A stretch of DNA of 64,000 nt from Cyanophora paradoxa CCMP329 (lineage: Eukaryota; Plantae; Glaucophyta): the NCBI GenBank assembly GCA_004431415.1, contig QPMI01000049.1, positions 279,245 to 343,244 on the forward strand. The letters are read 5' to 3'. Below are positions 1 through 64,000 of the stretch, piece after piece; the first letter of the stretch is position 1; the number at the start of each line of letters is the position of its first letter. The notes below the pieces were generated by a model. It saw nothing but the letters and a program-made list of their open reading frames with translations, was not told where the DNA came from and did not search any database. The position numbers and the translations under genes are program-made.

Positions 1-583
1 ACGTGCACTGATCCCCGGGCCACCCCCTCCCCACTGGGCCACCCCCACCCCCTCTTCCCCCCTCTTTAATTTCCCCCGGCGTGGGTCCCGCCGGGGCCCA
101 CGGCCAGCTGTAGCTACAGCTCAGTGACTAGTACTTCCCCGAGTCCACCCGACCTTCAATTTAAGGCTTCACAGCTCTACGGGCCACGCACTGCGGCAGG
201 GGCCAGACCCTGATCTCGAGCTCGAGCTCGAGGGCCCCTGGCCTGTTGCAATTGTGCATGCCAAATCAAACTTTTGAAATCAAGTTGCCATCATGGCATG
301 CCATGATGACCATGACCAGCTGTCCCTTGAAGGAGTTGGATCCGACGATCCCCCGGGCCCCGGGTCCCAGCCTGGCCGCCGCACTGCGGCAGTGGCCGGG
401 CCACCTGCACGGCCATGGCCACCATCATCAGCCTGACACCACGCGTACGTACGCACTGGGGCCACTGGGCCAGGCCATGGGACCTATAGCTACAAGGCTG
501 GCCCTCGGCCCGGCGGAAAACCATGGCTCCCCCACTCAGGCGAACCTCCCATATTGAGCGACCCATGGCCGGCACCTAGCTAG

Positions 584-1458
584 CACCCTCGGCTAGATAG
601 ATGACCGGTCGGAAGGGCACGTCACGTAGAACATTGATACATGTGCCGTGGTGTATCAATGCGACGTCCACTTTTGCAAAAAAAAATGGCCCTCGGCCCG
701 GCGGGTCAGCTGCCGAGTCAGTGCCGACGTCTTCTAGCGGGAGTAGACTAGAGGCTGTGGCCGGCAATTCACCAAAATAAAAAGACGTCTTCTAGGCTGT
801 TCTAGCCGCTGAGCGCTAGAATCGGCCTTGGGGAAAGGAGAGGCCCTTAGGTCTGTGCCTGTCCTGTCCGGGATTTCAAACTGCGATTCAGGGCAAAATT
901 TTTGGACCTAGGTACCCGTTTTCGACCCTGGGGAGCACGATGGCCGAGGCGGTTTTCCTATGAGAGGTCTCTAATGGGCAGTAACAGCACCTCGAAAAGC
1001 ACAGAAAAGCATTTTCCCGGAAAAAAGGAGAAAGCGCAAATCACATTGGTCGTCCGAGTCGAATTTTGAAAATTATTATTTTTAAGAGACCGCACCCCAT
1101 TCGCTAGGAAATAGTTTCCAAATTAACGGAGCGCCACGTGGCCGGCCAGCAAATTTGTATGAGTCAGAGTCGTTGTGTGCCACGAGGTGGGATTTAAATA
1201 TACTTGATGCGTTAGTTGAAAGATTATCAAAATAAACAATTTAGACAGAGCCTTATTACTGCGAATTACATTCAAATGATTCATAGCTTATTATTAACCA
1301 CCTCCAAAAAGCGCCGAAAGTCGTTTTCATTCAGCTGAGACGACCATGGCCAATGGGCCCCTCGGGGCCTGTGCTCGGTACAACTGCGGCCGATTGGGCC
1401 CCGCATCGATATCTGTACCCTTGCAGCACAATTCTGTACCCTCTCACTTGCCGAGTGG
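584..1458. mobile_element. Possible degenerate non-autonomous DNA-transposon remnant
   Basis: AT-richer noncoding block bounded by imperfect inverted ends (CCCTCGGCTAG near 586 vs CTTGCCGAGTG ending near 1458). No clean target-site duplication (TSD). Confidence 0.25.
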
Positions 1459-2649
1459 ACCCCCCTATTTCTCCTCCCTCCTCCCCCGTAACCGCGCGCG
1501 GTTGCGGGCCCCCGTTTAAAAACAAAGACCTGCCACCATCACGCCTTGAAGCCCCAAGACCCAAGGCCACTCCTGCTCCGCAGGGACTCGCTTGTTCGAA
1601 GAGCTCGAGGATCGGACTCCTCGACGAGGAGCGGCTCAGGAGCCTCGAGCTCGGAGATCGAGGCGAGAACTTTTGAAGAGGCAGCCTCAGGCAGGACGTC
1701 GCCGCGCGGTCGAGGCGGGCCGGGGCCCGGGGCCCGGGGGCCGGGGAATTAATTATAACGACTCGGCGAATTCGAATGGCTCGAGCTCGCAAATGTGGGC
1801 TTTTTTTTAGATTGCCCATTGCCCCGCGGCCGTCGACGTACTACGGTACTGTCAGTGTACGTATACGCGTTGCGCCAACTTGCGCGGCCCGGCGGCCCGC
1901 GGCCGGGCGCGGGGCGCGCCGCGGCGGCGCGCGCCGTCCAGTGTGCGGGACGCACCGATCGCGCGAATTAGCCTAGTAGAGTGGAAGGACGAGAATGCAA
2001 ATTGAGCAGTTACGTACGCGTGTACGCCGACTATACGGCGGGTTCTGACTCTAACTTCCGAAAAAAAGTTCTGAGGAGGTCATGATCAGCAAATATATAT
2101 GGGGATTTCGGGAAGGGCACCTGCGGCGGCAGTGCGGCCCCGGCGCCGCGGCGGCAGGCCCCAATTTGGCCCCCAAACTTTAGGAACTTCGCCGAGTCGG
2201 AAAAAGACAGGGGATCGGAAGTGAATTTTCCCTTCAGCTTCCGAAGTTCCCCCAGCCTGGGGCCCAGTCTCCGGGGCCCCACTGGCAGCTGCAGGCCCCC
2301 AGCTGCAGGCTGCAGCCTGCGCATACAGTACTAAGCTGAGTATGCATGCAAGCGCAGGCTCACAGGCTAGAGTCACAGCGCAGCTAGTTCAAGTTCGCAA
2401 GCTTGGCCCCAGTGGCTCAAGTTCGCCCACTGTGCACAGTCACTGACTCCTGACACTGAGCCATGTGACTCGAGTGAGTGTGCAGCCTGCGCAGCTGCGC
2501 AGCCTGCGCATGCGCGCGGCGGCGGCGCCGGCGCGGCGCCGTTTCGTGGGGCCAAACGGCCGCGGCCGCGGCCGCACCGGGTACCGAGTACTACCGACCG
2601 GGCCGCTGGCCCGCGCTGGGTCAGCTCACATCGATATTACGACGATATA

Positions 2650-2867
2650 CCGTAAAACACTTAAGTAATGCGCCGGTAAGTAATGCGTTTTTGGACCCGG
2701 ACCCCCAGTACGGTTAATTATGCGCCCCCGAATTAATGCGTTTTGTGTCTTCTGGCAGCGATATTAATGCGCCCCCAAATTAATGCGTTTTGTCAGCGGA
2801 AAACGCATTATTTCGGGACCGCATTACTTATATAATTAAGTGCCCGCATTACTTAAGTGTTTTACGG
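2650..2867. mobile_element. MITE-A (Tc1/mariner/pogo-type, TA TSD)
   Basis: Perfect 23-bp terminal inverted repeat (TIR) CCGTAAAACACTTAAGTAATGCG / CGCATTACTTAAGTGTTTTACGG, flanked by TA on both sides. Internal TAATGCG repeats. No ORF. Confidence 0.92.
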
Positions 2868-3057
2868 TATCATATATACCTATGCAGCGGTGCCACCGTG
2901 CCAGCGGCTATGCTAGCCTAGTAGACATTGCTAGTATACTAGTACCGTAGTACTACGGTAGTAGAGTCTAAGTAGACTACTAGCCTAGTAGTAGTAGCTA
3001 TAGTACTAGTACGTCGTCAATGACTCGTCAATGAGTCGTCATCATCGCGAGCTCGAG

Positions 3058-3261
3058 CACAGCTCGTTTTTTTTACCGGTCGACCCGACAGTGGGGCCGA
3101 CACGGCCAAATATCCGGTTTCGTTAAATTCCCCTCGGGTTTTCGCAATTCGGAATTCCCCGGCTTTAGGCTTTAGCTAGTGCAATCTACCCGGTAGCATG
3201 CCGGCTACCCTTGCCCATACAACGGGCATGTCGAGTCGATTAGGAAAAACAACGAGCTGTG
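3058..3261. mobile_element. MITE-D with CAC...GTG ends and 2-bp TSD (CMC/CACTA-like non-autonomous element)
   Basis: TIR CACAGCTCGTTTTTTT / AAAAACAACGAGCTGTG with one mismatch. AG dinucleotide lies immediately outside both ends. Confidence 0.8.
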
Positions 3262-3698
3262 AGCTAGCTATAGAGTTTCCAACTGTCCAAAGTTTCCATT
3301 GTATGTGAATGGCCTGGCCAGCATGCATACCCCGGTCCCCGGGCCCCGGGGCCGGGCCCGGGGGGCCCCGGGCCGGCCGCCGAGTCGGCGCCGACCCGGC
3401 GCCGGCCGCGCCGCCCGCTGCAGCTGCCAGCTGGGGCCGCCGGCGCCCGGCGCCCGCCGCCCGGCGCCCGCCCGGGGGCCCGGCCGGGCCGCGCCCCGGG
3501 GCCCTGACCGTGCCGGCGCCCGAAAAGGCCCCGATTCCCCCGGGGGGCCCGAATCGCGAATCCCCGACGGCGCCCGATCGCGAATCGGGATTCGCGAATC
3601 GCGATTCGCGATTCGCGATCGCAACTTCAAAGGCTTAAGCTTCGCAAGCGGCCGCGCTCTAGATCTATATATAGTATCGGTATATCGCGGCGTACGTA

Positions 3699-4197
3699 CT
3701 GTAAACGTAGAAATTTTCGTCGAGACTTGATTTCGACAAAACCTGAAAATCGTGACGAAAATATGATTCGACAGCATCATATTTTCGTCAGCCCCGCGAA
3801 TCCTCCATTGACGTGTTACATGTACAAAATTTCAGTTCAAGATTATCAAATACCGTGTGGCACTATAATACCGCGCCCACTTAATTACCGCGGTACCAAA
3901 TTACCGCGTCGAGAATTTGGTAAAACGCGGTAATTTGGTACCGCGGTAATTCGCTGCTGAGACGTCCCCCCATACAGTACCCCCCCGAATAACCGCCCCA
4001 TACAAGCCTCAAGTTTTTTAAAACGCGGTGATTTGGTACCGCGGTATTTTGGCCACCCTCGGGCCGGAGTTTCTAACGCGGTAATTTATGCCGCGGTAAT
4101 TTAGTGCCACACGGTATTCGTCAAAGCGCTAGCGCTGGTCTGACGAATATAGACGAAATAAAGACGCTGTCGAAGCTTAAGATTCCTACGTTTACAG
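3699..4197. mobile_element. MITE-C (TA TSD) carrying a nested MITE-B
   Basis: TIR CTGTAAACGTAG(A/G)AAT(T/C)TT at both ends with TA flanks. Interrupted by MITE-B at 3853-4114. Confidence 0.85.
3853..4114 (+). mobile_element. MITE-B copy 1 (nested in MITE-C)
   Basis: TIR CCGTGTGGCACTA / TAGTGCCACACGG with TA TSD. Internal TTACCGCGGTA-type repeats. Confidence 0.92.
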
Positions 4198-4254
4198 TAC
4201 GTACTACCACTGTCTACCAGGTACGCGTACGGTGCGGCGTACCGCGGCGTACTA

Positions 4255-4516
4255 CCGTGTGGCACTAAATTACCGCGGCATAAATTACCGCGGTAAAAAC
4301 TCCGGCCCGAGGGTGGCCAAAATACCGCGGTACCAAATTACCGCGTTTTAAAAAACTTGAGGCTTGTATGGGGAGGTAATTGTGGGGGGTACTGTATGGA
4401 GCGAATTGGCTGCAGCATATTACCGCGGTACCAAATTACCGCGTTTTAACAAATTCTCGGCGCGGTAATTTGGTACCGCGGTAATTAAGTGGGCGCGGTA
4501 TTATAGTGCCACACGG
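4255..4516 (-). mobile_element. MITE-B copy 2 (inverted relative to copy 1)
   Basis: Same TIR and TA TSD. The reverse complement is highly similar to 3853-4114, with a diverged central patch. Confidence 0.92.
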
Positions 4517-5196
4517 TACGGTACGCCCGGCGGCCGTAGGCCCGTAGTACGGTACCAGCGTTACGGCGGCGGCGTACCGCGGTCCGCGGCCGCTACCGCC
4601 GGGCCGGCGCCGGCGCCGGGCCGGCGCCGGCGGTACCAATTAATTGCAACGTTAAAACGGCCGTACCGGTTAATTACTGGCCAGTATAACGATCGCGAAC
4701 TCTGCGGAGTCTGCGACTCTGCGCGCAATTTAGATATCGATTGCAAGCTGGCGTACCGTAGTACGCATTGCTGTTACTAATTATAAGTTGACCGTCGGAC
4801 CGGACTCGGACGTTCAAACGTGATCCGCCGCCGGACCGCCGGGGCCCGGCCCGCCCGGGGCGCCGGGGGCGGTCACCGGTGCTTCGCCGAGCTCGACTCC
4901 GAGTCGACGACTCGACGTCGAAGACTGTCGAAGCCCGGGCGGCCGCATGCGCGCAGCGCAGCACAGCCGACTCGGCGAGCTCGAGGCCGCATGCGCGCAG
5001 CGCAGCGCAGCGCAGCAGCAGATGTGTACGTGTCCCAGCCTCAGGACCTGCAGCCGGCAGCCGTCCAGCGCTGTCAGGCCACGCACGGCGCGGGCGCGCG
5101 CCGCTCTAAATCGTAGGACGAAGCTGCAATTGTAGATCATTTGCAGCGCCCCCCGAGGCCTCCGGCCCGCCCCCCGTCCCCCGCCCCCGCCCCAGA

Positions 5197-8100
5197 ATGG
5201 CCCTCGAGCCTGCGGCGGTCGCTGGCTTCGCGGGGCTCGCGGCCGAGGCGTGGGCGGGGGGCGCTGCGCCCAAGGAGCCCGCCGCCTCTGACATGGAGAT
5301 CGCGCGCCTTGAGCTGGCGGCGCTCTCGACGGCTCCCCGCAGCATCGCCTACTCGCACCCGGCGATCGACCCGGCCCCGAGCGGCAGCCCCAGCGCGCGG
5401 CCCCGCCGCGGCACGCGCGCTGGCTCGCCCGGCCCCTCCCCCGCCGCGCACTCGGCCCCGCAGCCGCGCCTCTCCATCCGCGCGTCGTTCCGGGCCCGCC
5501 CCGAGGGCCCCGGGCTGTCCGCCGCACTCCCCTTCCTCCCCTCCGCCCTCCTCTCCTCGCTGCCCGGCCTCGCCCAGCTCGCCAGGGCCGCCCAGGGCGA
5601 GCGCGCCACCTCCGCCGCCTTCGAGGGCGCCGTCCTCCTCGTCGACGTGAGCCGTACCCCCCCTCTCCTCCCCCCCCTCGCAAGGGGTCCCCTCTCTCAC
5701 TCACTCCGCCGCCCTGGCGGGATACCCAGGTGAAGAACTTCTCCTCCCTGGCCCGGTCCCTCGTCTCGGCCCCAGACCGGGTACCCCGCTTCCTGCCCCT
5801 CTCCCGCACACGTACATGTACCCCTCCTCTGAGCTTGAGTGCGCAGCTGACGGCGACGCTGAGGCGTTACTTTTCCATACTCGTCGCCTGCTTCCACGTC
5901 CACGGCGCCGAGGCGGGCCCCGCACTTTCAGATCAGATCAGATCAGATCGGATCAGATCTGACCTGACCTGATCTGATCGCGCAGGTGTTGCAGTACGGA
6001 GGGGACGCCGTCCTGGCGTTTGTGCCCTGCCGCGCGGGGCGGCCCCTCGGGGCCGCCGCCGCCGCCGCCGTCCGCGCCGCCATCGAAGTCCGCGCCATCG
6101 CGTTCGAATCCGACGGGTTCCGTTTGGAGGCCCACCAGGGCATCGGTACGCCTTCCCAAAAAATTCAAACCGACTCTACCGGTACCCCCCGAGCGTCTCT
6201 TGTTCGCAGGCGTGGGGCAGGTGGACCAGTACCTCCTCCTAGCAGCCTCGGGCAAGGCGGCCACGCTCGTGTACGCCGGCGACGCCGTCGCGCAGGGTGC
6301 AGTACCCCCCTGAGACCGACCGCCCCCCCCCCCAAAAAAACCGCCTCTCACCGGTACTCCGCGCCGCCGCAGCGTGCGAGGCGCAGGCGCTCTCCCGGGG
6401 TACCGAGGTCCTCCTGTCCCCGGAGGCCTCTACCCTCGTCCAGGGGATCTTCCCCGTCGAGCCGGTGTACCCCCAAGAGAGGCCGGATGGCTTCGCGGGG
6501 GCGGCCGCCCCGCCGGCGCGGACCGCGCATCGGCTGGATCCCGCCGCTTTCCAGGGCGCCGCCTCAGGCTCTTGGGTGCGGGAGCTCGAGCTTGAGCTTG
6601 ATCATGAACTCAGGATCGCCGTTTTCTCTCCCGCGCCGATCTGATTGTTCGAATTCGCAGGCCGCCCGTCGCTCTAGATCTGGCTCGGGGAAGATGCCTC
6701 TCACCCTCACGAACCCTTGCTCGTGCGGGACGCCCCTTCCCGCCGGGGAGCGCCCCCCGGCGGCCCGCTTCCCCGCCCTCGTCCCCTACTCCGACGTGCT
6801 CCTCGCTCTCGCCCCGGGTACGTATACGTGCGCGCGCGCGCGCGCGCGACCCCGCGGCCGTTCCTTCGCTCTTCGCTCTGGATCGATTCGGAGCCGTCCA
6901 GGAGCGGCGGCGTGGGGTACAGCCGATGTGGGGGCCGTTCGTCCGGCCTTTGTCGTCTTCGGTACGGCCCGCGCCGCCCCGCGCTCGCCCCTCACTGACG
7001 CAGCGGGTCACACGCGCGCGCGCGCGCGCTCGGCAGCCGCCTTCCCGTGAGTCCCGCCCCCCCCTCCCCCACCGCACTTCGTTCGCCCTGGAACCCGCTT
7101 CGTTCGCAGGGAGCTGGACCTCTCGCGGCTCCAGCGGCTGGCCCAGCGGCTCGGCGGCTCGGGCTCCGACGGGGCCCTCGAGCGGAAGCAGGCCACCGCC
7201 CGCCACGCCGCCCGCTTTGGGCAGGCGCGCGCGCCCCGCTAAGATTCGATCCTTGGAGATTCGAATTCGAGCTAATTTTGATTTGCCCCGCGCGGATTCG
7301 AGCGCAGGTCGCGAGGGCGGTCCACCGCCTCGCCGCCGAGTGGGGCGGCCACTGCAACAAGGCGAGACTAGATCTCCAAGATTCGATCCGATTCGATCCG
7401 GATTTGATCCGAGGCGTCGTCCCTCAGGTCTTCGCTGACGAGAAGGGAGCGTCCGCGCTCCTGGGCTTTGGGGTCGCCGGCTCGAGCCACGAGGACGGTG
7501 CGGGGATGCCGCCCGCGCATGCGCATGCGCAGCGAGACGGGAGCCTCAGAATATCTGAGATCTAGAGGGCGTGCCGTGCGCGGGGTACAGACGCGGAGCG
7601 CGCGGTGCGGGCCGCGCTGGCGCTGCAGCACTGGTTCGCCGAGGGGCGCGCCCCCTTCGCCTGCGGCGTGCGTACCCCCCTCTTTGATTAATTTTTCTCG
7701 GGCCTCTCCGCCGAGCCCCTGCTTCGTTCGCAGGTGGCGGGGGGTAGGGTCTTCGCGGGCGCTCTCGGCTCCGAGTGCCGCCAGGAGTTCGGCATGATCG
7801 GCGACGCGGTACCCCCGCCTCGTCTTCCCCCCCCCTTATCTTACGCTTCGCCCGCGCCGGGTACCCCCCAGGTGATCCTGGCGTCTCGTCTGATGTGCGC
7901 GGCTCGGGGCGAGGAGGAAGCCGGCAAGGCCACGGTTCGCTCCAACGCGCGGGGACGGACGGCTATAAATAGGCTAGGGGGGAGGGGGGGGGGTTTCAGC
8001 CACCTCCCGCGGAGGCGGCTCGCACGCTCGTAAGCCTGCAACTCAGAGGGGATATGCGCTGCCGTGTCTAGATCTGCCCGCGGCCTCCCCCAGAGCGGAA

Positions 8101-9666
8101 CCCGCCGCACAGCTACGCCTAGCCTGAAACGAAGACGTCTGGTTTGATGTTTATCGCTGCGGCGCGGCCGGGCGGGCAGGCGGCGCAGCGGACGCTGTGC
8201 GATGAGGCCGTCCGCGAGGCGGTCCTCTCCCTCGCCGCCTCCCGCGGTCCGTCCCGCCCCGCCCCGCCCCGCCCCGCCCCCCCCTCAAAATTCCGCCCCG
8301 CCCCGGCACGGACTCTCTACTGAGATCTAGAGCTGTTCCTCGAGAGAGGCCCGCCCCGAACCCTCGAGCTTAAGTTTGAGGCGCCATATCTGAAACTAAG
8401 CAACATTTAAAACATTTAATTGAGCTCAGCACTCCGCCCCGCTCGGACTCTCTCCTGAGAGTCCGTGAGAGGGCGTGCCGGTTTTCGCTCTGATTCGCCG
8501 CGCGCCGGCGCGCCCTCCGCAGGGCGGCGGCCGACGGTCGCCTTCGACGCGCTGGCGCCCGTCACGTGCAAGGGCTTCCCCCACCCCCTCCACGTGCGCG
8601 CGCCCGCTCACCCGAGCCCCGCCCGCTATGTTTGGCTTCGTTCGCAACCCGCGGTCGCCCGGCCGGCGGCCGCGGCCCGCCTCTCTGATCGCGGGCCGGG
8701 CGGGGGTACCGGTAGGTCTTTTGCCCGCGGGAGCGGGGCGAGGGCGAGGGGGCGACGGCTTCGGAGGCGGACACGGCGAGCGACTCGGGCGCCGGCACGG
8801 GCCCCCGCCCCCCTCGGGCGCCGGCGCAGGCCGCCTCGGCCGCCTCTCCCGATCCGGACCGCGAGGCGCCGCGCACGCCAAAGACTCCCAAGACGCCGCG
8901 CTCGCCCTTGGGCGCGGGGGCGGCCGGCGCCGGCCGCGACTGCGACCCCGCGCCGCCTTCTCCGCCTCCGTGTCGGCCAAGGGCGGCTGCTTCGGGTTCA
9001 GGTTCAGCTTCCGCCGGCTGGGCCTGCACGCTCCCGCCCTCGTCGGCGCGCCCGGCCCCGTCTCATTGTCGAAGCTCCTCATCGATTCGCTTTCTAAGTA
9101 GCCTCGCAGGGCGGCGGGACGAGGTGGCGGCGGCGCGGCGGGCGCTGGCGGGCGCCGCGGCGGCGCGGCGCGGCCTCACGGTGGTCGTCGAGGCAGAGGC
9201 CGGGCTCGGTCCGCGCCCGGCCCCACCCGGCGGCCGCCCCTATAATAACTTCCTGTTTGAATTCACGGCTTGAACTGACTGACACGGCCTGATCCCTCCG
9301 CCGGCTTCGAATTCGATCCGCGGCAGGCAAGACCGCTCTGCTACAGGCGCGCCCGGCCCGGACCAACTCCCGCGCCCCGCGCCCCTCGCCGATCGCGACT
9401 GTCTGACCGGCGGCGCCGCCCGCCCGCCCGCCCGGCGCGCGCAGGAGGTGCAGCGGGAGTGCTTCCAGCGGGGGGTCACAGTCCTGCGCACCGCAGCCGA
9501 GGCGACCGAGGTAGGAACAAAACGAAACACGATTGCTGCTCGGCTCTGGATCTAGATCTGTCGGACCGTTAACGCGGAGGATCGATGTCGCACTCGCTCT
9601 AGATCCGAGCTCTAGATCTTAAGGCCTCGCCCCGCGCGCTTCCTCCTGGGTCCGACGGTCCCCGCG

Positions 9667-9704
<38 letters not shown>

Positions 9705-12700
9705 CCTGCACTAGGTATTCCTGGTCGCGCCTCGAATTCCTCCCAATCGATTTCCGGTGCGCAGGAGGCGACGCCGTTCTGGGCGCTGCGCCGCCTCGTC
9801 CGCTCCATCGCCGACGCCTCCAGGTGCCGCCCCGCCCCCCTTCTTTTCAGCTTGCTCTCAGCCGGACCGCCCCTTCCCCTCTTCTCCCCTGCAGCCGGGA
9901 CGCGTTCTGCGGGCGGCTGGAGGGGCGCGGACTGCTCTCCCGCGACGACGCCTCCGAGCTCTGGTCCGGTCTCTTTGACGAGGTGCGCCCCGATCCGAGC
10001 GCGGCGGTTCTCTGGTCTATAATTAGCCATGGGAAGGGTGTGCGAGTGGACGGATTGGATTAGAACGCGGGTGCTAGAGCTGGGACGGGTCCTAGAATTA
10101 GAATCAGCTGATTCAAATTAGAATTAGATTGGATTGAAATGCGGAGGGGGGCCTGGATCGGCCCTGCATCGGGGAGGAAAGTCCCCCACCCGGCCCAGCC
10201 TGCCCCGCGCCGGCCCGGCCGCGGCCGTCGGTCCGGTCGTGAACGCCGGGCGCGTCCCGCCGCGCAGGCGAAGAGCACTGCGGACTCTGAATCGGCGACC
10301 GACGCCGACGCCGCCGACGGCCGCGGCCGCGAGGTGCGTCGTCGCTCCGCGGGCGCCCCTCCGTGCGGAAGGAAGCTTAAGGAAGGGGTTCGATCGGCCT
10401 CGCCTCGTACCTGGCCTCGTACCTGCGTGCGCCAGCCGCCCGGGACGGTTAGAGTTGATAAAGGACACCCAGTGCAAGCAAGTCTTCGCGCCTCGAGGTC
10501 GAAAGATAGAAGGCCGCCGCTCCGCCCAGGAGCCCGCCTCGCGCTACGCGTCCTCAGTGACCGCCACCCCCCATAAGGCCCTCAACCCTTATCTCCGCCG
10601 CTCCGCGCGGAAGGAAGGAAGGGGTTCGATCGGCCTCGCGCAGCCCCAGCCGCGGCCGCAGTTGCCTCGAGCTCCGCCTACGGAGGAGGACGACGAGCCC
10701 GACCTGCCCGGCGGGCGCTTTGAGTTCGGCCGCCGCGGCAGCTACGAGGGCCGGCCCCGCCGCCTCTCCGCCTCCAGGCACTCCCTCCCCCCCTCCCCCC
10801 TTCACCTCCCCCCCCGTCTTACCCCGTACCCCCAGCTCGGCGTCGCACGAGAGCGGGGTGCTGGCCCCCGTCACGCGCATCCTCGGGCAGCTCGTGCGCC
10901 TCTCATTCGATCGATCCCGATCGCAATCGCGTTCGATCCCGAAAACGGCGACGCCGGCAGGTCCGAGCGCTCGAGGCGGAGCGGGCCCACGCGCCCGTCG
11001 GGGACCCGGACCCGCCGGAGGGCCGCGAGGGCCGCCCGCGCTCCCTCGAGCTCTGCCCCCCCGCCGCCGTGCGCCGTACCCCCCTCTGAGCCCCCCCGTC
11101 TTCGAATTTGACTGAGGCGCGCGGGCTGCGAACGAAGGTCGCCGTCTTCTGCGAGGACGTCCAGTGGGTACGCCGATGTTTCGTTTTTGTCTCTACCCCC
11201 GGCCCCGTTCCCGGATGCGAAGCGAACGGACTGCGTTCCTGGCCAGCTCGACCCGTCCTCCTGGTTCGTCCTGCGGCAACTTCGCGACGCGTGCCCCCGC
11301 CTCGTGGTGCCGTACCCCACTTTGCACCTCTCTTTTCATCCGCTCTCCCAGTTCGCTTTTCTCACGAAGCTCTACCCCCAGCTGGTCTTCTCGCTCCGCA
11401 TCCAGCCCGAGCGGGAGCCTCCCGTGCACGTCCTCGTCTTGCTGGGGTACATCGCCGAGGTGCGCTGACCCCCCCCCCTCAACCCCCTCCTCCCCCCCCC
11501 TCTTCTCCCCTCCCCGCCCCTTCTGATCGGTGCAGGCGTCCTCGCCCCTGGACGCGGCCGGGGCCGACCACGACGTCGACGTGAGCCCCGCTTGGCTCAG
11601 CTCATCTGAGCTCATCTGAACCCGAGCAGGCCCCGGACTCCGGGCGTACGGGGGTGCAAACGTCGCCGCGCGATCCGGGGGCCGCCTCGGCGCAGGGGGT
11701 ATCGGGATCTTTCCTGCAGCTGGTCTCGGACGTCACGCCGCCCCCCACGAACCCGTTCACCAGCCCGACTCTGGGGGCGGCCCCCGCGCCGGACCACGGC
11801 CACCACCGCCCCGGCTCGCTCGCCCACATGCCCTCTCTGGATCTTGGGAGCGGCCGCGGCCGGCGGGCGGGGCCGGGCGGATCGGCCCCGCTCGTCCGGC
11901 TGGGCACCGACCCCCGGCGCCCCTTCGACGTACTCCACGTCCGCCTGGGGCCCCTGTCCCCCGCCGACTCGCTCGAGCTCCTCACGGTACCCCCCTCCTC
12001 TCATTCCCCCCCTCCCCCCCTTGACCTTCTTGAACCGACGCCGACGCTCGTCCCGGCAGAGCGTATCGAGCCGCGCCATGATCCAATGGAAGCAGGTCCG
12101 CGCGACCGGCCCCCCGGGGGGCCCAGCCCTCCGGAGTGTTCCGCGGCCGATCGGTCCTTTCCCCCCTCTCGTTCCCCCCCCCCCCCCCCCCCCCCCGCAG
12201 AGCGACGTGGACGTGGTGCTACAGAAGGCGGGCGGCGTACCCCTCTTCCTCGTCGAGATCGTCCGCGCCGCCTCCCAGGTGGGACCCGGCCCCCGGCCGC
12301 CGCTTCGAATCCAGGGCCGACCGGCCGGCTGATCTCGCGGCAGGCGGCTGGCGGGGGGCGGACGCGGCGCTCGAGCTCGATCCGGGCCTCCGTCGACGCC
12401 GACGTGCTCGTCCCCGACACGGTACCCCCCCTTCCCTCCCCCCCCTCCCCCCCCGCCGACGTTTGCCGGGGTACGTGTACAGGTCCAGCAGCTCCACCTG
12501 GCCAACTTCGACCGCCTTTCGCCCGGCGCCCAGCAGGTGCCCGTCCAGCCGGGGTGGGGGATGGGGGCGGGAGTCGGGAAGGGATGGATGCGCGTGGGCC
12601 GGGTTGCGCGCGGGCGGGCGCCGGCGGTCGCGCGCGGGGCCCACTGCCCAAGTTTTCAAGCTCCTCCTCCGCTCACTCTCCCGGCTCGCACTCCCGGGCG

Positions 12701-15700
12701 GCAGGTGGCGCGGGTGGCGTCCGTCGTCGACAGCAACTTCACCATCGAGGTCAGCCCAGATTCGGGCCCTGATGAGCTTCCTCTAGCATCGCTCTAAAGA
12801 AATCTAGAGCTTCGAATTCGAATTCGCGTGCTTTGAATTCGTCAGCCCCGATTCACGGGCTTCGAATCCGTCTGGCATAGCTCTATAGGGAGCTAGGGAC
12901 CGCCACGACGTTCCAGCAATATTCCCTGATGCCCGGGCCGGGAAAAGAAAGCTTGCTGACGGGGGGCGGGCAGGGGATCCGGCGGGCGGCACCGGAGGGA
13001 CCCGACGCCGTGACCACCGCCTTCGTCATCTCCGCCTTCCTTCAGGTCCCCGCAGCCCCGCGGCCCCGCCCCCGCGTTTCAAGTTTCTAGCCTGCCTTAC
13101 GGGCGCCGGGAGACTTGAGCTTATCATAATAGGGGCGCAACGCACGCAACGCGCACGCAGCCGACGCACTCATTTCATGATCGATCATACGTGAATCTAG
13201 ATCTTCGCCGCCTAGGTCTTTCTGAACGTAGCCATAGGTTATTATTCTCCAGCGCAAGCTTTTAAGCATTATAGCCTTTGCGTAGCGTAATTTGAGCCCG
13301 GGTGGCGCAGCTGCGGGGGGCGGGGGTGATCCAAGCGAACGGGGCGGGCGGGGGCTCCGCCGGCACCGACCTCGACGAGCAGGTGCGCCCCGCAGGGCCC
13401 GCGAGGCGGGGCCCGGGTCGGGGGCCCCTGTCTAGCGCTGTCTAGCGGTCCAAGCGGGGCCGGCGCCCCGCCGGCGCCTCCGACCGAGCTGAGCGTTTCA
13501 TTGCGGGCAGGTGGACCCGGCGGGGTTCGAGGAGGAGGACTTCGGGGCGTGGCCGATCGTCACCGAGCCCTTCAACTTTCGCAACAGCACCTACAAGGCC
13601 CGCCCAGATCTAGATCTAGAGCAGAGCCTTAACGCCGGCTGCCTTTGATTGACAAGGGCCACAAACACCCGCTTACAAGCACCTTAGTCACACGCTGCTT
13701 TTATAATGCGAAGCACCTACAAGGCCCGCCCCGCTCGCCCCGCGCTCTAGATCTAGAGCGGAGCATATATATGTAGATCTAGATACACGCTGCCTTTGAT
13801 TTATGGCCCTTGATTTTTTTTTGATTTTTGCACCTGCCCGCCCGCCCCGCGTTAGCTTCAATATTTTAGTGCATGCCGCCTTCAACTTCTTCGACTAATG
13901 TATGCTGGCTACGACTTCTCTGACTCGGTCGCGCAGGACGCGATCTACGGGAGCATCCCCGAGCAGCAGCGGCGCGAGGCGCGCCGCGCCGCCCCGCCCC
14001 ATCCCCGCCGGCGCCCGCCCGCCCGCCCCGCGACCTGGGCCTAGGCCTAGGCCTAGGCCGCCTGGCCCAGATCTAGTTTCGCGCACCGCGGCCGTCGCTT
14101 GCTTGGGCCGTCGTTCCGCCCCTGACGCCCCGCCCCCCGCCCCCCGCCCCCCGCCGCAGGTGCACGGGCGGCACGCGGCGTGGCTCGAGTCGGACCCGCG
14201 CCGCGCCCTCTCCGAGTCCGCCGGCCTCGCGTGCGCAGTTGTACACGTACCCCGGCAGCCTCTATACCCTCCGGGGCCTCGACATGTACCACCCTAGGCC
14301 TCGGCCTTGGAGCCGCGAGCTAGTTATAGACGCCTCGATATCATCCTCGAGCTCGGCCCTGGCCTTCCTCCGGATCATATGACCTGGGTTCGGCAGGCTG
14401 CACTGGGCGCGGGCGGGGGAGCCGCTGCGCGCCCTCCCGCACCTGGAGCGGGCCGGCCGCCGCGCCTACGAGACCCTCTCCCTCTCCCAGGTGCCCGGGG
14501 GTGATCGAGAAGCTAAGCTAGAGTCCTCGAACGAATCTCTGAGATCCGATAAGTTTCAGCTTAGAGCTTGTCTTAGTAAACTCAGCTTAGAGCTTGTCCA
14601 GTGTCTAAACTAAACTAAACCGATGGCATCTAACAATCTGCTCTGCAGGCGCGGACGATGATGGCGGGGGCGGGGGCGGCCGTGGAGATGCTGGGCCTCG
14701 CCGGCCCCGGGGCCCGCTTCCTTCCCCCCGAGCTCCGCGCCGCCGCCCCGGTCCCGCTCCGCGGCCCGCCCCGCGCCGCCCCGGCCCCGGCCCCGGCGCC
14801 CCCGAGCGACGCCGACGACGAAGCCGACGGTCCCGAGGCCGACCGGTGCGCGCGGCGGGCGCGCCCTAGGCAACAACAAAAACCCAAAGCAGACGGGAAC
14901 CGTGCTGCTCTGCTAACTATATGTAACCAGGTGGAGCGCGGGGGGCTCCATCTCGGGATCGAGCGCGTGCTGGAGGGCGGTCCCCGCGGAGGAGGCGGAG
15001 CGGTGGCGGCTGGCGCGCCTCGCGGCCCTGCGCACGTGGGCATTCGCCGAGTTCCGCCTGGGGCGCCACTCCGCCGCCTCCGACCTCGCCGTGCGCCCCG
15101 TCCAGTCGGAGCTCTAGCCTCTAGATATAAGAGCTTATACTTGCTATAATTGATAATCTCCTTGCTATAGCTATAGCTCCTTGGTATTCAGCTCTGGCCG
15201 TTGCTCTTAGTTCCGCCTCCAAGGCTCGCGATCGGCCGCCGCCCCGCCGCCTCCGACCCGATCGCGAGTCGGAGCTCTGGATCTAATTAGATCTAATTAT
15301 AAGAGCTTATAGCTGTGAATAATCTCCTTGCCCCGAGTTCCTTTAGTTAGCTCTAGATTCAGTCGTTGCGCCGCGATCGCTCGCTTTACTTTCGCCGCAA
15401 TTGATGTCGACATCGCTCACGTTCCGGCGCTATGCTCCCTCGCCGCGCAGACGCTGTGCCTGGAGAACTTGGGAGAGGCGCTGCCCACCCCGACATCCGC
15501 GGGGCCCATCGCCGGCCTCCGTGCGCTCGTATAATCGAATCACTCAAAGCCCACTGACCGCGAAGAGCTCAAATCTAACATAAAACCGAATCTTCCTTGC
15601 GCTTACGCTGAATCTTAAGCGTAGCTTGGCTCTCTTGTTGAGCCTAGTACTAGTACAGCTATATGTAGCTCCCATAGTGTGCTCCGCCCTATTACAACCC

Positions 15701-18700
15701 TCGGCCGCTCACTCGCTCGATCTCGCTCTCGCACTCGCGCGGGGGCGCGCAGGGCTGGCGGCGCGGATGCTGCGGGTGGCGCGCATGGACCCCGACCGGC
15801 CCCGCCTCTCCCTCCAGGTCCCCGGCCCGCCCCGCCTTCGAAACTCGAAACTCGCTCCGCCCCACGGACAATTCAAAGACATTCGAAACTTTGACGTTCG
15901 GACAAAGACGCTCGCGATCGAGAGCGAAGCTAAAGGCCGCAGATGCAGACGCGCCGCGAAGACTCTAGCTAGATCTAGATCTCTAGAGATCTATACTCTA
16001 GATCGCGCCGCGAAGACTCTAGAGATATCTCAGAGTCGCGCGTCTAACCCGGGGCCCTCCCCCTGGGCGCAGGCGTGCGCGCGGCGGGAGGCGCCGTTCG
16101 CGGCGGCGGTGGAGGATACGGTCGCCATCGACTGCCTCATCCTCCTCGTCCGCATCGCCGCCGTCGTCCAGGTCCCCACGCCCTCCCCTCCCCTCCACCC
16201 CGCCCCGCCCCGCCCCGCCCCGCCCCCGGGCCCGCGCTCCAATCGGACAGAGTTAGCTTGCTCGCCGTCGAGCCCTGTTAACCACTACTAGTTGTACGTG
16301 CGTGTTTAGTAGATCTCCTTGTGGTATCCCGGCGCCAGCGCCAGCCAGCCCGCCGCCCGCCCTCGTTTCTATCTGTTCAAATTCGCCGCTCGCCGCTCGC
16401 CCCCTCCAGCTGCAGCCGTCTGACGCGGCCGCCGGTCCGACCTGTCCGAGCGCAGGAGATCGCCAGCGCGCGGTCGAGCACCTACTTCCTCGGGGGCTTC
16501 GCCGCCGCCCGCGCCGCCGAGCTCGCCATCACCCGGTCACCCCGCCCCCCCAGCCTCCCCCTCCCCTATCGATTTTAATACGCGCCCCCTCCGATCGGGC
16601 TCGCGTGCAGGGAGCTTCGGTGGCCGGCGGAGGCCTTCACGCGGGCGCGCGCCCTCAGCCACTTCGCCGCCGCCCTCGCCGGTACCCCCGCCCCGCCCGC
16701 CCCGCCCCGCCCCTCCCCTCCCCGCCCCGCCCCGCCCCAACGCAAAACCGCTTCGATTTAAGAACTATTAAGACGCGCATAAGAACTATTAAGACGCGCA
16801 CGCGCGCTTCGTACACGATGCTTGTGATTCTCCAGCTAGGACGGCGGCTCGAGTACTAGTTCTGGCTCTGACCGCGGTCTCAGTGCTGGGGCTGAGGTCG
16901 CGCTCGGAGGCGTTTCTGGACGCGGCGACGCGGCTGGCGGACAGCGTCGACGACAACGCGGCCCGCGCATCCGTCCTCGCCGTGCGAACCCCATCCGGAC
17001 CGAAGAGCGCATTTTCCGGGAACTGACAGACGCCCCGGACCAAAATTAAACCCTAACCCAAGAAACTGAGAAGCTTGAGAAATATAGATAGAATAGGCAT
17101 GCGCACGCGAACTGGAACTTCAATTAGTTGGATTCGAGCCCGAGTGCCACGCCTTGCGTTGGCTGCTCATATGAGGCGGGGCTGGCGGTGCTGGCGCCGC
17201 GAGAATCACTAAGCCACTTAAGAGAATCAGACAAAATAAGCATGCGCACTCGAACTCGAGTGCCATAGTGCCTTGCGTTGGCTGAGGCGGTCTGGCGCGG
17301 CGCAGGTGCGGAGCTTCGGCGCGTGCGGCCGGGGCCGCTTTCACGAGGGCATCGCCCACTTCGAGGAGGGTCCGCCCCGTTCCCCCCCCCCCTCCCCCCC
17401 CTCCCCCCCCCCCCCCCCCCCGACCCCGCGCCGGAAGGCACGCGGCGGCTCGGCATCTCGGCCACCCTGGACGTCATGGTCGAGACGGTGCCGTACCCCC
17501 CTCTTCCTCCCCCCCCCTCAGCCCCGCTGACTTCGGTCGGGCGCCAGTCGGCGTGGGTGGGAGTCGCCTATCTGCTGGTGGTGCGCCCATGGAAGAGATT
17601 AGTTAGAATCTAATAAAAGATGACCTTAAGAAGCCACCTAAAGACCGCTACCTGATTCACGAGCTCGCAGGGCCGCTTCTACGAGGCGGACGAGAAGGCG
17701 CGATCCCTCTCCACCTTCCTCTCCCGCGCCGGCTACCGCGGCCAGGGTTCGCCCCGCCCCGCTCGACCCTATATATCACGCCCGCCCTATCAACCCGGCC
17801 CCGACCGGGCCTTCTCCCTCCGACGCCGAGCGCAGCGCCGCTGCTGTGCGCGGTGGTGAGCGGCTTCAGCGCACTGTTCACGGGACAGGTGCCCCTCCTC
17901 CCCCCTCCTCCCCTCCCCCCCCCCCCCCCCCTTCCACCCCCAAGCTCCGGCGCCTGGTCCTTCGTCGCCCCGCCGACGCCCCGCCCCGGCCCGCCCCTGA
18001 CTTCGCCTTGTCTCCAAGCGAGCTTTGGAGACCCTTGAAGCCTTAAAGAGTCTCTATAAACCCTCGAAGCAGCCTCCTTCCCCCGACCCCGTCGCGCCCC
18101 TCCCCGCCCCTTGCCCCACACCCGCCGACACCCCCGCAGCTCGTGAAGCTCCAGGTCATCCTCGACAACGTACCCCAGGTCCGCTGGCTATTTTTAGGCC
18201 CCAGGCCTAGGCCTCGGCCTTTTCAAGCTTCAGCTTTCGAGCTCGAGCTCAGGCCCCGCCCCGCTCACGCGCCGCGGCCCGCAGGAGCAGCCCGGGGGCC
18301 TGGACGGGGAGCTGGGCCCCGGGGGCCACGGGGCGCCCCTGCTGACCCTCCTCCGCCGCATGCTCCGCGGCCTCGCCCGCTGGCGCACCCAGGTGCCCGA
18401 GCTTCTGCGAAAGATGGTTAGAAGATTCGATCCGGCGCCGTAAAGATTGTACATAAGATCTAGATTCAATCGAAGAAACGCATGCCGCTGCGCACATAAA
18501 ATATCGACCCGGCGCCCCGCGTCGCGATCGCGGCCGACGCCGCCGCGCGATCGCAGGGCGACCCGAGCGACGCCCTCACGGTCGCCCGCCTCACCGCCGA
18601 CGGTGAGTCACGCGCGGTCGGTGGTTCCATGGGCCAGCGGCCACGTCGGAGCGTGATCGTGATCGTGATCGTGATCGTGATCGCCGCAGCGTGGCCGACG

Positions 18701-19641
18701 AACATGGGGACCATGTGGCGGCACGTGCTCCTCATGTTCTGCTGCCTCGAGGCGCGCCCGCCCAATCTCACCTGCGCTCATCTGGGCTCACCCGAGCGGC
18801 AGGTCGCCGTCTGGAGCGCGCGGCAGGCGCGCGAGCGGCTCCGGCAGCTGGAGGAGCAGGCACGGGCGGGCGGGGAGTGGCGCGCGCCGCGGCCCGGCCT
18901 CTGGTCCCGCCTCTGCAGCGCGCTCCTCGGCCTCGGCCTCGGCGGGGGCGGCGGGGGCGGCGGGGAGACCCCCTCGTCTTCTTGGGGCCATGGGCGCGGC
19001 CTGTTATTCGTCCCCGCGACCGTGACGCCCTCGCGGCCGGGCTCGGGCCTGGGAGCGGGCCCCGCGCCCCCGCCCAGCCTGGAGCAGCGCCTCGCCCGCG
19101 CCCGCGCCCTCTCCGCCGAGGCAGATGCCCTCGCCCTCCGCCTCTGCAAGGCGCGAACTCGAATTTCCGACTGATTTCGAGCCCGCGTTTCCTCCTGACG
19201 GCCGCGACAGCTCCTGGAGGCGGTGCAGCGGCGGCGCATGCCGTCCCTGCGGCCCTTCTGCCGCTTGGCGTGCGCGGACGCCCCGGGGCGCGGCGCGCGG
19301 GGCGGGAACGCCTCGCGCCGCCTCGCCTCCTTCCGCGAGGCCCGCCGCGGGTTCGAGGAGGGCGGCCTGGCGCCTTCGCGGCGCTCGCCTGCGCCCGGGC
19401 CGCCGCCGCCGACCCGGACCCGGCGTCGGCCGCCGAGGCCGCCGCCGCCGCCGCGCGCCTCGCGAAGGAGACCGGCATGCGGCTGCCGTTCCTGGAGCGC
19501 CTGGCCTCGGCGCACCCCGGCACCGGGGCCTCCGGCCGCGGCGGCCTGGCGTCCCTCACCCTCGCCAAAATGGAGCGCCAGCACATCGACGCTGCGGCGG
19601 CGGCAACCGCCGCCCCCGCTTTCGTGCCGATGTGGGTGTAG
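5197..19641 (+). CDS. Soluble adenylyl cyclase-like protein (ADCY10/sAC type): tandem class III cyclase domains, STAND/AAA NTPase and helical C-terminus; multi-exon
   Basis: C1 exons read FEGAVLLVD|VKNFSSL and VLQYGGDAVLAF. C2 exons read VFADEKGASALLGFG, GRVFAGALGSECRQEFGMIGDA|VILASRLM and VTCKGFPHPL. Walker A VVEAEAGLG|KTALL (about 9180-9345). Walker B VAVFCEDVQW|LDPSSW (about 11140-11265). Further STAND-type segments include AGGVPLFLVEIV and FNFRNSTYK|DAIYGSIP..R.EVH. Exon boundaries were inferred by eye. Confidence 0.88.
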
Positions 19642-20229
19642 TGCTCGTGATCAGGAGTCAGCCTCTACTATCGCTCAGTTGCTGCCGTCCTCTTCATTCG
19701 CTCTCGTTCGTTCTCTGCGTTCTCGCGATCGTGTACGTATACCTTGTCGTGATCCCTAGGCTCCATATGTCTTGCGACTTCTTTGATTTGTGATTGCTTT
19801 GTTGCCTTTTAATATTACTACCTACGGGGGTTCGCCCTACCGTAGTCTCTCAAAAATAAAGTCAGTGGAAATGTTACAATATTCATGATTAGCTGCGTAT
19901 ACATTAATTTATCATGTGATCATAACCAGTGTGCAAATTAAAATCATGATGAAGTAGAGCGGGGCGAAGCTTTATATTAAATAATTACTAAGTTAAGTAG
20001 CTTCAGGCTTGCCATTCGTTCCCGCGACGTGTTTGTGAGTTCGAGTCTATGTCTCTCTAAGCCACTGGGCCAGTCAGAAACCAGTTCGTCCGACGGTCAA
20101 GTTTGTCTATATGAGCGAACCCATCCTCATCCTTCCCTGATGGAGCCTCGGTGAGGGATTTGAACATAAAAAGCATCATGCGAATCGCAAGTTCCTAATG
20201 AATGAATGTTCGAAGGCGAACTTTGCCCA

Positions 20230-23200
20230 TGTCTACCTAGAGCTCGAAATGTCTGCGGAGGTTTTCGAGGAAACAGGAAGGGTGGGGAACGAGGTTGAGC
20301 CTCGGAGGCATGGCCCATTGGGGGGAAGTTGAAGAAGGAAGGGGCCGATGGGAGGCCTATGGGGAATTCGGAGGGGCCTACTTGGGAAAGTCGACGGGCC
20401 GAGTTTTTACAGCTAGAGGGGGGACGCAAGGCCGCCGAGCTCGTCTGCAGAGTGGGAGGGGTACGTGTGCGCAAGGACGGCGTCACCCGCCAGCGGCTCG
20501 TCCAGCGGCCAGCCGGGGACGTCCGCAGCGTCCGCGTCCTCCGATTCGAAACCCGACGGGTCCACTTCCGCGCGGTACGACTCCAATCTGCGCGCAGGGC
20601 GCGATCAAGACGAGATCGGGCGGGGGTACATCGCAGCACGGTCGGGGTCGGGCGCACATCCTCGGCCGCGCAGGGACGGGTACGAGCTCCCAATCCTTCG
20701 TGCCGTCTTAGAAGGGGGGGGGGAAGAAGGCCGGGGGTACGGGGCACCTGGTCCTTGAGGTCTGCGGAGCATTCGTCTAGGGCCAAGTCGTGTGTACCCT
20801 CGAATTCGCCCGAGCTGCCCTCTACCCCCACGCACTTCGACAGGCTACCCAGCGCCATGATCTTGCCGTACGCCGTGGGGTAGAACCTCATCCTGGGGGG
20901 GAAGGCGTCGGCAGGGGGAGAGAGGGGTACGGGGGCGTGGCCGCGGGGGAGGGGTACGGCTTCGTTGTGGAGGGGCAGCCGTGGAAGGCCTTTTTGAAGA
21001 GGTTCAAGTTGAGGAGGAAGCGCTGCGCGGCGCACCCGGGCTCGAATCCCTCGGGGTCCGGGCGGGGGCGGGCGGGGGCAAGGCGCCAGTACGCACCTGC
21101 GTTGGCTGCTCCCCGCAAGCGCCTGCGCCGACAGCCGGCTCAGCGCGGGGAGGGGGAAGAAGAGGGAGGGGGGTACGCACTTCCGCGAAGTGTGTCGCCC
21201 GTCTTAAAGGTTGACGATGAGAGGTCCACGCAGTTCCTGTACCCCAATCGAATGGGAAGAGCGGGAGCGGAGCAACGAAGATAAAGACGTACCCGTACTG
21301 TTTCGCGTTCCTGCGGGCGCCGGCGAAGGTCAGCTGCGGTAAAGGACGAGAGCTCTCCCCCAGCCGGAGAAGGCGGCTGTGAGAGAGCGAACGAAGCGAG
21401 GGGGGTACGCACACTGCGGAGTGAATGCGCATGGCGGTGTCGAAAACGAAGTGCGTGTGCATGTCGTGCAGGTCCTTGCAGTCGTCGGTCACCTGAGCGG
21501 CGAGTGCGTTGGAGAGCTCAGACCCGAGCGATTCGGAAGGGGTCTACCCCCCATGGGCTCGAGGGGGGGCGTACCGTGATTTTGGTCGAAGCGTCGCTCC
21601 ACTTCCAGCACATTTTTCGGTTCGCCATGAGCCGAATCGCGTACGCCTGCGGGACGGGGAGGGGGGGGGGAAGGCGGATTGTGAATCCGATGGGGAGGGG
21701 GGTAGAGGGAGAAGCTACCTTGGGCTTGATGTCCCCGTTGGCACACAATTCGGCGTGACTCACCGGCCGATCCTGTTGGGGGGGGAGGGGGGGGGGAAGA
21801 AGGGGGGGGGGGGGGGCGGCAGTGAGGCGCCGGAAAGAGGAAGAAACGGAGTGGGGGGAAAGAAAGGGGGGAGAGCGGGGGTGGGAAGGGCGCGTGGGGT
21901 CGCACCCCCCACACTTGAACCTCAGGCTGCACGCGGGATTAGGGGGGTACAGAGTCTTCGGGCGCGGGGGGTACCAGCTGCAGGCCCTCGCCGTTCTTCT
22001 CGATCTTCACCGAGTCGCCCTCGACGCCCTTCGTGTCGACCGTGAAACTCTGCGCGCCCGGGTTCGAGCCCCGAGAGGGGATTAAAATGGCCGGCTCGGC
22101 GGCTTGCCTCCTGGCCGTTCGGCTCGACGTCCACTGGAACCTGTCGGGAGGGGGGCTGAGCGGGGAAGGGGGGGGGGGGGGGGGGTGGGAGGGAAGGGAA
22201 GGGGAGGGGAGGGAGGGGGGGGAGGGGAGGGAGTGGAAGCTGAAGGGGAGGGGGGGGGCACCTTTCCAGGGTAGTGCTGCTGGAATACCTGCGGGGGTAC
22301 GCGGCGCGGCGCGCTCAAGAGCAGCTCGGGGGTACGGGCGGTGGCCAAGATACGCACCTCCCTGCCGTGCCGCAGTACCCGTACCGTAATGTCCCTAAGG
22401 CGCTCGGCGCAGCAGTCCGTCCGCTGCGCCCGAAAGAGCCTCAGGATCGGCCCCGGGGGCGGGCCGGGGCGGCCTGGCAGCAAGGAACGCGGCCCACGTT
22501 GAAGATTTTGATGTGGTCGAGCTTGAAGCGGTCCTGCAGGTTGACCTGCCACCCTGCGGGCCGCATCGGCGGGGCGGGGGGCGCGCGGGGCGGGGCGCAC
22601 AGGGCTTCTTGTCCCACGCATCCGATGTCCACTCCCGGTCCGCCGAGTGGTTCTGAGGCGCCGAAGCTCCATGAGTAAGAGCTTCGGAGGCGGCGGGTTA
22701 GATGGTGAGAAGCAGGCGCGCACCCCTCCCGTCACTCCGTCTGCGCCGCGGGAGTTCGGCTCAAGATCAGCGACTCGCTTAGACGCTCCGGCCGAGGCCC
22801 AGCACGAGCGGCGGGCCAGGGCGCCAGCGCACCGACGGCGCGGTACGGGTTGCTGTCGAGGCCGTCCGCTAAGTAGGCCGAACTGGCGCTGGTCGGTTTG
22901 CGCAGCGCCACATTGTCTGCGGGGCGACGGCTTTCAATGTTCGGCGGCGGCGGAAGAGGAGGAGGCGGAGGAGGAGGCGACAGTGGCAGCGGCGTCAAGG
23001 CCACGCACTCGACCTGCGGGCAGAAAGGCGTCAGCGCGTCCGGCCGCCGACGTCGACGCGGCCTAGGCCTTAGCTATCCGACCGTGGCGTCGCCCCGAGG
23101 CCGCGCCGACGCGCGCTCTACGATGAAAAGCATGCATTGCTCTCTATTGGTACCCTGCATGTCCGCCTCTGGCGCCGCGGAATAAAGCTCGGCTAGCGTA

Positions 23201-23550
23201 CGAAGCCCCGGCCCCGGGGCGCTCTCACGCACATTGTAGCGGTTCAGCTGCGCTAGGCAGCCGCCCGCGAACGCCGCGGTCGCGGTGACGGAGAGGTGCC
23301 GCAGGCCTAGGGCGTTTTGGTGAGTGTACCCGTCTCGCTGCTTCGCAGCCTTCGCAGCCCTCGCTTGTTGGCGCTGCGGCGCACGGCGCTGCAGCGCTGA
23401 GTTTGGACCTTCGACGTCGGACCTTCGCCCTTCCCCGCACGCGCGCGCGCCCGGCTCGATCCGACGGTCACAGTGTGCGAGCGCATGCGCAGAAACCGAA
23501 ACCGCGGAAATTACAGTAAATGAACTTAACAAATTCCACTGCGACTGATC
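20230..23550 (-). CDS. Lectin-domain protein: F-type lectin (fucolectin) domain plus probable ricin B/beta-trefoil-like modules; multi-exon
   Basis: NVALRKPTSASS (about 22880-22915), QVNLQDRFKLDHIKIFN and TDCCAERLRDITVRV match the F-type lectin pattern. Downstream exons (IRLMANRKMCWKW, IRLGYRNCVDLSS, GKIMALGSLSKCVGVEG...LALDECS) resemble ricin-type repeats. Both ends are approximate. Confidence 0.7.
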
Positions 23551-23959
23551 ATATGAGCTACTAACACTAGTACTGTACAGCGCGCTGAGGGGCGCGGGCC
23601 TGGCGCCCTAGACGCCGGACTCGCGACGGGCCTCTAGGGTCTTGCGGACCCACGCCACCTGCGCGCGGCCCGGCCGGTTACTAAAAGTCGCTGGCTGGAA
23701 ATCAAGAAGGGGCCCGGGGGCCCTACTAGGCCACGCGGGGCCTAGGCTGGAGTGGGCGCCCCGACCCGGCGGGCAAACGCGTACGGCGGGGCCGTGCGCC
23801 CCTACCCCTGAATGGGGCTGGCCGCTGGCGGCGCCGGGCGGAAGGGGGCGGGTCTACTAGGCTAGGGACGGGAGGCCTGCCGGCGGGGATGGCGGGCTGG
23901 GCGGCGGCGGCCTCATCGATATCGCGCTGGATCTATAGCTAGATCGCGCGCGGGGCAGG

Positions 23960-25800
23960 GAGATCTAGAGGTGGATCGGAGCCTGGGCCTGTCTGCGCGA
24001 GGGCGAAGCGCCGGCGGGCGGGCGGGCCGAGCCGGGCGGCGACGGCCGCGGGAGCCTTTGGAAGAGACGCCCCGGGGCGCCTCGGATGGGCCGAGGGGAG
24101 GAGGGGGGGAGGGGGGGAGGGGGGGTGTGTGGATAGAAGAAGGAGGGTTGGGGCACCGGTGCCCGAACCACATGGACGAGGGGGGAGTTCTAAAGGGAGA
24201 AGGGGGTTGAGAGGGGGGGGGAGGAGGGGGGGGGTACCTGGGCAAGGGAGACGCCGAGCATGGCTGCAGCGACGGAGACCGAGCGCCACGTCACGCGCGC
24301 CCCCGCCCGCTCCAGCGCTGCCCGCCCGTCAGGCCACATGTACAAAGCGCGCTTAGGCTTCTAGATACAGAGCGCGCTGAGCTTAGATTTGCCTCTGGGT
24401 TCGCGAAAGGCCGCACTGAGAACTCGTGCGCCCTAAAGCTATGCTCGAGTGTGTATATGCTAAATACTTAAGCTCAGCTAAGTTCGCGGGGGCCGGCGGT
24501 GGCGCGCGCTCACCGCTCCGCTGGCGCGTCTCTCGGTTGCGCATCTCGAGCAGGCGCAGCTGCACCGCCTGCGCGCGCGCGCGAGGGCGGCGTGAGATCC
24601 AGGGGCGGTCGAAGGAAGGGAGCGGGGCGGTGCGCGCGTCCAGGGCGTGCGAGATGCGCGTGGTGGACTCGGCTGCGGCGCCCAGGTCCCGCGGCGCTGC
24701 GCATGCGCGTGCGCGCGTCGGCGAGGGAGCTTTAGACGGCTCATGATCACTGAGTTCGGGCCGCGCACGCGTGCGCCCCGCGGGCGGCTTGGAAGGGTCC
24801 GTGACCTACAGAGGGAGGGAAGGCGTGTGAGGGGCGCATAGCGGCGAGCCGGAAGCGGGCTGCACGAACGTCGATGGAAAAGAGGACAAGCTTCGTCTGG
24901 AAGTGGCTCATCTGCGAGGCGGGCGGGCGAAGGTGAGCGGGGCGCGCGCGCTGGCCGCAGACGGCCGATCCGTGAGCCTTGCCAATGACCTTGTTTCCGA
25001 AGCAGAACTTGTACGGGGCTAGCGTAGAGATGCGCGCGGGCTCGTCGCCTCGGAGCGAAGGCGCGGCGATGCGGGCGGGCGGGCGAGGGGGCGGAGGCGG
25101 ACCTGTCATCGTTGCGCGGAACTTGACTTCGCCCTCCCGCAAGTGCTCCTTCGGCGAGTTCGCGTAAACTTGGCCCCCGTGCGCATCCGTGACCTGCCGG
25201 GCGCGGCGCGCGGCGCGGTGAGCCGCTGCGAAGGAAGAGATCAAATCTGGCGCGCGCGAACCGAGAAGTCGATGTCGAGGTCGCTGGCGAGGGAAAGAGC
25301 GACGCACGAGGTTATGCATCGTCACGGAAGAAGATTCGCGCGCCCCGAAGGGGCGCGGCGCGGCTCTGAGACTGGCGGGAGATGGGAGAAGTGGGGCCGA
25401 CTAAGGTGCGCGGGCGCCGCGGTGGCGGCGCGGGGCGCCCGGCAGCATCTATCGAAAGCGCGCTCTACGCCCGAACCCAGCAGCGAACGCGCGCAGCCGC
25501 CGCGAGGCGAAGGAGGGAGCGGCCGTCGCGCGAGCTCGAGGCCCCGGGAAATGCGCCCGCGCCAGCGCGGGGCGCGCCGTCGCTGACGCACCCTCCTTTG
25601 AGCACAACAAACACCGTGTGAACGTCGAACCCTGCCGCGACGTCTTCGTAAACACAGGCCTGCGAAAAGTTCAAAATTCGACCACGGGGGCGACGCGGGC
25701 CGACGCAAACCTCCGCGCTGGGTCTTATGTAGAAGGCGTGGGTCTCCTCGTGGGCCGCGGCGACGGCGCAGAGCAGAAGGAGGGCAGCGAGGGTCTTCAT
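23960..25800 (-). CDS. p24/emp24/TMED family GOLD-domain cargo receptor; multi-exon
   Basis: Signal peptide MKTLAALLLLCAVAAA. GOLD segments FYIRPSAE|ACVYEDV...FVVLKGG, VTDAHGGQVY, GEVKFRA and YKFCFGN. Coiled region LRLLEMRNRET. Transmembrane segment VTWRSVSVAAAMLGVSLAQ. The 3' end is uncertain. Confidence 0.85.
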
Positions 25801-25887
25801 CCTTGAGGGGTACAAGTGCAGAATTTGGCCGAGACCAGAGCGATGCTTCACGCGCCGCTCCCGCCCCCAGGCGGATTCCCGATCCCC

Positions 25888-26854
25888 ATGCAAGCAATGC
25901 CCTGGCCCGACCAGTCGCTCGCGTCCGCCCAGCTTTCCCGTCCCGCAACGCACCGAATAAGCTGACGCCCCTCTTTTGCGCAGCCACGAGTTGGAGAACC
26001 TGCGTCAGAGGCTGCAGATCGCCGAGAAGGAGCGTGACGAGGCGAGGCGAGAGCGCGACGAGGCCCGGAGAGAGCGGGACGATGCGCTGCGCCGGCTGGA
26101 GGCGCAGGACGCCGGAAGGAGGTCATCGGCGAGCTCCGCTCCGCGTGTCCTCGAGTTTGGGGTCCACGCGAGCCCGGCCGCTGCCAGGGATGCACTCTGC
26201 GTTCTGACGCGTGCCGATCCGCGCAGTCGAATGCGGCGCTGGCTGCGGCGCTCGCGAAGGCGGCGGCGCACGCATTGAGGGATCGCGTGGTGCCCGTTGC
26301 GGCTCCGGCGGCCGCCTCCTCGGGCGCGGGGGCGGCCCACGCACCGGCAGCTCGCACAGCCCCGCCCGCGGCGGCCGCCGCGTCGGGCCCGCCCCCAGAG
26401 CGGAATCCGATTGCCGCGCTCCTCGCTTCGGCGCCCGCCCCGCCCCAGCGCCCCCGCCGGCCGCTGCCGGCGCCCTCCTGCCCCGCCCTCGGCCTCCTCC
26501 CGGTGCCCTCCGGGCAGGCCCCGCACCCGCGGCCCCCGACCCTCGCCCAGTCCCTTCTCTCCGACCCCGCCCTCCTGCAGCGCCTACCCCCCAGTCGGGT
26601 ACGCGAATCCGCCCCCCGCCCCCCCCCCCCCCCTCCCGCGCGGGCCGAGCCCGGTACCCCCCGCAGAGACGGGCCCCAAGACGAGCCCGGCGCCCCACGA
26701 GCTGCCGTTCGTGGACGGCGTCTTCGTACCCCCGCCCCCGGCGGCCCCCGCGGCGGAGAAGGCCGCGGCGGCGCCGCGGCGGGGCCAGCTCGGGGACGGG
26801 GGTACGCTGGACAAGGCGACCGTCTCCACGCTGCTATCCTTCATCCGCAAGTAG
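25888..26854 (+). CDS. Hypothetical coiled-coil / Pro-Ala-rich protein, divergent from the p24 gene
   Basis: Exon HELENLRQRLQIAEKERDEARRERDEARRERDDALRRLE. Last exon ends TLDKATVSTLLSFIRK*. Introns in between. Confidence 0.5.
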
Positions 26855-27328
26855 GGCCGGCCGGCCGCCTGCTCGGCCGGATGCTTATGCCGCAGAGTCT
26901 CGCCGCTCGATCGCCCTCGCGGCTTGTACCCGTGTTACGTTCCGTTGGAAATTGATCGTGTCGAATGCCAGATTTTGGCGGGCCCAGGCCCCCAGGCCCA
27001 GAGCGCTTGAGCTAGCCTAGTAGCTTGAGCTTGTGGGGCGGCCGGGCTTCTCGGGCTTGTTAGTCGACAGCAGCCCGCAAAGCTGCCGCTGCGCTCAAGC
27101 AGGCCCAACGGCCGCGCCAGCCCCCGTCTCATACGCATTCGCCCCACCCCGCCCTCCTTCAAGGCTTCCAGGCCCGTGAACTTCACCCTAGTCCCGGCCA
27201 CGCATGCACCCCACGTCGGACCAGAGCTCTTCTGCACTGCAGCGCTTCGCCTGGGAGACCGTGCATTCAATACATCGAAGGCAGCACCTCAAGCCCAGCG
27301 CAGCGCGGGCCGGGCCGGGCCGGGCAAG

Positions 27329-29007
27329 CTAGAAGCGCCAGAGGCGGACGCGCTTGTCCAGGCCGGCGGTGGCCAGCAGCGGGGGCTGCAGCGCTGCGAG
27401 AGTGTGAGATCGAATCGTCTGATCGAATCGCGGGATCGAATCTCGGCGGACGCACCGGGGGGGCTAAAGTCCATCGAGACGATCTCGCCATCGTGGGCGC
27501 GGGGTACGGAGGCGACCAGCCGCGCCTCTGCGGCCGTACCCTGCTCCGCGATCGCGAAAACCTGGAGGCCCGTACCCGTCCCGAGGGCCACGAGCGAGCC
27601 GTCGGCGCTGAGCGCGCAGCGCCGCGCCGCCTCCACCAGCGGCGAGGCGAGCAGGAGCCTCGGGTCCTCTCCGACCTGCGCGGATCGAATCTCGGATCAG
27701 ATTCTAATCCGAATTTGAATTTGAATTTGAAAACATTTGATCCCGCTCGCCTCGTAGCGGACGGCGATGTTCCAGAGGCGCCAGGTCTTGTCTTTGGAGC
27801 ACGTGACCGCGCGGCGCCCGTCAGCGGAGAAACAGACGGCGTAGATTCCTCCCTTGTGGCCCCGGAGCGACATGACGTGCTTCTTCGACGACTGGTAGGC
27901 CCCCTTGCCGAGCCCGACGAGGTGCACGAAGCAGTCGCTGCGGCGAAAGCGCGCTCAGCCCCGGACCGGGAGCCCTCGGAAGCGGTGCGGCGCGTCGGGA
28001 AGCTGACCTAGACCACGTGGCAGCGGCGAAGAAGCGACCGCAGGCGGAGCTCGCGAGGCCGTAGACCTCCATGCTGTTTATCTTGAAGCGTTCCAGCAGA
28101 CCGCCGGCCCCGCCGTAGATGCTCACCTGAGTTCCCGTCAGCGGCATCGATATCTCCGCGCCGGCGGCGGGCCGGGCGCCGCACCTCGTCCACGGCGAGC
28201 GTGATGAAGTACGACGCGTCACCCACGCGTCTGTGGAACATCTGGCGCGCGGATCGGCGGCGCGCGGGGCGGGCGGCGCGGCGCGGCGCGGCGCGGCGGC
28301 GGGCTGAGCGGCGCACCTGCGACGCCTCGATCTTGGATTCGCACGAGAACTCCGCGGTCTGCTTCCCGATCACGGCGTCCGAAACGCCGTACGACGCGAC
28401 CTTCTTCTTCACGCCGTACGCGACGGCGACGGACCGCCCGTCCGTGTTGAAGGCGACGCCTGCGCGCGTGGGAGCGTGCGAGTCAGAAGCCGCCAACGCG
28501 CGCGGACGGTGGGGCGCGGGGGGGCGGCGCGTGCATGTCGGCTGGTCGAGGTCAAGGGCCTGGCGCGTCATCTTGACCTCTGCCTTCGCATCCGCTGCGA
28601 CGCCTCCAACGGAGTAGAGGCGAAGGAAGCGGTCGCTGGAGGCCGTGGCGAGCGTCGACCCGTCGGGGCTCCATGAGAACCCGACGACCTTCGAAGCCGT
28701 CAGCAGGCCGAACCATTGGGCGCGCAGCGCTCTCATCCACCTCGTCGGTGTGCCCTTTCAGCGTGGCAGCTAGCGATTCGATTTTCTCCTCCTTCTTGGG
28801 AGCCCTTGCCTCCTTTTTCGCTGGCTGAAGCTTAGCTGGTGCAGCCGGCGCGGCCGGCTCGGGCTCCGGCGTCGGCTCCGGCGTCGCCGGCTTGCGGGAG
28901 AAGAACACCAGCAGGAGCGTCACGACCATGACCGCGGCGACTGCGCCGGCGATGGCCTGGGCCGACGCGCCCTCGAGCAGGCCGACCAGGCCGTGGCTGT
29001 CGCTCAT
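27329..29007 (-). CDS. TBL2: Transducin beta-like protein 2 (ER-anchored WD40 protein)
   Basis: N-terminal transmembrane segment AIAGAVAAVMVVTLLLVFF. WD40 segments LAATLKGHTDE|VVGFSWSPDGSTLATASSDRFLRLY and LRGHKGGIYAVCFSADGRRAVTCSKDKTWRLWNIAVRYE|VGEDPRLL. C-terminus LATAGLDKRVRLWRF*. Architecture and motifs match TBL2. Confidence 0.85.
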
Positions 29008-29270
29008 TCTCCCGCGCGCACCTCGCTCCCCGCTCCGCGCGCGTCTACAGGTGCCGAAGGCCGCAAGCTACGTATACGCTCTGAAGTGAAGTGAGCCACG
29101 GTACCAGTGTACCCCAAGCAGGCCGCCGAAACTGTACCCAGTTCCTTCGTTCACCTCACTACAGCCGGCGAATCGGAGCCGCCGTTTCCTGCGCGAGTCG
29201 CATGGTTCGAATTCCCGCGCGCGGCGCGGCCGGCGGCCCGGCGCCGCGCATGATGGCAATCATGGCATGC

Positions 29271-29848
29271 ATGCAAGACTCCGCAAGTTTCCGACACCTC
29301 TAAATTATATTAATATTCCGAGCTCCGATTCCTCCGAAGCCTCCGAGCCGGCCGCGGTGGGCGTCGCTGGGCGAGCCAGGGCGACCCCCGGCCCCCGGGC
29401 CCGGCCGCCGGGCCGGGCGCCGCGGGCGAGTCGGCGTCCCGGACTCCCGGGTCCCAGGCGCGGCCGCGGCCGGCGCGCGCCGACGTAGACGGCGGTGCGC
29501 CGCCCGGGCCCGCGGGCCGGGCCGCGCAGGCCTAGGCCAGCAGCACGTGCACGGCAGGCGTCGGCAGCCCTGCAACAGCAGCATTTCTTGATCTAGTCAC
29601 CGGGCCGTGCCGCGCGGCATTATCGGCGGCATATGCAAGACTCCGCAAGCACGCAAGACTCCGCAACTTGGCAAGTTTCCGACTCCTCTAAATTGATATT
29701 CCGAGCCGGTGGGCCCGGGCGGCCCCGGCCGCGGCCGCGGCCGCGCCGGCGGCGGGGAGTCCCGGCGGGGGAGTCCGCCCGGCCGGCGCCGGCGGGTCCC
29801 GCGCGCGGACGCGGCGCGGCCCGGCGCGCGCCGATGTCGACGGCGGTG
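29271..29848 (+). repeat. Two diverged direct copies of a ~220-bp intergenic repeat (29271-29497 and 29633-29848)
   Basis: Shared core ATGCAAGACTCCGCAAG...TTTCCGAC(A/T)CCTCTAAATT...ATATTCCGAGC and shared end GCCGA(C/T)GT(A/C)GACGGCGGTG. Confidence 0.7.
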
Positions 29849-29944
29849 GCCATGCATATGGCCATATGCATGGGCCGCCCGCGGCCGCGGCCATGGGCGG
29901 CAGGCTGAGGCTGAGCTAGGGTTGCCGTGTCCGGCCGCGGATCC

Positions 29945-31550
29945 ATGGACTGCTTAAGCTGGTTAAGCTTTGGGCGTTGCTTCTCTCCTTCTGCGTGCAG
30001 CTCACGACCTTCGTTCGCAGGGCCGCTCCGTGCTCTGCAGCGGCGGCCTCGTCGACGCCATCGCCGCCTGCGGCCACCCCCCGTGCGAACGAAGCGAAGC
30101 GAAGCGAGGCTCCGCTGAGCTTCGTTCGCAGCTCCCTGCGCTTCGAGGAGGCCGCTTCGGTTCGGGAGGAGGGGTACGACGGCCCCGCCCGCGCCCGGCG
30201 GCCCTCCTCGCGGCGGCCCAGGCTAGCCCCGTGAGCGCAACGCGAGCAACGTGATCGGCGTCCCCCCTTTCTCTCTCTCCCTTGCGGTTTGGGGCCGCAG
30301 GGAGGGGGGGCCTCCCGTAGGGGAGCGGGGGCTCAAGCCTTCCCTCAGCTCGGAGAGGACGAGCGCGGCCCCGCGCCGAGTCGGGCGCGTCAGGGGGCGG
30401 GGAGGGGCGCCCCTGGGCGCCCCCGGCCCGCCCCATTGGCAGCGCGCCTCGCCGACGTGCGGCTGCCCGCGCCGCCCGCGCAGGCTGCACCTGTGCCTCG
30501 CGGGGGACTTTGAGGCGGCCGCGGGCCAGCTCGAGGCCGCCGATGCGAGCGAAGCCCGCCCCCGCCGCCCTCCGCTGGCGGGGCGGCGGGCGCCTTCGCA
30601 GCGGAGCGGGCGCTGCAGTCGGTGGCCGTGCCCGAGGCGCGCCAGACCCTCGCCGAGATGGTTCGCCCGCGGGGCGGGGCGCCGAGGGGCCGGCGCAGGG
30701 CGCCGCCGGGTCGCTGAGAAGACGGCGCAGGTGCTGACGATCGACGCGCTAGCGCTGGCGGGGCCCGGCGTGCCCCCCCTCCCGGAGGCCCTCAAGCAAG
30801 ACGCCCTGCAGCTCGCCGGCGCCCGCACCCGAAAGGTGCGAACGAGGTCTCTTAGAAGCTGGAGAAGCTTATGCTGGCGGGGCAGCGCCCGCCGGCGCTC
30901 CCGCGAGCTCGCCTCGTGCACGCCCGGCCCGTCCCCCCCGTCGAGACGACGACCTCCTGCTGCCTCCTCCGCCTCCTCTCCGTCCGCGCCCCGCCCCCTC
31001 TCTCTCCCCCCTAAACTCGGCCTTCGTTCGCAGGGCCGCTTCGTTCGCAGGGCCGCCTCGGGGAGGCGGAGGACCTGGCCCGACGCTCGCTCGCGCTCAT
31101 GTCGCGCGTCGGCGGCCCGCGCGGCGGCCTGTATGTCGCCCGCTGGCGCAGGGCTCGGGCTCTAGAAGGCCTCGCACGCACCCCGCTGACACCGCTGGGT
31201 ACGACTGACGGGGTTGTAAGCGCGGAAACCCCCAGAAGGGCCGCCCCCGGCCCCGCTGACGAGAAGGGCCCCCTCCCGGCCCCTGTGCGCACCAGGGCCG
31301 TCCCCCGGCCTCGCCGAGTCGCTCAGCACAAGGGCCTGCCCCCGGCCCCGCTGATGACAAGGGCCGCCCCGCCCACCCCTCCCCTCCCCTCCCCCCGCCC
31401 GCCGGCCCTCGTCCCCGCGGTCCCCCGTACCCCCGCGGGCCCTCCGGGTCCCCGCCGGCCGCATTCGGCGATGGGTACCCCCCGTCCCATCGGCGCCAAT
31501 GCGGTTTTCCGGGGTCCGAGAGGGCGGCGGGGGGGGGGGGGGTACGCAAA
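29945..31550 (+). CDS. Hypothetical multi-exon helical protein
   Basis: Exon-like segments between introns ending CGCAG: LHLCLAGDFEAAAGQLEAA, VLTIDALALAGPGVPPLPEALKQDALQLA and LGEAEDLARRSLALMSRVGG. No family recognised. Confidence 0.4.
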
Positions 31551-31666
31551 GTGAGCGCCGCCGGAGGCGAGAAGGGCGCGGTCGCCTAGTATCGAAGTAC
31601 AATAAGCTGAAGGCAGTTCGCTAGCCGTTGAACCATGCTCAGTATAACTACTAGTACTAGTACTCG

Positions 31667-33350
31667 CACCATACTACTCAATTCGATATCCTATACTTTT
31701 CGACAAGAAACAAAAAGGAGAAACTAGCTGTGGCTCCCCAACACGAATGCCCAACAAAGACAAGCCGAAAACCGAGCAATGGATGCAGGCGAATCGGAAT
31801 CACGTCGTTTAGATGTGATGGAACAGAGTCGACACGGCTTGAAGGAGGCTCTTTGCTGCCACGATGGCAGCATCCCCATCCGGCACCAGCTTCTTTTCGT
31901 ATACCTTCCATACATCATAGTCAGCGGATTCAAAGAACGTTTGCAAAACCAAGAAAAGAAGAAGCCACTCACGTATGCCGCGATGGCCCCCATCACACAC
32001 ACATCGAGCTTCCGATTGAGATTCCGATCAGATTTTTTGCGATTCTCCTCGTTCGTCACCATCATCTGCAGCATAGCTTCCAACACATCTACGAGGGCGT
32101 CCCCCCGCTTGCCAGAGAAAGCGGAACGCAGCTTCTTGGACCAAAAGACTGGGCGGTTCAGCGGCAGAGATGGCGGAGCGCCAGCTGCGTCCGACTGCGA
32201 ATCCGGCTTGCCTTGATCAGCAGAATCGCCCGCAGACTGCACATCATCGCAATATCAATCCCAAACGTTTTGCAAGCGATAGAAAAGAGATACCTTGACT
32301 AGGAGGCCTTCGTCATGCGAAGAGCTGAATTCGAACAGCCTTTGACGGCCGTACCGCGACGGGGTCTCCGGCGTGCTCGATGTCGCGGGCTTCCGGCGAG
32401 GTGTGATGTTCAGAGAAAACCGCGAGTATACTTGCTGGTGTACTGCAGATCCCTTGCGCATGCCCTGCAGCTGGAGGGAGGATGTCGAGCCCTTCACTCC
32501 GAAGTCGTGGGCTCCACGGATGCCTGCGCGCGACGGCATGCTCAGCCTCAGCCAGACCGAGCAATCTATCCGAAGATTCTCACCGTGCGACACGATCGTC
32601 GGCAAAGCGCTGGAGACAAAGCTCGGGGTAACCGCCGCAAAACTCGAGACCGCACCCCGTGCACGGTCCTGCTGCATAATCTGCGAGTCAAGGTGTATAA
32701 TCAGAGCACAGCAGCAGCATTGCGGCAACGGCAAGCCCAGGGAGACGGCCGGACGGCCCAGGCGGCACAAGCGCTATCAGCGGTGCCGCTAAGCGTTGCC
32801 AGGAGCCGCTGAGCGTTGCCAGCAGTAGCAAGTTGAGAACACTCACTCTGTGGTCTGTGGGAGGAAGAGGAAGTGCAACGCGGGAACGTGTACCCGTACT
32901 ATGGTTCACCCCCCCTGTGCTTTCGACCGGAGTCGCTTGCGGCTCCATCGTGGAACTGCGGCCGCGGAGTTGCTTGGCCACAGGTACGGACCGCGGCTGT
33001 AAGCCATGGGTTGCACTTACGGAGAGAGGTTACGCAGGAATCCGTGCCGACACAGTGGTCGTTGGAGTTCGAGATGTCACGATTGGGTGCGTTGCTTCTC
33101 GAATCGTGAGTGCGTACGCGTTGCGGATTCGCCCGCTCATGTGCGCATGCCCCGCTGACCGCCCTGCGCAGCCGTGTGCGCTCGCTCGTTCCTCGCATCG
33201 GCTCAGCTCGTGTGAGGCCCGCCTTCACGCCCTTCCCGCTCTAAGCGGCGCCCCGCTGACCGCCCTGCGCAGCTTGCCCTGGGCCGGAGCCGTGGACTAG
33301 ATCGAGATGCCGTCTTATAGTCTACGCGACGTCCACTACTATCATAGGTG
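31667..33350 (-). other. Lower-GC island with a hypothetical minus-strand spliced gene; possible non-autonomous CMC-type element
   Basis: Composition shifts at the edges. Coding-like exons include LNRPVFWSKKLRSAFSGKRGDALVDVLEAMLQMM and FESADYDVWKVYEKKLVPDG. Ends are CACC...GGTG, each flanked by CG, but the inverted repeat is only about 4 bp. Confidence 0.35.
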
Positions 33351-34899
33351 CGCAGCTGTCGCCCGGGTGCCGCAGTGCGCGAGATGCGGTGGTGCGGTTC
33401 TTGATGACGCCGCAGCTTGATTCCATTCTGGGGGACGACTTTGGGCCCGCCTTGGAGCCCCCGCCTCCAGGCCCGCCACCTCCTCCCTCCGTGCCCTCCG
33501 CCTCTCCGGCCCGTGCGCGCCGCCCCCCCTCCCCGCCCCTGCATGATCATGATCATGACCAACGATTTTGATCCGCGCGCGCCTCCTAATCATGCCATGA
33601 TGGGCCCTCGCGCGCGCGCGCGCAGCTGGTCGCCGTTTGTTCGATGTACGCTTACTTCATACCCCTCAGGTTTGAATACTTTGATTTGATTGGAGGGCCG
33701 GGCCGGGCCGGGGTGCGCATGGGGCCCCCGGTACCGGTCTGAATCTCGTCCGGTGCCGCCCGCGGCCGCCCGCGCAGCTGAACGCGACACCACCCCACCT
33801 CCGCGTGGACCTCGGCCTCTCGGTCAGATCTCATCTGATCCTGATCCTGATCTGATCTGATCTGATGCCGGCCCCCGCTTCCCTCTCCGCTTGCCTCGCG
33901 GCCGCACGCACAGAACGGCATCTCCCTCGCCCTGACTTCCGTCATCGCCCTCGCGACGGGGTACCCCCGCGAGAGGGAGGTCGGCCTTAATTTGTATTGA
34001 AAAGATATTAATGCATCGGCGTACCCCCCGCGACCGTCGACCGTGACGTGACGCCCGCGCGCCCATGGCCAGGCCTCCCGGCGTTACGCCGCTATCTACG
34101 CGCGGCTCGCGACAGTCGCGCTCGGGGCGGGAACGGGCGGGGCCGGCGCCCGCGCCCGCGACCGCGGCGCTGGCCGGGGGAGGCGTGGTACATCCGCGGC
34201 CGACGGCGCCGCCGTTACCCCCGCCGAGCTGCAGCTGGCCGGCGGCGACGTCGACCGGCTCGCGGCCCGCCGCTTGAGCACCGAATCCGCCGCCGAGCCG
34301 CCCCCGGGCGAGCCCCGCGCTCGCCGCTGGCTCCGCAAGGTGCCGACCCCCAATCGCGGCCCAGCATGTTAATATTGAATTGCTTGAACTTCCTCCCTCC
34401 CGCAGATCACCCTTGCGTTCCCTGACCCGGAAGAGGAGGAGGGATACCGCCGGGTGCGCGGGCCGAGGCCGGGGCCGGGGCCGGGGCCCCGGGCAGGGGC
34501 CGCCGCCCCTGCTGCTGGGGGCCCGTGATGATAATAAATATTCTAATCCGCGCGCATTAATATTTCGCGGAGGATGCGATTGCCTAGGATATATATTAAC
34601 TGATAGATTTCGCGGTCAACCAACAATATCGCGGATATCGATCGGACCGTTGCAATTGGCGCGGCCTCCGCCGGCCAGGGCCCCGGGGCGCCTTAAGCTC
34701 GCAACCACAATCGCGCTAGCGCTGACGAGTGCGGTCTCGCGAGCGGCAGTGGTGCGTGCGGAACGCGCGCAAGCGAACGGTCCTCTACGCCGCCGCCCTT
34801 CTCGTCTCCTTCTCCGTGGTGCGGTACCCCGGCCGACTCCTTCCCTGCACTGCCGATTGCGACCCGCGCGGGGATTTGATTTGAGCGCCGCCCCGCTTG

Positions 34900-36277
34900 G
34901 ACGCAGGTGGCCGTCACGCTCTGGAGCCGGCAGCGACGCTCGCCCGACCCCGGGAAACGCCCCCCGGCTTCTGGCGGGCCTCCTGGGCGGGGGGATACTC
35001 CCCGGCGCCCTCGTCGTTGGCGCCGCTGCCGTACCTCGCCTATGGCGCGCCGTTTTCGCGCGCGGCTGGATGCACCAGGTCCCCCCCCCTCCCCCCCCCC
35101 TCCCCCCCCCCCCTCCTCCCCTCGCTCCCCTTTCCCCTGAATTCTTCTTTATCTTTTAAGCTTCGCCATTAAGCTCATGATCGACTTCGAATTCGATTTC
35201 GGCCTCTGCGCTCAGCGGCGCGCGCGCGCGCCCTCCCATCCGATATCGATGCCCGGCCCGCAGCACGCGACCGCGCTGGCGGTGGTGGCCGCCGAGACCG
35301 CATGCCTCGGCCTCATCGCCGTCCTCCCCGGCGGCCGCCGCAACAAGACCCCCGACGACGGCGCCGTGCGCTATTTTTAGCCGGATCTATTCTTGGCTCA
35401 TGCGGGTGATGACGGGTACGGCCAGATCTGGTGGTCCCTCGTGATCCTCTCCGACGCCGTACCCCTCACCATGGTCACCCTCCGCGTCCGCTTCGCGTGG
35501 TCTGTCCGCGTACCCCTTCCCTCCCCACCCCCTCCCCCCTCCTCGCCCCCCCGCCTTGAGCTTGCGCCCCCGTGGGATGTGCATGCGCAGGGCCCTGGGG
35601 GCGCTGGCGTGCTGCCTGGTGCCCTTCGCGTCGGCGGCCCTCCTCGCGGACCGCGGCGCCCGCATCATCTCCATCTTCGCCCCCTTCACGTGAGCCCGGC
35701 CCGCAACGACGCATCTAAATCCATAGCCAGATTTGCGCCTAGAGCTAAAGCATAATCTTGGGATTCGGCCTTGGTAATCTTGAAATTCATTACTCCAGTT
35801 CATGCCCACGCTTAGCTTCGAAATCCGCTAATCTGATGTGATACGTACGCGTGCAGGGGCCTGGCGGTGGCGGCGTGCCGGGACTCGGAGCGGGAGCGGC
35901 GGCAGCTGTGGCGCGAGCTCGTGGCAGAGGCGGCGGCCCTCCGCACCGCCGCCGCCGCCGCCCGCGCCTCTCCGGGGGCCGAGGGCGAGGGCGAGGGCGG
36001 CCCGAGCGAGGCCTCCGGCTCGAGCGGGCGGGGGGGTACCGGAGGGCCCCTCAACTTCCGCAAGTTCGACTCGCGCATCAAAGTGGCCTCACTGAACCTC
36101 GCCATCGCCGAGATGCAGGCCGAGGCGGTCTCCGGCGGCGGCTCCGGCCGCGCCTCCCGTGCGTCGCGGGCCTCTTCTTCGAACGCGCCCCACGTGCACG
36201 GCCAGCGGCCGGACTCCGGGACGGGCGCCGGCGCAGGCGTCCACGTGCACGCTCATGCCTTGCAATTGCAGCAGTAA
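34900..36277 (+). CDS. Hypothetical multi-pass membrane protein (start not resolved)
   Basis: Hydrophobic exons ALAVVAAETACLGLIAVL, IWWSLVILSDAVPLTMVTL and ALGALACCLVPFASAALL, followed by a soluble tail ending ALQLQQ* at 36277. Confidence 0.55.
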
Positions 36278-36931
36278 TATCGGTCGTAGCGCTGTAGCTG
36301 TAGATAATTCGATAGATTATGATCTTGAGCGCGATAGATTTGGATCTTGAGCGGGACCTTCGGGTCCTTTTCGCCAGCTATTAAAATCCCTCCAGCTTCA
36401 CAGCAGCAATCATTTGAATCATCGTGATCATGGCTTGTAATTGTAGCTAGCGCTATATATATGATATAATGTAGAGATAGCAGTTAGAGCTATGTATTCA
36501 TCATGAGCTCGAGCTCGAGCAGCGCAGTTCACATATCTAGATATTTATATCCATTTATAGGTCACCTTTCATTTTGCGATATCGCGCGCGAATCGACTTT
36601 GCGCATGCAGCTTTATAATTACTCTTCGAATTCCTTTCTTTTTCGCCCATCGGATCATCAGATCAGTCACTGATTATAACGTTAACTGCACTGCGTGCGT
36701 GCAATACTCTGTAGCTGTCAGGTGGATTTCTGAAGTTCTGTTATTCAAACTCTGAATTTCCGATACACGCTAGGCACTGGCTGCTGGACGGCACTCTTGC
36801 GCATCATAGTGGGCAGGCAAGGGAGCAGAGCCGAACCGAAGCAAGAGCGCGCGCGGAGGAAGGCACGTCGAACGAGGCCGAGGGAGGGATTGGGGGGGGG
36901 GGGGGGGGGGGGGGGAGCAAGCTGAAGGGGC

Positions 36932-39119
36932 CTACACGAGGCTGCCGAGGGCCCCCAGGGGCCCGGGCTCTGCCTTCACGTCCACAGGCGGCAGCTCGGG
37001 CGATCCAAGCCCGAAGAGCCCAAAGCCGGCGGGCAGGCCCAGCCCCAAGCCCGTACCCAGAGCGCCCGGGAATGACGGGGACTCGGGCGGGGGGGGCAGG
37101 CCTAGGGGGGGTACGGGCAGGAAGGTGGGCTCGTCGGGGGCGGGGGCCGCGCCGTCGTCGGCGGCCGCCAACGGGGCCGCCGAGCCCTGCGGCGTGTGCG
37201 GGGCCGAGTCCTGGAGGTACTGGGCCAGCTGCGGGGTACGCCGTCAGACATGGGGCGGCGGCGAGAGGGGCGGGGGCACGGCGCGCCTCGCGGGTCACGG
37301 CCTCGCGGATCAGATCGCGGAGCATGTCGGGGGGTATGCCTGCCCCGGCGGGGGCGGGGGCGGCGGCGGCGCGGGGCGCTGGTCGCCGTAGTCCCCCCGA
37401 CGCGGCCGCAGCCGGATCCGCGGTGCGCTTGCGGGCGGCCGGCGCTGCGGCCGCGCGCGGGTGGGCGGCCGCGGCCGGGGAGAAGCGGCGGGCCGCGCGG
37501 CCGCGGACGGGGCGTGGGGTACGTGCATCGAGGAGAAAGATTCGGGGGAGGGGGAGGGGGAGGCGTCGACGTGGGGGTACACGGCGGGGCTGAAGGCGGG
37601 GGCCGGGGGGGAATGGGAGGCGTGGCTGAGAACGGGGGACGGTACGGCGTCGTCATTGGGTACCAGATCGAATCGGTACCCGATGATCGACTCCTGAAAG
37701 AGGGGGAGTTGCCTGCCGCGGGAGGGAAGGGGGAAGATCGGTCAAGGGGTACACGCGTTCAAGAGAGGGGCGGGCGAGGGGGTACGCACTCCTCGATCCA
37801 GGCGAACCGGCCGGCGATCTGCGCTCGGGTACGGCGATGAGACCATGGCGGGAAGGGTAAGAGGCTCGGGGGGTACACCTGCTCGGGGTTCATGACGCCC
37901 ACGATGTTCTTCTCAAGAGCCTCCGAGAACCATCGGTCCTCGCTCTCGAATTCGTCCGCCAGCGACTGCGAAAGAAGCGAGTCGGGGTACCGTCGAAGTC
38001 AGAGGTGCAGGCGGGGTACTGGACGCACGACGACCTCCTCCAGAAGCTCTGCCGGATCGGTGAGGGGGGTACAGGCGGCGGGGCGGGTACGCGCGCACTC
38101 CGCACGCGTCGCTTCGTCTCGAGCATGCGCCGGGTACGCTCCTCGTTCTCCTGCAGGAAGGTGCGGATGTACCCCTTCTGCGCCGGGGCCAGGGGCAGGC
38201 CCTTGTACTTCGGGTTGCTGAACATGTGGTAGATCTGCGTCCGGTACCCCCCTTCAGGACAGTACGAGCGGGTACTCGATTTCGCCCGCGGACACCTCAC
38301 GGTCGATTGGGTCCTCGGGCTCTGCGCGGGGAGGGTACCGGTCTGAGGAGGCGGGGGGTGGGGGCGCGGCGGCGCTGGGGGCAGGGAGGGCGTACCCACG
38401 CCCGCCCTGTCGAGCTCGAGCCATCTCACCATCGTGTGAACGTGTATCTCCTGGATACGGGGCGTCGGCGCTGACGGGGGGAACGAGGCCGGAGGCGGGG
38501 CGGGATTCGAACCGAGAACCCGATGGGGTTGATTATGCGGGGGAGGTTCCGGATGGCGCCGACCACGGACGTCGTCACGCCCCGCCGCGCTGCGGTCGCC
38601 TTCCCTTCAGCTCCGGCCCGCGGCGGGCGCGGCCGGCCGCTTCGGTCGCACCGGCGAGGGCCTTCTGGATGGTTGGGAGCAGCGCTTCTGGGAGGCCTTG
38701 CACGAGGCTCTTCGCCGCAACGCGAATGGATGCCGCCATGTCGTTCGCGAGGCTCGAGACGCCAATGCCCGTCCCGGCCAGCATCCTTCTCAGCTGCTCC
38801 ATCTCCTGCGAACGAGTCCGGTTCGAACGAACGAATCCGAAGAGCCCGCCGGCGGGCGCGGGGCGCGGGGCGCAACGTCCTTGAGGACGGCGTTCTCCTC
38901 AGCCAGTGTCTTCTCTTGCTCCTACCAGGCGTGTCAGCTGCGGAGTCCGGCTCGCGGGAGCGCGGGACGCGTACCTTCTTCTTCTGGCGGAAGCGCCGAC
39001 TCGCCTCGCGAGATTTTACGCGCTGCGGCGGCTCGGGTGAGAACCTCGGCTGCCACGGCGCATGAGGCACGCAGGGCGCTCGCCTTGGCCTCCTCGCGCG
39101 GGTCGCCGCAGTCTGACAT
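36932..39119 (-). CDS. bZIP transcription factor; multi-exon
   Basis: Splicing a GC-AG intron (39023-39083) gives MSDCGDPREEAK|RVKSREASRRFRQKKK, a bZIP basic region. Zipper-like exons follow (EQEKTLAEENAVLK, EMEQLRRML). Pro-rich C-terminus ends GSLV*. Confidence 0.75.
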
Positions 39120-42100
39120 CGAGTCTCCTGCGGCCGCAGCCGCGGCCGCGGCTGAAGACGACATCGCGACGCCTGCAGCGCGCTGGAGCACACGCGGCTC
39201 GATCGCCGACGCTGTCAAGCACCGGTCGGAACCGTCCGGGCGGACCAGAGCACCTGGAGCGGCGTGCCTCGCTGGATTCCGCAGGTTACAGGCCTGCGGC
39301 GGGCCGGCGGCGCTCTAGCTAGAGAAGCAGAGCTCCGATGAAAAAAATGTTGAATTCACGTACGCGGCAACGATGGCTGGGCCAGCCTTCCTGGCGGTGG
39401 CTGCGCCGGCGGCGATCCCTCGTGCCCTGCAGTCAGCGGCGGATGCACACTCAACTTCTTGCACCAGCCGTCACATCGCGTCCTTCGACAGGTGCGAGGA
39501 TCCGTGCGCCCAGACCTCGTGCGCAACCATATGCATGCATATAGGCTGCGAACCGCTCGATCCTTTAGCGAGCAGCATCGCGCTAGCTCCGCTAGCGGTG
39601 CCCGGCATGGATTCCGCCAGCTGCGCTCGCCCGAGCGCGCGCGCGCGGCCCTGGCCAATCGAGATGCGAACGCTCCCACGCACGCGCTGGCCACCGTCGT
39701 GACCTCTGCCGCCCTTCGCGCAGGTCCCGGAAGCGCCGCGCACCACTGCAGCGGAGCTCCTTCGCGATCGAATTCTAGATCTAGATCTAGATCGTCTGCA
39801 TCGATCTAGATCTTGTCCGATGCGCATGCGGGAAGCGCTTAAGCACGTGAAGCAGCCGAAGCACTAGAGCGCAGGAAGAAGGCCCGCGCCGACGCATACG
39901 CCGCGTTCCGGTGCGCGCCTGCAGCTGCAGCGCGTATAGCTGGCCGCGGCCTCGATCGCGAGCTCGGCGCCCGCCGCGGGCCGCGCGCGGCGTTGACGTA
40001 CGCGTTTCGCTTACGCTCTCGGCTTCTGACGGGACTCCGGTTCACGCAGACGCGAATTTTATATTTAATTAGACGCGCAGTTACGAAGTGTCGTCGTGCA
40101 CGTGCCGGTGAGCACTGCGGCAAGCTCAAGTAAGCACGTCCGGATCCGCGCCGCGTGCGCAGCGCCGGCGCGGCTGAACCCGCGGCCGGCGCTTCGCCCA
40201 CACTGTGACAGATGGTGCCCCGCAGCTCGAGGGCCGCCCCTCGGCGCGCCCCGCTCGCCGCCCCGCCCGCCGCCTCGGCTTTCTCGACTGGAGCTCGAGC
40301 TCGAGGTTCGCAGGACGGGCCCCGGCAGCGCCGCCGCCCGCCCGGCCCCGCGCCGACGCTGCTGACGCCCTCTGCGGTCGGCAGGCTGCAGGGCCCCGGG
40401 GGCCGACCCCAAGCCCGAGGCGGGCGGCCCGTGGGGGCGGTACACGGGGTCCAGAGGTGCGCCACGCCTGAGCAAACCCCGGAACTAGGCTTTGAATGAA
40501 CTAAATGAATTCGAATAAGAAACCGTATACGTATCTCATAATCACAATAAGCCCGGCGGCCCGTCCGCTAAGCCCCTCTCATGCCATGGCCCTGCAGGAG
40601 GTGATGCACGTGCACAGGGCCTGGCTCTGCCAGACTGCACGCCGCCCCGCCTGCCGCCCCGCCTGCCGCCGGCCGCCTGCCACCGGCCGCCCGCTTCAGC
40701 TTCTTCGACTCCAGGTTGGCCGAATCTGCCGCCCCGGAGCCTAGCAGTGCGCCTCCAATTTTGCAAGTAAGCCCGAGCTTATGATCATGATCAGTAAGCC
40801 CGCCGCGCCCTTACATATGCCGTGGCCCCGCAGGAGGTTGTGTGATCATGATGTGCGGGGCACGGGGCCCACTTTCCGCGCCGCCCGCCACTCCATGACC
40901 AGCTTTTTCGACTCCAGGTTCGCAGGCCTAGGTCTAGGGGTCCGCCGTGCGCCCCGCCCCGGCCGGCCACGGCCGACGCTGCTGCTGCCCCCGTCTGCAG
41001 GGGCGACCTCACGCCCGGGCCTCTTACCTCTCGATCGAGCTCGCTGCCCAGGCGGACCTCGACGCCCGCGGCGGATCCGGACCGGAGCTACCAGCTCAGT
41101 GCGCCCCGCGGTAGAGCCAGCACGTGCACTGCGCCCCGACTGAGGCGAGCTCGTTTAATTTAAATATAAACTGACCCCGGCTCGGCGGTCCGCCCCGCCG
41201 CGCTCTACAGCTAGCGCCCTGATTGCAAGGGGGGGTACCCCCTCCCTTGCTCCCCTGGTGAGTTGGTGCGGCGTACTTTCTGTGTTAGCAATTTTTGTAA
41301 GATGAGATTCTTTGCATGCACTCTCGTATAGGTGTGATCGCACCATAGCCACTGCGAGCGGCGGGAAAAAATGCAATGGCGGGGCTGCGCAAACATGTCG
41401 AAGCCGCTCCTCACCTGCTATTGCTATATGCGCCAAACCACGTGCTCCTGATTGCTCTTAATGCGCTCTACAAAATCTGTCATACATGCCTGGGCTCGAG
41501 AAGCGGCGCGTCGCGCGCTAGGCCGCCTCAAGTACCTGTTGTACCGGGCGCCGGAAAAAGTGCTCCTGAGAGTTTCGGCCGATATCGTGTTGCAGTACCC
41601 GTGACTCGAAGGGGGGAATGGAGCAGGGGGGAATGGATCGGAGCATGGATATGGGTGGCTGGCGCCAGCGCTCCACCGGTACCTGCAGCTGGACCGGACG
41701 AAGCAGCAAGCGAAGCAGCTGTGCATGAGCTCGCAGCTCCGTTCGCGACGCCGCGTTCCGGGCCGCGGCGTTCCGCCTACGCTCTCGGTTTCTGACGTTC
41801 GAGAATTCTGCGTACTACGGTAGGCGGAGCGTCGTGCCGAGCTCGAGGCGGACGAGGGCCGCCGGCACCGTGCGGGCACAGCCGCGCGCGGATGCATATG
41901 CGCTCCTGGTGGCGAATGCGGGAACAGTCGCCCTGGCCTGGTGGCGGAGAGCGCCCTGGTGGCGGAGAGCGCCCGGGGCCGGAAGATAACGAAGGACGCC
42001 GCGCGACGCCGGCTGTACATGTGTGCGCGGCGCTGCGCGCCCGCGACCGCGGCGTTTTGCCAACGCTAGCGCTCTCGGTTTCTGACGGACTCTGATCATG

Positions 42101-43286
42101 ATCAAGCAGACTCCAGCTTGATGCATATGTTGTCAAGCGCAGTTCAAGCACGGGGCGGGTCGCCACTTGCACGCGGGGCGCCTCGGCCCCACGTATGCGT
42201 GGCTTGAATTCGAACCGCGCGCGGCCGGCGCTCCGTAGCAGAGTGTACATGTGCACGTGGCGGCCGCAGCGTCGCAGCATGCGCAGCTGCTCCTACAGCT
42301 AGTACGTCGCGCCGGACTCCTACAGCTGACGCCTCGCGATCGGCCCTGGGGCGAGCTGACGCCTCGGCCCTGCGCAGGCGATGCGCAGGGCCCGGCGCCA
42401 CCTGCCCCTCAGGGCCTCCGCCCGCTTCCCCGCCCGCTGCCCTGCCGGCTGCCTCAGCGCCGTCGACTCCAGGTTCGCTCCGCCGCTGCTGCCGCGCACC
42501 TGCATGCGCTGGCCCGGCCGCCCCCGCTGGGCCCCGCCCCTGCACGGCCGCCGTCCGGGGCGAGCTGACGCCTGTGCAGGCTATGCGCATGTGCAGGCTA
42601 GGCGCAGGGCCCGGCGCCACCTGTCTCTCCTCCCGCTTCTCCGCCCGCCGCCGCCTTAAGCTTCGCCTGCCTGCTTGCCAGGCTTGCCCGGTGCCGCCGC
42701 CCGCGACGCCACCCCACCTGCCCGCCTCGCCACCCCACCAGCCTCGCCCGGCCGCGCCGCCCGCCTCGCCTCTCTGCCCCCCCCCCCCCCCCCCCCCCAA
42801 GTACCCTGCAATGTACATGTGTACCAGTACCCCCTTGCACCTCCGCGCGCGCCCGCACTTGCCGCTCTTGCACAGGGCCGGGCGCGGTCTGCTAGTGTAC
42901 ATGTGCGCTAAATTCCATCACTGCCATCGGATGCGTAACATCCCCCTCCCGCCTCCCCTCCTTCCCCCCCCCCCCCCCCCCCCCCGCCCCCCTCCTCCTC
43001 TTGCACCTCGCGCCGCGGCGCGCGCGGCCTGCACGTGAACTGCAACTGTGCGTAGTGTGGGGGGCCCGCAGCCGGGCGCCCCGCCAGTAATTACTCCACT
43101 CCTACATGTACAGTATGATGCACCGAATCGTCGGTGTCACACGGTGATCATGATCACAGTCATGATGCACCGTCATGATCGTGCACGTGAAACGTCGGTG
43201 ATGCACGCGGTGACGTCAGGGCCGGTACCGGTGAATCGGCGGTGATCCGATGATCTGACTCTTTAATTCTTTAAATATCAATCGTT

Positions 43287-43590
43287 TACTATAAAAAAGG
43301 TTTCGTCCGACGGTCGTCGGAAGTATATCATATGGTATAGTCGTCCGACGGGCCGGCGACCGTCGGACGGCCCGGCCGGCGACAGGCCGGCGACGGTCCG
43401 ACGGTCCGGGACCGACTGGGAGTCTGGGAGACTGGGACTCCGGGAGTCTGGGACTCGGTCCAGAGTCTGGGACCCGGGAAGAGTCGGGGAATACGAATTA
43501 AGACCCGGCCGGCCGGAAGTCTCCGGCGACTCTCCGCGGATCCCGGAAGCGTCCGACGGGCGGAACTCGTTGACGAAGAGTATATACATA
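43287..43590. repeat. CCGACGG-repeat-rich segment, possible transposon end remnant
   Basis: Several direct and inverted GTCCGACGG / CCGTCGGAC motifs follow TACTATAAAAAAGG. Confidence 0.35.
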
Positions 43591-43942
43591 CAATGATATT
43601 ATACATCGTCTGGATTGACTCTACATAATAATGAGCTCGAGAGTGGATTCAATGACACCGTGGCACAATTGGCTTGTTTTTGAACCGTTTAACATTATTA
43701 GTCTTTCAAGTTTGTGAGCTTGTCACTCATGAATCACTGAGTCATATACTAGTAGATCATGATCGATATACTAAGATTCAGTCACTGAGTCTCCGACTCT
43801 CCGCTGCACTGCGGCAACTTCGAACTTCGGAATTCGCCGGCAAGGTTAAGCCTGCAAGTTGGCTGCAACTTGCCTCAACTTGGGCCCTCAAGTTGCCTGC
43901 CGAACTCAGTGATCATGACTAGTACAGTAGTAGTACTGTCTA

Positions 43943-44190
43943 CTGTAGAACTAGAAATATTTAGTGGGCTGCATAATTATAGTACTAAAAGTTTTTGGAC
44001 GATCTATATAGCTACTAAATATATTTTCCCGCCTGCTAAAAGCCGAGAATTCTTAGGGGTAGTCCCGTCTCCGCCATACAAGAAGCCCCGCGAAGACTGA
44101 CCTACTAAAATTATACCAGCTGCTGAAGCGGCAGTTTTGGCAAATTAAAGCACTAATTATTTTCCTGTACTAAATTAACCAGTTCTACAG
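43943..44190. mobile_element. MITE-E (TA TSD)
   Basis: TIR CTGTAGAACT / AGTTCTACAG, extending imperfectly to ATTTAGT. TA on both flanks. AT-rich interior. Confidence 0.8.
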
Positions 44191-44981
44191 TACTGCGGGC
44201 CTGCGGCCCGGCGGCCCCGGGCCCCGGCCCACCGGTGCCGGGCCCTGCCGGCCCCACTGCCGGGCAGTGCCGGCCCTGTGCCGGGCTCGCGGCCCGCGTC
44301 ACGGCCCGCGTGTGACGGCGATCCGATGATCGCGCGAGGACCGCGGCGAGGTACGGTCCGTACTATACTACGGTACGGACCGTACTACGGTACGGTACCG
44401 CCGGGCCGGCGCCGGCAGCCCCGTACGGTACTACGGTAGAGCCGGGTAGACATGTCCGTCCGGCCGCCGGGCCGCGGCCCGGCGCCGCCGGCCGCGGCGG
44501 CGCCGCGGGACTCGGGAGCCTTCAAGCTTCCGAGTTCGGCGCGAGAGGCGGCGCCGCGGCGGGACCCTTCGAATTCAGCTCCGTATATCCGATGATCTGG
44601 GATCTAGTATATTAGTAGTATATAGTATACGTACGCGTGCGCCGCGCACGTGCATGTGCATGCAGACCTGGACTCCGGGAGCGGCGCCGGCGCGTACAGG
44701 TTGAAAACAGCGATAGCGATAGCGGCGCGTACAGATTAACCGGTTGAAAACAGCTTGTGATATTTTACGCTGTTCTTTTCACCGCGGCACAGCTTAGCAG
44801 CGGTGCTGCAGCTCCCAGCGGCTGCGGTGCACGCACGGAGATGCCAAGGGAAGCTGCCGTACGCCGTTTCCGGCGTACGCGTGCGCCAGCTGCAGCTGCA
44901 GACGCCGACTGCAGCTCGAGCTCGGTTACATTACCAGATCCCGGACATGTACATCGACGTCCCACGGCGCGCACACGCTTG

Positions 44982-47442
44982 ATGCAAATGGCGACAGACC
45001 CAGAGACTTCGGATCCGACTTCTCATGCATATGATCATTGTAGCATCGGCTATGGCCGCGTTGACAGGATTTGCCGAGCTCGGTCTTTTGCCGTGGCTGT
45101 ATTGATTGTTCTGGCGATGTTTGCCTTCGCGCCAGTGACAAGGTCCCAGATGACCATGACAGGTACGCCCCTGAGCTTTCTCCATTTGCGATGCCGCGCG
45201 TGCGCGCAATTGGTGTTCAGTGAAGAGACTCAGCGACTCGGATCGCGGTCGCGCAGTTGAGAAACCCGTGATTACGAGCATTTTTCCGACTGGAGGGAGC
45301 ATTGCGGGAGGGCTCAGGTATGCAGACAACCGGCGTATGCGCGGCAAGTCCTGGCTTGTACTAAGCACATTTTGCACCTTTATCAGATTGACCATCAAAG
45401 GGACTGGGTTTTCGCCATACAGGGGCGACATGAAAAGGTGCGACGATCAATCATTAAAAGCCGCATCGCGCACGTGTGCCTCTCCTTTCACCGTACCTTG
45501 ACCACGCGCATGCGCATGCGCAGCTTCAACGACGTCCGCGTGGGAGGAGCGCCCTGCGATGTGGTCAGCGCGCGCCCGGCACTCTTCATTTTCGCCCCGC
45601 GCCGTGATCTAGATCTGACGAATGACAACTGCTGGCGCGCAGGTTCTTTTCCCGGCAGTCCAGCAAGCAGGTGCATCCTAGGCCTGCAGCTAGCGCTGCC
45701 AACGTCTGTACCTGGCTGACCTTCGGAATCGATACCATTGACATCCATCTATGCGCTGTTATTGTGCAGACCCATGCACCACGATCCACCAAATTGTCTG
45801 CATCACTTCGCCAAGGCCTTGTTACAAGGAGTCTGCGACTGATACCGAACTGCTTCTCTGTGAAGGAGATGTGCGCATGCCCATGCGCCGGGAATGACAG
45901 CGCCCTAGGCCTATATCAAGGCCTGCATATGAACGATGTAAGCTTGCAATTTTTGAGTTCCGCTTGCAGGTCGATGTGGTGGTCAACGTGGTGGAAGGAG
46001 ACACGATTCAGTCGACAACTGCTTCATCCAAGTTCCGGTACAAATATAAATCGTCAAAGTGCGTCGTCCATTGCGATGGCTTCGATGCACGTGCAAATAT
46101 GAATGTGCGCTCAACGTGCGTCTTCGCCCCAGCATGCCACTTTTCAAGTACGTAGAACCGTCATATGGCAGTTTTGGCGACAAAGCCACGGTAAGTTTTG
46201 ACGACTAATCTCTAGATCTGCGAAATTCGATGCTCTGGTTTTCGATGGGAATCCGATACTGATTAACACATCGACGCAACACTCTATTCTTCGAATCAGG
46301 TTCACATTGATGGTAAGCGATGGGCTGGAGCTCTTTGAATAAATTCCCGTCGATTTTCGCTGATCGCGGGGCTGCTCGTTTCGCAGGCACAACGTACGCC
46401 CCCAAGGACCGGTTCTGTAATGATCGTGCTGCCTGAAACTAGCCACACTCTTTCTCGCAGCACCTGGTATTATGTTGCGAATGGGGCGAACGGTGATGGC
46501 ATGCAGAACATTGCGATCACCACCGGCAACCAGGAGGGTCGCTTCGTTCTTCGCAATCTCTCTGCACCGTATGCACGCACGCGCAGCTCTTTGAATTTCG
46601 CCCCGAGACTCACGTTGCGTTTTCAAGGGACCGCGGGTGGTTGCAGCCTGTAGAGGAGTTGGACCCGGTCACCGGCAGGGCCACTGTGTAGTGCGTACTG
46701 CGGACATCTGCTAAACTTCCTGCCGCCCTTTGTTTCTTTTCTGCCGCATTTTTTCCTCTTTTGCCGCATCCTTTATTGGACATGCGATCCGGCATCTTTT
46801 TCTTCTTCTGCCGCCTAGGCTGGCAAAGCACCGCTTAAACTTTTGTCTAGTTCCCTTGGCATTGTCTTGCTGAAGGTCTCTCGCGCCGTATGCAAACGCT
46901 TTCGCTTTCGCTGATCACGAGCAACGACGTACACTCAGCAACTTCGCAACGGGTCTCGTGGGTCAGAGCGCCGCGGGATCGTACGTTCTTCGAATTCAGG
47001 CAAGCAGTGCCGGGCGGGGCTCGCTTTCTTTTCTGTGATTGAACTTTCTGTATTCGCAGTTCGACAACGCACCCGATCCTTCCGGCTATGCAATCGTTCG
47101 CGAGAGCAGCAAGCAAATGGACATCCGGGGCAATCGCTACACATTCCAGGTGCGAACACGTGTGCGATCCTGATCATGTTCTACGATGCGAACTGACGTC
47201 CGGATCCCTTGCAGGTCGTCCCTTCAATCAACGCTGTGTCTGCTTCGCGCTCTTCAACTGAAGGAGGACTGCAAGTCACAATCACCGGCACGAACTTTGC
47301 GGGCAGCGCCGTCGCGACGACTGCGAGGGTCTCAGGCGTCGAGTGCCCCGTCAGCTACTCGACCTGGGACACGGTGGTTTGCACGACGAGCAGGGGCACG
47401 CCGCCTGCGGGCGGGCAGCTCGAGCTCTTCCCCGGCTCCCGA
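44982..47442 (+). CDS. Fibrocystin-L/PKHD1L1-like IPT/TIG-repeat surface protein, 5' part; interrupted by a transposon
   Basis: Hydrophobic leader AVAVLIVLAMFAFA. TIG repeats PVITSIFPTGGSIAGG..LTIKGTGF..VRVGGAPCDVVS and PSINAVSASRSSTEGGLQVTITGTNF...VSGVECPV...VVCTT. Then ELFPGSR, comparable to the YPGGRG motif after the early TIG repeats of fibrocystin-L, is cut at 47442. Confidence 0.75.
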
Positions 47443-47461
47443 CACTGGGAGCCAGAAATTA

Positions 47462-47660
47462 AGTTTACCATATGGTAAACTTAGGGTGTGGTAAAGTTGT
47501 GCTGTTTGCGTTACACCACTGTAAAGTCACCAGGGTAAAGTCGCCGGGGTAAAGTCAGGGTGGTAAAGTTGTGAAAAGCGGGGTAAAGACGTCGGTGTAA
47601 ACTCGCCGAGGTAAAGTTGGCGAGGTAAAGACGTCGGGGTAAACTCGCCGAGGTAATGTT
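47462..47660 (+). repeat. Subterminal repeat array (about 12 GGTAAA(G/C)-type motifs, first one inverted)
   Basis: AGTTTACC, then GGTAAACT, GGTAAAGT, TGTAAAGT, GGTAAAGT, GGTAAAGA and so on, mostly spaced 13-18 bp apart. Typical of CACTA transposase/TnpA binding arrays. Confidence 0.85.
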
Positions 47661-47929
47661 GGTTTCGGTGCAGCGGTTCACTTTTTTACGTTTTTTTGCT
47701 TTTTTTTATTTTTTCTGTAAAAGCTATCTATAGCAGCCCATCTTCAAGCGATACTGCGCGCGAGCTCTATCCTAGAGCTAGCTAATCGGTTTGATGAATG
47801 CTTCGTATTCCTGAAATCTGCAGCTGGGACGGAATTCTTCTTATTTGCGTGCGCATGCGGACTGGCGGGATGCGCACCAGCCTGGCAGTCATTAATCAAG
47901 CTCATCTCCACCAACCTGGCTGCGGTGCG

Positions 47930-49290
47930 TAGTCATCTCCTCCTCGTCCGACGACAAGCCGGACTCATCCCATCAGGAATATTTGATGCCACTGCTGCAG
48001 CTGATTTCCCTGTGGCAAGTGTGACCAGCAGGTCCAGTGGCTCTGAACGTGATGAAGATCCTTGCTGAAGTGTCACGTCCATTGCAGTCTCCTCCTGCAT
48101 CATGATGTTGCAGCAGCGACACAAGGAGAGGAGAGTTAAAGAATGAACGAACCAGGAGACGGACATTAGCGTCCTTGAAGAAGCGACCGTAATCGGCAGT
48201 CGCTCTTTCGAACTCGGGATTCTGAACGCGATGGAGCGAAGAATCGGCTTCAAATCGGCGCGCGATCTCTGCCTCATCAGCCTCGTTCTGTCGATGCCGA
48301 GATTGCTGCTCGGCCTGCTCAGCCTGAAGCTTCTTCATGTCCTCATCATTCGAATTCTGACTGTCTTGGCTGGCTGCGTTCGACTTTGCTCTCATCTCTT
48401 CCTCCTCCAGCTGCCTCTTGTCCTTCCGCTCTTCCTTTTCGCTTCAAAGGCGTCGCGGTACACCCATTGCTCAATGACCCAGTCACCAGGCACATGAATC
48501 TACGGAATCATGAGTCAAAGTGCTAGCCGTCCAGTATTTCATATACTTCTTACCACGTCACTGCGACTCTTTGCCAGCAAATCGTGCAGCTTGTTGCTTG
48601 AGCCGAATCCGAGCTTATCAGCGACCAAAGTCGGTGGCGTCGGCGAAACTCCAAGCCAGTATGCCCTGAACAAAAGACGTCAAACATGTCGCGGATTTTT
48701 GCATTATTGATGCGCAATCACATCATATCCTGATCCGCGACTGTGTCTTTCAGAGGAGTATACACTCCGTAGATGGATACTCTTGAAGATCGTATTCTTG
48801 CAAGCATGGCGCGTACCTGCATTGGAAAATCATAAACATAATGCTTGATGCGAGAAAGACAACAATTGAATGGCGCACGACCCCAAACATGAAATGGCCT
48901 GGCTTCGTGCGGAATCCGAGGAAAGCGGGAACAAGGAAGCCTTTCTCGGTCTTCTCCCAGTGCGTAACGAGAACGCCGCCAGGGTCCGTTCTCGAGTTTG
49001 TACTCCAGCCGGAGTTCAGTACGAATAGCGTCTTCTGACCAGAAGGGGGCTCGGCCTCGTGCACTTTCCAGATCCAGATCCCGGAGATCCGGCTGGCGGC
49101 GGCGGCTGAAACGGGAGTTTGACGAGGACCCGCTGATTCCGCTCCCCATTCGCCTCGTTGTGCACTTTCTGAGAGTCGAATTCCAACTCGTCTTTGAGCT
49201 TGAGAGCAGCTAGCACATCGCGACGGATTCGCTGGTCTTCCGTCTTGCTTCGCTTGGCTTTCGGAGCCTCCATCTGCGGCATATGCAAGT
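47930..49290 (-). CDS. Transposon-internal hypothetical gene A (spliced, frameshifted)
   Basis: Coding-like exons MEAPKAKRSKTEDQRIRRDVLAALKLKDEL, FWSEDAIRTELRLEYKLENGPW, AYWLGVSPTPP and a charged coiled segment. No family recognised. Confidence 0.55.
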
Positions 49291-49546
49291 CAATAAGCGC
49301 ATATGCAAGTCAATAAGCAGACATATGCAGCCGGCAAGTTTCACCCACACCGCCAATGTCGAACTGGAATTCAGCGAATCGTGATCAGCCCCCCCCCCCC
49401 CCCCCCCCCCCCCGAAAGAGAAAATCCCGAAAGAGAACCCTCGAAAACCGCATGACAAAATAAGAAGTGCAAAACGCTCGCAAAGCAAAAGCGCAAAGCG
49501 GCAATTGAGACGCAAGTGAATTCGCAAATGTGACTTGAGCGACTGC

Positions 49547-50212
49547 GTCCATCTCGAACACCTAGCTGCACCGGTCAGGTTGCCGGGTTCCGGACCTGCC
49601 CGTGCACGTGTCGACTTCCTCTCTTTGCAGAGCCCGGGCGTACGCCGTCCATCTCGAACACCTAGCTGCACCGGTCAGGTTGCCGGGTTCCGGACCTGCC
49701 CGTGCACGTGTCGACTTCCTCTCTTTGCAGAGGCCCGGGCGTACGCCGTCCATCTCGAACACCTAGCTGCACGGTCAGGTTGCGGGTTCCGGACCTGCCT
49801 GTGCACGTGTCGACTTCCTCTCTTTGCAGAGGCCGGCGTACGCCGTCATCTCGAACACCTAGCTGCACCGGTCAGTTGCCGGTTCCGACCTGCCCGTGCA
49901 CGTGTCGACTTCCTCTTCTCTTTGCAGAGGCCCGGCGTACGCCGTCCATCTCGAACACCTAGCTGCACCGGTCAGGTTGCCGGTTCCGGACCTGCCTGTG
50001 CACGTGTCGACTTCCTCTCTTTGCAGAGGCCGGGCGTACGCCCTCCATCTCGAACACCTAGCTGCACCGGTCAGGTTGCCGGTTCCGGACCTGCCGTGCA
50101 CGTGTCGACTTCCTCTCTTTGCAGTCGACTTCCTCTCTCTGCAGAGGCCCGGGCGTACGCCGTCCATCTCGAACACCTAGCTGCACCGGTCAGGTTGCCG
50201 GGTTCCGGACCT
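49547..50212. repeat. Tandem array of about 6.5 copies of a ~100-bp unit
   Basis: Unit GTCCATCTCGAACACCTAGCTGCACCGGTCAGGTTGCCGGGTTCCGGACCTGCCCGTGCACGTGTCGACTTCCTCTCTTTGCAGAG..CGTACGCC begins near 49547, 49647, 49748, 49845, 49944, 50043 and 50162. Confidence 0.95.
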
Positions 50213-50219
50213 GGCTCTG

Positions 50220-53200
50220 TCAAAATGGCTCTGATGGTGTGTTATCTGCAAAAACGCAAGCGCGAGAGCAATGTGCAGGCACGCTTTTGCATGAACATCT
50301 AGATAGATGGAAAGAAGGGATGAAGAGCAAAGACAGCGTGTGAAGAGAAATTGACAGAGGGCACACGTTTTTCACAGAGGCTTCGTCACCATCATCGTCC
50401 TGATCCCTATTCATTGGTTCATTAATGACACGCAAATTATGAGCAGCATTTATGTAAATATGTCGATTGACACGACCGAAGAAAAATTGCTCACTGATCT
50501 CTTCGAGCCCTCCTTCCTCCTCCCCTCCTTGTTTCCCCTTGCTGGCCGCGCCAGCATGCTTGTTCCCGGCACCAGCATGCTTGTTCCCGCACCAGCTGCA
50601 GATGCCTTGATCCTCGGCTTTTTGGAGGCGACGGCACTATTTGCTTCGGACTCGAGCTCCTCCTGCATCGGTGGATCGATTCGATTAATGGATCGATACA
50701 ATTAAGATATAACGACGTGATGCATCAGAAGCAGGCCAGATGTTGGCTCGGATGCACTCGTGTTAGCAGTGCTCTTTTGAAGAAGATTTCCTGCCCAGAA
50801 AATCGCTCGTTTCGCTCCGTTCGCCACTTGCATGTTCGGCTGCACCGGACCGCAGTCATCAAAGTAGCAACGAAAACCATCTTGGAAAGACTACGTGACT
50901 TACAACCTGCGCGGCGTCAATCAGTCCGGTTCCACGTGCTGCACACAATCCAAGAATTCTGACTGACCATCTGCACCGCGATCTCTTTTGCGACGCCTTT
51001 CTTCATGTAGAAGTATGGAATCTGTTTCTGAACCCAAGTTGGACAAACAGATGTCACGACAACCAGATCGTGGGCGCTCTGTACGGCATCGCAAAGGGCC
51101 TCGTCACGAGAACACGATTACTGGCGCTCATAAGGTAGTATTCAACGCATGCACCTCCTCCAATTCAAACAGGTTGGCCCGTACAAGCTGCGGATTGACG
51201 AATGATAAATCCACACGGCCGACGTACAACCCTGTCCCGACTATCTCGGCTGTCGCATTCGGAGCCCCAACGTGCATCAAGTCCACCAGCTCGAACTTGT
51301 TGAAGCGCATCAGACTGTTAGAATCGCTTCCGGTGCAGCAAGGAACGATTCACTGCGAAACGAAATCAGGTACGTCAAGATATCGAAAAATGAACAACAA
51401 GTACTGAAGTCTCCGGGCTGATGATTTGCTTAGAGAACTTATCAACCTCTTTTGCCCGCTCGACTTCTCGTTTCTGCATGCGTTTCATCTTTTTCGGCCA
51501 TTATACAAGGTGCGCCGTTCTGTCGCAAGAATGAGAAACCGTGGACAGCACATTTAAGATAATGGCTGGCACACAGCCACAGTAGTCCTCCATTCCGTGG
51601 TGCGACTTTGAACAAGATATCTAACGTGACCCTTTAGCCATTCCGTCACAACCTTTTCCGTGAACGGCTCCTGACGTGGTATGTCGGTGAATGATGATGA
51701 TGAGGAAAACAAAGATATGAACCGGTGCTGGATTTCCGTCTGGAACTCCTTCAGGATAAACGCCGTTTGCTGTCATTGTGCAACAGGTGTACTTGAGGGC
51801 GAGAAGGATGCGTTGAATCAGCTCTGTAGCGGACCATCGGAATTTAAAAAAGATATCATATTCCGAAAAAGCGATTCGCACTGCTGTACGATGTTTTCAT
51901 CTCAAGCCAAATGGTTGCCCAAGTGCGTCCAAATGCCTGAAGATATACCATAAATTGATACGAATAAAAGGAGACCGAGCATTGTGAATGAAGACTCGTG
52001 GATTCTTTTCGTCGCGCCTTCCGAGAAGAGAAACCTGAGCGTGGTTGGCGTTTTGCAATGGAAACTGAATGGAAATCTGAACTGAATGGTGAATGCAAAT
52101 CCGAACCATGCGTGATGGCCACGCAATCAACGCCCACAGGAAGCGCAGTGTCGTAGCTGTTTTCTCGGAGCTTCGCGAAGAGTGCAAGAAGAGCTTCACG
52201 CTGCCGACACGGATTTCATCAAAAAAATGAATCCGGTCATAAGGACATGAAGAAAGCGAACAGCCATCGCGATGACTGGTGTCTGCGGCTCTGATATTCA
52301 ACGGTCCCAATCAGAAGCCGCACTGAAGCCTCCAGCGTTGCCTTGAAGTCTACAGGACTTGTGGACGGCCGCGAAGATCGTGTTCGAGACGTCTGATTGT
52401 TTTTGTCATGCGCACGTATGTTGGTCATGTTTTGATCATGTGCGTGTGTAATTCGAAAAACGCACCAAAGACTCTCATGATATCGTCGACAAGAGTCTGT
52501 ACTTGAAGAGGCCAAGCTCCTCTGGATCGTTCGCAGGCTGCCTGAGAACCGATGCTGTTTGTGAGAGCGTAAGTTCTTCAACGTGCGATTGCAAACAGCA
52601 ATCGAGTTCACCCCACGCATTGGCGTTACTGCGACCGCCCGAAAGCGGTGCGCAGCGAGACCCGCGTATGAGTTCTCCTTCTCCGACCCCTCGCGGTCGG
52701 ATCCATCGTTTTGTTCTCATCGTTCTTCTGAAGGATTGCTGTCGTCGATCTGCCGACTGTATTCACGCTCTGATTCTTCAGAATCTGCGCTTCCCATCAG
52801 TTTGCGATAGCAATACACAACAGCAGGACCACATTCGAGCAAGGAAGCAGCGTTCGCCAAAAGCGTCATCGGCTTCCACAAAATCAGAGGCGTAACCGGT
52901 GAAGAAGAAATTGCAGACACAAAGAAAGACAGCACCTTCAGAGGACCTCCTTTATCAGCAGTCTGAGGGCAAAGCACCGACCAGATTTCAGACCGGCAGC
53001 ATCGATATTCGAATGGTGAAACAACGGGAAATCACCTTCAACGAAGGAACTGCCGCTGGAATATTTTCGCCAGAGACGGTTGCTGCCTGAAGCAACAGCA
53101 ACGGCAAAGGTTTCAGCACTCGGCATCAGCATTCGAACGCTCGAATTGCTGAAGAACACCGTTTTGAAGCGGCCGCCAGAGGAGTTTCCGGCCTGAACAT

Positions 53201-53960
53201 GTGAGGAGAGCTCTTAGCATCGGCTGTCAAGTCCATAAAGCGCTGGATGCATGCACACCGCTGGAACTGGAACGGGTTCTCCGCCTTTGCTTCGGTTTCC
53301 ACAGTTCGGGACCTTCCAATAGCTGCACATGTAGTGTAAGCTGTTATACTAGCGGGACGAGTAAGACTGCGTACATTCAACGCAAGTATTTCTGGCCAGA
53401 GTGCATCTCCTCGCCGCTTCTTGATTTTCTGCCAGAAGAGCATCAAAATTTGAAGGATCAATATCAACATCGTCTGCCAGCAAGTCACAGGAGCTGTACA
53501 GGGAATCAACCTTTCGCAACACAGCTTCGTATTTGCAAAATGAATGCGCACGTGATGAGGCCAAGCGTAGATCGATGTCGCGAACCTCCTGAGCAGCAGC
53601 ATGAAGCTCTCTTACGCTCTTCATCGCGTCTCCGAGAACAGGCGGAATGACAATTTTGCTCGATATCGGTAACACTTCGTTGGCTTCTTCGACTGCAGCT
53701 AGAAAAGCTCGTTCGACGTTAAAAACCTGATTGGAACCACGCCCGTTGGTCTAATTGCGACGATTGCATAGAAGGAACCTAACGTGGGCGCACGTTGTCG
53801 TATCATAGTTCATGTGCACGGCCGGAGGTTCTGCACGTCCACAATCTCTGTGGAGCTAATGAAACGATTGCAACAGCGGCATATCCACAGCGTACGCGTA
53901 CACATAGACCTTGTGGAGCTCATTGAACAACGCAGTCCTCCACTTGAAGACATTTGCTTT
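50220..53960 (-). CDS. Transposon-internal hypothetical gene(s) B (spliced, frameshifted)
   Basis: Series of protein-like minus-strand exons, e.g. VFNVERAFLAAVEEANEVLPISSKIVIPPVLGDAMKSVRELHAAAQEVRDIDLRL, DPEELGLFKYRLLST and MRFNKFELVDLMHVGAPNATAEIVGTGLYVGRVDL. No family recognised. Confidence 0.5.
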
Positions 53961-54161
53961 TCGTGCTACGATTACTGCGCAGGCTTGGTACCGCGGAAAA
54001 GCGCACCATAGTACAAGCATGCGCACCATTTGCACGCTAGCTTCCGCTGGGGTCGCGGTAACGCATGCACGCCACTAGTGCTCACTGGCGCCGCGGGCTG
54101 GCCATTGGGCAGTCAACTCTGCGAACAGCGCTAAGTGACATTCTGTTGCTGTCTCATTGCT

Positions 54162-54201
54162 GCCTAGGAGCGCATCTCATCGCCTAGGTGCGCATCTCAT
54201 C
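54162..54201. promoter_or_regulatory. 20-bp tandem duplication in the divergent spacer between gene B and the transposase
   Basis: GCCTAGG(A/T)GCGCATCTCATC occurs twice. A regulatory role is inferred from position only. Confidence 0.3.
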
Positions 54202-54283
54202 GCGTCGCTGTACCGGCTTCGGAAAACTCCGATCGCACTACAGCAAGACTAAGCACACTCAGAAGAGCTCAAGATGCTTACGG

Positions 54284-57200
54284 ATGGTCGAGATGCTCCA
54301 CGCCGATGTTTTCAAACTGCGCCGTGTACCCCCGGGGGGAAGAACCTGGAGCAGCGGTGCGAACCACGCCATGCAGCGGTCAGAGCGACTGCGGTGCGAA
54401 TGTCAGAAGTGTCAAGGCAAGTTAGTGCGTCCTGAGGTTTTCAATGCACATCAACTGCTAGCGCACACCGGATTCAGTAGCAGCGATCGGCAGTCGAGTG
54501 CCCTTGCTCGCGCTGCAATGGAAGCGCGTCTCGTCTTGGTGCAAGGATACATTTGCACCTAGACAAATATGGATCCAGTCTAGTAGAGCAAGCTGCCCGG
54601 AGAGCTCCTGTAAGCGATTTCGTTCCTTTCGTAGCCGAAGTTCTTGACGTACCGATCCCGACAATTTCGTTCGAGCGGCACTAAGAAGACGACGATTAGC
54701 AGCCCGGCAGCACTTCAAGGCAACGAGCGACAAACAGATTCCAATTCGAAGCGCAAACGTGTCAACAATAAAGCCGCTCGTATGCTGCGAAGCTGGTAGA
54801 TATACTGATCGTATTGGTCCTCAAGAAAACGGCAATGAACCTGGACATGATCCAATATCGTCGATGCATCGATGGCGATGATCATGCTCATGAGGCTTTC
54901 GACGACCCAGCCGCAGAGGAAGGCCAAGCGGACGACATACGTGCAGACCAGCTAGGCGGATCAAGTGGATTATGGCTAGAGTCGATCAGGACGCAGCGCT
55001 CGACGGCTCAGATGATGAATGCACTACCAACAGGCAGAATTTTTATTCTGAGCCTCTTTTTGAGGGCTGTAAAGTGTCGGTGCGTGCTGGAGCATTCAAT
55101 ACATTGCTTGATATTGGCTGTATTGGCTTTTTAACTTTCTCTAGCGCATGGATTACATCACTTTTTGCCTCGCATTGAAGAAACGCTTTACACAAGCACC
55201 TGTTGAGATGTTTGCATCAATCAACGCGGCTGTGTCTCTCATCATTGAGGCCAACAAACTGCAACGAGCAGCTCGGTCTTGGAAGAGAATGATTAGAGAA
55301 ATCCAAGAATTCGTAGCGGTAAATAATCAACCACTTTCAATTTCGTGTTCGAACGTTAACATTCCTGCTCAGCCTTCCATCACTTTCAGGACATGTGGGT
55401 ATAAGAGACAAAGCACAAGGTGGCGATTTGCAAGACAGTCTGGATCGAAGACGGAACTGTTCTCCAAATACAGTCTGCGAGTGTGCCATTCAACCTATGC
55501 CGATGGTGTGGTGGGCTTCTTTTTTGATCCGACCGGAGTTTTCAGCAGCTACTGAACAGTCCTTCGTATTATCCCCGGTTCCAGTGCGTTGATTTCGATT
55601 CTGTCGTGCGGCCACGGCTGATCAAATTTACACAACGGCGTCCAGTTACGGCGTTCGAGCAATACAGATTGGGGCGATCGTGTTCCAGATTACTATTTGC
55701 GGTCGCAAGAATCCGAAACCCAACATCTCACTGGCGACTTTGTTCAATCAAGACTTTTCTCTTCTCTTCACGAGGAGGGCTGTGTGCGAATTCGGACGGT
55801 CTTGGAGTGTGTGCGCATACTCTACAGATTCCGCAGTGACGCAAGCTGGTCATTTCCACACCTACAGCTTATTCTGAAAACTGGACTCTAATGTCGTGTT
55901 TCTAGGTCCACGGCGCTCTTTCACCCCTGTGTTTGTGTACCTATGTCTGCGCATCCTAATTGGCGGTGCGTGATCATTATCTCGCTTTCCGCTTTTCGCC
56001 ATTGTCTCACCCCGTTTCGCTCAGAACAGCAATGCAACGCCTTGTTTTTCTCATGGATGGAAGCGAGAAACTTCGATGAATGTTCCGCGTATTCCTTACA
56101 CCGTGCTTGTTGCCAACAGCCGCCGCCCCAGGAGTCCCCGCTCCGAAGCCAAGGTTTGCATGCCTTATAATCTGTCTCTTTCTTTCAATCATTCAATACC
56201 GTTGAGCAGAGTGGGTTTTGCAATCCTCTCACCGGCAAACTGACAAGCATATTTCACAATGGCTCTCAATATCGATGACCTCCCCGGATGCGCAACGGCA
56301 TTTATGATAAGTTCGCGTAACGCATCCTTGCGCGGCTTTGTATTCCGGACAGAAACCTAAACTTTCTGCAGCGTCGCACAGTGGCGAGCACGGCCATCCG
56401 CTTCGGAAGGTGGATTTCTGGAAAGCGCAGAGCAAAACCGCCGGAAAAACATGTTTCAAGCACACGATCTCCGCTCAAACATGGATGCGGAGTTGTGCGT
56501 ACTGACCAAGGATCATGATAGACCCCATCTGCCCGAACGGACTACTGCATGTGCATCGAGCCGACGGACTGAAACGTTCCCACTGCAGCTGTTCTGACAC
56601 CTTCGGTACAGCGAGCCGACGGACATGCTGTAGAGTCCAACGCCAAAGATGGTTTCGGAAAGAGATTACGCAAACAGCTTTTGTTCAATTGTGAAAACGA
56701 AAACCTTCGGTAAACCTTTTAGAATGGATATAAGTGAACATCCTTCGAACGCGCCGTCCATTGAATTGTCTCTGACCAGGCGTTCAAGGCTTGCCGACTT
56801 TAGCGGATGGCCACACTTTCGGCTCGCCCCTATGCGACTTCAGCGAGAGCGACTGGAGTTCCTGCGGCATGGCGAGCTGAATTTCGACATGGGTGTTGAC
56901 CGTTCAGGGGCGCGGCATACTGACGAATTCCACCTCGTCAAAACCGTCTGGCGGATGTCTTCAACTATCTTCGCGGCAACGCGAATAATGGTGATAAGCT
57001 CAGTCCTACCTCGATTCAGTGTGTCGTTGCATCTTCCAACTTCCATTCGTGTTGATTTGCAACGTACAACCACTAACTTAATTACTTTCGTCAATGCGAA
57101 GTTAGCATCAACATGGATGTTCTTGTCCTTTACAGGCGCCAAGCGAAGCGGAAATACGCTGCGCAGAGCAAAGATGGAAAAGGATCGGCGACTTTACGAA

Positions 57201-59080
57201 GCAGCTCTCCGAAATGGCAAGCCTCCTCCACGCAGCCAGTCGACCTTGTCGCGGAACTCGAAGATAACGCGCCGTTTGCCTGGGAAGCCACTGAACGGCT
57301 GTACGATGCTATCGAGCGTGTTGCAAGGCGCGCACGATATCCGCACTTTTCAGAACAACGGTAAGAATTAAATTCGCCAGACCAATTTAAGTGAAGTTCG
57401 CATTACAAATCGAGAAGAGCGAACTTTGATGTTATAATTAGACTAGCAGGAGTAACCATGTGTGCAGATGGACGAACCGTCGTTTTACGGACTGACGAAC
57501 TTTCAAAGTTCGCTATTGCAGACGTGGCAGGCGACATTCTGCATGGTCTTGATGCGGATATGGATAACAGAATTGCCTCTATCGGATCCTCGTAATCATC
57601 ACTGGACGTCCTGCACGGCATTGGTCGAAGTAACGTTGAGAAAGCAAAGGCTCCGACACGTCCGTGACGTTGTAACATTGTTTATCCGGACTTCTTGCTT
57701 GAACTCCGCAAACTAGCAGTTTACAAGGGTGCGAACGTCACTACGTACCCGTGCCGTTCTGGACAATGTATGCAGCTCTCGTTGTATGCGTGCGCGAACC
57801 ATTGGCTGTAGCTTGCCTGCAATCGGCTAAATGTGCGAAGAGTGACGGATGCATCGAGCTGGGCGGCCAGCAGTTTCTTCCCGTGGACGGAGCGGGCGGT
57901 CACAATGTGAAAGTTACTGCAGGATCGGGCACAATCACTCTGATAACGAGTCGGCCGACGAACGCAGGCAAGTTGTGAAAATATCTATTGCAATGCATAT
58001 TGAATTCGTATTGGACGTTTGAACGGATTTTGTTTGCAGAAATGGAGCCCTTGCCGTCCTGCAGCATGCACAAGCGGTTCTTGAACAAATTCACACCTTC
58101 TGACACGGAAAAGCCGGTCCATTCGGAAGGGCAAACGTGGCTACAGCTACGATATTCACACAGCTGGCGTCGATACAGTAAGAAAACCAACCAGAGCTGG
58201 GTTCATTCTTGAAGGAAGTTCGAAATTCGAATTCGCAATTGCCGCGCCAGCTGCAGATCTAGAGTCTAATCTGCCCCACATTGATGACAAACTCGCATTA
58301 ATTCTGCACAGTGATGACAATCACGATGAAGAGTACGGTGCTTAATCTCTTCGTTTTGCGAGCGGGAAGCTGTTCGAAATCCCCGTATCTGGCCGTTTTC
58401 TTCGACCTCTACGTTGACGAGCGAGAGCGATTCATAGAGACTAAAGGCACCTGTTGAACCATCCGGATATCGATCCGCCCTGTTTGTTCTTCGTGTCATG
58501 ATCAGCATGCGCACCCAGGCCGAGCTGGGAATACACGATAGAACCTGTATGCCGGAGCTGGGCCCTGGCTCCGTGATCGCACTTCTCCAGCATGCCTCGA
58601 GAATGGATTGGCGTCCCACCTCGAAAGGAACTATGTATCCTTGCTTTTACGCCAACCACCACCTGTCATTTCCAGCGAACTCTCAACCGACAAGCACGAC
58701 AGCTCATTCATGTCCTTATCGCGATGGTTCCCGACGGCAGCTCTGCGACGAGGGGGCCATCCCTACCCTATCATTCCCCTCGGGCGAATGGGTTACCTCA
58801 GCGCGAGGAGATCCAACGCATCCTGACCGGCGAGAGCCGTCCGCGCTTGCTCGTGCAGAGGCCTTTTCGAGTTCGCCCACGCAAAGCACCCGGGGTGCGT
58901 TTCGCATCATTCGAGCTGCGTCTACCCTTCTCAGCTTGCTCGTTTATGCCCAACTTGAACTGCGACGAATCGACATCACCAAGAGACCTCTCTGTCGTTG
59001 GTTGCCTGACACCATCGGCCTTGGCGCCTGATGCCTCTCCCCGACCACACATCGTCGCAATTCGAGCGTGTGCTCCCTAA
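54284..59080 (+). CDS. En/Spm (CACTA, TnpD/Transposase_21-like) DDE transposase; spliced and heavily frameshifted
   Basis: Motifs occur in En/Spm order: N-terminal CECQKC...FNAH; EPLFEGCKVS...TLL (cf. PLYEGC..S); catalytic-region MDG..F...YS..P...N..PP (about 56050-56140, across frameshifts); NIDDL..MRNGIYD...LRGFVF; TDEFHLVKTV (cf. D.MH..KNV); ARYPHF; and SYWTFER (cf. W.Y/F.FER of DUF4218). Confidence 0.75.
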
Positions 59081-59258
59081 CCCAACAATCGATCACCTTA
59101 TCAGAGCTCAGCATGCTTCCCAGATAAGAGAGTAGGAACTTTCTTGCGAGCGGCTGCCGTTCACGTCCTGCGTAAAACGTAGCCTACAGCGCATGCGCAA
59201 ACGTCATTTATGCAAATAATTAGCTGTAAACAAATTTATTATTTCTTGTGGCCTGCGC

Positions 59259-59915
59259 ATGCAGCCGCAGAGCCTCGAGCCGGGCCTTTCGATCCGTCCT
59301 GGTGATAAAGCACACAATCATGATTCTTCTGATCATGAGCCCTTCGAGCTCGTGATCATGAAGCCTCAGGCCTCGGTACCAGGCGACTCGGCGAGCTCGA
59401 CGCATGCCAGTCATGATCAAAAGCTCGTGTCTCGTAGCAAGCAACCCTCCGGCCGCCTAGAAGACACACGGCGCTATGATGGGAGCTCGAGCCTCGAGAA
59501 AGCCTCAGCCTCCTTTGAGGCCCAGGGACATCGCTGGTCATAGACTCTAGATCTGAGAGCCTCGGAGCTCGAGCTTGTGATCATGTGCATCGGATCATGA
59601 CGCCGCTGAGCCTCACTGGCTCAGCCTCGGCAGCTCCCTTTGAGGCTCCGATCCCTGATCATGACTTAATGCAGCCGCAGAGCTCGAGGCCCGGCCTTTC
59701 GGATCCGGTCCTGGTGATAAAGCACACAATCATGATTCTTCTGATCATGAGCCCATCGAGCTCGTGATCATGAAGCCTCAGCCTCGGTACCAGGCGACTC
59801 GGCGAGCTCGACGCATGGCCAGTCATGATCAAAAAGCTCGTGTCTCGTAGCAAGCAACCCTCCGGGCCCAGCCTAGAAGACACACGGCGCTGATGATGGA
59901 CTCGAGCCTCGAGAT
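59259..59915. repeat. Direct duplication of a ~240-bp palindrome-rich unit (59259-59500 and 59669-59915)
   Basis: Near-identical copies ATGCAGCCGCAGAG...GATAAAGCACACAATCATGATTCTTCTGATCATGAG...CTAGAAGACACACGGCGC, lying between the convergent transposase and SET loci. Confidence 0.9.
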
Positions 59916-60099
59916 CCGCATGATGGGCCGGAGCCACTAGGACGATAATATTTAATTATGCCTCTGTCCCCTCATGATCAGCGAGGACGCTTATGCACAT
60001 GAGATATGACGTCGTGCATGCGCTGTGCACGTGTGAATGCCTGCAGGCCAGTTGCTTCCTCATCAATTCAAATCTATTACTTCCTATTCCTCAAAAGCT

Positions 60100-60875
60100 A
60101 CTCTCCTAATTCCTAATAAAGCTACATTCTCCCCTACACATAGATGCGATTCGGCTTTTGCAATTGGGTCGGCGGCACTCGGGCATTTGCATATTTGCTC
60201 TTGGCTGCTGTCGTCGAGGGGTTCCGACTGGAGCCCGGAGTCGTGAATCGAAGAATGTGGGAATGTGACTACGTCAGCACGTACCGAATACTTCCACGTG
60301 AGGGATCACCTGGCTCAATGTCTAACAAAGCATAAAACCCAAAACGATATCTGTCACAACCATCACTGTCGAAGCTCGACGTTCGGTTTGCAGCTGTGAT
60401 TCTGCAGCACTGGCCAGCCCCCGGCTGCCATATCCAGCAACCTGCACGCGCAGGCCTGTTCAAGCAAGTAGGAAGGTACTTGTAATTGAAGAAAGAACGG
60501 AATAACCAGTTGAGAAGATGTTTCAGTCGAACATGCGTGTGAGCCGCGTAGCTTTCGACGGGAACTTGCTCTGGACCTGTTGCATTTGTTCCCAGAAGCT
60601 CTCCCAAAACATGCCTGCTCGTATTCTGGGGGCCCACTTCGGGTTCGGATGCCAACACCACAGTCATTCTGCTCGTCGAAAACTTCACGAAATACTTGAA
60701 GACTGACCCCGATCTTGAAGTTCCGATTTCCGCATCGGTAGTGCCATAAGAGCAGTTGAAAGGAGTGCATGGTATTCGGAAACAATGTTGGCAAGCAGGA
60801 GAATCGCGGCAAAGAAGCAGACGTGACCCCGTGGCCCGAAGCAGACGCAGCAATCATGCTCAGTTGTTCTCTCAC
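60100..60875 (-). CDS. AWS-SET-postSET histone lysine methyltransferase domain (SET2/ASH1/NSD-like), frameshifted
   Basis: Cys-rich pre-SET segment HDCCVCFGPRGHVC / CRDSPACQHC..PCTPFNC / RCGNRNF. SET start CGVGIRTR and HVLGELLG. Signature LLDMAAGGWPVLQNHSCKPN (NHSCKPN at 60381-60401). Then RFGFYALLDIEPGD and a post-SET KC..ECRRPNCKSRI. Motifs are spread over alternating frames. Confidence 0.85.
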
Positions 60876-63800
60876 TGCCGCGCGAACAGCGCGGTCAAAA
60901 ATCGAACAGCGCTAGAACAACGCTCACGAACCGGCTTTTGGATATGTGGAAACTGGAAGTTAGAATTGTAAGCCTTGATAACCTCATTCATCCGCTTTTT
61001 TGCCAGCTCGATCCATCATGTGAAATTCGGGCCTGGTTGGAGGGCGAGTATGATAAAGTTCTGAACGTGTTCCAGATGTGCGGAGAGGACTCAATTCTGG
61101 AGTTCTGAGCTCGGACTTCCGAGATGTACCTGCAAACGAGCACATGAAAAGGAGAATACGAAGCTGAACCCTCCCGAACCTGAGTTCAAGTTCTTTGATG
61201 TGCTCTTCAGGGGAAGCCGTGATATCGTGATTGATGAAACGCGCCATAAGTGCAGAGTAAGTTTCTCCTGAATCTTCGAGAGAAATCGGATACGTGTACG
61301 AAGCCTCTTCTCGTATTCTTCCTCATGCAGCTGCCCTGTTGGGTACCACATCTGCAACGTCGGAGGCCTAACGGCGCCAGACGCGTCGAGAATGTCGTTC
61401 AGACATTCAGACAACTGGAGTAAGAAGTCGCCTGCATGGACTCCGCACTGCCGTTAAGCCTTCAGTACCGGTAAATTTCAGCAATGCGAGCAATTGAAAT
61501 GCCGACCGACAATGTGAACGCGTCCTGAGCAGTTGACGTGGAGCAGGGAAATAAATCGATTCGACAGACACGGTCCTCAAGTCGTGTTCCGGCAACCACG
61601 GTCACATCCTCGCATGCTCGAAAGCATCTCACCAGCGATGACAGCCGAGTTTTGAAAGTAGGTCCCAAGAGAATCGTAAAAAACCATTCCCGCCCATCCG
61701 AGAACTCAAAAGCACGTGACAGTCCTTTGCGATGAAAAAAATAAGCGAAACGATATTGTTATACGTTAAAGAATAGATTACCAGTGGAATGCCTCTCCAA
61801 TACGAAGCGCCCCGGGCGTGGTTGCGGTGCCGTTCCAGAGATGCAATTGGAGACAATGCTCTCAACGACATTCCATGAATTCTAGGGGTCGGATTCCAAG
61901 TTGACGCATCAACTGTTTCGCACCAACAATCTCCAAAACTGTTTATAATTATGCTCGAAATTAGCAATGGAAGACTTTGAAGATCATTACGCACAATTCT
62001 GCATGTGGATGTCATTGAAGGTCACCCAGCGTGTGCTCTGAAGAAAAGCGAAGCCTCCCGTGAATTCCGGCAACTCCGGCACGTCAGCAAGCGGACGCTC
62101 AAGTCTTCTGGTTCGAGGCGAAAACACGTGAAATGCGTCCACGTTGTACTTGAGTACAATCCTTGAGACAGTTCGTGGCCGAAGCCTTGCCTGCTTGAAC
62201 TGAATCTGAATTCCCGTCGATCACCTTGTTGGCGCAGCTGAGAATCCCAGGTATTGAAACGACCAAGAAGTCTGCAGTGATGCACATCGCGTTCGACCAT
62301 GGATGATGGGAAAGTTCTTTTGAAAAACAGGATGTCAAAACAGCTTGCTTAGAGTAAAAAGACAGCAACTTGGCCCACCAGGAGCCCGAGGCGCACTGAA
62401 CCGCAAGACGGACGAAGATTGATTCGCGATATCGTGTTCCATCACTTGATCACTATAACAGCGTGCGTTAATTCTGCATTCATCACATTAAACAGAGAAT
62501 AGGTGATCCATATGTAAGAAAAAAGGGAGCTCACCCAGACTTCCGAAGTCGCAAGCCCGGCTTCGCCGATAACCACTCTGTGCGTTGTGTATACGCCTCG
62601 ACAACGCAATCACTTTGGGAATTCGCTGAACATAACGGATCGGCACTGCTGAAGAAAGGATATCTGAAGTTTTTTGAAGCTTGCGAGAAACATCTGCAAG
62701 ATTTCGAATCCGACGAGTTTCTTCAGACGAAATGGAAGCTGCCTCTCCATGAGAGCAAATATGAGGCTGAGCTGCCTCAGAACGCCACCTGAACCTGCTC
62801 CTATGTCCGCAATCACAACCTCTGGCGAGTCCAGCTCCAAGTCGAGTTCCCTTCCGGCAAGACCCCCCGGAAATAACTCTGCTATCGTTTTGATGTCAAC
62901 GAGGCCGAGCTCGCCATAATTCAAAGATCGAGAGAGCGATCCAATGATGAGCTTTCATGTTGTCTTGTTTCTTCAGGAATGCTGGGCAGACTCTCCTTCC
63001 GGATATGAAACGCATATCTACACCGCTCCGCTTCATCCGCATAGCGACCATTTGTGACAACCCAGCGCGAGTTGCCAGCGCCGTGGAAGTGTCACATCGA
63101 CTGAATTCAATCATGCCACGGGAGCAAGAAACGACAGCGGGGCGACTTCGTTTTCTCGCTTCTGCGCTTCACTGGCTTGTCGCCTTCGATCACTCAGAAT
63201 TAAAAAACCAGAACATTTAGACGCTCGAACCGACATACGGAGCTGAAGCTAAGATTGGAGGACTTCGCTGCAGCCTGACGCCTGCACGCTGCTGCCGTGG
63301 TGCGCGATGCACTGAGTCAACAGATGCGTCTGAGAATTGGGATCGTCGTTCGCGCCGTATGGCTTCTGGCTGAAGTCTATTGCTGAGTCGTTTCCGGCTG
63401 AACGCGTTCTTTTAATTCCCTGGCCAGGCTCTGGTCCGAAATCAACGCCTGACACGCGGGGTATCAGTTCAGAGATGGAAACATGAGCCATGATTCATGC
63501 ATATGCTCACCGGGTATATTCTGAGTAAGGTAAGCCCAAATTTGATGCGTGTTCGGAAGTCGACCAGACGGTGTGCGAGCGGAAGGGTCCTTCGAATTCT
63601 TGATAGCGTACCGGTACCACGACACCCTCCAGTTGCTCAACTGTGGATGCGTTTTAGGCCGATCCGTACTGGGCTGCTGCGGTAGGTCGCTGCGCATGCT
63701 CTTCCGGCGCCGTTTGACGGTGACGGGCCGATGTGCAGCTAAAGGGCGTGGGAACTCATGATCATGATCACGATTCTCATGGCAGGTTGGCGAATTCCGT

Positions 63801-64000
63801 GCCGGAGAGCTGTTGGAAGAACTGCTTCCGCCTGGAAGCTGCAGCTGCTCTTCCGCCTGGAATAAGCGCTCGCTTTCGGACTCATCGCTCGCTGACTGTT
63901 CACCGTACGAAAAATCGGTCTTGGTACGATCAAGAGACCGCAAGTGAAGTTTACGAAGTTCCTCGGAATCGCCAAGGAGTCTGATCTTCAGAGCTAGAAG
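60100..64000 (-). CDS. Probable single multi-exon cargo gene D (low-complexity/NLS N-terminus, DOT1-like, linker, AWS-SET-postSET); start probably beyond the window
   Basis: Continuous run of minus-strand coding-like exons from 63943 (includes KRRRK) to about 60100, with no obvious intergenic gap. The fusion is inferred, not proven. Confidence 0.5.
62330..62940 (-). CDS. DOT1-like (H3K79-type) class I SAM-dependent methyltransferase domain
   Basis: NYGELG, then VVIADIGAGSGGVLRQLS (motif I) and KKLVGFEI (post-I). The next exon gives VVIGEA (motif II-like), then LTHA..YSD and ESIFVRLA. YGE upstream of D.G.G.G..L.Q is the DOT1 pattern. Confidence 0.72.

Follow-up and report, generated by a model that had tools for sequence, protein, structure and literature searches.

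The window, by which we mean the whole 64,000-nt stretch of DNA analysed, contains a giant transposon inserted into a host gene (Table 1). A host exon encoding an IPT/TIG domain is cut, its reading frame stopping at the junction with a CACTG end, and this end has the make-up of a CACTA/En-Spm terminus, namely a CACT(A/G) start with subterminal repeats. Inside the element, the last of the left-part genes lies on the minus strand, head-to-head with a transposase gene that gives a weak Pfam Transpos_assoc match (E 0.072), contains several short motifs and is taken by us, partly on general knowledge of the family, to be of En/Spm type; a word-index homolog search with a transposase piece, a query broken by assembly indels, came back blank. 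Downstream lies a minus-strand cargo gene encoding, in this order, a DOT1-like domain, an Ulp1/SUMO-protease-like domain and an AWS-SET-postSET domain, and probably starting beyond the window. The original prediction had placed two domains on this strand, and both are present with all quoted DOT1-like and SET motifs located, but the Ulp1-like domain between them had been missed.

Table 1. Features of the window, positions counted from its first nucleotide; L001 is a diverged homolog of the cargo gene.
Feature	Position (nt)	Strand	Details
Host IPT/TIG-domain exon, cut by the element	47215..47442	+	Pfam TIG, E 1.7e-12; outside the element
Candidate target-site duplication			CGA, the 3 nt directly before CACTG
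Left terminus	47443..47661	+	CACTG end; 24-nt palindrome 47460-47483; 14-nt subterminal tandem repeats
Left-part genes	47700..54000	-	candidate ORF pieces without Pfam match; transposase-like composition
99-nt tandem array	49546-50213		in the element's left part
En/Spm (CACTA)-like transposase gene	54300..58300	+	broken by assembly indels; 3' end approximate; CxCxxC 54395, PLFEG 55053, MDG 56053, DLPG 56277
Tandem duplication, ~410 nt	59259..59914		internal to the element, between the convergent transposase and cargo genes
Cargo gene	about 60130 to beyond 64000	-	three domains with short introns
SET C-terminal Tyr motif and post-SET Cys cluster	60130..60302	-	LTWKY 60302-60288; intron 60284-60228; post-SET Cys 60194-60160 (CxCxxC, one indel needed)
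SET domain	60303..60737	-	GVGIRT 60659-60642; LGELLG 60607-60590 (ELLG, Tyr to Leu); intron 60479-60442; NHSCKPN 60401-60381; FYALLDIEPGD 60337-60305
AWS-type Cys-rich domain	60738..60860	-	Cys-rich AWS 60858-60743, then RCGNRNF 60737-60717; L001 exon aligned, Z 13
Ulp1/SENP (C48)-like protease domain	61424..61850	-	His-Trp, FYDSLG, Gln-x5-Ser-Cys-Gly; introns 61781-61725 and 61506-61448; putative catalytic His 61784, Asp ~61675, Gln 61527, Cys 61447
DOT1-like class I methyltransferase domain	62140..62927	-	motif X NYGEL 62921-62907; motif I DIGAGSGG 62807-62784; motif II GFE in LVGFEI 62717-62700; candidate motifs VI and VIII; intron 62534-62474
Probable N-terminal low-complexity part	62928..64000	-	same gene

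The cargo gene is downstream of and convergent with the transposase gene as predicted, yet it is not directly adjacent, since about 1.7 kb including the ~410-nt duplication separates the two. No right end matching the left terminus was found within the window, nor any further copy of the left terminus between 47443 and 64000. A right terminus between the transposase and the cargo gene, which the original prediction had also denied, is thus rejected because no terminus copy was found there. The element extends for at least another 6.7 kb beyond the window, for a total of at least 23 kb, and is best read as a giant CACTG-ended En/Spm-type cut-and-paste DNA transposon. In three DNA runs its short-read contigs reach about 15-18 times the depth of low-depth contigs, which places the element at roughly 15-18 dispersed, near-identical copies that multiplied recently, with depth serving as an estimate that does not strictly equal copy number.

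Composition and depth also bear on the status of the cargo gene. Specifically, GC content is 0.50-0.52 in the cargo gene, the transposase gene and the element's left part versus 0.68 in the host, and 3-mer profiles correlate at r 0.89-0.93 among the element parts versus 0.09 for the host, bearing out the predicted likeness of cargo and transposase. The contig depths of the transposase 3' region and the cargo gene are 1673 and 1804, 341 and 341, and 51-53 and 54 in the three runs, while contigs of the duplication stand at about double depth. Because the left end lies in a host exon, no right end precedes the gene, composition is the same and depth is equal, the cargo gene lies inside the multi-copy CACTA/En-Spm-type element; a single-copy host gene is rejected by depth and composition, in agreement with the original prediction. 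Passively captured host fragments of the Pack-CACTA kind, or a neighbouring element or host gene without a role for the transposon, would account for the fact that no one contig spans transposase and cargo (the short-read contigs break at the duplication) and for a right end outside the window. This reading is very improbable, however, given the equal depth on both sides with doubling in the duplication, a composition far from host genes, architecture and introns conserved in the diverged L001, and a search of 1.8 billion representatives that turned up no close homolog of host type.

The reading frames of the cargo gene are broken in the assembly. Against the cargo region, one short-read contig (~10,975 nt, of which 4,228 nt fall on the window) shows 2 substitutions and 120 indels, and the frameshifts are for this reason assembly errors and not decay. 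In line with this, a decayed pseudogene is rejected, as short-read contigs do not have the breaks. Searches with spliced models took each exon as a separate, exon-sized piece.

In the DOT1-like domain, the published DOT1 motifs (PMC10951340), which include X (VYGE), I (DLGSGxG) and II (GxE), appear in order as NYGE, DIGAGSG and GFE in the window and as AYGE, DFGAGNG and GVE in L001, and a six-frame search of the window finds the ordered pattern YGE..DxGxGxG..GxE a single time. Motif IV (NNF(L/A)F) reads NNFKF in L001 and is unreadable in the window because of indels; the window candidates for motifs VI (Gx6K) and VIII (VSWT), ASG and TTWT, are loose matches. L001 (P0001/L001) matches the domain at E 3.2e-5, and the two exons align with Z 21.7 and 11.7. 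Exon-sized pieces gave no match to Pfam DOT1 (PF08123) or to PDB sequences, a word-index homolog search with the DOT1-like piece was blank, and an AlphaFold model of such a piece reached pLDDT 43.5, with meaningless Foldseek and VIA matches. Its neighbours in the ESM Atlas are generic methyltransferases with weak scores, followed by nothing. The blank Pfam and PDB searches and the generic neighbours, together with the precedent of red-algal PAG2 (an N6-adenine methylase plus a SET domain), speak for some other SAM-dependent enzyme such as a nucleic-acid methylase. We consider this improbable: YGE before motif I, GxE, NNFxF, ASG and SSYG/TTWT are in DOT1 order, and no DPPY/NPPY-type motif, which is an amino-methylase feature, is seen. 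The class I domain is thus probably DOT1-like, as originally proposed, an identity assigned purely from motifs.

The catalytic consensus of Ulp1/SENP (C48) proteases is His-Trp, Asp and Gln-x5-(S/T/D)-Cys-Gly, and this order is found in both the window and L001, which also have the intron positions of this domain in common. The exons align weakly to L001, with Z 1.8-3.5 and the higher-scoring alignment off-target, the exon pieces have no Pfam and no PDB match, and an AlphaFold model of an exon-sized piece (pLDDT 37.9) gave meaningless matches in a fold search. The domain is accordingly named a putative Ulp1-like protease on its motif pattern only.

The third domain has the AWS-SET-postSET architecture of the SET2/ASH1/NSD class. 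Pfam found no SET, DOT1 or Ulp1 match among the window's own ORF pieces, and the database support for SET and AWS comes from L001 and a joint profile. In particular, L001 matches Pfam SET with 23.1 bits (cut-off 22.4) and Pfam AWS with 17.6 bits (E 0.0038, below the cut-off of 23.3), and for the AWS part the best PDB matches, which are weak, are NSD2 and NSD3; the joint profile finds ASH1L best (E 2.4e-9), then Set1 (1.6e-8) and NSD2 (3.2e-8). The SET exons are colinear with L001 (Z 6.4-8.9), and the counterpart of LTWKY and the post-SET cluster there is WDY, the same intron and CKCSVC. A word-index homolog search with the L001 SET piece returned only itself. These database matches support the predicted assignment to the SET2/ASH1/NSD type, with SETD2/ASH1L/NSD as best matches. 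The SAM-binding GxG and NH and the C-terminal catalytic Tyr signatures are kept, as GVG, NHSC and WKY in the window and GTG, NHCC and WDY in L001. The equivalent of the lysine-pocket Tyr, NSD1 Y1971, is Leu in the window (in a register that assumes one upstream indel) and Cys in L001, and that of R2017, the Arg of RFxNH, is Val in the window and Tyr in L001. Loss of Y1971 or of R2017 is each sufficient to inactivate NSD1. Because both equivalents are replaced, the domain is NSD-like in architecture and not a proven H3K36 writer, which weakens the predicted H3K36 methylation.

L001 has the three domains in the same order with several intron positions kept, a likeness that covers the cassette gene. 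Over 155 selected codons the window and L001 share 46% amino-acid identity, with 10 of 32 four-fold sites identical. Silent sites thus appear near-saturated, and the conserved domains, order, introns and amino-acid identity support long-term constraint on the gene; the absence of purifying selection, named in the original prediction as evidence against it, is not what we find. Putative catalytic residues are kept in DOT1 motifs X, I and II (IV in L001), in the Ulp1 His, Asp, Gln and Cys, and in the SET GxG, NH and final Tyr, but not at the Y1971 and R2017 equivalents. In L001, coding sequence on the plus strand covers about 2.2 kb upstream of YGE. With 10 introns, L001 can be read through in a single open frame; since random sequence needs only 7-13, minimal-intron read-through has no power to discriminate a fusion. 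The three domains nevertheless quite probably form one protein. No relatives turned up in the metagenome, viral and prokaryote contigs that were scanned.

We propose, with confidence that goes about halfway, that the cassette interferes with host silencing. The element would be briefly expressed and the cassette protein made, which would be drawn to the element's chromatin by its N-terminal part or by a partner gene. There the protein would strip SUMO from repressive complexes, the DOT1-like domain would methylate a nucleosomal lysine of H3K79 type, and the SET domain might act on the H3K36 region, possibly with changed product specificity, or serve only as a nucleosome-binding module. Re-silencing would be delayed and the element could transpose. 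SUMO is needed for transposon repression (PMC9406493), H3K36me3 and H3K79me as a rule mark gene bodies, and SET or TET enzymes in other transposons have been proposed to counter silencing. Against the proposal stand the lack of transcripts in four RNA-like runs, the replaced Y1971 and R2017 equivalents, the blank profile and structure searches for the DOT1-like and Ulp1-like domains, and the repression associated with H3K79me2 in brown algae and possibly with H3K36me2 at transposons. The Sir-type silencing that the original prediction invoked is a budding-yeast system; in Cyanophora the silencing of repeats that has been documented works through CpG methylation, repeats being CpG-methylated and silent.

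The cassette may instead aid transposition, by deSUMOylating or methylating non-histone proteins (transposase, partner or repair factors) or by opening target sites, with the SET domain a weakened enzyme for nucleosome docking. This is rather improbable, though the likeliest of the rival readings: the Y1971 and R2017 equivalents are replaced in both families, LpDot1, a bacterial homolog with the DOT1 signature, methylates non-histone proteins, and Ulp1-like proteases are common passengers of many DNA transposons. On the other hand, AWS, the post-SET Cys, GxG, NH and the final Tyr have persisted while silent sites became saturated, and an enzyme that loses the first Tyr can reach a higher methylation state instead of becoming inactive, as in G9a Y1067F. 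A further reading, which we hold to be improbable, is that in this lineage the marks act repressively, the cassette limiting its own element or contributing to DNA methylation by the host. In brown algae H3K79me2 goes with repression, which together with LpDot1 weakens the premise that H3K79me is an active mark; H3K36me2 may be repressive at transposons in Drosophila; and no transcripts were seen in four RNA-like runs, which contain next to none of the cassette's sequence words, although this is no proof of silence. A deSUMOylase nevertheless points to derepression, and the family recently multiplied into many near-identical copies.

The cassette has partial parallels. The red-algal giant Plavaka (EnSpm/CACTA) element with PAG2 (bioRxiv 10.1101/2025.02.11.637652) is also a giant En/Spm-type algal element with several accessory genes, internal tandem repeats and low expression, and PAG2 also fuses a non-SET methyltransferase to a SET domain; compared by description, however, its partner is an N6-adenine DNA methylase (PF01555), while here a DOT1-like domain, an Ulp1-like domain and AWS-SET-postSET follow each other. 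SET accessory genes also occur in Phytophthora HarbingerS, MuDR and proto-Helentron DNA transposons, which belong to other superfamilies and for which the parts of these sources available to us describe no DOT1-like domain or three-domain gene (PMC12730594, PMC4067079). For TET/JBP-carrying fungal transposons and Arabidopsis VANDAL elements with VANC, countering of host silencing is proposed (TET) or shown (VANC), with DNA methylation as the target, whereas the cassette would target histone lysines and SUMO (PMC12730594). No factor other than VANC is known to bind the element that encodes it and to modify it, and the literature, as far as its accessible parts go, yielded no assays of transposon-borne SET enzymes. 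Because SET cargo in the En/Spm superfamily is already published, the possible novelty of the pairing narrows to the DOT1-like domain and the three-domain gene, and no report of DOT1-like transposon cargo was found in the literature. In its boldest form, which is tentative and which we regard as doubtful, the claim is that this is the first transposon-borne DOT1: a single protein would deposit methylation at H3K79 and H3K36 and remove SUMO on the element that encodes it, acting against silencing at the histone level and shared by several families of giant CACTA elements in a glaucophyte-like alga.

If true, a parasite unites enzymes that write two gene-body marks with one that erases a repressive mark. 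This would allow a direct test of whether these marks counteract the silencing of repeats in an early-branching relative of plants whose documented defence is CpG methylation. Host DOT1 and SET2/ASH1/NSD are normally separate genes. The cassette shares motifs X, I and II (IV in L001) with host DOT1/DOT1L and AWS-SET-postSET, with best matches SETD2/ASH1L/NSD, with host SET2/ASH1L/NSD, but differs from the host enzymes in being highly divergent, in joining them at one locus with a protease-like domain, and in its SET domain without the NSD1 Y1971 and R2017 equivalents. This natural loss under long selection offers a test case for changed SET product specificity versus a pseudo-enzyme role.

The window is eukaryotic DNA with a GC content of 68% in the host-like part (5-43 kb) but of 50-52% from ~47.4 kb to its end, and both its GC level and the shortness of its introns agree with the long-read assembly published for Cyanophora paradoxa (67.6% GC, mean intron 86 nt; PMC6704402). 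A CACTG end at 47443, to the right of which lie a 24-nt palindrome and 14-nt tandem repeats, interrupts a host-gene exon that encodes an IPT/TIG domain (Pfam E 1.7e-12); the other exons of this host gene should lie beyond the right end of the element. No further copy of this left end occurs rightward of 47443 within the window. Judging from short motifs and the terminus, we take the transposase-like gene of the element to be of En/Spm type, its Pfam Transpos_assoc match being weak (E 0.072).

Features of the element and of the DNA to its left
Feature	Position	Strand	Description
Inverted repeat	3851-4518		266-nt arms, 93% complementary, 136 nt between arms, with short subrepeats as building blocks; resembles a small non-autonomous transposon
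Repeat-rich stretch	43148-44700		short palindromes and tandem repeats abundant where GC switches from 70% to 55%; possibly the terminus of another element
IPT/TIG-repeat gene	44757-47442		fibrocystin-like, secreted, intermediate GC (55%); insertion target
C run and tandem array	49389-50213		left part of the element; 25-nt C run, then 99-nt array (~5.8 copies, 94% matches)
Transposase-like gene	~54.3-58.3 kb	+	weak Transpos_assoc match and short En/Spm-type motifs
Tandem duplication	59259-59914		~410 nt, between the transposase-like gene and the converging minus-strand cargo

A contig of ~10,975 nt, recovered from three DNA runs of different samples, spans 59901-64000 and differs from the window there by 2 substitutions and 120 indels, so the cargo frameshifts in the window are assembly errors (~3%). 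This contig extends ~6.7 kb beyond the window, so the element measures at least 23 kb. In the three runs, the contig of the transposase 3' region and the cargo contig have equal depth (1673 versus 1804, 341 versus 341, and 51-53 versus 54), the ~410-nt duplication is about twice as deep as these flanking contigs, and other contigs with short matches are 15-18 times shallower. This suggests some 15-18 near-identical copies, with transposase and cargo moving together; depth is only a proxy for copy number, rare variants are lost from contigs, and the duplication is not bridged by any single contig. Separately, a 9.7-kb low-depth contig of run X9 matches 58121-58163 and 58642-58666 with a spacing of 449 letters instead of 478, and is probably a diverged, low-copy relative of the element.

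The cargo has a counterpart elsewhere. Among 1.8 billion representatives, a phmmer search with the DOT1-like ORF returned a single match, P0001 (E 3.2e-5, 48%), which sits on the 8.8-kb contig L001. Apart from one 26-nt match, L001 and the window share no significant DNA similarity, and the domain order is identical in both. Specifically, frameshift-aware comparison finds the exons colinear (Z 21.7 and 11.7 for DOT1, 13.1 for the AWS region and 6.4-8.9 for SET), with the L001 DOT1 C-terminal, Ulp1 and post-SET exons aligning no better than chance. Intron positions also match, after the DF motif, inside His-Trp, before Cys-Gly and after the final Tyr. Over 155 codons picked as alignable, residue identity is 46%, yet four-fold sites agree at only 10 of 32, a sign of long purifying selection on the cargo gene; that the cassette is passive cargo appears most improbable. 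Judged by composition, L001 is probably a second mobile family: its 4-mer profile is close to that of the element (r 0.86-0.88) and unlike that of host DNA (0.32). Head-to-head with its cargo gene, L001 carries minus-strand ORFs (411-3087) without Pfam match, whose counterpart may be located past the window end.

Every motif quoted in the original prediction is found in the window, and its AWS-SET-postSET assignment holds. L001 exceeds the Pfam SET cut-off, with an AWS match below threshold, and the best matches among solved structures are SETD2, ASH1L and NSD1-3. In a joint profile, ASH1L (E 2.4e-9), Set1 (1.6e-8) and NSD2 (3.2e-8) score so closely that the class rests chiefly on the AWS domain. 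The DOT1-like call, in turn, stands on its motifs: under published definitions (PMC10951340), window and L001 both show X, I and II clearly, L001 also has IV (NNFKF), and VI and VIII match loosely. Spliced models were searched one exon at a time, and profile and structure searches did not confirm DOT1, because the queries were limited to exon-sized pieces. We consider membership in the DOT1 family likely, and a class I methylase of another family is an unlikely reading of these motifs. Between these parts, the raw sequence holds His-Trp (61784), FYDSLG (61681), Gln-x5-Ser (61527) and, beyond an intron, Cys-Gly (61447); these motifs and the introns common with L001 are the whole basis of the putative Ulp1-like identity.

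The GxG motif, the NH motif and the C-terminal Tyr are retained in the SET part, but the Tyr of the lysine pocket (NSD1 Y1971, NSD2 Y1092) is Leu in the window and Cys in L001, and both sequences have another residue in place of the RFxNH Arg. Either change abolishes NSD1 activity, whereas the matching Tyr-to-Phe change in G9a yields a trimethylase (bioRxiv 2023.03.13.532367). The SET domain may thus be dead, weak or altered, and its catalysis is doubtful. At 8262-8312 of L001, the NHxC..PN motif is interrupted by 16 extra in-frame residues (or a 48-nt intron), and splicing at the only fitting sites would remove the zinc-binding Cys.

Since the domains are tightly spaced and keep their order in two families, the three likely form one gene. 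A single frame from DOT1 to post-SET can be read in L001 with 10 short introns; a one-protein fusion is thus a possibility, though such a read-through does not stand out from chance (minimum introns for read-through, 7 in L001 versus 7-13 in resampled sequence).

The three-domain cassette is a real feature and, as a transposon-borne epigenetic modifier, a known kind of cargo. In Phytophthora, HarbingerS, MuDR and proto-Helentron elements carry SET genes (PMC12730594, PMC4067079). SET also appears among the transposon fusions listed in a survey of 172 genomes, which records DOT1 homologs in giant viruses, the sections consulted naming no transposon-borne DOT1. Red-algal giant Plavaka elements, which belong to the En/Spm superfamily like the element described here, encode a fusion of an adenine methylase with SET (bioRxiv 10.1101/2025.02.11.637652). 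SET cargo is thus already published for this superfamily, which narrows the novelty first proposed to the DOT1-like domain and the three-domain layout, both apparently new; no DOT1-bearing transposon was found in the literature searched, most subscription papers and Repbase lying outside its scope.

The cargo location, copy homogeneity, domain order and constraint are established, and the anti-silencing role originally proposed stays conditional: the cargo protein would be a counter-silencing tool, a reading to which we give about an even chance. H3K36me3 and H3K79me are usually found on transcribed genes, recruitment of repressive complexes to transposons requires SUMO (PMC9406493), and in Cyanophora, repeats carry CpG methylation and are silent (PMC12344493). 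Less likely, though with LpDot1 as precedent, the cargo serves transposition by acting on non-histone proteins, SET being a docking module; repressive use of its histone marks, for which brown algae offer a precedent, is less likely still. In line with an element silent in culture, though no proof of it, sequence words of the region are next to absent from the four RNA-like runs available for this species, none of which aligned to it.
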